Of a DNA stretch of 64,000 bases, positions 1 through 64,000 are shown piece after piece (position 1 is the stretch's first letter; each line of letters starts with the position of its first letter). Below the pieces are notes generated by a model, which did not search any database, was not told the origin of the DNA, and was given only the letters and a program-made list of their open reading frames with translations. This DNA comes from Fistulifera solaris (lineage: Eukaryota): NCBI GenBank assembly GCA_030295235.1, contig AP026164.1:744001-808000 (forward strand), written 5' to 3'. A program made the position numbers and the translations under genes.

Positions 1-34
1 GCTGTTTCTATTAAAATCATGTCAATTTTTTACT

Positions 35-1689
35 CTATAATAAAACATTGGATGATCTATGATTCAGAATATCGTCACCGGTGCTTGGTATGCTTTGGGG
101 AATCGGTGAATGCATTTCCAGATTGTCGGAAATACTGGAATCGACTCGAGTCATTCCGTGACGCCCGCTACTACAACATCCTTTCTTTCCGGTAGCTGTC
201 ATGTACAATATTGCCCCCAATCCCACTGTTGCCATGCTGAATAGGTAAGTTGTCCACGATGCGAGTAATAAGACTGCAACAGTCATAACAAGAGTCGGTG
301 CCAAGAATATAATGCACCCAGTCGTTCCAAAAGGAATTTTCCAGGGTCTATGTATATCGGGACGCGTAATGCGCAATTTGATAAAGGCCGCAAACTCGAA
401 AAGGAGCGATATTGAGTAATTGAAATTGAGCATTTCAATGAGATGGTCTAAGTCTGTTACACCCATCACAACAATCACCGCTGTGCCGAGAAGAATGCCG
501 TACGTTGGGGTTCCGTAGCGCGATCGTGTTGCAAAAATAGACGGAAGAAAACCGCGTTCAGCCATTCCCAGTATTTGAAAGGCATCCGAGGACAGTTCGG
601 CTAAAAAGAGCGCAACGTTGCTGATTCCCGCGGCAAAATGGTCCAATCGCCCAGCCACTGTCCAACGACTTCACTGGCGACTCGACCCAGATATCCATCC
701 ACCCAAGCACTTTGTGGAGCATCGGAAGCCCCCAACGCCACTAGAAGAGGAACAAAGTATCCCGCAGCCACAAGAACGAACCCCCACATCATCCCTTGTG
801 GGAAAATCTTGCCCGGATCTTCGACGTCGGCCGACAAGCACGCGGCGGCATCAAACGAATTGAGATTCCAAAACAAATTGTTGATGAAGGGTCTCCACAA
901 AACGCCTCCCCAAGTAATGCTGTCCCAAAACGATGTCCCGACGTCGTCGGCTACGACTGTTTCCGTGGGCATTTGAAACCATCGACTCGGATCGACTTTG
1001 AACGCCCCGACAATCGTGAGTATCATGAAAGGACTCATTGCGACGAAACAAATGGCAATGGCCATTTTTCCAACAACATCGAGACCCAAGTAGTTGACAT
1101 AAGCCAACGAAATGGAAATACTCGACAAGAGACAAAATCGTATGACGGGATGTCGGACACCACCGGCTTCCGGTGCATCGGAGTCCACGGGCTGCAGTAC
1201 TTCTACCACATAATCCAAGAACAAGACGGGATAGATCGCATTGTCCGTCGCTCCCGCAATCCAATTAAGATACCCCGAAATCCATCCCGCCATGGAACCA
1301 AAGGCTTCTTCGACCCACGCGACACCGCCGGACGATTCGGGAAAGGCTGCTCCCAATTCGGCCGTAATCGCCGCTTCTTGCAACGACCACAAGAAAGGCA
1401 TGATCAAAAATCCCAACAGTGTGTAAAAATTACCCGCTGATCGAACACTGGCTTCGACACCAAAGGGTCCTCCCGAGACATTGTAAAAGACAATGACGGC
1501 GAGGGGCAGAACACCAATCTTTCCGGGTAAGCCGTGGGGATTGTGTGGTGTTGGCAGGGCGTATTCGTCATCGAAGGCTGATTCCAGGTTGTCGCTATTG
1601 TGGATGAGATCGGATCGTTCTTCTTCTTGTGACAGCGAGGCATTGTGTGTCTCGGCAGACACTACGGAAAGGACGGGTTCGTCCTTCAT
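35..1689 (-). CDS. APC-superfamily amino acid/polyamine transporter (PUT/RMV1-like), paralog A, intronless
   Basis: Joins ORFs 601..1689 and 35..658. Motifs FYNVSGGPFGVE, EAAITAELGAAFPE, NLFWNLNSFD, GMAERGFLP..F..RSRYGTP, with many TM helices. One base missing in the A4 run at 635-638; adding it restores WTIFAAGISNVALF. Confidence 0.9.
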
Positions 1690-2250
1690 TCCTTTTCAAA
1701 ATAGAGATACAAAAAGACACCCAGCAAGTTGCAGCGCGTACAGATGAACTCAACAATTCAAAACAACAAAATTCGCTGCAAAGATGCAAGATCGGTGGTC
1801 TGACAGGGTAGTTCGTTGAATGCAAACACAATGACAACGACGGCAACGATGAATAACGCGCAAGCAAGCACGAAACGCAAAAGGTGTGTCCTTGTGTCGT
1901 CTGTTTCGGAAATTCCGAACCATCGAGCGAAGTTCGTCACAGTACAAAACGTGCGTTGTACGTTGGAGAAGCGTAGTATAGTCTACTTAGTCGTCTGGCC
2001 TCTCGTAGTAAAAATAATGTGTGGGAGGCAGAAGCGGCGTTTTGGTGACAGTTTCCGAATTTGACGGCGGTCAACCGAAATGATGGGGGCTGCGTTGATG
2101 CTTCTGCAAATCCAAGAGACGTCGAACGAAGTCTTCTTTGCATTTATTAACATCACGTTCATCGGGCTGTTTTTTCATAAACTCAAGCACTGCGAACGAT
2201 CTACAAAGTACTACAAAGTAGTCTCATATACATACACAAAGCAGGTAGCG

Positions 2251-4055
2251 ATGGTTGTGAATACCCTCGCTCACCACATGCCCGTCATTGCGGAAGGAGC
2301 GACGATCCCTGATGACGCCCCTTTCATCGAAAGTGACAACTTGATTCCTCATGAAACAACTCCTTTTGTACGATACAAACGACGATCTTCCAGTACAAGT
2401 TCGATCTTCCCCGACGACTTTTTTTGTTCCGGAAAAATTAGGTCTTGTCTCGTTTTCCATCTTGGTCTTTTACAATGTTTCCGGAGGACCCTTTGGAGTC
2501 GAAGCGAGTGTCCGCGCCGGCGGCAATTTTTATTCTTTACTGGGATTTCTCGTCGTTCCTTTGATATGGTCGTTACAAGAAGCGGCCATGACGGCCGAAT
2601 TGGGTGCGGCCTTTCCGGAAGCTTCGGGAGGAGTAGCGTGGGTGGAAGAAGCCTTTGGGTCGACGGCCGGTTGGATGTCGGGATATTTGAATTGGGTCGC
2701 GGGAGCGACCGACAATGCGATTTATCCAGTGCTCTTTTTAGAGTACGTCATGCAGATTTTCAAAGCCAGTGTACTGGAGGAAATTGAATCGGCGCACTCG
2801 GACACGATGCATCATTTGATTCGCATTTTTCTCATTACGGCGATATCCACGTCATTGGCGTATATCAACTGGTTGGGATTGGAGTTGGTGGGTCGTATTA
2901 GTATACTCATCTGCTTTGTCGCGATGAGTCCGTTCGTTCTACTCTTGCTCGTGGGTGCTGCCAAATGTGATCCCAGTCGGTGGTTTGAAATACCCGATCA
3001 AATTTGTTCGGATCATACCGTGAGCTTCTGGGAAAGTGGATTCGTGACGACGGGTGTCTTATGGCGACCCTTGATCAACAATTTGTATTGGAATTTGAAC
3101 TCTTTTGATGCAGCGGGAAGCTTTGCCGCCGATGTCGATGATCCCAACAAGACCTTTGCCCGGGGAATGATGTGGGGTCTCCTGCTTGTGACGATTGGCT
3201 ACTTTGTACCGTTATTGATTGCCACGGGAGCCTCCGATACGCCTCATTCCAGAGTGGGTGGAAGGCTATCTTGCCGGTATAGCCTTTGATGTGGGAGGAG
3301 TTTGGCTAGGAGCTTGGACTGTGTTTGCTGCCGGGGTCAGCAATATTGCCATGTTTCAAGCAGAGATGAGTGCTGATGCCTATCAAGGTACGTCTCGAAA
3401 AATGATAAAAGTCGCCATTTCATTTGCCATGTGTTTTATTGATTACTATTCTCACTCGTTCACCTTGGTTAAAAACTTCACTTCTTGCTTCAACTATACC
3501 TTACGGTTCTTACGTTTTACAATTTCCGATACAACTTTCCTGTATTTTTTCAACATTCACTACGTTATTTAATTCACTCGAATGGGACTATAATGGGCTA
3601 CAGTGATGGGAATGGCGGAGCGAGGCTTTTTGCCCAAGATTTTCGCTCGCCGCAGTCGACAAGGAACACCCACTTACGGTATCCTACTTGGAACAGCGGT
3701 CATCATTGTGGCTTCGTCATTCTCTAATTTTGACGAACTCGTGGAGATGCTCAACTTCATGTACACTCTTTCTCTCGTGTTTGAATTTGCTGCCTTTATC
3801 AAGCTCCGAGTATCGCACAGCGAGACACATCGCCCATGGAAAGTGCCGCTCAATACCTTTGGTTGCATTCTGTTTTTGCTGCCAACTATGGTCTTTATGG
3901 TCATTATTATTGTCATTGCTTCATGGAAGAGTTACGTATTTGCTCTCGTCTTTGGAATGATTGGTTTTTTCTTATTTCTGTCATCCGAGTCGCGGAGACA
4001 AGCCAGTCGACGGAACAAGGAGGGCAGTTCTGCCGACGATAAAGATAAGCTGTAA
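2251..4055 (+). CDS. APC-superfamily amino acid/polyamine transporter, paralog B (intron 3388..3603)
   Basis: ATG at 2251 with the same motifs as paralog A. Frameshifts at the T7 run 2419-2425 and near 3250. Removing GT..AG intron 3388..3603 gives SADAYQ-V-MGMAERG. Confidence 0.88.
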
Positions 4056-4410
4056 CATTATCAATGAAACAAAGTGCCCTCCCATACAGTCCTTTGCGAG
4101 TGGAAGTGAATAGCTGGGAAGCAGAAGAGGTTGCTAGATCCATTTGTGTCGCTATCCTTGTGTTCATTTTTGATTTTATGGTTTAGACTAAAGAGCAAGT
4201 AACCTTTCATTTTGCGAGATAGAGACGAAAGAAGATTAGATTTTCGCTTTGCTCGGTTTTAAGGGTACTGGTACTGAAGGCCGCTAGGATGACTTTCGCT
4301 AGTGATAGTTCCGCAAAAGTTCTACTCCGGAGTACTATACCCGGTACCGGTACCGGTACTCCTTTGCCTGGTAGAACAAACTGTTTTGCTTTTTTACCAC
4401 GACTGGAATT

Positions 4411-4430
4411 CAGTCATGACTCATGACTGG
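4411..4430. promoter_or_regulatory. Palindromic CAGTCATGACTCATGACTG element centred on TGACTCA (putative bZIP site)
   Basis: Near-perfect 19-bp palindrome. The same TCATGACTCATGACTGG occurs at 60892..60908, with partial copies at 46858..46871 and 51540..51548, all intergenic. Confidence 0.4.
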
Positions 4431-4783
4431 CAATAGCAGTACCGGGTCATCCCCTCCTTCTTTTTCGCCCATACTGGTCTGCGCGCCCCAATCGCGCTAT
4501 TCTTTTTTCTTCGAGTGTCTCTTTGTCATCGCAAGAAAGGTGACGAAAAACGGTCCAGCTGGCGAAACACGACACAAAACCATTCATACCTGATACCTGG
4601 TACTGGTATGACAGCGTCGTAATTCAGATACGCGTCATCGTTATTACTTTTCTTTCCAGCTCGATCAACCACGCCATTCTCTGAATTCACAATTGCCACG
4701 GAGCCCTTACTTCGCAAGATCCTCAAAATATCTGATATCACAGCTGTAATTGAGCTATTACTGGAAAAGTATTATTTTGCAAC

Positions 4784-6139
4784 ATGCAAGCTACAGAGAA
4801 AACGGCTGCTTCTATTCTCAGGAAAAGACCCGTCGGAGGGACAAAAACAAAAGTAGACAATGTGCCTCCGCTCGTGACGCTCCGCTTGGATTCAGCGGTG
4901 TCCATTAGCACGAGTGCGTCTTCTGAGTCAATATCGAATGATTTTGGTAAAGTTTACGTGCCACCGCCACTCGTCACTCAGACTTCCGTTCTCCTGGTGG
5001 GCTTTTTTATATTTATTCTGGCAACAGTATATCCTCCGCTAATTCTTCTGCTTGCCTACATGGTTTCCAAACTCATTCCGTATTCGTTTCGCGTGAACGA
5101 CGACGCGGCTTCGAGGCGAACATTGTTTGCCGAATTCACCAAGCGGGATGATCTACCGGACGAATTCAAGCAACTCCCCAGCCACATTTTACTGGAAGAG
5201 TCGTATTGGGTCAACTCAAGGTATGTATCTTTCTTGTTTGTCGCACAAGTAAGCCTATGTAGTAGTTTCACTGACTTTATTTGTTGTGCAGAGGCATGGC
5301 GTTATGTACAACAACGATGACACCGAAAAACAAGCCGATCCGCGCTGTTGTTTGTTTCTGCCACGGTTATACGGACAATGTAAGCTATATGAAGCAGATC
5401 GAGTACCAAAGGCTTGTGGATGAAGGAATCGCTTTTGTGGCCATAGAATATGAAGGACATGGTCGGTCCGACGGTTCTCTAGGGCTGATCAACGACTGGA
5501 ACTGTTTAATTGAGGATGTGTCTTCCTTTTTCAGGAAATTTCTAGGACCCGATTTGTAGGAAAAAGTATCTTTCTTATGGGTGAATCGATGGGGGAGCAG
5601 TTGCGTACTGCACATACAAACGCATCCCACACATTTTCCGCGGAGTCGTCTTTGTGTGTCCGATGTGCAAGATCAGCGACGATATGTTGCCTCCCCAGTG
5701 GGTCGTAAACACACTTATCTGGTTGATTGGACCTTCGGGGAGTACGTCGTTTCTCGGTTATCTTCCGATTGCTCCGGCGAAACAAAATGTGGGCGAAGTG
5801 GCGAACAAACTAGAAGAGAAACGTATTGTAAATGGGCGCGCTCCGCTCAATTATGAACGAAATCCTCGTTTGGCGACAGCTCGTGAACTCATCAAAGCTA
5901 CACAAAGTATCTCGAGCAGCTTATCAGAATTCGATGCCAGCTTCTTAGTAATACACGGGAAAGACGACCGCGTCACAGATCCAAAGTTGTCACAATCACT
6001 TTATGAGGAATCCAAATCGAAAGACAAGTCCCTTCGACTTTACGATGGAATGTGGCACGGTTTGACCAGTACGGAGCCAGACGAGAATATCGATCTTGTC
6101 TTTAGCGACGCTATTGCATGGATTTTGCAGCGTTCTTAG
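4784..6139 (+). CDS. Alpha/beta hydrolase, monoacylglycerol lipase/lysophospholipase-like, with N-terminal TM segment
   Basis: CHGY, YEGHGRSDG, GESMGG (restored by +1 G at about 5590-5595), IHGKDDRVTD, GMWHGL. Intron 5221..5291. A further frameshift near 5530. Confidence 0.88.
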
Positions 6140-6199
6140 ATGCAGAGACTGATTTTTACATAGAGTAGATTAGACTTAAATTATCACATTTGGTATTGT

Positions 6200-8514
6200 T
6201 CAGTGTAATTCAGCCGCTTTTAGACTCCATTCAGAAGCGACTTTCATTTTCCCTGCGTTCACAGCCTCGTCGGCAGCAAGTGCATACAATCTAGAAGCTT
6301 CGTCAACTTTGCCCAGCCTCTCTTTTACTTGTGCAAGGTCTGCAAGCAGATCATATGTTTCTATTGCAAATTTATCGTCGTCTTCACCCTCGCCACCGAA
6401 AGCCTCCTCGTCCGACAAGGGGCCACCTAAAGTTGTTTGAGTGGCTGTCGGAGGAATGAGTAAACGTACATGGTTTTTTCCAAGTGTTTCTAAAGATCCG
6501 TCGTCGTCGTAACAAACGGTGATGGAATTTCCGTCATCGGCAACCGACTGGACAGTACCGCTGTAATAAGTGCCCTCCAAGCTGTAGTTCCCCTCGACTC
6601 GGTCACCTGTGTTGAATGTCGGTTGCGTGGATAGTCTTAAGCTTCTCGTCTTGTGACGTGTTGCTTCGTCTTTCTCCTCTGTGGCTGAATTAATTAAATT
6701 AACAGTATCAGCTAAAATTTGTTCCATCATTTCATCGGAACATGACTGTTCACCAATCAGAGACGATTCGTCTCTTAAAATTTGAATCAGCAGGCATCCA
6801 GCTGCTGCTTTTGGTGACGAAGGAGTGTAAGGGCTATTCATCGCTCTTCTCAAGAGTTCTTTCGCGCCCTCGAAATCAACCGGAATAATTGAACTGAGTA
6901 AGTTTGATACCGATGACTCAAGATTTGCCTGGACACGAGCAAGGGCTAAACAAGCTGGTGCGTTATGAAGCGCTGCCGCATACGAGAGATGAAAAACCAC
7001 GGAAGCAACATCGTGGTCGTCCACAGCGTCACCGTGGTAGTCAGGAACTGTCTCGGGAAATCGGCCCATGCCATGTAGAACAGCAAGCTGGTAGTGAATT
7101 TTCCCAAGATTTTTGGTCGTTTCGTCGCTTGGAACCATCGGGGCAGAGACCTTCCTAACGATAGCACTTCCACGAAGCTTGGAGTATCCATCTGAATCAT
7201 TTCTTTTGAAATGCCGCTCGCGAAGCTCACCTGATATTTTGCGATGAAAATCACGATGCGAAAATTCCAAGTCGTGCTTGGCTCGGATCAGACATGCAGT
7301 AATTTCATCAACATCACTAGAACTACGTGCCAAACCAGGTGATCTGGGTTTTAGGAGAGAGTGTCGAACTCTGTCACTGATCGACTGGCGACGCGATATG
7401 TTAGACTGCCTTTGCGTATCTTGGAGTCCTTCTGGTAGTAAGTCTCTGGGGTTTAGTAACGCACTTTGTCGCCGCATCCTGTTTGCATCGAGCTTTTGGA
7501 ATGTATTAACTTCTTCTTCCAATGAAGCGTCATCGTCCGAGATCGTCTCTTCATCCTCTTCATACTTTGCTTGACTTTTGAGCTCATTTCGTGAGAGAGG
7601 AAACACTGGAATCCCTAATGCGTCAGATAAGGTGGAATGGCGAAAGTTTTTGAAAAATAAAGCCATGCCTCTGGGACCCAAATCACCATCTCCAAATCTA
7701 TAATCACTGGACAACACTTGGGGGTCAGTGTAGAGATCCCCGACACCTTGAATATCTGCAACCAGACGATTCCCTTGACTGGCATGGAAGGAGAATGCGC
7801 TGAAAACTTGTGGTGTGATTCGTCTTAAATCAGTGTCAACAAATCCAGCGTTCGTATTGTGCTTTACAAAACCAGCCCCATAGCGATCCGTTCCGGCAAT
7901 AAACCTCTCCACGGCGAACCATGGCTTTCCGGGTCGATCAGGAAACTCAACAGCATAGGCCCGGATAAAAACGATCTTGCTGGGTGGTTCACAAGCATTG
8001 AACCTAGTCGCCCAATATTGCGCCTCGTATTGCAACATGATGTCGTTTTGTACTGCTCGCTTTGCCTCATCGGAAGTGTCGATTACCCCACCCTTGTGAT
8101 AAGCTTTGGCAACATAGTTGTTCGCATAGGCCCAGCCAAGTTTGTGAAAGCCTCGATTTGTTGCAGACAATGGTGGTTGGGCCCGCTTCTTCATCCGATA
8201 ACAAAATCGCATAGCGCCGTTGGTAAAAGAATCTCTCTCGATCTTTACAATCGTTTCGTCGGATGTCCATGACTCTTCTTGGGGATTATAAAGATGACTT
8301 TTCAGCAGAAGAATAATGAGGAAGGCATCCTCTTTTTATAGTACTCGCACATCAACTCTTACCGAATAACTCTCTCCGCCGGAATCTTATGTATCTCGTG
8401 TTTCGCCCAAGGATCGCCTTCCTCAATGGCTTGTGCAGCCGATGAGCGCAAAAGTTGCAGCACGCTCTTCTTTCGCGCATTGCGATCGGCTTGCTGGATT
8501 GTTGCGGTGTCCAT
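6200..8514 (-). CDS. Alpha-kinase, eukaryotic elongation factor 2 kinase-like, with C-terminal SEL1/TPR-like helices and Tudor-like insert
   Basis: Exon 1 is 8363..8514 (GDPWAKHEIHKIPAERVIR), intron 8298..8362, exon 2 reads HLYNPQEESWTSDETIVKIERDSFTNGAMRFCYR. Alpha-kinase motifs KHNTNAGFV, VADIQGVGDLYTDPQ, FGDGDLGPRGM. LGKIHYQLA resembles the eEF2K C-terminal region. Confidence 0.88.
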
Positions 8515-9947
8515 GGTAGCAGCGATCAGAGGTGGGGTCCACTTGACGTTCGCAGGCGTCGCATGGTGAATTGTGAAAAGAAATGCGCTTTTTTTCACAA
8601 TCCTTTTTCTCCCGTTCGATTTTGCGTTTATTGCACGCAGAATTTGGGAGTGGCGAGGCGCGAGGTCTTGTGAGTGCCGCTCCGTTAGTCCCGAGATATT
8701 AATACAGCGATGATTATTTCGGTTCCGGAATTTTCCACCGACATTCGTCTTCAAAGCGTCATCTTAGTAACGAATCTATCTTACTTGGTAAGTCGTCGCT
8801 GCTCGTTGTATTGGTGCTGGTGTCGAATGGTCGTCTTCAATACCTTTCTAGGTCGGACATCGGTTAGAGGAGCGACTATCTAGCAACAATGTGCTCGACG
8901 GAGGACCTCAATAAGAATATTAAAGATGAGTTCACTTGCTACAACACACAGCGTAAAGCATCCTGGAAAGTTTTGTTTGAAGATATTGATTGCAAAACAA
9001 CTAGGAATCTTAAGCCTATTGGCATTGAAACTGAGAATTTTTGAGTCGAGTACCAGCCGATGATATTTTATCAAAGGCAAATCTTCTTATTTACTAAGAT
9101 TACTGAAAAAAGTTACGCGTGCTTGAAGAGCATCTCGGTGCTAACTTGCCGACGACAATTCCCTTGACGACTGACGTTTCGCCTCTCATGCTTCTCACGC
9201 CTCTCACCCTGTGGGTAAAGCCGAGGTACCAAAACGTTTTAAGCATCCCACGACCAGCATTTCCGACAATTTGGAATAGCAAACACAAAAAGAACGGTGA
9301 AGCCCTATTTCCGCTGTCACTTCTTACGGAATAGTATGACTTATAAAATGAATTTCCTTGGTAAAAGTAGCCAAAAATGGAAAAACTGTTCTCCCAGAGG
9401 TCGCTGATTCACATGTGAACACAGGCTGTGACAACTGGGCAACAATCAAGAGTGCTCTTGCTCTGAACTTTTCAAAATCTAGTCGTTGTGGCAACTTTCG
9501 TTTATGACTGCAATCGATTGGACCAAAATGGTACATCACCGAAACCTCTTTCAGGTTTCTTCATGCTCAAAACAGCGTTTCAAGAAGGAAAAGACTTTCA
9601 GGAAAGCGCAAGAAGATTATAATGACGAATGGTGAATGACCCCAAAGTGCATCATTGTCACGGCTCACTGCCAAGAACTTTCATTCAATGCAAAGAAACA
9701 AGAAAATGACCGACATTTTCGTTATTTCTTCAGGCCTTTTAAGGTCTTTTACTATGAATCAGATACAACATTAAAAATTACTCCGGGGTAGCAAGAATTG
9801 AAGATATCTTTCGAAAGGTCGTCGATCTGCTCGGCACGACTTGGGCCAAATTTGATCCTGATCGTTTTTCAAGGTGTGTTTGCCTTGCATTTTGTTGGCC
9901 AAAGACATGGATTGAAAACACAAGGTCTATACTGTAGGATCTAAATG

Positions 9948-9987
9948 ATACGGAGTACTCCGTATAACCTTGGATCGGTACCGGTAC
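9948..9987. promoter_or_regulatory. 18-bp perfect palindrome ATACGGAGTACTCCGTAT next to GTACCGGTAC
   Basis: Read directly from sequence. The same motif pair recurs at 4323..4359 and 47025..47047. Confidence 0.35.
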
Positions 9988-10656
9988 TCAAAAATTGTTG
10001 CATGTCACAGTATGTTCGGAAAATGTCACCGAGGGTGTGCGGACTGCGGACAGACTTGAACCTTTTCAGTCTAGTCTCGTGAATAAAGGTAAGACGACTC
10101 ATTTTTCAAAGTCAGTCATGTCGCAGCGACATTTCCAATACACTTTGAAATGTAGATTTGTTGGTTTTAAAACTTAAAACTTGGAAGTCTTTTCGGATCT
10201 TTGACACATACTTGGACTGTCTGCCATTGTGTAGAATGGAAAACGTTGACAAAATTCTTGATCTTGATCTTTTCGCTCGCCAGCGCGATCCGACAACCTT
10301 TGGTGCGCTGCTTGCTGCCACCAACGCTGTTTGAAGCATCCATCAATAATGCAGACGATTTAACAACGATCTTGTTGTCATTACCCACTGCACACTGACA
10401 TCTTCTATTCAGTAAAGAAAGCTGTGTCATTGAATTGCTTTATAGAACAAAAGCAAACAGCAGCAGGCAACCACACCTACGGAAGTGCTTTGTTGAACTC
10501 AATTTCTTTCCATTTTCTCGTGTCTTGTTCACGAATCTTGGAGTTATATTCTGATTGATTGATCGACGGATACGTTTGTACACATTCTCCAAGAAGATTG
10601 GAATACTCGCACGATTTATCTACCTGCTGGCTACCGTTTTTACATCGCGCACTATT

Positions 10657-13600
10657 ATGTCAACACGCAACGCAGCGTACCGAATTTCGGGGGCACATGA
10701 GTGCGGCTATGACGATGAAGATGATACCGATGGATCTCGTGCGGATCGCCACGGCTCAAGAGCTGGTAAATATGCTGAACGAGCTTCTTCTGACTATGCA
10801 GCCGGAGATGAAACAGATGATGAGCGTAATAGTTCTTTTGAGGGAGGAGGAGATGAGGCAACAAATCCTGATGACGAAGATGACGGTCATCATGTTGAAT
10901 CACCAAATGCGAAATATTATGAGCATATTTCCTCAAAGTCTCGCCTTAAGAGTGCCACTGTTGACCCAGGCACTCCCGGAAAAGTGGTTGAAACAGGAAA
11001 AGAACACACGGGTCGCTGGACTAAGGCAGAGCATGAAGCTTTCTTAGCTGGATTGAAAATGTACGGCAAAGAGTGGAAGAAGGTCGCCGCTAGAGTCAAG
11101 ACCAGAACTGTAGTCCAGACTAGAACGCATGCACAAAAATATTTTCAAAAGTTGCACAAAACATCAGAAGATTCAGGAAACGACTACGTTTCTCGCGCGG
11201 ATTTGGGAGTTTCTGGAGAAACGAAGCGTGGCAACAGCCAAAAGGCAAAGCGAACTACTGATACCGTTGCATCGACTCCGCTGATAGTACGCCCATTATC
11301 ACCAATGAGCAGGAAGCAAAATCGCCGATCCAGCAGCTCTACCTTTGATGCTGCACAAGTTATCTCGAATCTGAGTGGTGGTTCGAAACCGAATGCGCTA
11401 CAGAGTGTTAAATTGGTCCCCAGTTTGCCAACCACACCTTCCATCACTCCTCCTCTTAAGCACGGCTTTTCGACAGAACCTGGTTTACCGTCGTGGGTAT
11501 TGGGGGCCGCGCGGGGTCAAAATGGAACTGATAGCATGATCAAAATCGCTGCACCAGATCCGTCAATAAGTCTACGAAAGGGATTTCCAGAACCTTCTCC
11601 AGCCGCGACAGGAAAAAGAAAACTTGCAGAAATTGCTGCTGCTCGGATGCTTGCTGGTGTAGGAAGCAGTCCTTTAGCGTCGGGCGGTGTAGACGACTGT
11701 CCCCCAACGCCTCCGCCATCGTCGCTGGGACTTGTTGAGGCACCGTTTGTGCCTGCTCTTTCATTTTCGGGATTCAATTCACTGGAGACAAGGAACAAGG
11801 CTTCGTCTTTGGTGCCTCTTCAAATTGTCAACCCAGAGGCGCTTGGAGTGACATTCGGGGAGCAGCTCAAGAGAAAGAGGGACGGAGAAGGTTCACCCGT
11901 GACCCCATGGGAAGGCCAATTGAAGGCACTGGTAGATGAAAAAGTTACCAAAAAAAGTAGAAGCGGATTTTGGGCTGGGATTTGAGTCAACATCACCTTT
12001 GGCCATGTCTTTAGAACCGTCGTCTATCCGGAATCTTCTACCTGTCTGCGGACCAAGTAAAGGATATAATCGGAGTAAGGTCCACCAAGCTGTCTGCGAT
12101 ATTGATGACAAAGGCCTTGATGAACTTTTTAATGAACAGGATGTATCATAGCGGAAATGTGCTAAACCGACAAGATGATGCGGGCTTTCGCCCTCTTCAT
12201 TCAGCTTGTGCGATGATCCTCAAAGACCCGGATAGTGCCAAAACAATAACCAAGATCATTGGTCGGCTTTTTGGAATTGGGGGCCGACCCGTCACTGCAG
12301 GATAGTGACGGTAACACTTGCTTACACTGGGCAGCACGTTCTGGCGAGAAGAGTGTTGTTCGTCAATTGCTTCACAGGAATGCAGCAGTAGATGCTAGGA
12401 ATAAAAGCGGTGAAACTCCTCTTCATCACGCATTACGGTCTGGATTAAGGGGAATTGACGCTGCGGCCGAGCTTTTGGATAGTGGAGCTCGACCAAGTAT
12501 AACAGATAATCAATTTCGACGCCCCGTCGATGTAGCCGGGCAAGGCTTTCTTGACGAACCTCATTCCGTTACTTCACTTCGAGCAAAAGAACAAAATGCC
12601 AAAAAGTCGTCCAGCAAGGAGTTAAAAAAGTTGCTGAAAGATACTGCCGATGCAAGAAGGGAATCTCGTGCCAATTTGCTGATCCGGTCGCCTCAGTCTA
12701 GATCGCTAGTGCTTCATCACCCTGAATGTTTAGAACACCACCCGAAGTCATCCACTGATTGGGAGGCACCTGACCGAATCACGACCATCATAAGAAGAGT
12801 GATACCATCATTCGATTCCACTGGAGTTGCTGAAAACTCTGGCATTTTTCCTCATGAGGTTGTTGTTTCTCAGGAATTTGACCGTGCAACATTGAGCATG
12901 TTGAGCAGGGTGCATAGTACCGAGTACTTAGCCTTCGTCAACAATCTAAGCAACGATTTGAGGAATCAAGCCAGGGAGCCTCTGAGAAAGGGCGAAAGCT
13001 GTATCGAAGATGATGCTTGCAAACCACCCGTTGTCCCGTTTACTCCACTAGTCCAACGGACTATGATCAAGGTCGACGAATCAAGTGTTAAACTAAGCGC
13101 GAATTCTGATACCTCTTTCAGCTCAGGGTCTCTCAAAGCTGCGCGGAGGGCCGCAGGAAGCGTGCAGCATGCGGTTGATTGGTATGTTTCAATTGTCATT
13201 TATTTGTATGCGACGCTCTTTCACTTACCCACCTCTGCACGCCAGCGTCCTTGTCGGTAGAAATCGAAATGCATTCTGCGTCGTGAGACCGCCGGGTCAC
13301 CACGCAGGGATCAACGGCCTACTAGAAGGAGGAGAGTCGTGCGGTTTCTGTATTTTTAACAATGTTGCTGCCGGTGCACTTTATGCCATCTCAGATGATC
13401 GCCTTTTGTGTGAGCGTTGTGCTATTGTGGACATCGACGTCCATCACGGAAACGGAACAGAAGAAATTGTTAGGAGATGCAACGATCCCAGCAAGCTCTT
13501 CTTCTTTTCTATCCATTTATACGACAATGACAAGCGAAAAGGCAAAGGGCAGTTTCAGTATAAGTTCTATCCAGGAACTGGATCGGACGACGATTTAGCA

Positions 13601-14215
13601 CTGAACATTATAAACGTTCCGATTGTACCTCTCTGGAAAGATCAGGCATCACAATCACAAGCGTCACCCGTCAAAACCCACAACACTCGCAAGAAGACGA
13701 AGTCAACACAAGATGTCGTTGACGATTCTTCGACGGGAACAGGTCGAGGAAGTGACGGAGCAAGTGAAGGCGGATCAGGGAGTACATCGGTGGGCTCTCC
13801 AAGACATACGCCAGGAAAATCTGGACGCACAGCATATCGTGAAGCAATTTTAACACGGCTCTTACCATCACTCCGCGCGTTTAATCCAGATTTGATTATA
13901 ATCAGCGCCGGATTCGATGCATGCAAGGGTGACGTTGGAAACGCACGGCACGAGCGCGGAGGAGAGAAAATGGGTCTCGACCTGGAACCCGAAGATTATG
14001 CCTGGACCACGCGCAAGATTCTTGAGGTAGCTGATATGTGCTGTCACGGAAGAGTTGTATCGGTATTGGAAGGTGGATACGGTAGAACGCCGGTAGCGAA
14101 AGTTGAGGCTGGTGCCGAGGACAAACTGGATCGAACAGTTTTTGCGGAATGTGCGGTTCGACATCTACACGCCCTAATTGACCCATACGATTGCGAACAA
14201 CGTTTTACGTCGTGA
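10657..14215 (+). CDS. Myb-like (SHAQKYF-class) DNA-binding domain + ankyrin repeats + class II-type histone deacetylase fusion
   Basis: Myb: GRWTKAEHEAFLAGLKMYGKEWKKVA..QTRTHAQKYF. Ankyrin: GNTCLHWAA, GETPLHHAL. HDAC: RPPGHHAG, GFCIFNN, DIDVHHGNGT, SAGFDA, LEGGY. Intron 13182..13245. Frameshifts near 11950 (A run), 12130-12150 and 12260. Confidence 0.8.
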
Positions 14216-14752
14216 TTCCTGGGTTGATTTTGATCAATCTTAGATTTCTTTTAGAGGCTGCATTTTTGGCAGATGCCAAATATCAGTAAGAATATTTTTT
14301 GTGTTATTGCCATCAATGCGTATGTTTCGACGGATGTATTCTTTATTAAGGAAATAATTTGTAGACTTTTCAGGTGCCTGTCTCATTTTCATTGCGTGTC
14401 CCAGAGATAAGAGAAGTGGGTTAGACTGTTTGACTTGGTTCATAGCCACACAACGTACGATTCCCGGAGTAAAGGTTGAAAGACTCGTGACTGTTTCCAG
14501 TCGCGCAAATTTTGTGGGATTTTTTATTGTGATGGATGATGGAATCGATCAACCCGATAGATTGGAGATGCACGATAATAGCTTATACCAGGTACCAGCA
14601 TTCAACCTACCAGGAATCAAATCCAGCCTCATGGTTTGTGACTAAAAGCTATCTGCAACTAGAGTCTTCAGAAGAAAAACGTCACATTCTCGGCCTTTAA
14701 GGAGCCTTATGGCAACTATTCTAGAGCTACCAACTTCTGTCTGGCAATTAAC

Positions 14753-15687
14753 ATGACAACGTTGGGTGTAGCTCTTTCTCCACCTGTGCGTGCTGTTGAC
14801 AAAGACCAGGACATTCGACTCGCTTTCATCGGTAACTCTATGATCTATTTTAACGACTCTCCTCGACTTGTTGAAAACATGTTGCGTAGCACCGGTTATA
14901 AAGTGAAGCAAGATTCATGCTTGCGCGGTGGGGCAACATTGTCGTCTCTTTGGGAACGAGGTAACGGAATGAAAGATTGCTTCCGGTCCAAGGCAGCTCT
15001 AATTCAGTCTACGAAGGAGATTCCAATGTATGATATCGGTTCGTCTACAGTCGAATCTTTGATCAAAGGGATGGAATTATCTAGTGAAAGCAGACCAGGT
15101 CGAAATATCTTGGTTGTAAACGACCATACACAATCGCCAGCTCGTTTGAGGAGTCGGGATGCTACCGCTGCCGCATTGCGAGATCATTACTTGCCTTGCA
15201 TGTACAAAAGCCTAAAAGATTCCGTTCTCGTTCTTTTCTGCAGACCCCTGCTTATCGTTTGGAAAAAATCAGAGGGACGGAGGACCTAGGGGACTTTGAC
15301 GAGTTCACGAACCGAACACGGGAGGGATATGGTCTCTACTCCGACATAGTCCAACAGGAAACAAGACTACGAGACGTCCCGTCAATCGTAAGCCAAGTAG
15401 CGCCTGTGGGTGAGGCCTTTCGTTGGTTGCGACAGCGAAACCGAGTCTTGTGGGAAAAGTTGTACAGTTATGACGATTTTCATCCAAGTCTGCATGGAAC
15501 ATGGTTACAAGCTTGTATTATATACACTTTGATTACAAAAGAACCACCTCCACTTTACCACGAAAGCTGGTGGCAATCGAGCCGATATCTCGTCGACCAA
15601 CTTCCATTTCCGACAAGCGTAGAGGCGGAAGAACTACGACAACTTGCTTGTGACATTTGTAAGTTATTATTGAGCTCATCAATCTAG
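14753..15687 (+). CDS. SGNH/GDSL-like hydrolase (DUF4886-like)
   Basis: FIGNSMIYFND block I, VAPVGEAF and DDFHPSLHGTWLQAC (DxxH). Frameshift near 15230-15240 joins ORFs 14753..15289 and 15196..15687. Start codon uncertain. Confidence 0.7.
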
Positions 15688-15865
15688 ATAGAGCTTGTTT
15701 TGAAGTTTCTTCATCTCTTTCCATAATCTTCCCTTTAAGGATAGATAAAATTGCCAACTAAATCGACGGTATTTGCATGCTTCGAAGGTCGCCTTCCAAA
15801 AAAAGCATTCGTTTCTCTTGCAAAAAAAGACCCTTTAATACCACTTCCATTAAGCCCAAGTAAGT

Positions 15866-16042
15866 TTACGTTTGCTTCAGGGCCTCGGTTCGACGAGCAG
15901 AACGTGCGCGATCTCGCCTATTTTCTAGCCAGCAGTTTAGCTGCGCGCAAAGTACGATCGATGAAAGCAAAACAATCCCAGAGATCCACGTGACAATCTC
16001 TCGATTCCAGTCAGCAACATTTTGCTGATCTTGAACTTGCAT
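15866..16042 (-). CDS. Possible small single-TM protein or terminal exon of an unmodelled gene (58 aa)
   Basis: Hand translation MQVQDQQNVADWNREIVTWISGIVLLSSIVLCAQLNCWLENRRDRARSARRTEALKQT*: a hydrophobic helix followed by a basic tail. Below the ORF-track length cutoff. Confidence 0.3.
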   Translation of the reverse strand: MQVQDQQNVADWNREIVTWISGIVLLSSIVLCAQLNCWLENRRDRARSARRTEALKQT

Positions 16043-16709
16043 GGTTCGCTCCTATCATGCTTTGAACTTCACGCACAACCGCTATTTCTCTAGTGTCCGC
16101 GGTTCTGTTCAGGAAAGAGAAAGTGATGGCGCAAGGCAAAAAATACATATGGACCGCATAACGAATATTGAAGTTGTCAGAATATCTGTCATAGAACCAT
16201 TCGAATGTGGATGTAATATTGTGTATCGATCACACAAATTTTCAAGTCTATTGGGCAACAATGCCATCATCGCTTTCTCCGGCATGGATAATCAATGGCG
16301 ATTGGCGATAATCGACATTTATTGGAGCATCAACTATAAAAAAAAACAACATATGCAATGTTGCGAATAATGTCTACGTGCATTTCACGCAGGCCCCGTA
16401 GGGAAAATTATCGACAGAGGAGGACCCGGATATTGTGTTACCTGGTTCACACTCACCATTATTATTATTATTGCACATCATCGTCACCATGAGCTTCTAT
16501 GAACACGGGCATTTGGAACCATTATTCGACAAAGCGACATCAAATACTTCATTGATTCTTCCACTTTGCTACTTTGTATTCACCTTGGGCTGTGCTAATT
16601 GAGGCTTTAGAACTAGAACGCAAAATCTCTCTCCATCGGATGACCGATCGATGATGCACAACACATTTACCGTTAAAAAAAGGATTTCACAAGCTTGACT
16701 TTTTCAAAG

Positions 16710-18497
16710 ATGCAACTCAAAAATTGTTTACGGGCACGATTTAACCAGAGAAATGCTCGTTTCTTCTCGAATTGGAAAGTTGACTCGTGGTCCGGTGAAG
16801 TAAAGCTGTCGAAAGGGGGACCTGTGTACCAAGTAATTGTGGGCTTGGAGATCCATGCGCAACTCAATATTCGCGACAAGCTTTTTTCACCGGCCATATC
16901 GTCCGGGATGTACGGTCAATCTTCTTCTATTTATCCATTTGACGTGGCCGTGCCTGGAAAGCTACCACTTTTGTCGGCCGAGGCAGTTCAGAAGGCTGTG
17001 CTCGTCGCGGCAGCGTTGCAATGCGACATTCATACTACTTCTCGCTTTGAAAGGAAGCACTACACCTATGCGGATTTACCGCTTTCTTATCAAATAACAC
17101 AACAACGTTGGCCTTTGGCTGAGAACGGACTGCTGGAATGCTCTTATTTGTCGACCCCGAAAAACAAACTGAACGACGGCCAGTTTGCTAGGTCTACTGG
17201 AAAATTTGATAGCAAACAATCAATTTGCTGTCGCATACAACGCGTCCAACTAGAACAGGATACCGGGAAAACAACATCTACTACTAGGAGTCAAATATGT
17301 AGCAATGGCTCTACCGAAAGTGATCTTTCTGCCGCAACCATAAAAACGACTTACTCTCTCGTCGACTTTTCGCGTGCCGGTTGCGCATTGGTCGAGATCG
17401 TTACAGCTCCCGATTTGAGATCCAGTCTACAAGCGGCTTCGGTGGTACACAGCTTACGCCATCTGCTGCGTTTCACGGGGACTTGTCTCGGCCGTATGGA
17501 AGATGGTAATTTGCGCGTGGATTGCAATGTGAATTTACAGAATGAGCAGCAACGGAGAACGCCCAGAATCGAAATTAAAAACTTGAATTCGATTCAGCAG
17601 GTTCGAGATGCGATCGAGTACGAGGCTGTTCGACAAGCCGAAAACTTTGAGAATTTAGTGGGTGGAGTGGAAGAGACGCGCACGTGGGACGTCTTGAAAC
17701 GAAAGACAACTCTTATTCGAACCAAAGATCAGGCTATTGACTATCGATTTCTTCCCGAACCTGACCTCCCTCCACTTGTGTTAAATGGACATGTTTTAGG
17801 TGTGCCGACAATCAAGCAATTCGTGTTGCGCAATTCACCGGAATTGCCAGCTTTGGCTGAACAGCGCTTGCGGTCGACTTATCAGCTAAGTGAATATCAT
17901 GCGCATGTAATCGCCAGAGACCCAGCGGCCATTCGACTCTTTGAAGAAGCCATGCATTTTGTAAATTATAGTTCCCTTGACACACAACCATCATTGGCAT
18001 CAAAAACGACCGCCAATCTATTATGTAACGACCTTTTCTCGCTGGTGAAGAAAGCAGCGGAACGTCAGGCACACGCATTCATCTTGGACGACGATGATGA
18101 GGTTGTATCCATGTCACATGCGAAAATCAATGGATCCCAGCTAGGCGAAATTGCTACGATGATTCTGCAAGAGCGAATATCTTCAACGATGGCAAAGAAA
18201 TTGCTTGCGTTGCTTTTCACCGATGAATGCGCCGATAGAAATCCCAGCGATCTTGCTCACGATCAAGGATTTCGGTTAATAACTGACCAAGAGGAGCTGC
18301 GAGAGTTGTGTAGAGCAATTTTGCGTGACCACCCAGAGGAAATTGAGGTGTACAAACGGGGAGGAAAATTCATTCAAAAGATGAACAAACTTTTTACGGG
18401 AAAAGCCATGTCATTGAGCAACGGTAATGCACATCCCGAACGATTACAGGATGCACTATGCGATGTCTTGAATGATGTGGCCCCTGGTATTAAGTAA
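16710..18497 (+). CDS. gatB: Glu-tRNA(Gln) amidotransferase subunit B, probably mitochondrial
   Basis: VGLEIHAQL, FERKHYTYADLP..YQITQ, LEQDTGK, LVEIVTAPD, LRVDCNVN, IEIKNLNS, YRFLPEPDLP. Arg-rich N-terminal presequence. Confidence 0.95.
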   Translation: MQLKNCLRARFNQRNARFFSNWKVDSWSGEVKLSKGGPVYQVIVGLEIHAQLNIRDKLFSPAISSGMYGQSSSIYPFDVAVPGKLPLLSAEAVQKAVLVAAALQCDIHTTSRFERKHYTYADLPLSYQITQQRWPLAENGLLECSYLSTPKNKLNDGQFARSTGKFDSKQSICCRIQRVQLEQDTGKTTSTTRSQICSNGSTESDLSAATIKTTYSLVDFSRAGCALVEIVTAPDLRSSLQAASVVHSLRHLLRFTGTCLGRMEDGNLRVDCNVNLQNEQQRRTPRIEIKNLNSIQQVRDAIEYEAVRQAENFENLVGGVEETRTWDVLKRKTTLIRTKDQAIDYRFLPEPDLPPLVLNGHVLGVPTIKQFVLRNSPELPALAEQRLRSTYQLSEYHAHVIARDPAAIRLFEEAMHFVNYSSLDTQPSLASKTTANLLCNDLFSLVKKAAERQAHAFILDDDDEVVSMSHAKINGSQLGEIATMILQERISSTMAKKLLALLFTDECADRNPSDLAHDQGFRLITDQEELRELCRAILRDHPEEIEVYKRGGKFIQKMNKLFTGKAMSLSNGNAHPERLQDALCDVLNDVAPGIK

Positions 18498-18526
18498 ACG
18501 GTGTTAAACTTGATGCGTTGCATCCT

Positions 18527-19267
18527 TTAATCAATTTCGCCAAGTTCCTTTAGTTTTCGCACGGCAAGAAGACATGCCCAAGAGCCGACCACAGTCATAT
18601 GGCCGCCATCGATCCACGTCATCAGTTGAATGATCGGTACATTCGACAGTATTTGCATACCTTCTTCCAGTTCATCTCGAGATCTAGCATTCGCGAATTC
18701 AACAGGAGTAGGATCGATAACGAGATAGACCGACAACCGGGTCGTTGAATATTTGTCCATGAGGATATTGACCACCAGCGGTTGCCATTTTCCACCTTTC
18801 AATCGACATTCTTCTTCGAGCTCAAACTGCGCCGCTATTAAAATAGGATCCTCATCTTCATTCAAATGTTTATCATCCACCATGCCAGCCGCTAATCCTA
18901 TCTTCATTCCGTCGGAAGCGGGCATGAACTCTCGTACCAGTGTTGTTGTCTTGGTTGCTGAGTTCCAAACGAAAATCAAAACGGCCTGATCGGTACCATT
19001 CTGCGTAACAATCTCAAAATCAGCATTCGCTCCACTCGGAAATTGGACTCGTCGATTCCAAAGACTTCTCCATTTTCCTTGAAAGAGGACAGTTTCCGAT
19101 AATTTGTGATGAAGTACGCTTTGAGGCTCACTATCGACAGCATCCCCTCGATAGACAAACGGAGGTTTTGACAATAGCTTATCTTTTCTCTTACTCCCTC
19201 CAAATGATCGTACTCCTGGAGCAGAGATGAAGCTCAAGAACACGACGAGGCAGCGAAAATGACACAT
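18527..19267 (-). CDS. Nudix hydrolase (ADP-ribose pyrophosphatase-like), predicted plastid-targeted
   Basis: LVREF and Nudix box-like AAGMVDD..AAQFELEEEC. N-terminus MCHFRCLVVFLSFISAPGVRS-F resembles a signal peptide with Phe at +1. Confidence 0.8.
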   Translation of the reverse strand: MCHFRCLVVFLSFISAPGVRSFGGSKRKDKLLSKPPFVYRGDAVDSEPQSVLHHKLSETVLFQGKWRSLWNRRVQFPSGANADFEIVTQNGTDQAVLIFVWNSATKTTTLVREFMPASDGMKIGLAAGMVDDKHLNEDEDPILIAAQFELEEECRLKGGKWQPLVVNILMDKYSTTRLSVYLVIDPTPVEFANARSRDELEEGMQILSNVPIIQLMTWIDGGHMTVVGSWACLLAVRKLKELGEID

Positions 19268-19897
19268 TTGCTTCGTTTTGACCCCCAAAAGTTGGCTTCC
19301 GTTAATTCAATAATGTCACAAAAAACTTTAGATGCGTTTTGCTGAAAGAAATCCTTGCGATCCTTGGATAGAAATACTTGGCGTACTTTGTTTTTGTAAA
19401 GGTGGTGCCAAAGAAGAATGAGGCGGATAAAAAAGTGATGCGACGTTTCTTGTTGCGATGCTGTAAACAGCTGTAAGGCACAGAAAGGGTAGCAATCGAA
19501 GTTATTCAAAACAGATCAAGCATTAGTCAATACTTTGTCTTAAGCGACGACCCATTTTTAGAAAGAAAGAGATTGCTGAACATCCATGGATCACAATAAT
19601 TAGTTTTCTTCATAGTTTCCTTATCACAAGACGGGATTGAAAACACTTTTAAGTCGGAATCTCTTAAATGGCATTCTTTACGCCATATTAAAAGTTGATG
19701 CATTTTCTTGAAACACAATTGACGCTCATTCAATGCTACAACATGAGCAACATGAGTAGCCTCGATACAACAAGGGATGGATCCAATGATTGACTAACAC
19801 CTGTTGCTGTGAAACAGTGACAGGGATGTCGATCTTCTGAAATTAGGATGGTACCTATCTGACGGGACTGAACTCAATTTGAATATGGAACGGCATG

Positions 19898-19954
19898 AAA
19901 ATTCTGCCTCGTCGTAGACGCTACGTACAATCTTGTACTGGGAGGCAGAATTTT
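19898..19954. repeat. 13-bp perfect inverted repeat enclosing two internal hairpins (T-shaped palindrome)
   Basis: AAAATTCTGCCTC (19898-19910) pairs with GAGGCAGAATTTT (19942-19954). Inside are CGTAG-acg-CTACG and GTACAA-tc-TTGTAC. Confidence 0.8.
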
Positions 19955-20563
19955 AACGTCCTTCCCTGAACTTCCCATCTTTTTACGCCATAGTCAACCA
20001 TTAATTTTTATTTGTTAGGGACAAGGATTTCGCAAGGCGCGCCAAGATGCACGCACGCACGCGCAACGATGGACGCTTACAAAGTATTTAGCGGATAAAC
20101 ACGGCAAACGTGAAACGTGACGAAGAATCAAGTTTAATTAAAGAGCTCAATTCTTCAACGGATGGAATGATATAGAGATTTTTGTCACTGCTGTCCGTTG
20201 CTCATTGGTCCATCCTTAATGACATCGAGCCGCTCCTTGGAAAGCGCGCGCTTGCACGACTCTTTCGTTCGAGACGAACAATTACAAGGTAAACACACTT
20301 TGTGACACTGAGTGTGAATACGAAACAACACTGAACAGAACGAAGGGTAACCAAAGCCAATCATTAGCTCGACAGTTGATGTATTAAGCCTGAAGATGCG
20401 CCAAAGCTGCACTTTGATGGATGAAATGTCGATGAGGAAAGATGATAACAGTCATTTTACAACATTTCAACACAAGGGACGAAAAAAAAGTTGTTGCCTT
20501 TTACATCTGAAACGACCTCGACGTGACCGGCATCGCAGTGAAACAGATCATTCTTCGCCGAGC

Positions 20564-23292
20564 ATGACATTTTCAATTAACAAAAAAGCAATAATGATGC
20601 ATGCAGTCTTTTCATCGCGCTGGTGATTGCAGATGGTTCTAATGTTCCGATACACAAAGTCTTTATTCACAAATCACAAAACAAATTCAGGTTTCTTTTG
20701 ACATCCCTGAGATTGCTGCAGCAACAGGAACCATGGACTAACCCGGACGAAATAGATGTCACGCCGGCGCCTTTTGCTAGGAACAATCCAACAAGACAGC
20801 CAGTAATGCAACCAATAATACCGCCGTCAAGCAATCCTCCCACGTCAAAGCCTTTTCCTGTTCCCACACCCATCAACATATATACACCACAGCCAACAAT
20901 GCCTCCTTCCAGTGCCCCGTCTGTAAAATTCACCGACTTTCCGTCGCAAAGACCTACTTTACGTCCTTCCCAAAGCCCCGTGACAGTGCCGTCGGAAGCG
21001 CCGACTTCCTTCCCTTCAAACGTCCCATCCCAAGAACCATTGAGCACCCAGCCTAGTAACCATCCTACAGATCGTGTGACAGACGGATCCGAGTCGGAAG
21101 AAGGAGAGAATCCTAGTTTGACGACCGTCGCGTTGCCAATGAAGTTCAAAGCTCGTCTCGAGGGCGTACGAGAAAGTGATATCGACGAGTTACTACCACG
21201 TGTTGCTACCGTCTGGAGAACATTTATCCGAGAAGCCGTGGAAGACGAATTCGGTCCATCCTCCTTTGCCTCACTGGAGTTGACAGTCACGGCCGAACGC
21301 CGAAGGTTGCGTTTACTGCAAACGGACCGTGTCTTCGACTTTTTGGATATCGCGGCGCGTGGTCAACTTATCATGCGATTTGATGACGAAGAAGCCGACA
21401 CCAAACGACAGGAGGTTCGGTCCTTTTGGACGAAACAATATCAAGAGAAAATCTACAAAATGCTTTGACAAGTTCCGATACCAATTTCGAAGTGACGGTC
21501 GATGGTGAAAATGAGAATCAGCCGGTCGTTGACGACAAACCGAAATTATGGGAAATCATTCTCGGATTCACTATTTTGACTATCGCGCTTGGTACACTTG
21601 TATTCTGGGCCATGTTTTTCTGGAGGAAGCGGCAGAAAAAATTAAGAAAGAAGAAATTGGCCGCACTTCGCAGCGCTCCTATGAGTGTCAACGGCATGGG
21701 ATCATCCGATGTGCAATCTCCTATGCCCCAGGCCAAATATCAAACATTTGCCCCTACAACGACACGGCCTCTCGCCGAAGGTCCGCGTCAGAATATTCTT
21801 GCGCGCAGTGACCCCAACTTGAACAGCTTTATTGGACGGGCACTTACCGACAAAGAGAGCAACGATGACACGGCAAACAGAGGATTAGGGAGCGATGAAT
21901 CGGATACAGGGTCTGAGTTCGGACGCCAGCTTCGCATGGCGGCGTCGTTGGACAAAGCTTCATGGGAAGAATTTCAGAGACAAAAGCAGACATCGCGCAC
22001 CGGGATATCGTCGGGCGGTGAGTATGACGGCACGTCTGATCGATATCCAATTGGAGGAGAAGGTGAACACCAAGGAATTGAAGTGGAACATAGTGGGATA
22101 CATCCAACTGTTTCCTATGCTGGAGATGAGAAGAGAATGCAATCGTCACGAAGCAAAAATTCCAGCAGCAAGGCAGACAGGTATGGAACGCAAGACCACG
22201 GTGACTCGGAGCCCTACGGTGACGCGAAGGATATTGCATCGGCTACATCTCCAGATAAAAATCCATTCTCAAGGCAAAGTCTGAATAATCCTGATTCCTC
22301 GGATGACCAGTCGGATACTTCGTTTCGGGTATCGCCAACTGATTCGTCTTGGAGTGGCGGAGATTTGACTGATATGGACGAACCTCTTGCCACTTTGTCC
22401 ATGCTAAAGGAAGTTGAAGAACTGTCTCAATATGTTCAGCAATATGAGCAAAAACGAGAATCACGAAAGATGCGCGAGCTTGAATTGAAACAACGCGAGT
22501 TTCATAACAAGCAACGACTGCAGTTGTCCATATCCGCAAGCTTACAAGACAGAGAAGAGCGACAACTTCATGAAAGAGGAACACGTAGTATATATTCTGA
22601 ACGAATCCTTGATGCGCCTATTGTACGACGATCCCAGTCAAGTCCTTCAAATTATGGTGGTCTTAACTACCAAGCTGGAACGGACTATCCAGGAGACCGC
22701 CCGCGAGAAGCTTACGCGATCCCTCAGCGGTCAGTTCTCCCGTCCAGTTTTGAAAGTTTTCACAGTACAGAGCTATCTGATGGGGAAGATGATGTATCAC
22801 AGCGTCTGGGGATCACACCTCAACACCCTCTCGTGTCCGATAACAACAGCAATAGAAAAAGTAGCCGTGACGCCAAAACGCAGAGGCCCCTAGAAGATGA
22901 AAAACTGAGCCAAGGCGCACTGAGTGACAATATGGAAGGACAACCAAAGCAGAGCGGATCCCATGCTTCAATTTATCATGCATCAAACGGAACAATTTCC
23001 CAAGAGCCGAAACCATGCGCTCGAAGCCTTCATACTCAAAGTCAACGTGAAGACCTTCATATCCACGAGTATCATCAAAATGTAGCCAAGCGACTAGAGC
23101 GGTCCGTAACGTCGCCTTCACGAACAGCACAAGGGAAAATTAGTAATATCGTAACAATGTTTGAAAGCAAACCGCACACTGCAGTTGTGCCCCCAAGTCC
23201 GTCGGTAAGTAGCCTGTGACGCGAGAGTCATGAATTTTATCCTAGGCTTATTAATGTTCCTTGTCTTTGTTTAGTGGCAATACGAAAACTGA
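20564..23292 (+). CDS. Type I membrane protein: signal peptide, Pro/Ser/Thr-rich (PSxxPT) stalk, single TM, long disordered cytosolic tail
   Basis: Signal peptide restored across a frameshift near 20610 (..FIALVIADG). PSxxPT/PTxxPS repeats. TM LWEIILGFTILTIALGTLVFWAMFFW followed by RKRQKKLRKKK. Frameshift near 21425. Terminal intron 23205..23274 gives ..PPSPS-WQYEN*. Confidence 0.7.
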
Positions 23293-24201
23293 TTGCGATA
23301 GTTGTGAAACTATTATCTGAAGTTGAACTTCATGGTCAGCTTCAGATTTTGAAGAAATGCGCTTGGCTACGATTGACTTTTATAAAAGTTGTGCAATTTT
23401 CCTCATCTCCGACATGAAGTTGCGACCCAAGTATAAGGATAGTCTAAACGCTATGTGGCTGGTCTTTCCGTTAATGTTACTGGACATTTGAAATGCATTA
23501 TGTTTTAAATAAATACATTGCTTTAATAGCTAACTCTCATGCAAGCTTGTCTAAATTGTCTGATGCAGCCGTGAACCCATGGGTAGCAAAGTGTGCACTA
23601 GCCAAGCCCAATTTCTGCCCTTTCTTTATCTTCAGTTGCCGTTCTTAGATTCAAAAATACCTTCGGTAATATAAGCAATGCACGGCTTGATTCTTTACGT
23701 CGAAAAGCTTTCCAGATCGTTATGTTCCTCATGTACAATGTACAATGGTCCCTAACCCGTTCCCACGACAGAATTTCAGTCATGAAGAAATAATTTTTCG
23801 AGCCAGACGCCAGACTGCTACTCCATTTTTGTTTGCTCTGCAAGTTTGATGAAACTTTAGGTGTCAATGCTACAATGTTTTTACCTTTTTATGTTATTTG
23901 ATATGCATGGCTCGATTCCTGAAGTCGAATATCCTTGCGCATGGTGTCTTCTACATTCATTATAAGCCCAATGTGTAGGCGACATTTCCTCACGGCTAAA
24001 GCTCCTGTCACGGCTGTCAGAATCAAGACTGAAGTGCAGTCATGAGACAGGATTTTTTCTCTCGCTTCTCGCATCAAAATCACGGCGATCGCCACAAAAG
24101 CTACAGGGAGCATAACACTCACCAATAAACACCACTCCAGAAGCCCCAAAGCAAGCCCACGTAAACTTTTGTACGTCAGCTGAGCAACGCGACTTACAGC
24201 T

Positions 24202-25284
24202 ATGGAAGGGAATCCAACCGAACAGAAGAAGACGACCGAGTTTCTCACACCAATGACGACCTCTGTTGCAACGTATCCGAGCACATCCGGATCGAGACTG
24301 ACGGGTCCTGCTATTGAATTTCATGAAGAAAGCTTTCAGCTTGGTAACCGCGTAGTAACGATCGGCAAGGGCGAGGCGATGAATCCGGCATGGAGGGCCA
24401 CAATGGAAGACGTTTCTGTCATTCACGCACCAGGCACCTGGGGGCGCCTGATCCAGACTTGGCTTTTTTCGGTCTTTACGACGGACACGGAGGTACGTTT
24501 TATTGACATTACGTTCTCTTTTGATTGTACCCATGTTGTCTTACGCTTTTCACAGGCCGCGAAATCGTGAACTTTCTGGAACACGGCCTTTCGTTTCATG
24601 TTGCTCAAGAATTGGCATTTGAAGATGATAGCGACATTATGACCCGTCTTCAACGAGCCTTCCTTATGACTGATATACATGCGAGACATGCCGGAGTCTT
24701 GACGTCAGGAGCTACCGTTGCTGCCTGCCTGCTAAAGGTACGTCGCAATGTCAGTTTGACAACTTTAATACATCTAATTTAACTGTACACAGTGTCAGAA
24801 TCAAACTCCGAATCGAGTTGAAATCGTGGCTGCCAATGCTGGAGATTCTCGGGTTATTCTTTTTCATCAAGGGGAAGTCACGAGACTGACGGAGGATCAT
24901 CGTGCTTCGGATCTTTCTGAAGTAGCACGCATTGAACAAGCGGGGGGATTTTTGTTCCGTGAAAGAGTGCTTGGCATTTTATCGCTCACTCGCAGTATCG
25001 GGGATCACTTGCTCAAACGGTTCGTAATCGGACACCCGAGTGTCATGTCGGCAACGCTAGACCTCTCTTCAAATAAAGAAAACGAAAGAACCTTGCTTAT
25101 ATTAGCTTGCGATGGTGTTTTTGACGTCTTGAGCGATGAGCAAGCCGTGGCTGTCGTGCGAGAAAATGCCTCCAAAGGAGCCGGAGCTGCTCGTTGTCTC
25201 GTCGAAGAGGCTCTGAAGAAAGGTTCGACCGATAATGTGAGCGCTATTGTGATATGGCTTGATAATAACGACGAGAAACGATAG
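24202..25284 (+). CDS. Protein phosphatase 2C (PPM family)
   Basis: RATMED, GLYDGHGG (restored by +1 G at about 24440), SGAT, ANAGDSR, LTEDH, TRSIGD, ILACDGVFD, GSTDNVS. Introns 24493..24555 and 24738..24792. Start uncertain. Confidence 0.9.
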
Positions 25285-25813
25285 TAAGCACAACAAAAAC
25301 TATTCTAAATAAGTCGCCATTGACCCCTAGCTACAATAACGTTTACGGTACGACACACAAGTCATATGCCACTTTGGACATTCGCTCTGTACAAAGTATT
25401 GATGTCAACTGTTTTTCATTGATACATTCGAGATAGTGAAAAATATGTTTCCGGTATCACTTTCTTCTCTAATGAGATAGACTGGATAAATTCTTATCCT
25501 CCGACCCAAGACCAATGTTGTACAAAAAGAGCCACTGCGAAATGAAGTGACCCATCGCCCACACATAGGTTCATTGCTCATTGCCGTCGAGATAAAAAGC
25601 AACATCATTTGGTGTTTTGTAATCGCAATTGAGAGCTTCTTTTTCATTTAACAGGTCAATGGATTGAAGAATAGTTTTCTGCTTTTGTTTAGTCACATCG
25701 TACTCGAGAACCGTTAACATAGAGCTCCCGACAGAATCATCTTTTGCCTGCGAAATAGCCCAATAAATCCAAACCGTTGAAGTGACTTCATTATTTTACC
25801 AACATTAAGCAAC

Positions 25814-26731
25814 ATGGCGTACTTTTCGGGTGACGAATCCGTCCGTTACGGTGATACAGATGATGATGAGGAAGCTGCAACCCTTGATATAGAGCAAACG
25901 AAAAGGGAATTGCGGCGAATGTCACTAGATCTGAATGCAATAGGTGCCAGGAGATACGGCGTAAATGATGTGGAAATCTCTCCTCGAGACGGAAAACCAA
26001 AATCTATACTGAAAAACACAAGAGGTCTGATAGAATCGGATGACGATACCATCATCGAAGAAGAAGTGGATGATCTTGATGTGACCGAGATCGAAGAAGA
26101 GGATGAAGAAATAGTGGAAGAAGTCATAGAAGAGGTTGTTGACGCTTCGGAAGTGATCGAAGAGATTGCAGATGATTATGAAGATGACGAGTTACAACCA
26201 GACACAATTATAGAAGGGGACGAGGACGAAGAAATTGAAGAGGAAGAAGAAGACGAGGCAACAGAGGAAGAGGTTCGCGAGGCCATTATTTACATTTTAA
26301 AACAAGAAAAACCAATTGACAACGGCTACCTGACATCCGACCAAGCCACCCGAATGATGGCTCTTCCTTTCAAAGATATGAAAGAAATCATGAAACATTT
26401 TGAATTATGTGACAATGCGGGGGAACCTATTCAATGGAGTGTGATTGCTGATATTGTAACTCCTGAAGACAACGGTGACGAAGAGGAAGATCTTGACGAC
26501 GAGGAGGATTGCAACGAATTTTGTCCAGTTCACGGTTACTCCTATTGTACAGAGTGTGAAGTTGGTTTAGAACCATCAACTAGCTCAGACGACGAGTCAG
26601 AAGGGGACGAGGTTGGAAGCCTCGGCTCTGGATTCGACTTACAAGTACCTGCTAAAGACAAAGTGGACGAGGGCCACATCTCCGATATTTCGAAGCTGGA
26701 TCTTACCGATTTCGACGAGGTATCCGATTGA
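25814..26731 (+). CDS. Highly acidic (Asp/Glu-rich) hypothetical protein with Cys/His cluster
   Basis: Intact 305-aa ORF with long E/D tracts and a CNEFCPVHGYSYCTEC motif. Confidence 0.7.
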   Translation: MAYFSGDESVRYGDTDDDEEAATLDIEQTKRELRRMSLDLNAIGARRYGVNDVEISPRDGKPKSILKNTRGLIESDDDTIIEEEVDDLDVTEIEEEDEEIVEEVIEEVVDASEVIEEIADDYEDDELQPDTIIEGDEDEEIEEEEEDEATEEEVREAIIYILKQEKPIDNGYLTSDQATRMMALPFKDMKEIMKHFELCDNAGEPIQWSVIADIVTPEDNGDEEEDLDDEEDCNEFCPVHGYSYCTECEVGLEPSTSSDDESEGDEVGSLGSGFDLQVPAKDKVDEGHISDISKLDLTDFDEVSD

Positions 26732-27117
26732 AAACCTGATTTTCAAGATTCTTCGAACAAAACTAAGTTATCGCATTTAACACGACATCGACTTATTGAC
26801 ACGGGAGGCCTTATTCTACCATCTAGTCATACAATGTGTGTATAGACAAGGCTACAAAAAGAGGATCACATTTGAGTTGGTATGTATTCGTTGAATGAGA
26901 ACAGTCCAACACGCCTGCAATCGGCTTTTCTGCTTTCGTAGAGCGTCTTCGTACACTTAAGACGCTCCTCAATGTGATAGCCCCATCATGAAGCTGTGGA
27001 ATGGTTTGCAGTAACGCCTTTTCTTTGCCCTTTGCATTCATCATGAATGACAAACCGAGAGGGTCTTCCACCAAGAAAGTAGCGATTGTTCGCCGTGCGC
27101 GGTGTTTTAACAGTAAC

Positions 27118-28715
27118 TCATCTATGAAAGAATTTACAGAAAACCCTTGAATGATTTTTCTCTTTATGATCCTTTCGTGGCAGATCGACTGATGACTGAA
27201 GACAGCTCTCACCTGACTTTCGGAGTATGTTGTTTCCACCGTTGTCAGTATGTTCAAGTTGATGAAGACAAGAGCTTATTTGCATACAAAGATTAAGGTC
27301 GCTATTACTTGAAACCAAATCATCTTTCTGTCGTTGTTCGAATTTGGTACTGGCTGTACTGCCCATAATCGACATGTCTACAAGATTCATTAGTAAGAAG
27401 CAACGGAAGGAAATAAGGATGCTTTTGCTTAGGAGGTCGTACCTTCCTGATTCGATTTAAAGCTAGTTGCCGAGTCGAACGGTAACACAGACTTTACAAA
27501 GCTCCCATTACTGTTGGGCCTTGACAACGAAAATGGCGGCGCGTCTATGTCACAAGCAGTGGACACGGACGTGGGCACAGTATCATTGCTTGGTTTCTCT
27601 ATCCCCTGTTTCGGCGAAACTGTCGCCTCCGCTCTAATTTCTCCGCACTTTGTGATACGAAGTAGTTCGATTGGTCGCTGCGTTTTACTATTCGTTTCCA
27701 AACGAGAAAGTGTTTCCACAACATCCATTCCGTGGGTAACACGCCCGAATACGACATGCTTTCCATTTAGATGTGGAAGGGGTCGCAAAGTTATGAAAAA
27801 CTGAGACGAGTTTCGATTGGGACCATTGTTCGCCATGCTGAGTAGTCCTGGCGCATCATGCCGTAAAAAAGGAGTCTCATCTTCAAAATTTCCCCACATA
27901 TCCGTCTTTGGATAGGCCAGGGCAGCTTTGGGATAAATAGACCGCCCACCCGTACCGTCGCCTTTGGTGTAGTCACCCGCCTGAATACAAAAGTTCGGTA
28001 CAATGCGATGAACAACACAGTTTCGATACGAAGCACCAGTTTCGCCCGTGCAGAGCGAACGAAAGTTTTCGGCCGCAAACGGGACCTTGTCCTGAAATAG
28101 CTCAAAGGTGACGCGACCCCCAGTCGAAAACTCCATGAAGCATTGTGGGCCAGTGCCAATGGCAGGTAAATAAGGATCCTTAGCATATTTGGCCTCAAGC
28201 TTCATAAACATCTCATCTTCTTTTCCGCGGTATTTTTGTAGTGTCTCATCCACAGCGGAAAGCTTGGACGGGTTGTATTTTTCATAAAAAGCAACCAAAC
28301 GATTTCTGAATTGATTGTCTCTCGTCGTGGTTTCTGGGAAAGAGTTTATTTGATTGCCTTGATCTTTACCAGAACTGTTAATTGCTTGGGTAATCCCCGA
28401 AGCGTCTGCTTTCCCTTCTTGAATGGCACAAAGAAGGTCCAGGGCTTTCTGCGCTTTCAGGATTTCGCTCCACTCACTGGCTGGATACTCAACGAGCTTA
28501 CTTTGCTGTGATTCTTTCCACCAATCTCGTTTGGCTTTCAGCCACTCTAGTGAACCCCTGGTGGGGCTTGATTCTGCTGAACGAGGACTTGTTCTCGTAT
28601 CGTGTTCGGACACGGGAGTTTTCCGAGAGGAGTTTACCGACGTCGTGGGAACCCCAGTATTTAATTCCGGTGACGCACGATCGACATGTTTTCCGTTTAA
28701 TTTGTTGTTCATCAT
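27118..28715 (-). CDS. Cyclophilin-type peptidyl-prolyl isomerase with N- and C-terminal extensions
   Basis: AENFRSLCTGE, HRIVPNFCIQAGD, GDGTGGRSIY, LSMANNGPNRNSSQFFIT, HLNGKHVVFG. Putative intron 27378..27442 (GTACGA..CTAAT..TAG) links to ORF 27118..27390. The 3' end may extend to 26823 via a frameshift. Confidence 0.85.
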
Positions 28716-29255
28716 TATTTCGGTTAGCTTCTGTTATGCTTGAAATAATAATAGAGAGAGGCAGTAGCAGCTTAAGGACCGATTTTAGTTTCAACACTCA
28801 AGACGCACCTGCTTTCATTTCAATTCATGCACATTTTTCTCGTCCTCGCTTCCTCCATCCCCATCTCGTGTGAAGCAAGGAGCCAAAAGCCAAACATTCC
28901 ATCTACACTCCATAGTCCAAAGACTAAAGGGTTAGGGATTTATTATTCATTATACAGTGTGGAAGGAGTTCATAAAATTCAAATAAAATAGTCAGTACCG
29001 CTCGGTTGTAAAGAACGTCCTCACTGCCTCTACATAAAAACTATAGAAAGTCACACTTGTGTTTTTGTAAGTATAGTGAAGGTTAATTTCAATATAGCTC
29101 GTTTTGCAAGCCGGACACATTTCATCCGATCAACGGTACTGACTGGGAGTATCAGAAAACACCTCCTCGACAACATTCAAATGACACAAACCTGCATTTC
29201 TGCAACAGGATAAAGTCTCCCGAGTGCTCTAACTTTTACATTCATAAAAGCAAAG

Positions 29256-31785
29256 ATGGGTCAATGTCAAAGCAATTGCAAAAGCACAGTCCCAGAGACC
29301 ATTGTGGTCTTTCCTACGGCAAGTGCCACATCAGCTGGTGCGACTTTTGTGAAGAGTCAGCCTCCACTTCAGATCTGTACATCTTTCCCACCAAATGACG
29401 TCGAAACCAACGACAAAGCTCGCCTTCGAGTTCAAGTACAAAATACACCGTCGACGGTATCTATGAACTCACGATCCACCCCTGCTAGTAGCTATCAGGA
29501 AAATACGCTGACCCCTCTAAATAATGAGGAGTTGAAGGAAGCACTTAATCCTCCCTCGCACATCGAAAAGCAAACAAAGAAAGCGGCGGTCAAGAAGCCA
29601 TGCTATGAATGAAGCATACCCTTCCTATAAATCAGTAACTCAGTCAGCCTCCTTTATCCCGGTTGTGTCGCTCAATGCTTGCAGCAACGCCTTCATCCCC
29701 GAAGAAAAAGATCCGGATGCACCAAGTGACGAGGAGGAAAATCATCGTGATGTTGAGTTACAAAGAAAGCTTGAACAACCGCATATGCGCTACCAGAGAC
29801 ATACATGGATTCATACAGCAAAGTCGGGTGTTTCGCCGCTATCTATTGAACTGCCGTCGCTCCCGCCTATTCCCCCCGACAATAAGGCCGTTCATCCCCA
29901 GGCTCTTTCTCACTTTCAAAAATTAAAAATTGCAGCCGAAGTCGCTACGAAGCAAATCAAGCGTCAGCAAAGAATTAGTGCCGAAGAAGAGCGTGTTCAG
30001 GATATTTATGACCAGCGGCAAAGGTGGACTGAATACGAAGCGATCCGAAGCAGCAATAGCGAGAGAAATTCAGATTTACATTCATCGACCAATCCACAAG
30101 CCTCCCAAAGGAAGCGAAGAGAAAAACAAAATCATTCGTTCGACTTGAGTGACACTGATTCGTGGTTCTTCGATTTTCAAGGCCATGAGTTTGATGTTGA
30201 TGGAAGAGAAGTCGATGTCAATCCCTACTGTGATGACGATTCGACAAGTCAGGCTAGTTTGTCACTACTTAGCCAATCTAGTATGGAAGCTCAGCGACGC
30301 CTTTATGCGGAAAAGGCACGAACGAGAGGGAAGAGTGATTCGCGATCCGTAAGGGTCAGAAGCGGAAGTGTCAGTGGCAAGAGTGTTAGAAGCGCAAACA
30401 GCATTCCTCGCAATGATTACGGTCCGAAAGAGAAATTGGTCTTAAGATCGGCTCCTATCAATCATATTGAAGGTTTGGAATTGGAGTTTACATCAATGAG
30501 AAATGAGGACGATTGCAGCCAAGTTTCAGATATAGCTGACGGTTATTCACTCTCGAATTCAACAAATTTCATTGAAACGCTCAACAACGATTACGGAGTC
30601 GCACGAAGAAAGTACCGTATGGTAGCACAAATGGACGATGTTGACTCTCGTAACTCCGTCAATATGCGTTTTGAGGAGACATTGCGGGCAGTAAAAGCTG
30701 GGAAATTAAAGCCGGATGATCGCATCATTTCAATAAAACCTTCCATATCGTCGAGGTTAGATCTGGTAGAAAAACAACTTGCTGCAATGGAAGAATGTCG
30801 ACCTAAGCTGCACGCTGCAAAGATTTCGAAGAAACAGGAGACGCCTGATAGTAAAAGAAGAAAAGTCTCGTCTCTCATTTCTGTTTTCGAAACGTCAACC
30901 GTTTCTAGTACGAAATCATCTTCTATATCTCATCAAAGACAAATGTATGATCGAACCGATGCCCCGCCGCCCAACCATCGGGCACGAGAGGAACATAGCA
31001 TACCGCACCTCAGAACATCAAATCCAGTAGCACAACCAAATTCATCTACCGCTGCTAGTGTGCCTTACAAGACACAAGCCACCGGTCGTTCAGTTAACGA
31101 CAACATCTTTAAAGACGCCCCCTGTCAGAAAAGTATGCGAAAAAGTGCCGATACTCCATTCGTAAACTCCAATACACGCACTATCTACAAGAACAATCAC
31201 GACGGGTCGTCTGCCGACAATGTCGCTTCCCGGTCACTTGCAATTCAAGATAATGCCGCTCAGAGAATCACGTCAAGCAAAACAGCCGAGAGAGCGAGAC
31301 GTCTCTCAACTTTAGTCGATAGCAGTAGTGATCCAAACCGCTTGTCCCAACCTAGAAAAGACCTTCGCTACGTAAGCAATTTCCTTGAATCTGATTCAAC
31401 AAAATTGAACGAATCAACCGACGACGTGAAACAAAAGTACTTTCGTGAGTCTCGGGTTCCACGTGTTTTGGGACCATCAACAGAGGAGTTTTTGCAGTGT
31501 TCTGAAACATTCCGAGACACATGCAATCCGAGAGAAACTATCCACTATGTTGACTCAAATGATCATATCGATTACCCCTCACTGAGAGAGAACTCTTCGT
31601 TGTACTCTGATAGTAGCACTTCAGACTTTGGAGAGATAATGGCGATGAAGCCCATGACTGCTGAGGACAAGAAGAAGCGGCGCCGGGACCCAGACAATTT
31701 CGCAGACTTGAGTCTTTTGCGGGCCGAAAAAGTCGAGGCCCAAGTGAACGACGTGCTTACGAAATACAGAGAATCGTCAGCATAA
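29256..31785 (+). CDS. Large Ser-rich, low-complexity hypothetical protein with possible N-terminal lipidation motif
   Basis: ORFs 29256..29612 and 29605..31785 overlap by 8 nt, probably a single gene with a frameshift. N-terminus is MGQCQSNC. Confidence 0.6.
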
Positions 31786-31807
31786 CAAATAGAACTACAT
31801 TTTGACT

Positions 31808-34800
31808 TTATTTGGTTTTTGCCATGACAGCGGCGACCGCAGCAGCGAAAGCTTCAGGGAGTAAAGCAAGCACTCTAGCTGCCTCTTCAGCAACTTCGCT
31901 ATCTTCAGGGTTGTACAAGCTGCAGTTGTCGAACACCAACAAGAAATCTGCAAACAAAGCGGCTGCAGCATCTGAACCAGTTCCGTACTCCCCCTTTTCG
32001 ACTTTCTGTCGCATAGAACCAAAATCCATTGGATGTTCTACAACTTCACTATACCCTGGCGCCTGGTCGTCGGACACAGGCTCAGTGAAAACGTCATATC
32101 GATCATGACTAGAGAACATGGCTGTTAAAACGTTATTCATCAAGGAACAAGTACGACCGCACCCCTTTGCTTACCTGTTCATTTTCAACAAGGTACTAAG
32201 AGCCACTTCCTGGAATTTGTCCTCAATCCTCTCGGGTAACCGCCAAGGACCGAGTTGTGTAAGATTTTTGCGTGCCTTTTTGAATGAACCATCCAGGGAA
32301 TCCCGACGTTTCTTCAAGGCGACCAGGTCAAAGGCAGTATCGTCGATCAGAGACTTCCCCGTAGTTTTACTTGTCACTTTTTTATCTAATGAACTTTTGC
32401 GTTGTCGCTTCGTTCCCGTATTGGCTACATTAGAGCCGTCATGATCAATTGAGCCGTCATCTGTACCAAGATTTTCCACGGAACGTTTCCTCTTGCCTCC
32501 CTTCTTCACTTTTCCAGGCGACGCACCATCTAGAGACATGCGAACACGAGCTTTTCCAGGCATTTTCGCATCAATGGAACTATCGTCACAATGTGTTGAA
32601 GTCTGTTTCTGCTTTGGGGTCTAAACAACTAACACATGAGAGAAATAACTTCTACATAACAGATCGTGTGAAATTGCTTACCTTCTTCTCTACACCCTCG
32701 TCGTCAACACTTCTTCGTTTGCGTCCTTTCTTGGCACTACCCGGCTTCGGTTCCTCGATTATCTCAAGAATCGATCCATCCTCAGCGATGAACAGTCCAT
32801 GCTTGGACGCAGCGTCAAGAAGAAGCTTCGGTCTCATGACGTGTTGATCGAATGCCTCTTTCACGATATCTGATTTTTTGTCATTGTACTTCCGACAGTT
32901 TTGCAGAATAAGAATGAAGTCCTTTTGCATGGCTTGTGCCGAGCGATACTCCCCGTTTTCGAGCTTCTTTTCATCGTGCCGTAATCCATCGGTTTCTCAA
33001 TTTCTTCATAGTAGTCAGGAAAATCTTCTCTCGATACTGGTTCGGAAAAAGTACCACCCCTAGAGCTGTCGTGCTTTATCATTTCGTCCAAAAGAGTTCG
33101 AAGGATCTTTGTAACTGCATGACGAGGGAACACGGGCCACGCACGTCCAGCTGCAGTGGCATCATCGTCGCTAGCGAGCCACTGACGCCTACGTCGCGCT
33201 TCCTTTGCACTAATTTTATCTTTTTTCGTTGTACTTGAATCATACACATCTTCTGCGACATCTGACCAATCTTCTCCAGAGTCCGAGTGGTGCAAATACC
33301 CGTCATCTCCAAGATAACCTCCCCCGTTTTCAGAGAATCTACGTTTCCGGCGGCGTTCAGGTGTTGCTACTGCCGACTCTTCTGCCATCTCGCTTCGCTT
33401 CCTTCTCTTTTTACGCTTCTTGCCTTCGATCCTTAACTCCTGGATTACGTCATCTACTTCCTCCTCTCTTACTCCGGGTTGAAATCGGTTCTGCTCGGAT
33501 ACCCGACATCTTCGACGACGGTCACCCTCAAGCCGTTTCAAGTAAGAGCGAGCTAGATGCCGCTGTTCTTCGTTAAACAATTTTTCCTTTACAGAAATCG
33601 TCAAAAGCAACTTCTGGCAAATAACCTTATCATCTGGGTTCACATCGTCTTCATCTTCTTCGAGTAGCCCCTCCATCATTCCCTTTAAGTCACTGATAAA
33701 TTTCACGACTTTCTTTGCTTGCGCACGCGACAACTGAAATTTGTCTTTGCTTTTCTTTCCTGATTGTTCGTCATCAGCTTCGGAATCTAATTCGTTGTCT
33801 TCTTTCTCAGAAACCGCACCCGCATCATCTGTCGCGATGTTTGCATTGCCTGAATCAAGTGCATCGGGAGTTTTCTCATCTGCCTTTTCCTCGGCTTCAT
33901 CGACTTCATTTGTTGCCTCTTTTGGGGGTCGACCACGTCGCTTACGTCCCCGACCCGGACCTCTTACTTTCCCATCTACCTCGTCTTGAAGTTCTCGTAA
34001 TTTCTGCATCATCAGTCCTGGTGTAACGAAGTTTGGCATGACTTTCTGCCAAAACTCAGGGTCGTCCATATCCAAAGCATCGCCACCAGCTTCAGCAGAA
34101 AATTTTGATTTGCTGATCACCATTCCTTGCTTGTTCAACCAGGACGCAGTCTTAGCTCCCTCAACGACACGAGTTCGGGTTCGTTTGGCGAGTATACTTT
34201 CAATATCGTCAGCACAGAACTCTTTTGTGATTTCATCGTTTTCGTCCTCTAAAAGCGCATATGCCCCGCGCTTCAACAGTTGCTCCATTTCTTGTTGAGT
34301 CGGCTTGTCGTCATCTCTATCCTTCTCAAATGTTCCAAGTACAGCCTGCTCTAGACCCAGTTTCTTGCTAGCACGGTCGAACATCTCCTGTTCAAAACTA
34401 CGACTAGTTACAAGACGGTAAATTCGTACGTCGCGTGTCTGCCCGATTCTGTGACATCTTGCCTGAGCTTGGACGTCATTTTGTCTGAGAAAATAGAGGA
34501 CTTTTGAGAGTCTGTGATTGCTTCCAACCAAGAAAACTCTTAACGTGTTTTTCACTTACGGATTCCAGTCACTGTCAAAGATGATGCATATGTCGGCCGC
34601 AGTAAGATTAATTCCGACACCACCAGCTCTGGTTGACAGCAGGAAAAGGAAACTGTCCGACTCACTTTCAAAGCGATCGATTGCCTTCTGTCGTTCGGTT
34701 CCACGAATGCGACCATCGAGACGTTCGTAGCGGAAATCACGGAACTCGCAATATTCTGATATCAGATCGAGCATTTTCACCATCTGGCTGAAAATCAAAA

Positions 34801-37800
34801 CTTTGTGGCCTTCTTGTCGTAACTTGGGAAGAAGCTTGTCCAAAAGCACCATTTTACCGCTCGACATAACATAGCCTTGCTCATTGACCATGTGCTGCTG
34901 CTCCTCGGGTGTTTTCCCTTCAAATGCACCTTTTTCAGACAATTCTCTGTAAATTCGATCAAGCTCCCTGTGTTCTACACCATCAAGAAGGAAAGGATGG
35001 TTACATGCTTTACGGAGCTCCATTTGGATGTTCATGAGCTTCGGCGTTACCTGGCGATTAATTCCGATGCTCAAAAAAGCATGGTTGTGCTCGAAAATGG
35101 CCCTGTAGTACTGCTTCTGAAGACTAGTAAGCTCTACGTCAATGACGGTCTCTTCTTTAGCGGGAATATCCTTGGCCACATCGTCTTTCACTCTTCGAAG
35201 CATGAATGGCGAAATCATCTGTTGCAAATTTTCGACCTGCTCTTGATTCGCCATGTTTCCGAATCTAGACTGAAAGTCATCGAGTTCCGGGAATTGATAC
35301 GGCTCGATAAAATTTAATAAGGTCCATAATTCCTTAAAGAGAAAAGCGTCGAGTGAGCACGGTCCCTAAAGGAAATGGATGGTGACTAAGCAAGGACAAC
35401 TTACGGTAAGATCGTTTTGCAGAGGTGTTCCTGACATAAGAACTCGACTTTGGTAACCGTACTGCATTGTTCCTCTGGCACTTATTTCTCGCATGCATTC
35501 AAGTAATTTTCCTCTCTGATTACGTAGGCGATGGGCTTCGTCTACAACAGCGACACGAAAGGGAATAGCACTGATAACATCGAAATCTCCGATCAAAGTG
35601 TCGTACGTTGTAACCAAAACATCAAACTTCAAATACTCGGGCGTGTGTGGTCTATCCTCAAAATACCATTCATATTCTCTCAAAACATCACGCCATACCC
35701 GTTGTCGATCGTGGTAGATGCAGCACACCATATCAGTCCATCCTTCAAACTCTCTTCGCCAATGTTCCACGGTAGATAGGGGCACAACTACAAGGAAAGG
35801 ACGTCGTATTTTTTCTACACGGAAAAGATGATCGATGAAGCAGACAATTTGAACAGTTTTCCCAAGCCCCATTTCATCCGCCAAAATGCATCCTTGCCGT
35901 TTGTACCAGACGCTTGATAGCCAGTTTACACCATCAATCTGATAGTCACGCAATTTGTTTCCATTCTTGTATATATGTGGCTCATTCGGATCATAAAGCT
36001 TATCTCGGAACTCCAACCATGCCTCTTGAGCTTTCTTGCCTCCACCGCCACGCGTCTGGGGCGCACCGGCTGTTACCTTTGCTCCTGCTGCAGCATATCT
36101 CCACTTGTATCCACCGACTTCGTCGCCGATTTCTTCGTCGTAGTCATCGAGAAGAACCTGACGCAAATCTTGCAAAGGGAGCTGCAGTGTAGCGGCAGCT
36201 GATTCAACGTTGGCCCAAATGTGCAAAACCTCTCCGGTCGAAACGGAAATTTGCTCAATCTTTACTGTTGACTTCTTGATCGATTTTGATGGCGTATCGG
36301 ATGCTTCTTTCTCATCAGATTTCATTGGCGATTCTTCTAGACTAATTTGTGGAAATCCATCAAAGGCTGCCTCGTCTGGTTGATCGGGAGATATTAGGAC
36401 AGCGGCTGCTAGTTTGGCACGCTCCCCGAGAGTCGAAAACTCTGTTTGTCTGGCTGGAAGTGAGGATCTTTCGTCCTCTTTGGTTCTTTTGGTTTTGATC
36501 GCTTGCTCACTAGCCTTTGCAGTGGTAAATGTTTGATCGACTCCATCCAAAAAGTAAGCCCGGTCTTCGGTACCGCCTTCATCACTACTATAACCAATGT
36601 CCGTGTCAAGAAGTCTGAATGCAAGGGACTGCGTCGTCTCTTCAGTTTCAACAACACCGTTCTCAAAGTGACTTTTGTAATCGTCAGGATGAACTTCCGG
36701 AGCTAAATCGGTAGATGATTTCTCTTTTCCCAGCTGCGTAGCTTCCCCATTGGCTGAATCCCCTGCAGCGGGTTCTGTAGCTACGTGTGCTTTATCTGAA
36801 GCATTCTGAGCCATTTCGTCATCCTCGCTATCAGGTTCGAATTCACCTTCGCTACCACCTTCCTCGGAATCGTCGTCTGAATCACCTCTCTCGCTCTCTG
36901 AATCTAAGTCGTCAGATCGGTCGACTTCGTCATTAATGTTTTCAACTATATGCTGCCGTTGCAGTAAAATGCGTTGGCGGTCAGACATGAACTTAGTACG
37001 CATTTCCTCTATTGCGTAGCGGCCCTTGTCGCCAGAGCTGACGAGATGCGTATCGCATCCGGAAAGGCCATTTTCGAGGAAGCGCATGTAGGCAAATTTG
37101 TTCTTTCCACTTTCTTTTAACAATCCGATCACTTCTTTGAAAGTCTTCCCGATTGTTCCAACCCCATCCACAGCAATGATCTTATCTCCAATGTTGCGCA
37201 CTAGCTTTCTCTCTTCAGCAGGACCCTTGGTCCCATCAGGAAATGCCCTATAACCAAGAAAAGCGACCACACCATTGATCTCTCCTACGTTCATCATCAA
37301 GCCCTTCGATGTGATGGGTATTACAGCGTCATATTCGCCCTGCATAAGCGGCGGTAGAGAGGCAGAACAGCTTTGTGTCTTCGATTCTTTTCGTGCAACT
37401 CGAAAAACGATATCAGAAACGCACGAAACAACATCACCTGGGTGCCCCGAGCCATTACGACTTAATTTAACATTCAGTGACGCACAATTCATCAAGAAAG
37501 CTTGTGTATGTGGTCCGCATTCGGCGGTTAAATTGGGAGGGGGACACGAAACTCCAAATTTCAAGAACTCGAACGAGCGTGTTTGCGCATAGAGCTGACT
37601 GCGCAACAGTGGTGTACATCCTTGTCCTCCTGCGTTTTCTTCAATTGTATGCTTTGTTCCCATTAAGGTTTTTGTCACAGCCTGCGCTTCAACTTCCGTT
37701 TCGTCGGCATGACTGCTATTGAGTTTCCTGAAGTCTGCTATAAGTTTATCGTCGTTGATATCGGCTCTGGTTTCCCACGTGCAGAACTCATAACCAAGGT

Positions 37801-39803
37801 TCTTCCATTTCACCAGAAACATGCTTTGCTTCATCTTCTTCATGGGAATATCACCTAGCTCAGCTCTTTTCCTGGCAGCATTTTCTGCAACTGCAGAGAG
37901 CATTTTAATCCCCTTAGCGGTTTTTAACTTCGGCTTGCATTCGGGGCAATGCCACGCCCTGGAGGGGGCTTTCTTCAATTGAGGTGTGACGCACTTGAAC
38001 CCATACATTGCATCACAATGGTCGCATAATACCATTTGATCATCCGGGGTTTCGCACGACCCATCGTGACATCTACAAGTGTGCTCCCAGGGGCGGGCAC
38101 GAGGGTCCTTCCAACGCAAATATCGTTCCCGAAATTCAAGTACCCACGCGTGATAAAGCCGTTCGAAAAGTTTCGACATGTAGTCGGCTACATGCCATAT
38201 CGCCGACCCGTGTTGGTTGTATATCTTGCAATTGTTCCACACCTAATAAAGTTGATGAGACGAAGTGAGGTAGGTACAGTAATCTTTCGTCCGGCAAAAA
38301 CAAACTTACCTTTCGCATGTCGCGCGCAAATTGTTCGGGCATTTGATATTTTTTGCTCATCAGTTTGTTTCGAACGGTTCCAAGATCCATTGGAGAGTCA
38401 ATAAACTCTTCGTAGTCTGGAAAGTCCTCTGTATTTACGGGTTCAAGGAATATATCTGCAAAGCTATCTTTCGCCAACCGTTCCAACACCATCAGGCACC
38501 GTCTAAGAGGCTGCCACACCTCATTGGGCTTCTGGGCTTTAGCAAGCAGCACTTTCTCTTTTTCGTACTGCCGAGCTTCTTCCTGCGATAACAGTACAAA
38601 TGGCTCCTTCTGTTCGTCTGTCATGGATCGCCACTTTTCAGCGACGATGGACATTATCTCAGCCTGAATTGCATTTGGATTCTTCTTCTGAAAATACGAA
38701 CGTAGAGTGCACTGAAAGAATATGTAGGAAGCGCGAGGTTTTTTTGGCGGTTCAGTAACATATCCGTCTCTGTATGGGTTATCCGAACCTTCAACTTTGA
38801 CGTAGTAAGGATCCTCTTTTGCCACAATGGCTCTCAACTTTTCGAGAGTCAGCTTGCTAAAATCAATCTCATCACCCGTCAAAAAAATCGAAAAGATCTC
38901 CGGCATCTTCTTCCTTTGGAACACTTTCCTCAGATGGTACTTGTTTGTCAACAGTCACCTCAACTTTTGGACCTTTTTCCTTTTTACTCTCGGAGGAGTC
39001 GTCACTCTCTTCAGCAAGCTCTTTTTCGCGTTCTTTTCCCACCGAAGAAGCTCTTTATCGGTCAATTCTATGGAGATTTCCTGCTCAGCCTCATCCAAAA
39101 TTCTTTCAGGTATGAGATAATTCGGGTCGAACTCAGGATTCTCAAGGTCCTCTTCCGTACCAGCATGCACTTTCTTGACAAATCGCCTGTATATCCCTTT
39201 TGCTGATTTGTTCATGCTCTCGAGATCGGCGCCCCTCTTCCATTCCAAATGAAGGTACGAACGCCCCTTGTACTTAACCAGATATTCATATTCGACGAGC
39301 TCTTCTGACTGTTCCCCATTTCTTGGAGATCTTGTTGAAGGCGAAGAAGCTTTTTTCTTAACGTTGTTTTTTCGACGAATGGGTCGACTGGCGCCATCAT
39401 CATTGGAATCTTCATTTAAAGAATCTTCGCCATCGGCATCTTGAGCGTCTTCTTTGTCGTCCACTGGACGACGCCCCACGATGAGTTCAATTCTGGGGGA
39501 TCCGTCTTCCTCGTATTCCGGCAGGAAAGGAAAGCGATCGCGGATCGGGGGAAGGGCCGGATCGTATCCTTTTTCCGTGTAAACAGGGCGGTTGTCATAC
39601 TCTTCTTCGTCATCCTCGACAGCAGCAGACGTCGTAACAACCGTAGTACGAACTCCGGCTCCTTTCGACTTGCGGCCTCTTCGTTTAACCGGCGGCGGAG
39701 CCTCTTCCTCGCTATCTTCGAACAGATCAACGTCGCTGAACTCTTGCTCCTTGCCGTAATCGACCCGCTTGATCGAGGCTCGACGAGCACGGCCTTCTGA
39801 CAT
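31808..39803 (-). CDS. CHD-type SNF2 chromatin remodeler with chromo, HMG-box, bromo, PHD, chromo, PDZ-like, ATPase/helicase and two C-terminal bromodomains
   Basis: ATG 39803. Motifs YLVKYKGRSYLHLEW, PPKKPRASYIFF, FLEPV..PDY..PMDLGT, LCDHCD..WHCPEC, FLVKWKNLGY..TWE, ILADEMGLGKT, DEAH, HKVLIFSQM, STRAGGVGINL, QAQARCHRIGQ. Introns 38243..38309, 35333..35404, 34485..34559, 32622..32681, 32109..32174. Frameshifts near 39035, 38885 and 32970. Confidence 0.9.
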
Positions 39804-40781
39804 TTCTTCCTGGTTTACAATAAAAACAGTTGCGCAATCAAATTCTGAAGAAAGATCGAGAAACAAGGGTGAGTGGTTCATCGAATACATTTCTCGTACG
39901 GTATTTTCCCCCATACTATTATCCAGTCGTATGGCTGAATTGCGCACGTTGCGGAGAGCACCGATTGCCCAACATATATTTATACTCGTATTTTCATCCA
40001 TAAATCAATATCGTTACAAAAAGTGGTAAGTACACAGCCAAGTTGCTATCTCGGGACGCCGAAATTGAAAAAGTACCAACTTGGCGTGCACTTTTTGGAA
40101 TTACGACGAACCAAAAAAAATCGCATGTGGCGAACGGACCAAAACTCGGCCATGGCCTTCACATTTCTCGGTAAAGTATCCAAAAACCCCAAAAACAATG
40201 TCGAATGATCGATGCGAAACCCTTTTGAGCACATACCTAATACTTACAATGTGATAATCAAATAAGTAAACACAGTCAATGCAATCGATGCATTTGTTTG
40301 CGTCGATGGCCTGAAAACGCAGTGTAGCTCTGTTTACGCTCAAGCGGACGAGGTTGTGGAGCGCGCGCATGGCCAAAAGTTTTTTGAATAGAAATTCCTT
40401 TCTTGTGTTAAAAGAACTATTGGCGACGGAATCTGACAAATGCACCTACACCAACCATTTCTGTAAAAAAAGTGTAGAAGAGGATATTCTAATGCGGAAA
40501 GTACCAAGATTCCATTGGCACTGGCACGTCCTGCGCCGGTGCGCTGACGATGGGCGCGAATGGACCCTGCTGGCGTGCACTAATCCAACAGACACTCAAC
40601 GGACAAGAGTCATGCCGGCAGGCTCAGGTACTACGTAGTATTGGCGGAGAAAAGAATGGATGAAAGATGAGACTTCCCTCGAGAGGCGTAATCAAACAGT
40701 GGAGGAAGAACGTCTACAGTCTACAACAAAATTGCAATACCATTAACCAGGTACTCCTTACTTCGTATTACAAGCATATCA

Positions 40782-43700
40782 ATGTCTTCACCAGCAAAGA
40801 CTTCCAATCGACCAGGAAGACGTCGAAAGGCTCCCCAAAAAGACTTGATGCGAGAAACGACATCAATGCAGCGCTTGGTGGAATATTTCGTAATCATCAC
40901 CCCATCACCGAGATGGACAAAGAAACCTGAAATCTCCGCCGATGATTCACTGCCTGTTCCTTCAAACCACGAATTGCAACAAAGCTCCGAAGTAAGCGGT
41001 CATGGTACCGAAGGAAATATTCACATGCCGAAAACTCGCAACGATTATGCTTTTCAGCCTGTCATATCCGCCAGGTATCCAACACGCGACTACGAGGACA
41101 ATCCTCTCAATCCTATGATTCTGCAATTTTGCTTCCCTTCTGGTGACGTGATCACTCCTAGTCGGACTTATCAGCTTCCGCAAGTACACCATTTCGTTTT
41201 AACAAACGAACAAGGACAAAAAGTGTACGGAACATGTTTAACAGTTTTCGAAGAGTATGAACCGGATGGGCCGTGGAAGAGTCAAGCTATGACTTTAGAA
41301 GGGGCGAATGGCATCGAGCTCGCTGTCGATGAACGGGGGAAAGACCTCTATTTGCCAAAGGTACTCTGTTTGCTCTCGACCTGGCCCTACTTGACTGCGA
41401 TGCGAGAATACCTAGCACAGCTTTACCGACTGGCCACTTCCACCAACATAATGACAGAACCGATAGAACGCTACATTGTTAACATTTGCTGTGAAATTCC
41501 TGCTCCACCGCCGGGTGCATATGAAGTACAAGTCAATATACTTGACTCGACGATTCGCTTTTGGGCCCCTCCAGCTAGGCTACCCATTGCTTATGTTGCC
41601 TTACCCTACCAAATTCTCTTTGAGTGCCTCGATATACACAATATCCTATCCGTCTGGACAGCCTTGATTCTGGAAAGAAAGGTACTGCTCCTTTCAAGTC
41701 ACGTAAGTTGGCATGGCCACAGTAATTTCGACTTGAGATGCTTTTCAACTCACACATTGTTTCAAAGTATTCTATATTGACAGTCTGCGCCGAAGTGTTG
41801 TGCTCCCTTCTTTTCCGATGAGATGGAGTCACTTGTACGTTCCATTATTGCCTAAAATGTTCGCTCCCATGCTGGATGCGCCAGTTCCTTTTCTGTGCGG
41901 AGTGGTCAGAGATTCTTGGATGTACACCCAAAAGTTCATCAGCCAGGATGTCGTCGTCGTGGACCTAGACAACAATAACATTGAATATGGCCAAGAGTTT
42001 CCCCCGATACCGCCACCGCCCGCCAAGAAATTTCATAAGCTGAGAGCAATTTTAACGGATTTCGTTGGACCTGATTTCTGGAGAGCCCACGGGGTGGAGA
42101 ATGAGTACGAAAGTCTCAAACACAAGCAGAATAAGAAAGGCACAATAGAAACATTGCGAAAATTGACCAACGGGTCGTCGTTATGGAAAGAAAAGCGAGC
42201 CTCTCTTGACAACGCTTTCAGCTTGGCTTACACACCTGACTCTCCAGGCTTGTTAAATGATGGACTACCAGAGAGTGAGAAAACAAAGTGGGCTAACGTC
42301 CAGGAAGCATTTCACCAATTCTTCGTGGGCGTGTTCAAAGATTATCGAAAGCATTTTTCTGTCGTTGATGGATCAAGACAAGTGTTCGATCAAAAAGCTT
42401 TCTTAGCCCAGCAAAAACCAAACAACCTATCGTTTATATCTGAAATGTGTATGAGTCAGCAGTTCAACGATTTTCTTACCAGACGACTTGTGAGTCCAGG
42501 AGACCCTGACTTAATATTTTTCGATCAGAGCATTGACGCGAAAAGAACAGAAGCAAACTTCAATTTAGAAAGAAAGAAACTCCATTTCTTCGGAGTGCAA
42601 ATGCGCACAAAGAACTCAAGAAATTCGTCTCGGTAACGCCTGGCAGAGATGGCCTAGTTGATGACGGAAGGCCGTTCGTGTACAAAAAGTGGCCTGAATT
42701 ATTCACCGACGAATACTTCTGCGAGCCTCGTCCAATTCCAGAGATGATAACTGCAGAATTCGATCGTCAGGCCGGACTAATTGCCAAAATGCGTTTGGAC
42801 ATATACGATGATGAGGTCAACTACATTGGAAGCAGCAACGCTATCGCCAAGTTTCACGAGGATACTTCCAGCAAATCCCCTGAGTCGGAAACGTTCTCTG
42901 TTTTCTTTCTTACTTATTGCGCGATGGTCGGACGAGATTGGAAGCGATTCATAAAAAGGCGACAACTCATTATGTCCACAACCGAAAGAAGTGTATCAGG
43001 CAGCCGTTCAGCACATTTCGTAGAGCGTCCATCAAATAGGCCCAGATCGACAACAGAGGCCATTGTTTCGGATTTGACTCTCGGGATTTGCGATATGTGT
43101 ACGCGCTCTGAATTTCAGGCTGCGTTGAAGCATATCGAAACGCATGGCATAGGTCGTGTCGATGCTCTATTTTTCGGAGACGAAAATTATGATTTACCAC
43201 GCTCAATTTCAATTCCGGCAAATCATTTTTCAGTAGATAGTTCCAGCGTAGACGTTTCGTCTGATTTAGAAGAAGCGCGAGCAATCGCATCCGCGCAACT
43301 CGACCTGGCTTTTCAAACTTTGGAGACTGCATCTTTGAGGGGTCTATCACTCGATTCGGATAGCTACTCGTCGCTAATGGAGTCGTGTGGGCGCTGTGGC
43401 GACACCCGACATGCAATGCACCTTATCGAGTTGATGAAAAACGACGGACATGTTGCTGATAGTGAAGTTCTTTCCCATTTCGTCGCGGCGTTTGCCCATG
43501 GAGAAGCAGACGCACTCTCGTCTGCCCACGTTACAAGCAGTGACGCTCACCCATTTGATGAAACTGCTTCAACTGAAAATGGCTCAAAATCGCTTCATCT
43601 GAGAAGAAATCTAGCCTTAAGGGAGGATGCAAGTAGCCTGGCACTTGAGCTAGAAGCCTGCGAGGTATTTTCAGAAAGCGACAGCCCGGATCGTAACTTA

Positions 43701-44350
43701 GCGGCGTCAGCTTCATTCAGCACTAGTCAAACTGGAACGTCCGTGAACCTAGACTGGTTCTCTCGTTACCGCCACAGTCTTGCGAAGAAGAAGTCGAAAG
43801 TACGAAAAAAAGCGCTCAAGGACGAACAGTCAAAGGTGGTTGTTACAGAAATGATTGACAGACAGCTACTTCTTGGCGAATGTCTTATCGATCTTCTTTA
43901 TCCGGATTTGAAAATTCACACAGACCGCGATTCTTGTCCTCATTGTTCTTTTGTTCTAAGTGAGAGAGACGTTATTGCTGGCTGGTCGGCTTCTATTTCT
44001 CAAGAGTGCAAAACAATGTGTCCTCAATGCAAGCATCGCTTCGTTGCCCAATTCAACGTTTCGACGTCTGCTTCGAGCTTCAGTGGTTCTCAGGGAAAAG
44101 GCACCCCTCTTTTTTGCGAATTCCTCTCTCCGTGGACAATAAAAAGGAAATCCAAAACATTATCCATGGCACTGTCGGCATAGATGGAATAATAAGTCGC
44201 GAATGGCGTGAAAGCTCAGATTGGACTGCAACCTTGTTTTGGAATCTCATCCTTCTTTTCAGAAGGTACCGGCTGCCCTTTGCATTTCTATTGCAGGGTA
44301 GCTTCGATAACATGGTAATTCTGCCACCCAAGCCCGACGAATTGACTTAA
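40782..44350 (+). CDS. DENN-domain Rab GEF, DENND4-like (uDENN-cDENN-dDENN, PPR-like helix pair, C-terminal CxxC..CxxC)
   Basis: FCFPSG, HHFVLTNEQGQKVYGTCL, YLPKVLCLLSTWPY, LILERKVLLLS, WSHLYVPLLP, LDAPVPFLCG, PPR-like SYSSLMESCGRCGD, CPHC..IAGWS..CPQC. Intron 41703..41767. Frameshifts near 41815, 42545 and 44165. Confidence 0.88.
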
Positions 44351-44637
44351 TTCAATACAAGAGAGGGATAGAAAAGAGCTATCTATAACACTTTAACCAT
44401 GGTCGACATAATACTAGGTGGGTTGTAGTTTTGGCTAGAAAATGTTCAGATTGAAGAATTTTCCGGGACTGAAATATTTGCTGAGTCGACAAAGAAACGC
44501 GACCGGTCGCGTTTCTATTATTGCAATCGATTTCGTCTCCATGGATTACTTCATTGGGCGACAATGTGTGTCGCATTTCGTCGATCATGAAGATACAAAT
44601 GACAAATGTTTCACGTCGCTGTTCCGTCCATATAAGA

Positions 44638-45593
44638 ATGCTGCTGCACGTAAAATTGATCTCGCTCTATGTCGCTCTGTTTCTACCGGTGGCACTTGGT
44701 TTGATTTTTTCCCAAAGTCCGAGAGGGGCAGAATCTTTCATCGCTTGGAAGGGAATAATTGCGAGAGCATTCGAGATAACTCTCCCATGGACGTTAGTCG
44801 TCGACACTACATGGCTGCGGGCTTCACTACAGGATGCCAACTCCTGCAGCAACCAGCAGACGCCTGGCCTAACGAACGACTTTTCGTCGTCAGCGATCCC
44901 AATACGTATTCGGCTGTCACATTCATACCGGAGGGCGTGAACGAAAGGCCGAAGCCTCTTCTCGTAGTTCTTCACGGCGCTGGTGTGAATAATGAAGATG
45001 CCTGGGCGTTGACGAATCCAAAGGGTGAGCATGCTGGTCTCATTCCGAGCTTGATTGCCGCGAATAAAGCTCCACCAGAGCTGACTGAGAATTTTGTTGT
45101 TGTTGCTCCTTACAGCCAAGGTAAACGGTCTTTCTATGAGGAACCAAGAACCAAAATTTTGGACTTTGTGCGTTGGTTTTGCAGCGATGCGGGGAGAAGG
45201 AGCGGCTGTCCTCCTTGCGACAAAGACCATATTTACTTGTTCGGATTCAGTGACGGTGCCACTGTCGCTGTAGAGTTAGCAACAACGAAAATGTTTCGTG
45301 CAGTTGCTGTCGCAGCATTCGGTTTCTCTGGTACTCTTCCAGATCTTGCTCTGGAACGGCTTCGAGAAGTTGCCTTTTGGGTTTTTCATTCACAAGATGA
45401 TGTTATATTTCCAGTCGAATACGGTGACAAGCTTGTTGGTTCACTTCTTAAACGCGGAGATCCCTCATTGATTCGATACACGAGATATGAACGGGACCAA
45501 GAAGGTTTTACCGGCGTCGTGAAGGGGCATAGCGTTGGAATTACTGCTTCAAAATCAGCAGATCTTTATTCCTGGATGTTGTCGATCTGGTGA
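44638..45593 (+). CDS. Alpha/beta-hydrolase esterase (phospholipase/carboxylesterase-like), predicted plastid thylakoid-lumen targeted
   Basis: LVVLHGAG, VVVAPYS, GFSDGA nucleophile elbow, HSQDDVIFP, KGH. Likely true start ATG 44638 (signal peptide MLLHVKLISLYVALFLPVALG-L), joined to the main frame by +1 T in run 44705-44710. Confidence 0.78.
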
Positions 45594-45952
45594 ATATGAA
45601 CTTCATGCGCCGTACCTGGTACCTTTTTTGGAAGTTATGTTTCGTGTACGGATAAAGAAGAGACGAATGCTGGAGTCTCTCCGACTAGGGGTACCATCTT
45701 ACTATCCACGACTGTTCCAGGTCATGGAAGTGACATCATCATTTTGAGATTATTATTATTTTAGGCGAATGACCGCAAAATAATGACCTGCGTAATCTTG
45801 TGTGACTTTTAAACGCCTTTGTTGTGACCGTCTCATCCCGAAGACCCGCGGAACAAAATTGAACTCATTTATCGTGCTCGCTTAATCAGGTCAACAATAA
45901 TCAAATAATTTGCTTTCAAAGAAACAAGTCTTGACGACTTTTAGGTATAGAA

Positions 45953-46428
45953 ATGAGCGCGCCTGAAAAACCATATCGTTTCGAAGAGAACCACCGTCCT
46001 TGGTTTGTCTGGACTCTTATTCTTGCCCCTTGTTTGATGCCGATTGTTTGGTAAGTCGACTGCCGTACGCGCATGGTAATCCATATCTATTAAAAATCGT
46101 AGCTTAACATTCTTCTTGCTTTCATTGCTTAGGAACTATCATGTGCGATTATCTGATGATACTATTTCCTTTGGGTACTCTTGTGATTGCGGGCAACGCA
46201 CAATTGATTTGGCGAATGTGAAAACAGCTGAAGTTGTCGAACACATCAATGGATTGTGCGAATGGGGTGGATACGGTATTCGGTGGCAACTTCCTAGCAT
46301 GGAAGTCGGTTACATCGCGAGAAACGGACCTGGCGTGCGTTTGACTTTTTATGAATAATGGGAAAGAAAAGGCGGCAACTTTCAGCTGTTTTGACCCTGA
46401 GAAACTTGTGTCGATGCTAACTGGATAG
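45953..46428 (+). CDS. Small membrane-anchored hypothetical protein with WGGYGIR motif
   Basis: ATG 45953, hydrophobic N-terminal segment, intron 46051..46132 (GTAAGT..TAG), WGGYGIR..Y..NGPGVRLTF. Frameshift near 46355, then FSCFDPEKLVSMLTG*. Confidence 0.6.
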
Positions 46429-47163
46429 AATACGATACTTTGGTGATGAATTTTTTTATCTTCAGCAATGAATAAGAGCGTTGATTTCGGTCCTCGAAAA
46501 CACTTCTGGAACGCATACATTGACCTTTCTCTGCTCGAAAAATAAAACTTGAACTATCCAAACCTAGCTGTTCTGATTTTTCTACAAACGACAATGTCTG
46601 GGCTTCATAAATTCGTCATGTTACCTTTATATTTTGTAGTTTTCTTGAACCATCAGCTGGGAACAAAGTAACTATCACGAGCTTTCTTGTTGCATCGTAG
46701 AAAATCTAAAATTACGTGATGCCGTACGTGTAACACTCGATCAAGTCTGACTGCAAAGAATGCTTCCATCGATTAGTTTTACGGGAAACAATTGGTCTAT
46801 TGCAGAAGTGTGCAGCTCAACAAAAGGACGAAATATCCAAAAACAATTCACACTAGCGACTCATGACTCATTAGCTCACTCCAGTCTTGAAAAACGGTCG
46901 TCTTCACTTTGAACTATAGTGAGAAAATGATCATTAACTACAATCTGTGTTACTGGCTTAACGGTATCACCAAAGCCGACCAAACGTTTTGAAACGACGA
47001 CGAGATGTTTTGTGATGAAACAAAGTACCGGTACCAAATACGGAGTATAATTTGAGTTTTTGCGATGTATGCTTGATACTTGATACCAGTACTCATTATT
47101 TCGACATCAAAAGCGCTTTCCACAACCCAACAAACACAGCAGGAACAATTAAATTATTTTATT

Positions 47164-48642
47164 ATGTTACAGGTTGAGTTTCTTGTTGCGCTGATATCCT
47201 GTCTCCAATGCTCGATTGTGCAATCGTTCACTTTCACGGCTCCAGCAAATCAATGGACAGGAAGCTATAAGCTCTTTTCGTTGCATGCATCTGTCATTCC
47301 CATTGCAGAAGATGAGGGTATATCTGTAGGAAAAGAATATGCGGACGAAGTGATTTCGAGTTTGAAAGATATTTCAAATCTCCCAGAGGGGCTTCCAAAA
47401 GGATTTTATGTGGTGAAGCAGTATGATGTCCCGGAATCATCTTTAAAGGACTGGTCGGCAGTAGGGTTAAGTTCCGATGTTATTAAACGAGTCGAGCTAC
47501 AATCTCACAATATTAGCCTGTCAGCTGCTCTGGTATTGCTGGATGTAAATGAATATCCGTCGATATCTCGAGCGCGGAAGGCGTGTCGAAAAGGAAATAT
47601 TCTCATCCATCGAGGACCTCTTCGTGAAGACCCAGAAACAGGATTGGCGACTGTTTTTGATCCTAATAACTGTCTTATTGGTCGAGTGGGTGATCGCGTT
47701 TTTCCGGGAGATGTAGTTGCCAAACAAGTGCGCATGGGCAGCGGCTATTTCCCTATACTGAACTACAAGAAGCCTCCCTTTGAATTGCCCGTTGTCCTAC
47801 AAGACGACCACTTTGCCATTGTCAATAAGCCAGCTGGCGTAGTCGTGTACAATCAACACAAAGGGGGACATGGAGTCATGACGGTGCGAGCCATGTTACC
47901 GTTTGTTCTCGAGCCGCCCCGAGCGGGTACGGTGTTTGTCATGCGCCGGCCGGCCTCGGTACACCGCTTGGATAAACCGACGAGTGGACTTTTGTGCATT
48001 GCGAAGACCAAGCCGGCGATGGTTTCGCTTTCGCGTCAATTTCATGACAGAGTAGTCAAAAAGACCTACATGGCTATCGTTAATGGTATACCTCAAGAAG
48101 ACGATTGCTTGACAATTACCTCGAAGGAAGCATTTGATCTCGGTGTTGACGTGGATCCGACGAGTGATCAGCTTTGGCAACTGATTGATAGTCCTCTTGA
48201 AGAAAAGTCAGGGATAACTGTTTGGCGTGCAGTCCGTTACGTGAAGTCTTTACATGCGAATGATGGATATTTAACGTTAGTGGAACTGAAACCAAAAACT
48301 GGTCGGTATCATCAGCTACGGCGACATATGGCATGGGTTTGTCAGCGACCGCTAGTCGGTGATGCCGAATACGATGAAGGAACCGAATCCGCTATGCGAT
48401 TTCGGGAGAGAGGTCTTTTTCTTTGTTCTACGTCTGTCACTTTAGAGCATCCTTACTATAACTCCGCCGAAGGTCATCAAGATTGGAAAGCCTTAGATAA
48501 GAAAACCGTCGAGAAGATGTACGGAAATCTAGTTTTCGAGGAAAACGGCAAGGTTGCTGTTCGCGCTGTAGTGAACCTGCCCGAAAAGTTTGAAAAAATG
48601 ATGCAACGATCAGCAGAACGATGGGAAAAACTTGCTAATTGA
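47164..48642 (+). CDS. RluA-family RNA pseudouridine synthase, predicted plastid-targeted
   Basis: VNKPAG, VHRLDKPTSGLL, KKTYMAIV, KTGRYHQLRRHM, PLVGDAEY. S4-like SISRARKACRKG. Signal peptide ..SIVQS-F. Confidence 0.92.
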   Translation: MLQVEFLVALISCLQCSIVQSFTFTAPANQWTGSYKLFSLHASVIPIAEDEGISVGKEYADEVISSLKDISNLPEGLPKGFYVVKQYDVPESSLKDWSAVGLSSDVIKRVELQSHNISLSAALVLLDVNEYPSISRARKACRKGNILIHRGPLREDPETGLATVFDPNNCLIGRVGDRVFPGDVVAKQVRMGSGYFPILNYKKPPFELPVVLQDDHFAIVNKPAGVVVYNQHKGGHGVMTVRAMLPFVLEPPRAGTVFVMRRPASVHRLDKPTSGLLCIAKTKPAMVSLSRQFHDRVVKKTYMAIVNGIPQEDDCLTITSKEAFDLGVDVDPTSDQLWQLIDSPLEEKSGITVWRAVRYVKSLHANDGYLTLVELKPKTGRYHQLRRHMAWVCQRPLVGDAEYDEGTESAMRFRERGLFLCSTSVTLEHPYYNSAEGHQDWKALDKKTVEKMYGNLVFEENGKVAVRAVVNLPEKFEKMMQRSAERWEKLAN

Positions 48643-48673
48643 GACAAAGAGATTCTACAAACATCTATATGAG

Positions 48674-50053
48674 TCAGTATTTCGGAAAGGAGCTATCTAC
48701 TTGGTTGTGCCACGCCGTCAAACCGCCGGTTACATTGCGGATAGAGTATATTTTAAGGTTCGCCTCTTTGTGCTTCAGTAGCAACTTGGCGGCTTCCTTT
48801 GATGCGATTCCTCGCCTACAAATGCAGTAAACAACCTTTTCCCCACCAGATAGCTCTGCGATACGGTCTAGCTCGTTTTCAATATTTGCAAGTGGTATAT
48901 TGATGGCTCCTTCGAGCGAGCACATTGCGAATTGCTGCGTTACACGAACGTCCAACAATACATGTGGAATTCCTTTCTTACGGACCGTCTGATAATCGGA
49001 ACAACTAATGGAAACACCCGGAGGAGAAACCGAGTGTTCACAAAACTCTGACTCGTTTACCGGCCCAACTGGGCCACGCGATGCTTTCAAATCAACTTCA
49101 CTGTCTGCCATTGTCTTGATGGCCGCATTTGGTCCACATACAGGGCACGTGGTCGATTTTTTTGGTTTTTTCATGGTATGAAAGGAACACATTGAGGAAT
49201 TATACATAAGAAGACGGTCGTGCATGGTTGTACCAAATCCAGTCAAAACCTTGATTGTCTCCGTGGCCTGGAGTACCCCGATTAATCCTGGAACAGGACC
49301 CAGCACACCGGCATCGGAGCAGGACGCACAACCAGCTGAAGCAGCTGCTTTCGGATATAAACAGCGGTAACAACATCCGCCGTGATAGTTGTAAACCGTG
49401 AGCTGCCCTTCCGTCCCTACCGCACTTCCAGAAATAAGAGGTTTTCCGGCTATTACACAAGCATCATTGATAAGATACCGCGTCTTCGGATTGTCACTGG
49501 CATCTACAATGCAATCGTTTTGCTGGACCAAGTTTAGAGCGTTTTCATGGGTCAATTGGATATCCAGTGCGAGGCACCGGATTGTAGGATTAACTGCCAA
49601 AAGGGTTTGACGCGCCGAAACAGCCTTATTCATTCCGACTCGGTGTTCATTGTGGATGACTTGACGGTGCAAATTGGATGACTCGACGCTATCGAAATCT
49701 ATGATGGTAATTTTCCCAAGTCCTGCTGCGGCGAGATAAAGTAGAACTGTCGAACCTATACCGCCTGCACCAACGACTAGAACCGACGACGATAGAAGTT
49801 TTAATTGGCCTGAAACTCCAAAACCATCACTGAGCAGCAACTGCCGTGAATACCTTTCAATCTGGTCTTTTGTAAGACTATCAATTTGATCAATAGCCTT
49901 GTGATCGTCAAGGACGGATAGCTCGTCCTTCGTCACTTGCTTTAACTTGGCGTTCTCTTCTTCCAAAAAGCGAATTCTCTGTTGAAGACATTCCAGTTGC
50001 TGCTCATAAGTTGACGACGACGTCTCGGTGTTGGTGGGAGAATCAGTTGCCAT
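48674..50053 (-). CDS. MOCS3: Adenylyltransferase/sulfurtransferase MOCS3/Uba4 (MoeB domain + rhodanese)
   Basis: ERYSRQLLL, VGAGGIG, SNLHRQ, DASDNPKTRYLINDAC, CYRC, GVLGPVPG, CPVC, and rhodanese ICRRG. Confidence 0.95.
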   Translation of the reverse strand: MATDSPTNTETSSSTYEQQLECLQQRIRFLEEENAKLKQVTKDELSVLDDHKAIDQIDSLTKDQIERYSRQLLLSDGFGVSGQLKLLSSSVLVVGAGGIGSTVLLYLAAAGLGKITIIDFDSVESSNLHRQVIHNEHRVGMNKAVSARQTLLAVNPTIRCLALDIQLTHENALNLVQQNDCIVDASDNPKTRYLINDACVIAGKPLISGSAVGTEGQLTVYNYHGGCCYRCLYPKAAASAGCASCSDAGVLGPVPGLIGVLQATETIKVLTGFGTTMHDRLLMYNSSMCSFHTMKKPKKSTTCPVCGPNAAIKTMADSEVDLKASRGPVGPVNESEFCEHSVSPPGVSISCSDYQTVRKKGIPHVLLDVRVTQQFAMCSLEGAINIPLANIENELDRIAELSGGEKVVYCICRRGIASKEAAKLLLKHKEANLKIYSIRNVTGGLTAWHNQVDSSFPKY

Positions 50054-50766
50054 GGTAGAAATTCAAAACTCCTTTTCGGACTGGATGGATGACAATAGCA
50101 GCTTGAAGTATTTGCGATGAGATGTGCTTGTCCACACAGTGAACGCATGAATAATCTCAATGCCATTATTAGCTTACCAGGTAACGATGAACGCAATCAT
50201 CGAAAGTAATACGGAGTACTTGTACAGTAAGCAAAAAGATCGGCAATAATACCAGTACCATGCTGGTGGACCAATTGGAAATTATAAGTCGTGAGCGAAG
50301 CGAGCGACAGTCAGACGTCGAAAGAACTCGTTTTCGCGCTTTTTAATGTCATTTTCCATGATCCTTCTCCTATCGCCATTCGCCATTCGGCAGCAAAGAC
50401 CTGAACTTGCTTTCTCGCTATGAACCAAATGAATTTATTGATAGTGCTTTGCTGATATGCAACGAAAAATTGTTTCTTGACACCAAAAGCGTCGTTACTG
50501 TGTAGAGGTCGAGCTCCCCATAAATCGAGGAGAATCGCTGATTGGTGATTGGTGAAAAAATCGATGTCGACGGAACCTTATATAGACTGGTATGAGTCTT
50601 CCTTCAATCAAGCGAAGTAACTTGAGACGCTGTCCCGATATAAAATAATGTCAGTTCATTGTCCATGCAGACGTCTGGCGACAGGCGACTTTTGTTCAAA
50701 AATGTAGTTCGTTGTGTCGCAAATCATATTTTTTTTAGCTCAAGGCGATCGATATCTGCAATAAAA

Positions 50767-51197
50767 ACTTTTTGGAGCGGCAACGCTGCCTACAATAAGA
50801 TCGTTTCGTAGATTGTTTTGAACCATTTTTGTCGTTTCTGCAGTGAAAAAGGCTTGAAAAGCCTTGCGAAACGTTGTCTGCGTATTTACTATAGACAATG
50901 GTGTTGTCTGTTTTTCGCCACGACTGCACTTCAGTCATGAATATATACTTTTTGGAGCGACCATGCTGCCTACAATACAATCGTTTAGCAGATTTTTTTG
51001 AGACCATTTGTCGTTACTGCAGTGAAATAGGCGTTGGCAGCGCTTGCACTAACACGCCTTAATATTTTGTAGGTCGAAAAGCCTTGCGAGACGTTGTCTG
51101 CGTATTTACTATAGACAATGGTGTTGTCTGTTTTTCGCCACGACTGCACTTCAGTCATGAATATATATTTTTGGAGCGACCATGCTGCCTACAATAC
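50767..51197. repeat. Tandem direct repeat, ~180-220 bp unit, a little over two copies
   Basis: 50856..50978 matches 51076..51197 with one substitution and one indel. 50767..50853 is a more diverged copy of 50947..51032. The second unit carries a ~40 bp extra segment. Confidence 0.9.
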
Positions 51198-51813
51198 GTT
51201 TTTTTTTTCGTTTCGCAGATCAGTTCACCAGTATGTTCCACATTGGTCTTTATCCAATAAAGAGAAAAAAAATACCGGATACCCATACACATTACCGTCC
51301 AGACGTTGACACAACATGACGGGAGTATATCCGACGATTTTGCAACTACCAAAAGTTCCCTTTTGCATAATGCGCGTTCTCAAAAAATAAAACATAATAA
51401 TAATCTCCATTCAACTCACTCTCGGCCTTTCTACTACACGTCTATTTTGCACCAAATCAACATCTTACTCGGCCATCTACTGTAGTCATCATTGCGCAAT
51501 TGCGAGGGACGCAAACACAAGGGTCGTTCTGGATCCTGGCTCATGACTATATTTTCAGTCACGGCATCAACTTAACTCTAATACTTAGTAGACAGTTTGA
51601 AACGAAAAGGATCGCGGCCGAGGATTTTTTCGCCACTGTTGCTGGCGAGATGCGTTGATGCCAAAAGCTAACATCAAGTGCGGAGCGATCAATGTAATTC
51701 ATTCCATATTGCTTTCTCTTTGTACTGCTGCAGCGACTATTTTCGCAAAAATTCATTCTGTCGTTGAGATAAAGAAGTAAACTCAAACCGTAACTTTGCA
51801 AGCAACACTTCAA

Positions 51814-52784
51814 ATGGATTCCATAGTTCAATTTGCAACCTACTCTTTCCCGTACGCGGCAGAGTTCCAAGCCATCGGCATGGCTTTCCAAGGAGCGATG
51901 GCGGTTCGTAGCGGGCCGAACAAAAACGGTACGCTGCATTGGTTTCACGCCTTTGTGCTCTCCGTGATGGCAGCCTTTACTGGAGGTTGGTTAGGATTCA
52001 TCTGGATGGGAAAACCCAGTTCCATGTTATCCAACGATGTCAACTTTGCTTCTTGCATATTCGCATTTGTTGTGGTCAACTACACCCCCGGAGATATCGG
52101 TTACATGATATGCCGCACTTTGCCTGTTACACTGGTGATTACTTCCTCAGCTCAACTCTTTCGGGCTAGTGGAATTATGAAATTTGTCGCTGCGTGCTAC
52201 GATGCTTTCAAGGACAATCCGTCTCCTTATTACCCCATACCAGTCTTTGGTCCGATCTTGTATGGTACCTTGCTTGGTAACATGGCTGGATTTCTTATGA
52301 AAGGATTGGAAGGACATGTTTCTAAGGGAATGCCTTGGCCCGTGCAAAATGGTGAGTGGAGCGTATGTCAAACTCTAGAGGGTCTCTACTAGCGTGGCCT
52401 CACTGAGATCACGTCACTGCGTTCTTTTCGTCGTTAGGTCTATTTTGTGCCACATTTTATCATTTCTTCGTCCATGATTCGAGTGGCCCCGTGGGAACTT
52501 TTCTCCGCACATCGATACCAGCCCGTCAATTTGGATTGAAAGATGTTGAGTTTGCATCGTGCGTTGTAACGTACTTTATGCAACTTGTGGGAATTTTGCA
52601 GTTACCAGAATTCCTTGGTCCCAGTTGGAGTCCTTTTAATCTTTTCCATTGGAAAGGTTCTTCTTCTGGGGAAAGAAGAAGCGGAAGTGAGCACAAGAAA
52701 CAAACGGCGATAGACGAGGGTGATGCACCGACGAACGGCGGAAAATCTAAAAACCGAAACAAAAGAAGGCCAAGAATAAGATGA
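51814..52784 (+). CDS. TRIC/TMEM38-like trimeric intracellular cation channel membrane protein
   Basis: HWFHAFVLSVMAAFTGGWLGFIWMGKP..LSND and a second repeat GTLLGNMAG, with multiple TMs and a basic C-tail. Intron 52352..52437. Confidence 0.65.
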
Positions 52785-53053
52785 AGACGAACTGAGTTCA
52801 TGCACAAGAGACTATATAGAATCGAATGGCTAATAGGGCGGTTAACGAGTCCACTGTACGGTTTGTTTGTTGTCATGTGCTTTGTGCAATTCCGCTCTCT
52901 TCTATGTAGCTAGCTTTCTTTATAAAATGTAAAGGGGCCCATTTTTGCTGAAGTAATGGAGAGGTGAAATAAGAAAGAGGCAACAACGACAGACAATCGA
53001 CTAAGTTAGCAGACTTACCTGACAATTTTTGCTACCCATTTCATACATTGGAT

Positions 53054-56038
53054 TTATCTTCCACAATTAATTGATGCTAATTTTGTTACAATGTGCTTGG
53101 CAAATGTGAAGTTACGCTGAAAGCAGAAGAGAGTAAATTAGTTTGTTTGATCGAACGACATTCTAACAATGCCGTCCTGTCACTCACCAGATCGTCAGAA
53201 TGTGAAAGGAGTTCTTCGAGCAGCAATGTCTTTTCTTCGGATTCAGGTACAACATCTAAGGTGGTTTGAACAACATAGTTTGCGTAGGCATCGCGCACCA
53301 TAAGGATCGCAACGCTCTTTCCGACATCATTTGGTTCTGTTGCCGAATTCTCTTGAACAACCTATATTTCGAGAAAAGGAAAGTGTGAGCCAAAGTCCGT
53401 TCAGGAACAGGCAGCAACACCAAACGATGACTCTTTCTTACATGAAGCATTTCTCTAGCAATCGCACGTCGTTGCGACCCGTTACCGTGTTTTAAAAGTT
53501 TTTCAACCACGTTACTAGCAAACTTCTGACGTGACAATCCGAGAAGTCCTGTAGCTTGAACAATATTTAGAATCGAATCCCTATCGCTGTCGCGGCCAAA
53601 CTGAAGGACATGCTGAATGACATAATTGCCATACTGATCATCGAGAAGTTTCTGGTGATTCTTCCTAATCTCGTCGAGCACCATTTCTTTCCTTTGGTCG
53701 TCACAGTGTTCGAGAATTCGCTGTAGCACGCGGCAGCCATAAGGATGACATGACAGACTTGCAGTATTTACGAGCACATCGTTGACAATGAAATCAATCT
53801 GCTCACGAAGAAAGAAAGCGCGGTCTGGGTCCCCAGCAGCCTCCCACTTCTTAGCTCTCGAGTTCATGACTTCGATGCACTTTTGTATCACATGATTTCC
53901 GTTTTGATCATGGATGCAGCTAAGGACGTTGTGGTGGAACTCAAGCATGATATGAGGCAGGTCCTCTTCTTCCAGCGTCTCTAGGGACTTCTGCACAACA
54001 CGACACCCGTACATCTGAAGGGAAAGTTGCAACATTTCTCCTTCAAGCGTCTTCCGAATGTCAGCTTTCATTTCCGTTGTTCCAAAATCGAGAAGTTTTT
54101 GAACGACATAATTTCCGAATACATCATTGCGAAGTCTACGAATAGCTGGTAAGACTTCTTTCATCACTATCTGTTGCTCCACAGGATCACCTAGCTCCAG
54201 TCGCTGCTGAATAAACCTCGATCCATTTTGATCCTGGCAAAATTCAAGCACGTATCCTTCGATGCGACGAAGCGTCCAGTCACGACTCTTAGATGATCTA
54301 AATTCTTCGAGAATGGGGCTAGAGTAGGAATGACCGCCTGGCTTCGATGAATCTCCCCGACGCGATGGCTGACCACGTCTACCTCGGCCGCCTTTGTCCC
54401 CTCTTCCTTGACGCCCACCTCCGTAGTTATGATTGTTCTGATGCATACCATCAGTCCGAGATAGTGCAATGGGCGCGACAACTGATCCTGGCGCATTGAC
54501 AAATGCAACTGCGTGACCCAAGGGTTGACCAGGATCTCCTTGCCAATACGCCAGTTGATGTCCGTTCCCTTGAAGAGGAACGATAGAGACGTATTGATCC
54601 CCACGGGAGGTGAATGCGTTGGAAACTGGCTGTTGCGCTATGTGAGTTTGCGGTCCGCTGGAAGATTGGTATTGGATTGTAGTATAGCCATATGCTGGTT
54701 GAGTACCTGGAGCACTGACATACACTGTTTGTGCCGTCTGCAGTGCTTGGTGGTGCATTGGTAAGGTAGGGTCAATCCGTTGTTGCTGAGCATGATGACT
54801 GTACAGAGGGGGGTTTGGTCTTCCAAGATGATGTTGCGTGATAACTGGCTGTGTAGTTTGCTCGGTTTGTCCATAAAGTTGATGCTCCAAAACAACTGGA
54901 CGCTGACTAAGCTGCTGCTGGATGTTTGGGAAGTGTTGGTGCATCGCAGTTGTCTGAGCAGCGTCTTTCGAATGGTGCTGGTGATCTATGGGAGAGCGCT
55001 GATGTATAACATTGCCGATGGGCTGAGTGTGCAAGGAAGGAGAAGGAATTTGGCTAGTGCCAAGATTGCCTTCATTGAATCTATCGTAGTCATGTTCCGC
55101 ATTGGATTCTTCATCTGAGGCGAGACTTCCGCTAAACCGATGAGACGGAGAAGGTCGAGCAATAGCAGGAGAGCTTGAGAGTCTCTCAAACCCTTCTCTC
55201 CCTCCTACATATGGATGGGCGCCTCGTTGATTGTCTTCAGGAAAATCCTCCTGAATCAAATCCATCAGAGTCTTTGAAGCCGGGCGGAGGATTGAATCAT
55301 GTCTACCCGAAAGGACACCAGTAGAAGCTGGTCTTTGAAGACCTCGTCCAATTGTGCTGGGAGTGTTGTAGACATCAGATCCAGGGCTTCGTTGGCCGGA
55401 AGTAGCACCAAGTCCTGGAGGAGGACGAAACATCGATTGTCCATTCATCATGGAAGGCTGAGCCGATCTTGAGCGTGTCAAATTCGACCCAAGTCGGTTG
55501 AAGTCAAATGGGCTGTGCTCATCAAACTCTCCCGATCCATTCTGGACATCAGAATCGCTCCTACTATTGGCACTTAAAGGTCGCGACAGTCCGAAGCTTG
55601 AGGTCCTTGTCACTGCTGGAATTGTAGTTGAATCGTCGCCCGCGCCCAGCATAAAATCTACTGGCATAGCTTTTTGTGAATCATGAAGTCGAGATCCATT
55701 AGAAATCACTGGCGTTGCTGTCTGTGAGTGCGAATTGTCAAAATATCCTCGGCTCATATGCTCCAGTAAATCCTGTTGAAGTACGTATGATGTGAGATTT
55801 CATTTACATGAATGTAGATAGCGCATAATGATCAATCGCACACACTTACATTTCCAACCAACATATCACCAGTAAGGCTTTTATATTTTTCGCCGCCTGA
55901 AGACGAAGGGAGAGGAGCCGAGGTACATCGCTCTAGAAAATGTTGGCCCATCATCAAAGATGACTGTCCTCGAGAGTCTCTGGTCGCTGCACCGGCTTTA
56001 TCCGCATACGTGTCATGCGCATTCCAGCCTTGCTCCAT
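53054..56038 (-). CDS. Pumilio/PUF-family RNA-binding protein
   Basis: PUF repeats DQNGSRFIQ, DVFGNYVVQK, QMYGCRVVQK, DQNGNHVIQK, HPYGCRVLQR, DQYGNYVIQH, QKFASNVVEK, DAYANYVVQ. Introns 55773..55849, 53362..53441, 53117..53187. Confidence 0.93.
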
Positions 56039-57079
56039 ATTGATGCTGTTCAAAAGCATCAGTGGTTAGAGCTGAAATGGAACAAGGAAATCAATGGAAT
56101 GCGTAATATTGCAGTTTCGCATCGACTGTTTCTGGCTCTCTCAGCTCTTCGGTCCAGCAAAAGGTCGGGAAGTGGCTGTGGGTTGTGGGTCCATCGATGA
56201 TCTGTTTCACTTCACTTCATCCTTCATCCCAGGTTACATACCTTTACACTCGGATTTCTGTCCTCGAATTCGGATTTATTGCGGAATACTATATAGTCGA
56301 GTACCGCGCGTAACGCGTTCTCTGTTCTGTCGAACATTGTTTACTCACGGTAGCTACTTTTGCAATTATACAACGAAATCATCTTTGATTGACATGCTCT
56401 TTCCCTTAACAACAAAACACATTTTTTGGTGAGGAACAACCAAAGAACATGTCTTTTAAATCAATCGAAGCGTGAAAATTGTAAGTTGAAGTAGATAAAT
56501 AATCAAAAACAAAAGATTTTATGCTCTTTCCACGTATCATTATAGATTTATGAAGCCATTATTTCGCACTTTCTTGATATCTGGCACCGACTAAAATTGA
56601 AATTTCCGATATCCCTTTCGTAGATTTCCCGATAGTGGAAAGTACCGTAGGTATGAGTGTGTTTGTTTTTTTTGAAACTGTCGGCGTCGGCATTCAGCAT
56701 TTCTCCGAAAAGTTTAGTTTCTGACGTCATACACGTCACACAACATACGAATTTACAATTTACTTGTACAAGTCCAAGGCTCACGGCAACTGCATCCAAC
56801 GGCCCATAACCTTCAAAACTCATAACCTTACTATACACACCACATATGACACACGCATTTGCTTTTTGTCTCATCATTATTCTTAGTTGGTCATTACAAC
56901 CTTTTGTATTCAAAAGGATAAGAGCCAGAAACTTTGGGATAATACATATCGCTTCAAAATCGTTGTGTTTCCCTCCAGGAGCAACGAGGCGCAATCTTTT
57001 TAAAGGACGAAATGAATTTTGCTGCTCACAACACCTGCTATTGACAAGGACGGAATGACACTGTGACGTAGCACCAAAG

Positions 57080-57948
57080 ATGAAAGCTCAACTTTATTAT
57101 ATCTCAATAATTTTCTCTTCGTGTTCATTGGTGGCATCCTGGATTATACAATCCAAACAAGCAAGGGGATTTACTGAAGCTATGGCAGTGTCGCAACAGC
57201 AGCTTGGTCAGTTCGAGTCTCTAGAAATTCACTCAACAGAGGACCGCATCGTTTTCTTAGACGACTTCAGCCACCAGCCTCCGATTGAATTCCAAAAGCA
57301 TGGGATCTGCAACAAGAATACCTGCAAGATCATTTGAGTGGCAATTGTACTGACAGACTAATATTTTTACAGCACGAGCCTGTTTACACACTCGGAACCT
57401 CATCGGATGAGAGTTTGATTCTCGACAATAGCGTCCGTGTTGTTCGCATCAACCGGGGAGGGGAAGTCACATGCCACTGTCCTGGCCAGCTCACCATTTA
57501 TCCTGTGATTGATTTACGGAGATACCGTCAAGACATTCACTGGTATGTTCGAGCGCTGGAGCAAGTAGTTTTGGAAGCACTAGAAATTTGTTTTGAGCAC
57601 CACGGACGCCGAGATAACGTCCGACCGCTACGGGACGACTCTTTCACTGGAGTATTTGTGCCGGGTTTTGGCAAGGTAGCCGCTGTTGGAGTGAACTGTC
57701 GCCGATGGATTACACAACATGGAGTGGCTGTTAATGTCGAAAAGGAATCGCTCGAATTCTTCTCTGGAATTGTGCCCTGTGGTTTAACAGGAGATCACGG
57801 CGTTGTTACTTGTGTGAATGATCTTGTGGACAAACCCGTGAGTGTTGCTCAGATGGCGTTATATGTAAAAGAAGCTTTCGAACTGGTTTTTCGTGTCCAG
57901 TTCAAAGATGAAAATAGAACGCTGAGCACTTCATCTTGGAAAGGTTGA
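57080..57948 (+). CDS. lipB: Octanoyltransferase (lipoate-protein ligase B), predicted plastid-targeted
   Basis: LQHEPVYTLG, RINRGGEVTCHCPGQL..YP, KVAAVGV, WITQHGVAVNV, IVPCG. Signal peptide ..SLVAS-W. Frameshift near 57295. Confidence 0.92.
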
Positions 57949-58044
57949 CCACCGTGATGAGGATACAACGCAATGTTTCGTTAATGTAAATGGTCGACTT
58001 AAAAATTTCACTTATTTTATCAAAGTTGTGCTTCATTGGCTAGT

Positions 58045-60424
58045 TTAATCATCTTCTTTGAGAGTGAAGCCCTTCTTCAACTCATCTTCGATATTGGGTG
58101 GGACGAAGTCGTAGCTTGCAAGTTTCATGGAGTAGTTGGCTCGTCCCTTGCTCATGGATCGAAGAGTTGAGACGTACTGGAACATGTTGGCAAGAGGAAC
58201 TCGGGCAGAGATGGTCTTAACATTTCCGCGTTCACCAAGATCCCCAACTAAACCACGACGAGCATTGATATCACCGAGAATATCTCCCATGTACTCTTCC
58301 GGTGTAGTAACGTCGACTTGCATGAGAGGCTCCATGAGTCGAGCTTTGGCCTTTCGTAGACCTTCACGAGCGGCGGCGCGTCCAGCAATTTCGAAAGCCA
58401 TGACAGACGAATCGACATCGTGATAGGCTCCGTCAATGAGAGTCGCCTTCAAACCCAAAATAGGATATCCAGCCACGACACCGGTTCCAAGGACAGATTC
58501 AATACCCTTTTGAACACCTGGAATGTATTCTTTGGGAACACTTCCACCCTTGATGTCCGAAATAAACTCGAAGTCGGTGTTGCCATCCTCGCTGTTGAGG
58601 TCTTTGGGCTCAAACTTGACCTTGATTCTCGCGTACTGACCGGATCCTCCAGATTGCTTCTTGTGAGTGTAGTCGATTTCAGCCGGCTGAGTGATTGCCT
58701 CACGATAAGACACTTGGGGTGCTCCCACGTTGCATTCAACATTGAACTCGCGCTTCATGCGATCGACAATGATTTCGAGATGCAGTTCGCCCATTCCCTC
58801 AATGACCGTCTGACCAGTCTCTTCATCACGCGAAAATCGGAAAGAGGGGTCTTCTGATGCCAATTTGATAAGGGCCTCAGACATCTTCTGCTGATCGCCC
58901 TTTGTCTTTGGTTCCACAGCAACCTTGATGACTGGCTCAGGGAATTCCATCTTCTCCAAGATGACGGCATTCTCCTTTTGCATAGAGTTTCACCAGTAGT
59001 GGTATCTTTCAAACCAACCAGGGCAACGATATCTCCAGCAACGGCGGACTTGACTTCAGTTCGTTCGTTGGCGTGCATTTGCAACATACGACCGATGCGT
59101 TCATTCTTGCCCTTGACAGAGTTGTAAACGGTTGTACCAGCCTCCATCACACCAGAGTAAACACGAGTGAATGTGAGGGTTCCGACGAATGGATCGGTGG
59201 CAACTTTGAACGCAAGAGCAGACATGGGCTCGGCATCGGACGAATATCGCTGGGTTGGCTCACCAGCCTCGTCGACCCCAGCAATAGCCAACACGTCAAG
59301 AGGAGAGGGCATGTAATCAACAACAGCATCAAGTAGCGGCTGTACACCCTTGTTCTTGAAAGCAGTTCCGGTGACAACAGGAACAAAGGAAAGACTGAGG
59401 GTTCCCTTTCGAATCAATCTCTTGAGAGTGGCAGCGTCGGGCTGGACTCCCTCAAGATACTCCATTAGTACATCCTCGTCCTGCTCCACGGCAATCTCAA
59501 CGAGCTTTTCACGCCATTCCTGTGCTTTGGCCTTCAAAGCATCATCTACGAGGGGGATATCGTTGCACTCATCCAGAGGAATGCGATCGAACGAGGCACC
59601 CAGGTCCTCACCACGCCACACAACTGCTTCCATGGTGACGAGATCAATAACACCAAGAAAGTCAGACTCAGTTCCGATCGGAAGTTGAAGTACGGCCGGT
59701 GTGGCTCCTAGCAAGTTAATGATAGTGTCAACGCAGAAATAAAAGTTTGCGCCCGTGCGGTCCATTTTATTCAAGAAGCACATACGGGGGACTTTGTACT
59801 TGTCGGCCTGTCGCCACACAGTCTCGGTCTGAGGCTCAACACCAGCAACTCCATCGAATACTGCGACGGCTCCGTCAAGAACTCGAAGGGAACGCTCGAC
59901 TTCGAGAGTAAAGTCGACGTGCCCTGGAGTATCAATAATGTTGATGCGATGATCTTTCCATTCGCAAGTGGTGGCAGCAGAGGTAATAGTAATACCACGC
60001 TCTTGTTCCTGTACCATCCAATCCATGGTTGCTCCTCCTTCATGAACTTCACCGATCTTGTACGATTTACCGGTGTAATAAAGGATACGTTCGGTGGTGG
60101 TCGTCTTTCCGGCATCAATGTGCGCCATGATTCCGATGTTACGGTAGAATTCAAGGTCGACTTCACGAAGGGGCGACGACGATGCCTTGGCTTTGTCGAT
60201 ATCCTGCGCCTGTTCTACAACACAAAGTCCTTTCTAATATTTCATCACAAGTCAGATACTGTAAAGATTCGAGACTTGAAACAGCTAGCGATATTCAAAC
60301 TCCGGTCGACGAAAAAACTCACCTGAACAGTCGGAACACGAAGACCGAAAAGAGAGTTGGGGGCAAACGCCCCAACCTGTGAGAAGGAAAGGAATAGGAC
60401 AAATGCCCCAGCAAAAGACGGCAT
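58045..60424 (-). CDS. fusA: Elongation factor G, plastid (nucleus-encoded)
   Basis: [62 protein letters not shown]. Exon 1 encodes [22 protein letters not shown]. Intron 60234..60322. Frameshift near 58980. Confidence 0.95.
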
Positions 60425-61408
60425 GGCGAAACAAATAGTTCTATTTTCGACAACTGAAACTTGTGTGTCTGTTGCAAAAGAATTCAAACCGTGTGGTGGA
60501 GCCATAGAAAGATGCGTTGGCTGATTGATGACACAGTGGAAGGAAAAATCGAGTGGCTTTGACGGAATGACGTTTGTCACACAGTCAGCGGCTGCGCGAC
60601 GTCGAAAGTCAAACGGCACGGCAGAAGGTAAATCGCGTCTGCCCGTCTGCCCACAGCTTCTCAAAGTGACGATTGTTGGCTAGTGCCTAAAGAGGCGGAA
60701 AGTGATTGACTGTGATATTGATTGTAGAACAGGTGAATCAAATTATTTTAAAACCAATACAAATAATCCGTACTCTCTAGCAAAAAATTCAGTCGAATGT
60801 CAAGATTAGATTCTGACGATTAAAAAATTAGGAATAAAATATATATGTGAAAAATGTTGGTGGTGACAATCTGGCTCGGACAAATATGGATTCATGACTC
60901 ATGACTGGAATGCAATCGTGATCACCCTAGTAAAACACGACAGACAACGTTTTGCAGGCTTTTCGATGTACAAATATCAAGACGTGTAAAACAAACGCTG
61001 CTTAAAGACTATTTGATTGCAACAATTACCCATGAAGCGCAAGAAAAATTTGCTGAACGAACGAATTGTAGGCAGTATCTGGTATTGTCGCTCGAAGAAT
61101 TTGATTCACGACTGTATTGCAGTCGTGGAAAAGTTGATTATACACTTGAACGATAGTAACTACCGATATCCTTATTTTGAAGCAGACGGAAATTCTGAAA
61201 TTCTGTGTTTTTTTTTCGCAAGAAGTATCGACGCGTGACCATACTCGCGAGAGACTGTTACGCACACTTACTAACAAGAACTTTCCGTCTTATTTGTGGA
61301 AAAGGGATATCAAGGAAGGATAGATAGGCTGCCTAATACTAAAACTACAATTTGCGGATTAAAAATTATTATAGCGACGAGCTGATATAAACCTAAACGG
61401 CGTGTCCA

Positions 61409-62653
61409 CTATTTTCGTGGGGTTGTTCGTTTTGAGCGTCGACTGGATCGTGACAAAGTGTCCGTCACCACTTGATCTTTGCTTTCCTTATCACGATTTC
61501 GATAAAATAAACTTTCTTCGTTCACACGGAAACCATAGACTCTCGGAACGTAGGTTTGCGCAGGCTTTGACGGAATCATTTCCTGCAGGCAAGCGGTCAG
61601 ATCGATCACCGGAGATCAAAAAAATCAACGTGCCTTTTCACTTACCGGGTGTGTCATTAGATAGAGATGCGGGAATGTACTTCCAAAATATGCTCCGTCT
61701 ATGTTGGCCTGCCTTGTGCTTTTAGGAAAGAAAAGACCCTGGCAGCGCGCACAAAAAGACATTCACGGTGTAGTTTCTTGGGAGATCCGACAAGCCTACC
61801 GGCAAAACCGGCTGCCCTTGGCAAAATACACGAGGACATCTTCCAAAACTAGCATTGCGGTATTTTTCATACATAGCATGCATACCTCGACTTGTCAAAA
61901 TATATCTTCTCGACGAAAATTGAGTCGGAGGCAAAAGACAAGTTGTCATGTAATGAGCAAAAACAACTTACCTTGCATGAATCAACCCATAAAGCATTTC
62001 AGCTGCTGATTCCACAATCTCCTGCTGTTCCTCTGTTAATGAATCCTCCATTGGCATCTCAACATCAAGAACCATGTCAAGCGCATATTCGTAGTAAGGT
62101 ACCATGGTGTTTAATCCGGTTAGATTAAAGTCATCCTGCGAAGGAATTCGAACGAAGTAAGAAAACGCGTTGCATCGTGTTCTTGAAAGCAAAATTCGAT
62201 CTGCTATCCTACCTGAATGTATTCTTCATCGACTTCGCAAAAGAATTCGTTTCCCCGTAGACCACAAAACCAAGCGATCCATGAACCATCTTCATCAGAT
62301 CCTGACATTTCAGAACTCTCCTCATCTTCTTCGTCATCTTCTTCCGGAAAATTGTCATCTTCAACTCGTGCTATTCCACTTGCCTCTGGGTAAGGCTTTG
62401 ATTGGGGTCCTGCATTTTGCTGTGTCGCTTTATGACTGAGTTTCGACGCTTTCGTGGGATCGATCGCGTCACTTGCTGGACTCCGGCTGATAGCCCCGTA
62501 CGTATTTGCACCAGCTACACCTGCCGGCGGTTCCAGCCGCCGAGGTGAATGAACGCCGTGCTTTTGTTCTCCGATATCTCCTTTATTGTTGTCTTTCAGT
62601 GACATGCGCGCCATCATTTCCTCTGGTACAGGATCGACCCGCCGTGGAGACAT
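61409..62653 (-). CDS. CSNK2B: Casein kinase II regulatory subunit beta
   Basis: [73 protein letters not shown]. Introns 62136..62212, 61906..61971, 61583..61645. One extra base in the A run near 61753. Confidence 0.95.
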
Positions 62654-63277
62654 TGGCCTATCGACTGTATCCGCACCTTCCGATTCTTGTCTGGTCGCGT
62701 TGCGCTAACGCGTACTTCTTGCGTGGATTCTTTGCTCTCATGAGCCTGACTTGTCATTTTTAGACTCTGTAATGATGTCTTTGTTTTCTTAAACAATGGA
62801 TACAATGGTCCGCTGCATCAAGACTCTTTTCGGATGGACACGGGGCAGCGTCTTAAACGACAAAACGCGATCCAACTTCGGACTTCGGACGACATTCATA
62901 ATTCATAGTAGTAGTTCAAGCAATGACCAGTTCGCGGTACTGTTTTATTAAGTATGAAATATAGGATCAATATTTAATTCCGTATTAAAGCGTCGTAACG
63001 GTACGTACCTGTTCAGTCACGAGTCACAATTCGTCCTCCCGCCTCCGCCGCTCATTTCTCTTTTCTCTATCTCTTGTCGAGCATTTTTGCTGCTCTAGCC
63101 TTCGGTCGTTGTTATATTCATCATATTCATTTCAGAGCTCTTGTTTTCTGCCAAAGTGCACGGCTCTGTAGGAATATTGACGGCTAGCACTGTAAAAGGA
63201 GAGAAGATCCCAGCGACGACCCTGAATAAAGCATTCAGCACCCTCTTTCCTATTCCGCAGTCCTTTTCGAAAAAGGC

Positions 63278-63775
63278 ATGTCGAACTATACTTCGAGTAG
63301 TGAATCAAGCATTGACATCGACAAGCTAAGTCTGGAGGAATTAAATCAACTCAAAAATGCAGAAGAAAGCCGGTTACAGTCCTTGACGAGCCATTTGGCG
63401 CAACTTCGTCAGGCGTCGGTCAAGATACAAGCGAGTCACCGTGCTGTTTCGGAAATGGGTCCTGCTGTCGATGGAAAGTCAATCATGGTACCTCTTACCG
63501 AATCTGTATACGTTCCAGGGAGAATCAAAGATCCGAACAAGCTTCTCATTGAATTAGGTACCGGCTATTTCGCAGAAAAGACTTCCAAAGAAACCCTAGC
63601 ATATCTGGATCGTAAATCCAGACTCGTCAATGCGAACAGTGAAAATGTTTCAGCAGTCATTCAAGGAACGAGAAGAAACCTTGAGGCTATTGTGACTGCG
63701 ATGCAAGGTAAAATGCTGGAAATCCGTGCACGACAAGAGGGGAGAGTCCACCAAGCTGCGGCAAAAGCTGAATGA
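63278..63775 (+). CDS. PFDN5: Prefoldin subunit 5 (alpha class)
   Basis: Coiled coils flanking IMVPLTESVYVPG..KLLIELGTGYFAEK. Confidence 0.93.
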   Translation: MSNYTSSSESSIDIDKLSLEELNQLKNAEESRLQSLTSHLAQLRQASVKIQASHRAVSEMGPAVDGKSIMVPLTESVYVPGRIKDPNKLLIELGTGYFAEKTSKETLAYLDRKSRLVNANSENVSAVIQGTRRNLEAIVTAMQGKMLEIRARQEGRVHQAAAKAE

Positions 63776-64000
63776 ATAGGCGAAGTATACAAATTTCGAA
63801 CTCTGTAAAGCATGGATTAAAGAACTAAAGCTTTAACTTTCACGATACTTCTTTCACACAATACGACATCTCAAGTAGTATCATGACGCAAAATGGACTC
63901 CCCGTTGACCTGATACATAATTCGTTTAAACTCTCCGGATAAACTCAGCACGGCGATTCGGACCTCGATACAGGTAAAGTGTTCCGGTCAAAAGCTTAAT

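Follow-up and report, generated by a model that had tools for sequence, protein, structure and literature searches.

A single Fistulifera solaris gene joins Myb, ankyrin-repeat and histone deacetylase domains: a possible self-targeting deacetylase of diatoms

Results

One gene carries the three domains

A Myb repeat, a set of ankyrin repeats and a histone deacetylase (HDAC) domain, identified by Pfam and by motif positions, lie collinear on the plus strand at 10657-14215 of the window, the 64,000-nucleotide stretch of F. solaris DNA analysed here. This three-domain architecture of the diatom gene is real. The fuller reading, that the stretch holds one gene for a self-targeting Myb-ankyrin-HDAC enzyme and that the frame breaks dividing it are assembly miscalls, is given a probability of about 60%; within it, we infer that a self-targeting function is plausible. 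The features on which the analysis rests were as follows.

10657-14215, plus strand: whole gene, ATG at 10657 and TGA at 14213-14215; about 1166 codons once the three single-base breaks are bridged and the intron is removed
11011-11163, plus strand: single Myb repeat of the SHAQKYF/CCA1-like kind (PF00249; PDB 6nvz), with the THAQKYF recognition-helix motif at 11125-11145
11584-11658, plus strand: linker motif FPEPSPAATGKRKLAEIAAARMLAG, from the alignment consensus, with GKRK at 11611-11622 and a model helix at 325-336
11824-11946, plus strand: linker motifs IVNP (11824-11835), KRKR (11869-11880) and TPWEGQLKALV (from 11902)
11950-11956, plus strand: frame break 1, an extra A in an A7 run (between KVTKK and VEADF), frame 1 to 2
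12080-12545, plus strand: about four ankyrin repeats (Pfam Ank families; model helix pairs at FisN_5Hh340 477-610; motifs)
12183-12206, 12310-12333 and 12409-12432, plus strand: ankyrin signatures GFRPLHSA, GNTCLHWA and GETPLHHA, by motif position
12126-12130, plus strand: frame break 2, an extra T in a T5 run (between LDEL and LMNRMY), frame 2 to 0
12268-12272, plus strand: frame break 3, an extra T in a T5 run (between IIGRL and LELGADP), frame 0 to 1, inside an ankyrin repeat
12700-14212, plus strand: class II HDAC domain, split by the intron (PF00850; HDAC6 5g0h; Foldseek; invariant columns)
13182-13245, plus strand: intron of 64 nt, GTATGT..CAG, splitting a Cys codon (13180-13181 plus 13246)
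13289-13309, 13430-13456, 13904-13921 and 14066-14083, plus strand: HDAC motifs PPGHHAG, DIDVHHGNG, SAGFDA and LEGGYG, aligning to those of HDAC6
13640-13830, plus strand: low-complexity insertion inside the HDAC domain, predicted to be disordered (FisN_5Hh340 990-1023, pLDDT < 50)

The closest relative of the gene was the F. solaris protein FisN_5Hh340 (row P0001), which is uninterrupted, 1164 aa long and collinear with the window. By tblastn, this protein was matched collinearly over four frames of 10657-14215 with zero residues missing. A read-through of the gene, with X at the breaks, was free of stops and identical to FisN_5Hh340 at 1083 of 1164 positions. It kept all 62 invariant columns of the family and 92 of the 95 near-invariant ones, the remaining three being occupied by the same residues as in FisN_5Hh340. 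The gene is probably a nuclear gene and the homoeologous partner copy of FisN_5Hh340.

An earlier note on this DNA had placed a Myb domain at about 11008-11160, ankyrin repeats at about 12060-12545 and an HDAC domain at about 12700-14190, collinear and within a single polypeptide. The layout was borne out by Pfam and motif positions (11011-11163, 12080-12545 and 12700-14212), and the single polypeptide by the uninterrupted collinear homolog and by relatives that carry the Myb motif. Its description of overlapping ORFs without a gap was right in pointing to one gene and wrong in taking the joins for mere overlap, as one of them is the intron at 13182-13245 and the other three are single extra bases.

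Modelling with AlphaFold2 from a 120-row alignment gave a confident Myb domain (FisN_5Hh340 111-177) and one confident ankyrin-HDAC block (460-1164), the remainder being disordered. The protein thus consists of a disordered N-terminus, the Myb repeat, a disordered linker of about 300 residues, some four ankyrin repeats and the class II HDAC domain.

The frame breaks are most likely miscalls of the assembly

The first break produces the apparent stop at 11983-11985. All three breaks fall in homopolymer runs of at least five bases, of which the gene has 15, together 78 of its 3559 nt. Single-base breaks were also detected in two other genes of the window, namely at an A4 run in the EF-G gene (58976-58979), where there is no room for an intron, and at a T4 run in an amino-acid permease gene (635-638). 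The three breaks and the stop at 11985 are therefore most likely homopolymer miscalls and not biology; for the stop, this is argued by the stop-free read-through, by the conserved columns and by the breaks of the same type in the EF-G and permease genes. Introns were rejected as the origin of the first three junctions, because FisN_5Hh340 runs gap-free with overlap at each of them and each break lies in a homopolymer, and an old pseudogene was rejected on conservation (62/62 invariant columns).

A more recent decay was also considered, in which the insertions are real, the window copy is a newly broken homoeolog whose product is, at most, a Myb-only protein of 442 aa that stops at 11985, and FisN_5Hh340 does the work. 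Real slippage mutations also prefer homopolymers, which would suit such a history, as would the clustering of three breaks in a 330-nt part of a single gene. In an allodiploid, one of the two copies of a gene may decay, which makes a young pseudogene conceivable; F. solaris is reported to be allodiploid, having H and L chromosome sets as well as genes without a partner (PMC5935921). Nevertheless, the five pieces of the read-through are all stop-free, the 62 invariant columns are intact downstream of the breaks, and the identical single-base homopolymer breaks in the EF-G and permease genes of the same 64 kb point to the assembly and not to the gene, so we regard a broken homoeolog as unlikely.

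The apparent stop, together with a start codon in the next frame (ATG at 12005) and the many Myb-only proteins in databases, could also suggest two head-to-tail genes, a Myb factor at 10657-11985 followed by an ankyrin-HDAC starting from an internal ATG such as that at 12005. This arrangement was rejected as highly improbable: FisN_5Hh340 crosses the junction without a gap, the three domains occur together in transcriptome ORFs, and two further breaks fall inside the ankyrin repeats themselves. As for the Myb-only database proteins that carry TPW, 43 of the 62 end exactly 11 residues past it and others continue as 'RYV'; such ends are expected from intron-blind gene calling at a conserved splice donor, which we infer to be their origin.

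The architecture is shared by photosynthetic stramenopiles

A single gene with all three domains is also what the family suggests. For the census, the best 120 relatives were taken, in which Myb was counted by a script for the motif THAQK[YF]F, and the ankyrin and HDAC domains were taken from precomputed Pfam assignments. PF00850 was found in all 120 and an Ank family in 116, whereas the Myb motif was present in 83, in a nearly invariant Myb domain. The possibility raised in the earlier note that homologs never carry both domains does not hold, as these 83 combine the Myb motif with HDAC. The Myb-bearing relatives include diatoms, Triparma, Ectocarpus and a chrysophyte, and some three-domain members are MMETSP transcriptome ORFs flagged 'complete' (e.g. 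P0003). Many of the 37 relatives missing the motif are short or N-truncated models, and some exceed 1000 aa (P0044, P0048, P0054 and P0055). A search with the Myb domain alone returned the same family, with THAQK[YF]F in 110 of 110 new matches. Some members carry the JGI label 'AcuC-like'.

A tree was built from the ankyrin-HDAC columns (120 rows by 665 columns; FastTree only) with the root imposed on two Labyrinthulid rows. Under this imposed root, all 83 Myb rows fell within one clade of 114 rows, above six Myb-less basal rows, and diatoms plus Triparma formed a clade of 62 rows with support 100. The Labyrinthulid relatives have no Myb. Judged from these alignments, the architecture has been inherited along the photosynthetic stramenopiles represented by diatoms, Triparma, Ectocarpus and the chrysophyte, and ankyrin-HDAC is the older unit, present without Myb in the Labyrinthulids. 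As a lead only, the nearest ESM Atlas clusters were ankyrin-HDAC proteins of Chlorophyta and Bacillariophyta; no Myb-ankyrin-HDAC cluster was retrieved in that search.

The Myb repeat resembles DNA-binding Mybs

PF00249 was detected in the ORF that starts at 10657 with an E-value of 8.3e-11 (42.3 bits against a Pfam gathering cut-off of 24.4), over residues 119-163, that is nt 11011-11145. The repeat is identical to that of FisN_5Hh340 at 52 of 52 positions and, with 13 K+R and 3 D+E, has a net charge of +10 over 50 residues. Its top solved match was 6nvz, an Entamoeba 'Myb family DNA-binding protein shaqkyf family' (E 3.8e-15), followed by the KIAA1915 domain 2cu7 (E 1.9e-8). The recognition helix KTRTVVQTRTHAQKYFQK is nearly unchanged from brown algae to diatoms, and each of the 83 motif carriers among the best 120 relatives has Thr, not Ser, as the first residue of THAQK[YF]F. 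THAQK(Y/F) variants are known from Entamoeba invadens EiMybS7/S9, as a passage of PMC10887745 describes. Altogether, the match to 6nvz, the THAQKYF motif at 11125-11145 and the +10 charge agree with the earlier assignment to the SHAQKYF class and support a Myb of the DNA-binding SHAQKYF/CCA1-like kind.

In chromatin enzymes, a lone Myb/SANT repeat can also bind histones or partner proteins in place of DNA, and SANT-HDAC pairing occurs in corepressors. The repeat could accordingly be SANT-like, binding histone tails or a partner or activating the deacetylase in cis, with targeting left to proteins docked on the ankyrin repeats or on linker motifs. Similarity to SANT domains of chromatin complexes is weak but real, the matches ranging over E 0.005-0.009 for those of CoREST (4czz, E 0.008) and SWI/SNF SMARCC (2yus, E 0.0088), beside the 2cu7 match, and the conserved short linker motifs resemble docking sites. 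However, the SHAQKYF-family 6nvz is ahead of the next match by seven orders of magnitude, the recognition helix hardly varies within the family, and the domain is strongly basic, unlike the typically acidic SANT domains that bind histones. The known SANT activators work with HDACs of class I, while the diatom enzyme is of class II. A SANT-like role is thus improbable in our judgement. On the same grounds of enzyme class and SANT E-values, a corepressor module of the NCoR/SMRT-HDAC3 or CoREST/MTA-HDAC1 type was rejected.

A linker with conserved motifs precedes the ankyrin repeats

Between the DNA-binding-type Myb and the ankyrin repeats, the linker of about 300 residues holds three conserved short motifs and basic KRK patches. 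PSPAA[CT]GKRK is present in most family members, and the basic patch of FPEPSPAATGKRKLAEIAAARMLAG could be a nuclear localisation signal. The ankyrin repeats were recognised in the ORF 12250-13181 by PF00023 (E 1.8e-14) and PF12796 (E 4.3e-14). Pfam and the model place them ahead of the HDAC domain in the same polypeptide, the arrangement that defines ankyrin-repeat HDACs.

The deacetylase domain is of class II and keeps its catalytic motifs

PF00850 was detected with an E-value of 1.4e-47 in 13247-14212 (163 bits against a cut-off of 27.9), and its N-terminal part with 1.6e-5 in 12838-13179. The best PDB sequences were HDAC6 (5g0h, E 4.9e-48), HDA15, HDAC4, Clr3 and Hda1. Foldseek matched the Burkholderia HDAC-superfamily protein 5ji5, Arabidopsis HDA15 (6j6t, equally well), HDAC6 CD2, HDAH and HDAC10, with TM scores of 0.74-0.88, normalised to the target, for the HDAC6/Hda1/HDA15-type fold. 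Only the HDAC core was matched; no solved ankyrin-HDAC or Myb-HDAC chain was found by Foldseek.

As the earlier note had stated, the catalytic and zinc-binding motifs are kept, since all four are intact and the invariant columns are conserved. H862, H863, D906, D908, H910 and D1066 are invariant in the 120 relatives and Y1120 is conserved in at least 90%; the gene keeps them all. We take these residues to be the tandem catalytic His, the Asp/His/Asp zinc ligands and the catalytic Tyr. By sequence, the domain belongs to the class II (HDAC6/Hda1-like) zinc deacetylases and has kept all of its catalytic residues, the Tyr among them.

HDAC6, HDAC10 and the bacterial HDAC-like amidohydrolases include non-histone and polyamine deacetylases. 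With HDAC6, 5ji5, HDAH and HDAC10 among the nearest solved relatives, and with the 'AcuC-like' label, the enzyme might chiefly deacetylate non-histone proteins or small molecules, and the Myb and ankyrin repeats would then serve localisation or the choice of substrate. This seems doubtful, because HDA15, a nuclear histone deacetylase, is an equal fold match, and the fusion to a DNA-binding-type Myb together with the KRK/KRKR patches would argue for a nuclear, chromatin-proximal role.

Discussion

A deacetylase that may carry its own address

In the reading preferred here, one intact gene encodes a deacetylase that its Myb domain would anchor at a fixed DNA motif. Nucleosomes or bound factors close by would come within reach of the ankyrin-HDAC module on its flexible linker, and local deacetylation of lysines would then lower transcription. 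The protein would represent a cis-fused form of what plant CCA1/LHY achieve by recruiting HDA6 in trans, for which the action of CCA1/LHY with LDL1/2 and HDA6, as reported in PMC6237806, is a precedent.

A more tentative extension, which we hold as a possibility and not as our expectation, is a hard-wired enzyme that reads DNA and erases acetyl at one ancient cis-element, possibly of the diel or clock type, with a Myb-only competitor made by intron retention. A single ancient element commanding local deacetylation is suggested by the recognition helix, almost unchanged from brown algae to diatoms, and its diel or clock character by the CCA1-like nature of the Myb. Retention of a putative conserved intron just past TPWEGQLxALV could yield a Myb-only isoform blocking the sites of the enzyme.

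Diatoms and their relatives account for a large share of ocean photosynthesis, and little is understood of how they aim chromatin enzymes at particular genes. If true, a deacetylase equipped to bind DNA by itself would offer a direct way into that question, since it would unite one motif and one mark in a single protein that is conserved in the lineage and that genome editing in model diatoms could probe. The assembly also probably carries homopolymer indels that split real genes, and automatic annotation would then present one gene as two, a Myb factor and an ankyrin-HDAC, each standing alone.

Comparison with known systems

The fusion is already catalogued in public protein sets beyond one genome; no published description of a Myb-ankyrin-HDAC protein was found in the open full-text literature. 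Histone deacetylases with ankyrin repeats are known from apicomplexans, oomycetes and algae, the type being reportedly described by Rider and Zhu in 2009; no apicomplexan sequence appeared among the best 120 relatives. HDA2 of Phytophthora infestans is tabled as '[ankyrin repeats], histone deacetylase' (PMC4030286) and Phaeodactylum Phatr3_J4423 is annotated 'Ankyrin repeat; Histone deacetylase domain' (PMC11492738). Like these enzymes, members of the present family have ankyrin repeats ahead of a class II HDAC domain, the two forming one confident block in the model. They carry in addition a THAQKYF Myb at the N-terminus and a long linker in which short motifs are conserved, whereas Myb is absent from both the Labyrinthulid relatives and the Phytophthora entry.

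With HDAC6, Hda1 and HDA15 the protein shares the catalytic core, the tandem His, the Asp-His-Asp zinc ligands and the catalytic Tyr. It differs in having a single catalytic domain, with a few dozen residues, predicted to be disordered, inserted into it, and in lacking both a zinc-finger ubiquitin-binding domain and a RanBP2 finger.

Chromatin enzymes with their own DNA-binding or reader module include MYSM1 (KIAA1915), REF6, JARID and PRDM9. They resemble the diatom protein in joining a module of this sort to a histone-modifying enzyme on the same chain, but are a deubiquitinase, demethylases and a methyltransferase, not deacetylases; no deacetylase with a Myb comparable to the MYSM1-type enzymes was found in the full-text literature. 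Finally, SHAQKYF Mybs of the CCA1/LHY/RVE type likewise have one Myb repeat with xHAQKYF in helix 3, with Ser where all 83 motif-bearing relatives have Thr, and whereas the plant factors recruit a deacetylase in trans, the diatom gene has it on the same chain.

Organization of the Myb-ankyrin-HDAC gene

The window carries eukaryotic sequence: its introns are short and of the GT..AG type, and diatom proteins are the most closely related. Between 10657 and 14215 on the plus strand, stop-to-stop ORFs succeed one another in four frames. The earlier note had read from them a Myb domain, ankyrin repeats and a histone deacetylase (HDAC) domain with its catalytic motifs; Pfam domains and scripted motif positions agreed on all three, essentially where it had placed them, and the catalytic motifs were located.

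Features of the Myb-ankyrin-HDAC gene
10555-11985, +, stop-to-stop ORF containing the Myb domain
11936-12151, +, stop-to-stop ORF
12015-12305, +, stop-to-stop ORF
12250-13260, +, stop-to-stop ORF
13097-14215, +, stop-to-stop ORF
residues 119-163 from ATG 10657 of the first ORF, +, single Myb repeat (Pfam PF00249, E 8.3e-11)
11125-11145, +, THAQKYF (script)
11584-11658, +, linker motif FPxPSPAA[CT]GKRKxAExAAAxMLAG
11611-11622, +, basic patch GKRK in linker
11824-11835, +, linker motif IVNP
11869-11880, +, basic patch KRKR in linker
11902-11910, +, linker motif TPWxGQLxAL
11950-11956, +, A7 run, frame break 1 (KVTKK/VEADF), one extra base
12126-12130, +, T5 run, frame break 2 (LDEL/LMNRMY), one extra base
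12268-12272, +, T5 run, frame break 3 (IIGRL/LELGADP), one extra base
within 12250-13181, +, ankyrin repeats (Pfam PF00023, E 1.8e-14; PF12796, E 4.3e-14)
within 12250-13181, +, beginning of HDAC domain (Pfam)
13182-13245, +, 64-nt intron, GTATGT start, CAG end, splitting a Cys codon
13247-14212, +, bulk of HDAC domain (Pfam PF00850, E 1.4e-47)
13289-13309, +, catalytic motif PPGHHAG (script)
13430-13456, +, catalytic motif DIDVHHGNG (script)
13904-13921, +, catalytic motif SAGFDA (script)
14066-14083, +, catalytic motif LEGGYG (script)

The Myb domain contains 13 Lys/Arg versus 3 Asp/Glu in 50 residues. The three linker motifs are kept across the family in an otherwise disordered linker, where an SP site beside a basic patch could, speculatively, act as a phospho-regulated import signal. 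The HDAC domain contains a Ser/Gly/Thr-rich insertion (13640-13830) with a 2-residue indel relative to P0001 (F. solaris FisN_5Hh340, 1164 aa, the closest relative). Upstream, the first ORF of 150 aa or more with a Pfam annotation is an alpha-kinase family gene (6200-8335, minus strand; PF02816, E 1.9e-41).

Joining of the reading frames

P0001, found in a search among longer proteins, was 97% identical over the HDAC piece, and by tblastn it was collinear with the window from M1 at 10657 to its last residue at 14212, in frames 1, 2, 0, 1 and 2 in that order. As adjacent alignments overlap, no residue of P0001 is missing from the window. Introns at the first three frame changes were ruled out because there is no space for any, and a homopolymer run was present at each. 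Runs of at least five bases (n = 15) occupy only 78 of the 3559 nt of the gene; therefore, the location of all three breaks inside them is not due to chance. The ORFs had been described as joined without an intergenic gap, and P0001 is indeed complete across the junctions, but the last junction is a true intron and the others are single extra bases.

Elsewhere in the window, a DENN-domain gene (uDENN, DENN, dDENN; 40692-44183, plus strand) extends over three overlapping ORFs, with about 60 nt unaccounted for at its first junction, the size of the HDAC-gene intron. A very large chromatin gene (32861-40004, minus strand) is made of same-frame ORFs separated by single stops; its SNF2 profile runs on (169 to 169) over about 69 unaligned nt, which fit a short in-frame intron with a stop.

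Domains of the chromatin gene
38136-38954, -, HMG box and bromodomain
34556-38242, -, chromodomain and SNF2 helicase
32861-34555, -, second bromodomain

Origin of the frame breaks

After removal of the intron, translation through the three breaks, each entered as X, gave 1166 codons with no stops in the pieces, identical to P0001 at 1083 of 1164 positions (Myb 52/52, linker 274/300, ankyrin 139/155, HDAC 466/484). All 62 columns invariant in 120 relatives were kept, as were 92 of 95 near-invariant ones, the remaining three carrying the same residue as P0001. Therefore, comparison with P0001 and with these columns gave no indication of decay past the first break.

Other genes of the window, picked by Pfam survey, served as a control. 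In an organellar-type EF-G gene (58045-60233, minus strand), the frame changes between domains II and III: one frame matched solved EF-G chains to ...TTGETLC and the other from a 13-residue string, with few codons between them round an A4 run (58976-58979), no intron space and a base missing, which looks like an assembly indel. This gene is bacterial-type, with a far stronger match to solved bacterial than to mitochondrial EF-G. The frame of an amino-acid permease gene (35-1695, minus strand) also shifts (WTI/FAAGIS) at a T4 run (635-638), likewise without intron space; a second copy (2345-4055, plus strand) lies in divergent orientation, with about 380 nt between its two Pfam-matched parts. 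The 64 kb thus contain five single-base homopolymer breaks, spread over three unrelated genes, a sequence pattern that speaks for an origin in the assembly and not in the Myb-ankyrin-HDAC locus. The window copy might instead be a young broken homoeolog: F. solaris has been described as an allodiploid whose chromosomes form H and L sets (PMC5935921), and the window may represent the L counterpart of FisN_5Hh340. Set against the breaks in unrelated genes, a broken copy is unlikely; the gene is real and looks intact.

Conservation of the fusion

Of 8000 candidates scored, 4800 had E <= 0.001, and the best 120 were taken. PF00850 was annotated in all of them, an ankyrin family in 116 and PF00249 in 77, whereas the motif THAQK[YF]F was counted in 83, six of these without a PF00249 call being models that start inside the Myb domain. 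The association of Myb, ankyrin and HDAC in one protein, previously noticed in this gene, therefore extends to its relatives. Sources among the best 120 included diatoms (Amphora, Mayamaea, Epithemia, Cylindrotheca, Nitzschia, Pseudo-nitzschia, Thalassiosira, Skeletonema) and other photosynthetic stramenopiles (Triparma laevis, Ectocarpus fasciculatus, a chrysophyte), with several MMETSP transcriptome ORFs flagged 'complete' (e.g. P0003, 1270 aa, with all three domains); the Labyrinthulids Hondaea and Aurantiochytrium had ankyrin and HDAC only. The Myb string KEWKKVA..VKTRTVVQTRTHAQKYFQK was nearly invariant across the set, and the canonical Ser was Thr in 83/83 motif-bearing relatives.

In a FastTree tree of the ankyrin-HDAC columns (120 rows, 665 columns), with the root placed by choice on two Labyrinthulid rows, all 83 Myb rows fell within one 114-row clade and six Myb-less rows were basal. 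Myb-less rows inside that clade adjoin Myb-bearing near-relatives, the pattern expected of truncated models, and diatoms plus Triparma formed a 62-row clade (support 100). A single gain of Myb before photosynthetic stramenopiles diversified would fit this tree, although its root is imposed and it needs 24 Myb/Myb-less label changes. In this conserved family, a Myb is added to an established type of protein, the ankyrin-HDAC.

Myb-only database proteins

With the Myb region alone as query, 521 matches were obtained among 591 candidates; the best 120 were examined, of which 110 were new (P0121-P0230). THAQK[YF]F was present in 110/110, and most also had the linker motifs PSPAA[CT]GKRK, IVNP and TPW; therefore, this Myb marks one family only, that of Myb-ankyrin-HDAC. 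Twenty of the new matches extend to ankyrin repeats, 28 are too short to tell and 62 have TPW without ankyrin. Among the latter, 43 end exactly 11 residues past the TPW start (TPWEGQLxALVR) and others run on as ...ALVRYV..., as would be expected from a GGTATGT/GGTAA-type splice donor under intron-blind gene calling. Many diatoms thus probably share a conserved intron after TPWEGQLxALVR, and with such a donor the Myb-only proteins would be fragments and would not argue for Myb genes of their own. In Fistulifera, TPWEGQLxALV (11902-11946) is not followed by an intron. Intron-blind gene calling would thus split the family into apparent Myb-only proteins.

Predicted structure and solved relatives

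AlphaFold2 modelling of P0001 with the 120-row alignment (mean pLDDT 70.4, pTM 0.66) gave a confident three-helix Myb at 111-177 and one confident block at 460-1164, comprising four ankyrin helix pairs, a helical connector and the HDAC fold. Disorder was predicted at 1-110, 178-455 and 990-1023, the last corresponding to the Ser/Gly/Thr-rich insertion; two short helices (325-336 and 420-434) coincide with conserved linker motifs. Foldseek against the PDB matched the catalytic core alone (5ji5, Arabidopsis HDA15 6j6t, HDAC6 CD2, HDAH), and the best solved sequence relative of the HDAC domain was HDAC6 (E 4.9e-48, catalytic motifs aligned).

A SANT-like role of the Myb, not directed to DNA, is a rival reading. 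CoREST and SWI/SNF SANT domains matched it at E 0.005-0.009 only, and the best solved relative was the Entamoeba SHAQKYF Myb 6nvz (E 3.8e-15), followed by the KIAA1915 domain 2cu7 (E 1.9e-8).

Proposed mechanism and known systems

As judged from sequence, one chain carries a DNA-binding-type Myb; it also has a long flexible linker with conserved motifs and basic patches, and a rigid ankyrin-HDAC module with a complete active site. Self-targeting, which the earlier note had raised, is a reasonable proposal: the Myb would tether the protein to a fixed DNA motif, the linker would provide reach, and the enzyme would lower transcription by deacetylating histones or bound factors in the vicinity. 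A rival reading has non-histone substrates.

Rider & Zhu 2009 reportedly described ankyrin-HDAC proteins of apicomplexans 'with relatives in photosynthetic eukaryotes'. The Phytophthora infestans ankyrin-HDAC is tabulated as HDA2 (PMC4030286) and that of Phaeodactylum is listed as Phatr3_J4423 (PMC11492738). SHAQKYF Myb counts exist for algae (PMC4827209), Thr variants are noted in Entamoeba (PMC10887745), and a survey of brown-algal MYBs makes no mention of deacetylase or ankyrin (PMC8854648). Full-text literature searches found no paper describing the three-domain protein; the family is unstudied, though its members already appear in public protein sets, with names such as 'histone deacetylase' or 'SHAQKYF class myb-like DNA-binding protein'. 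In plants, Myb and deacetylase are linked in trans, with CCA1/LHY associating with the LDL1/2-HDA6 complex (PMC6237806), whereas here both lie on one chain.
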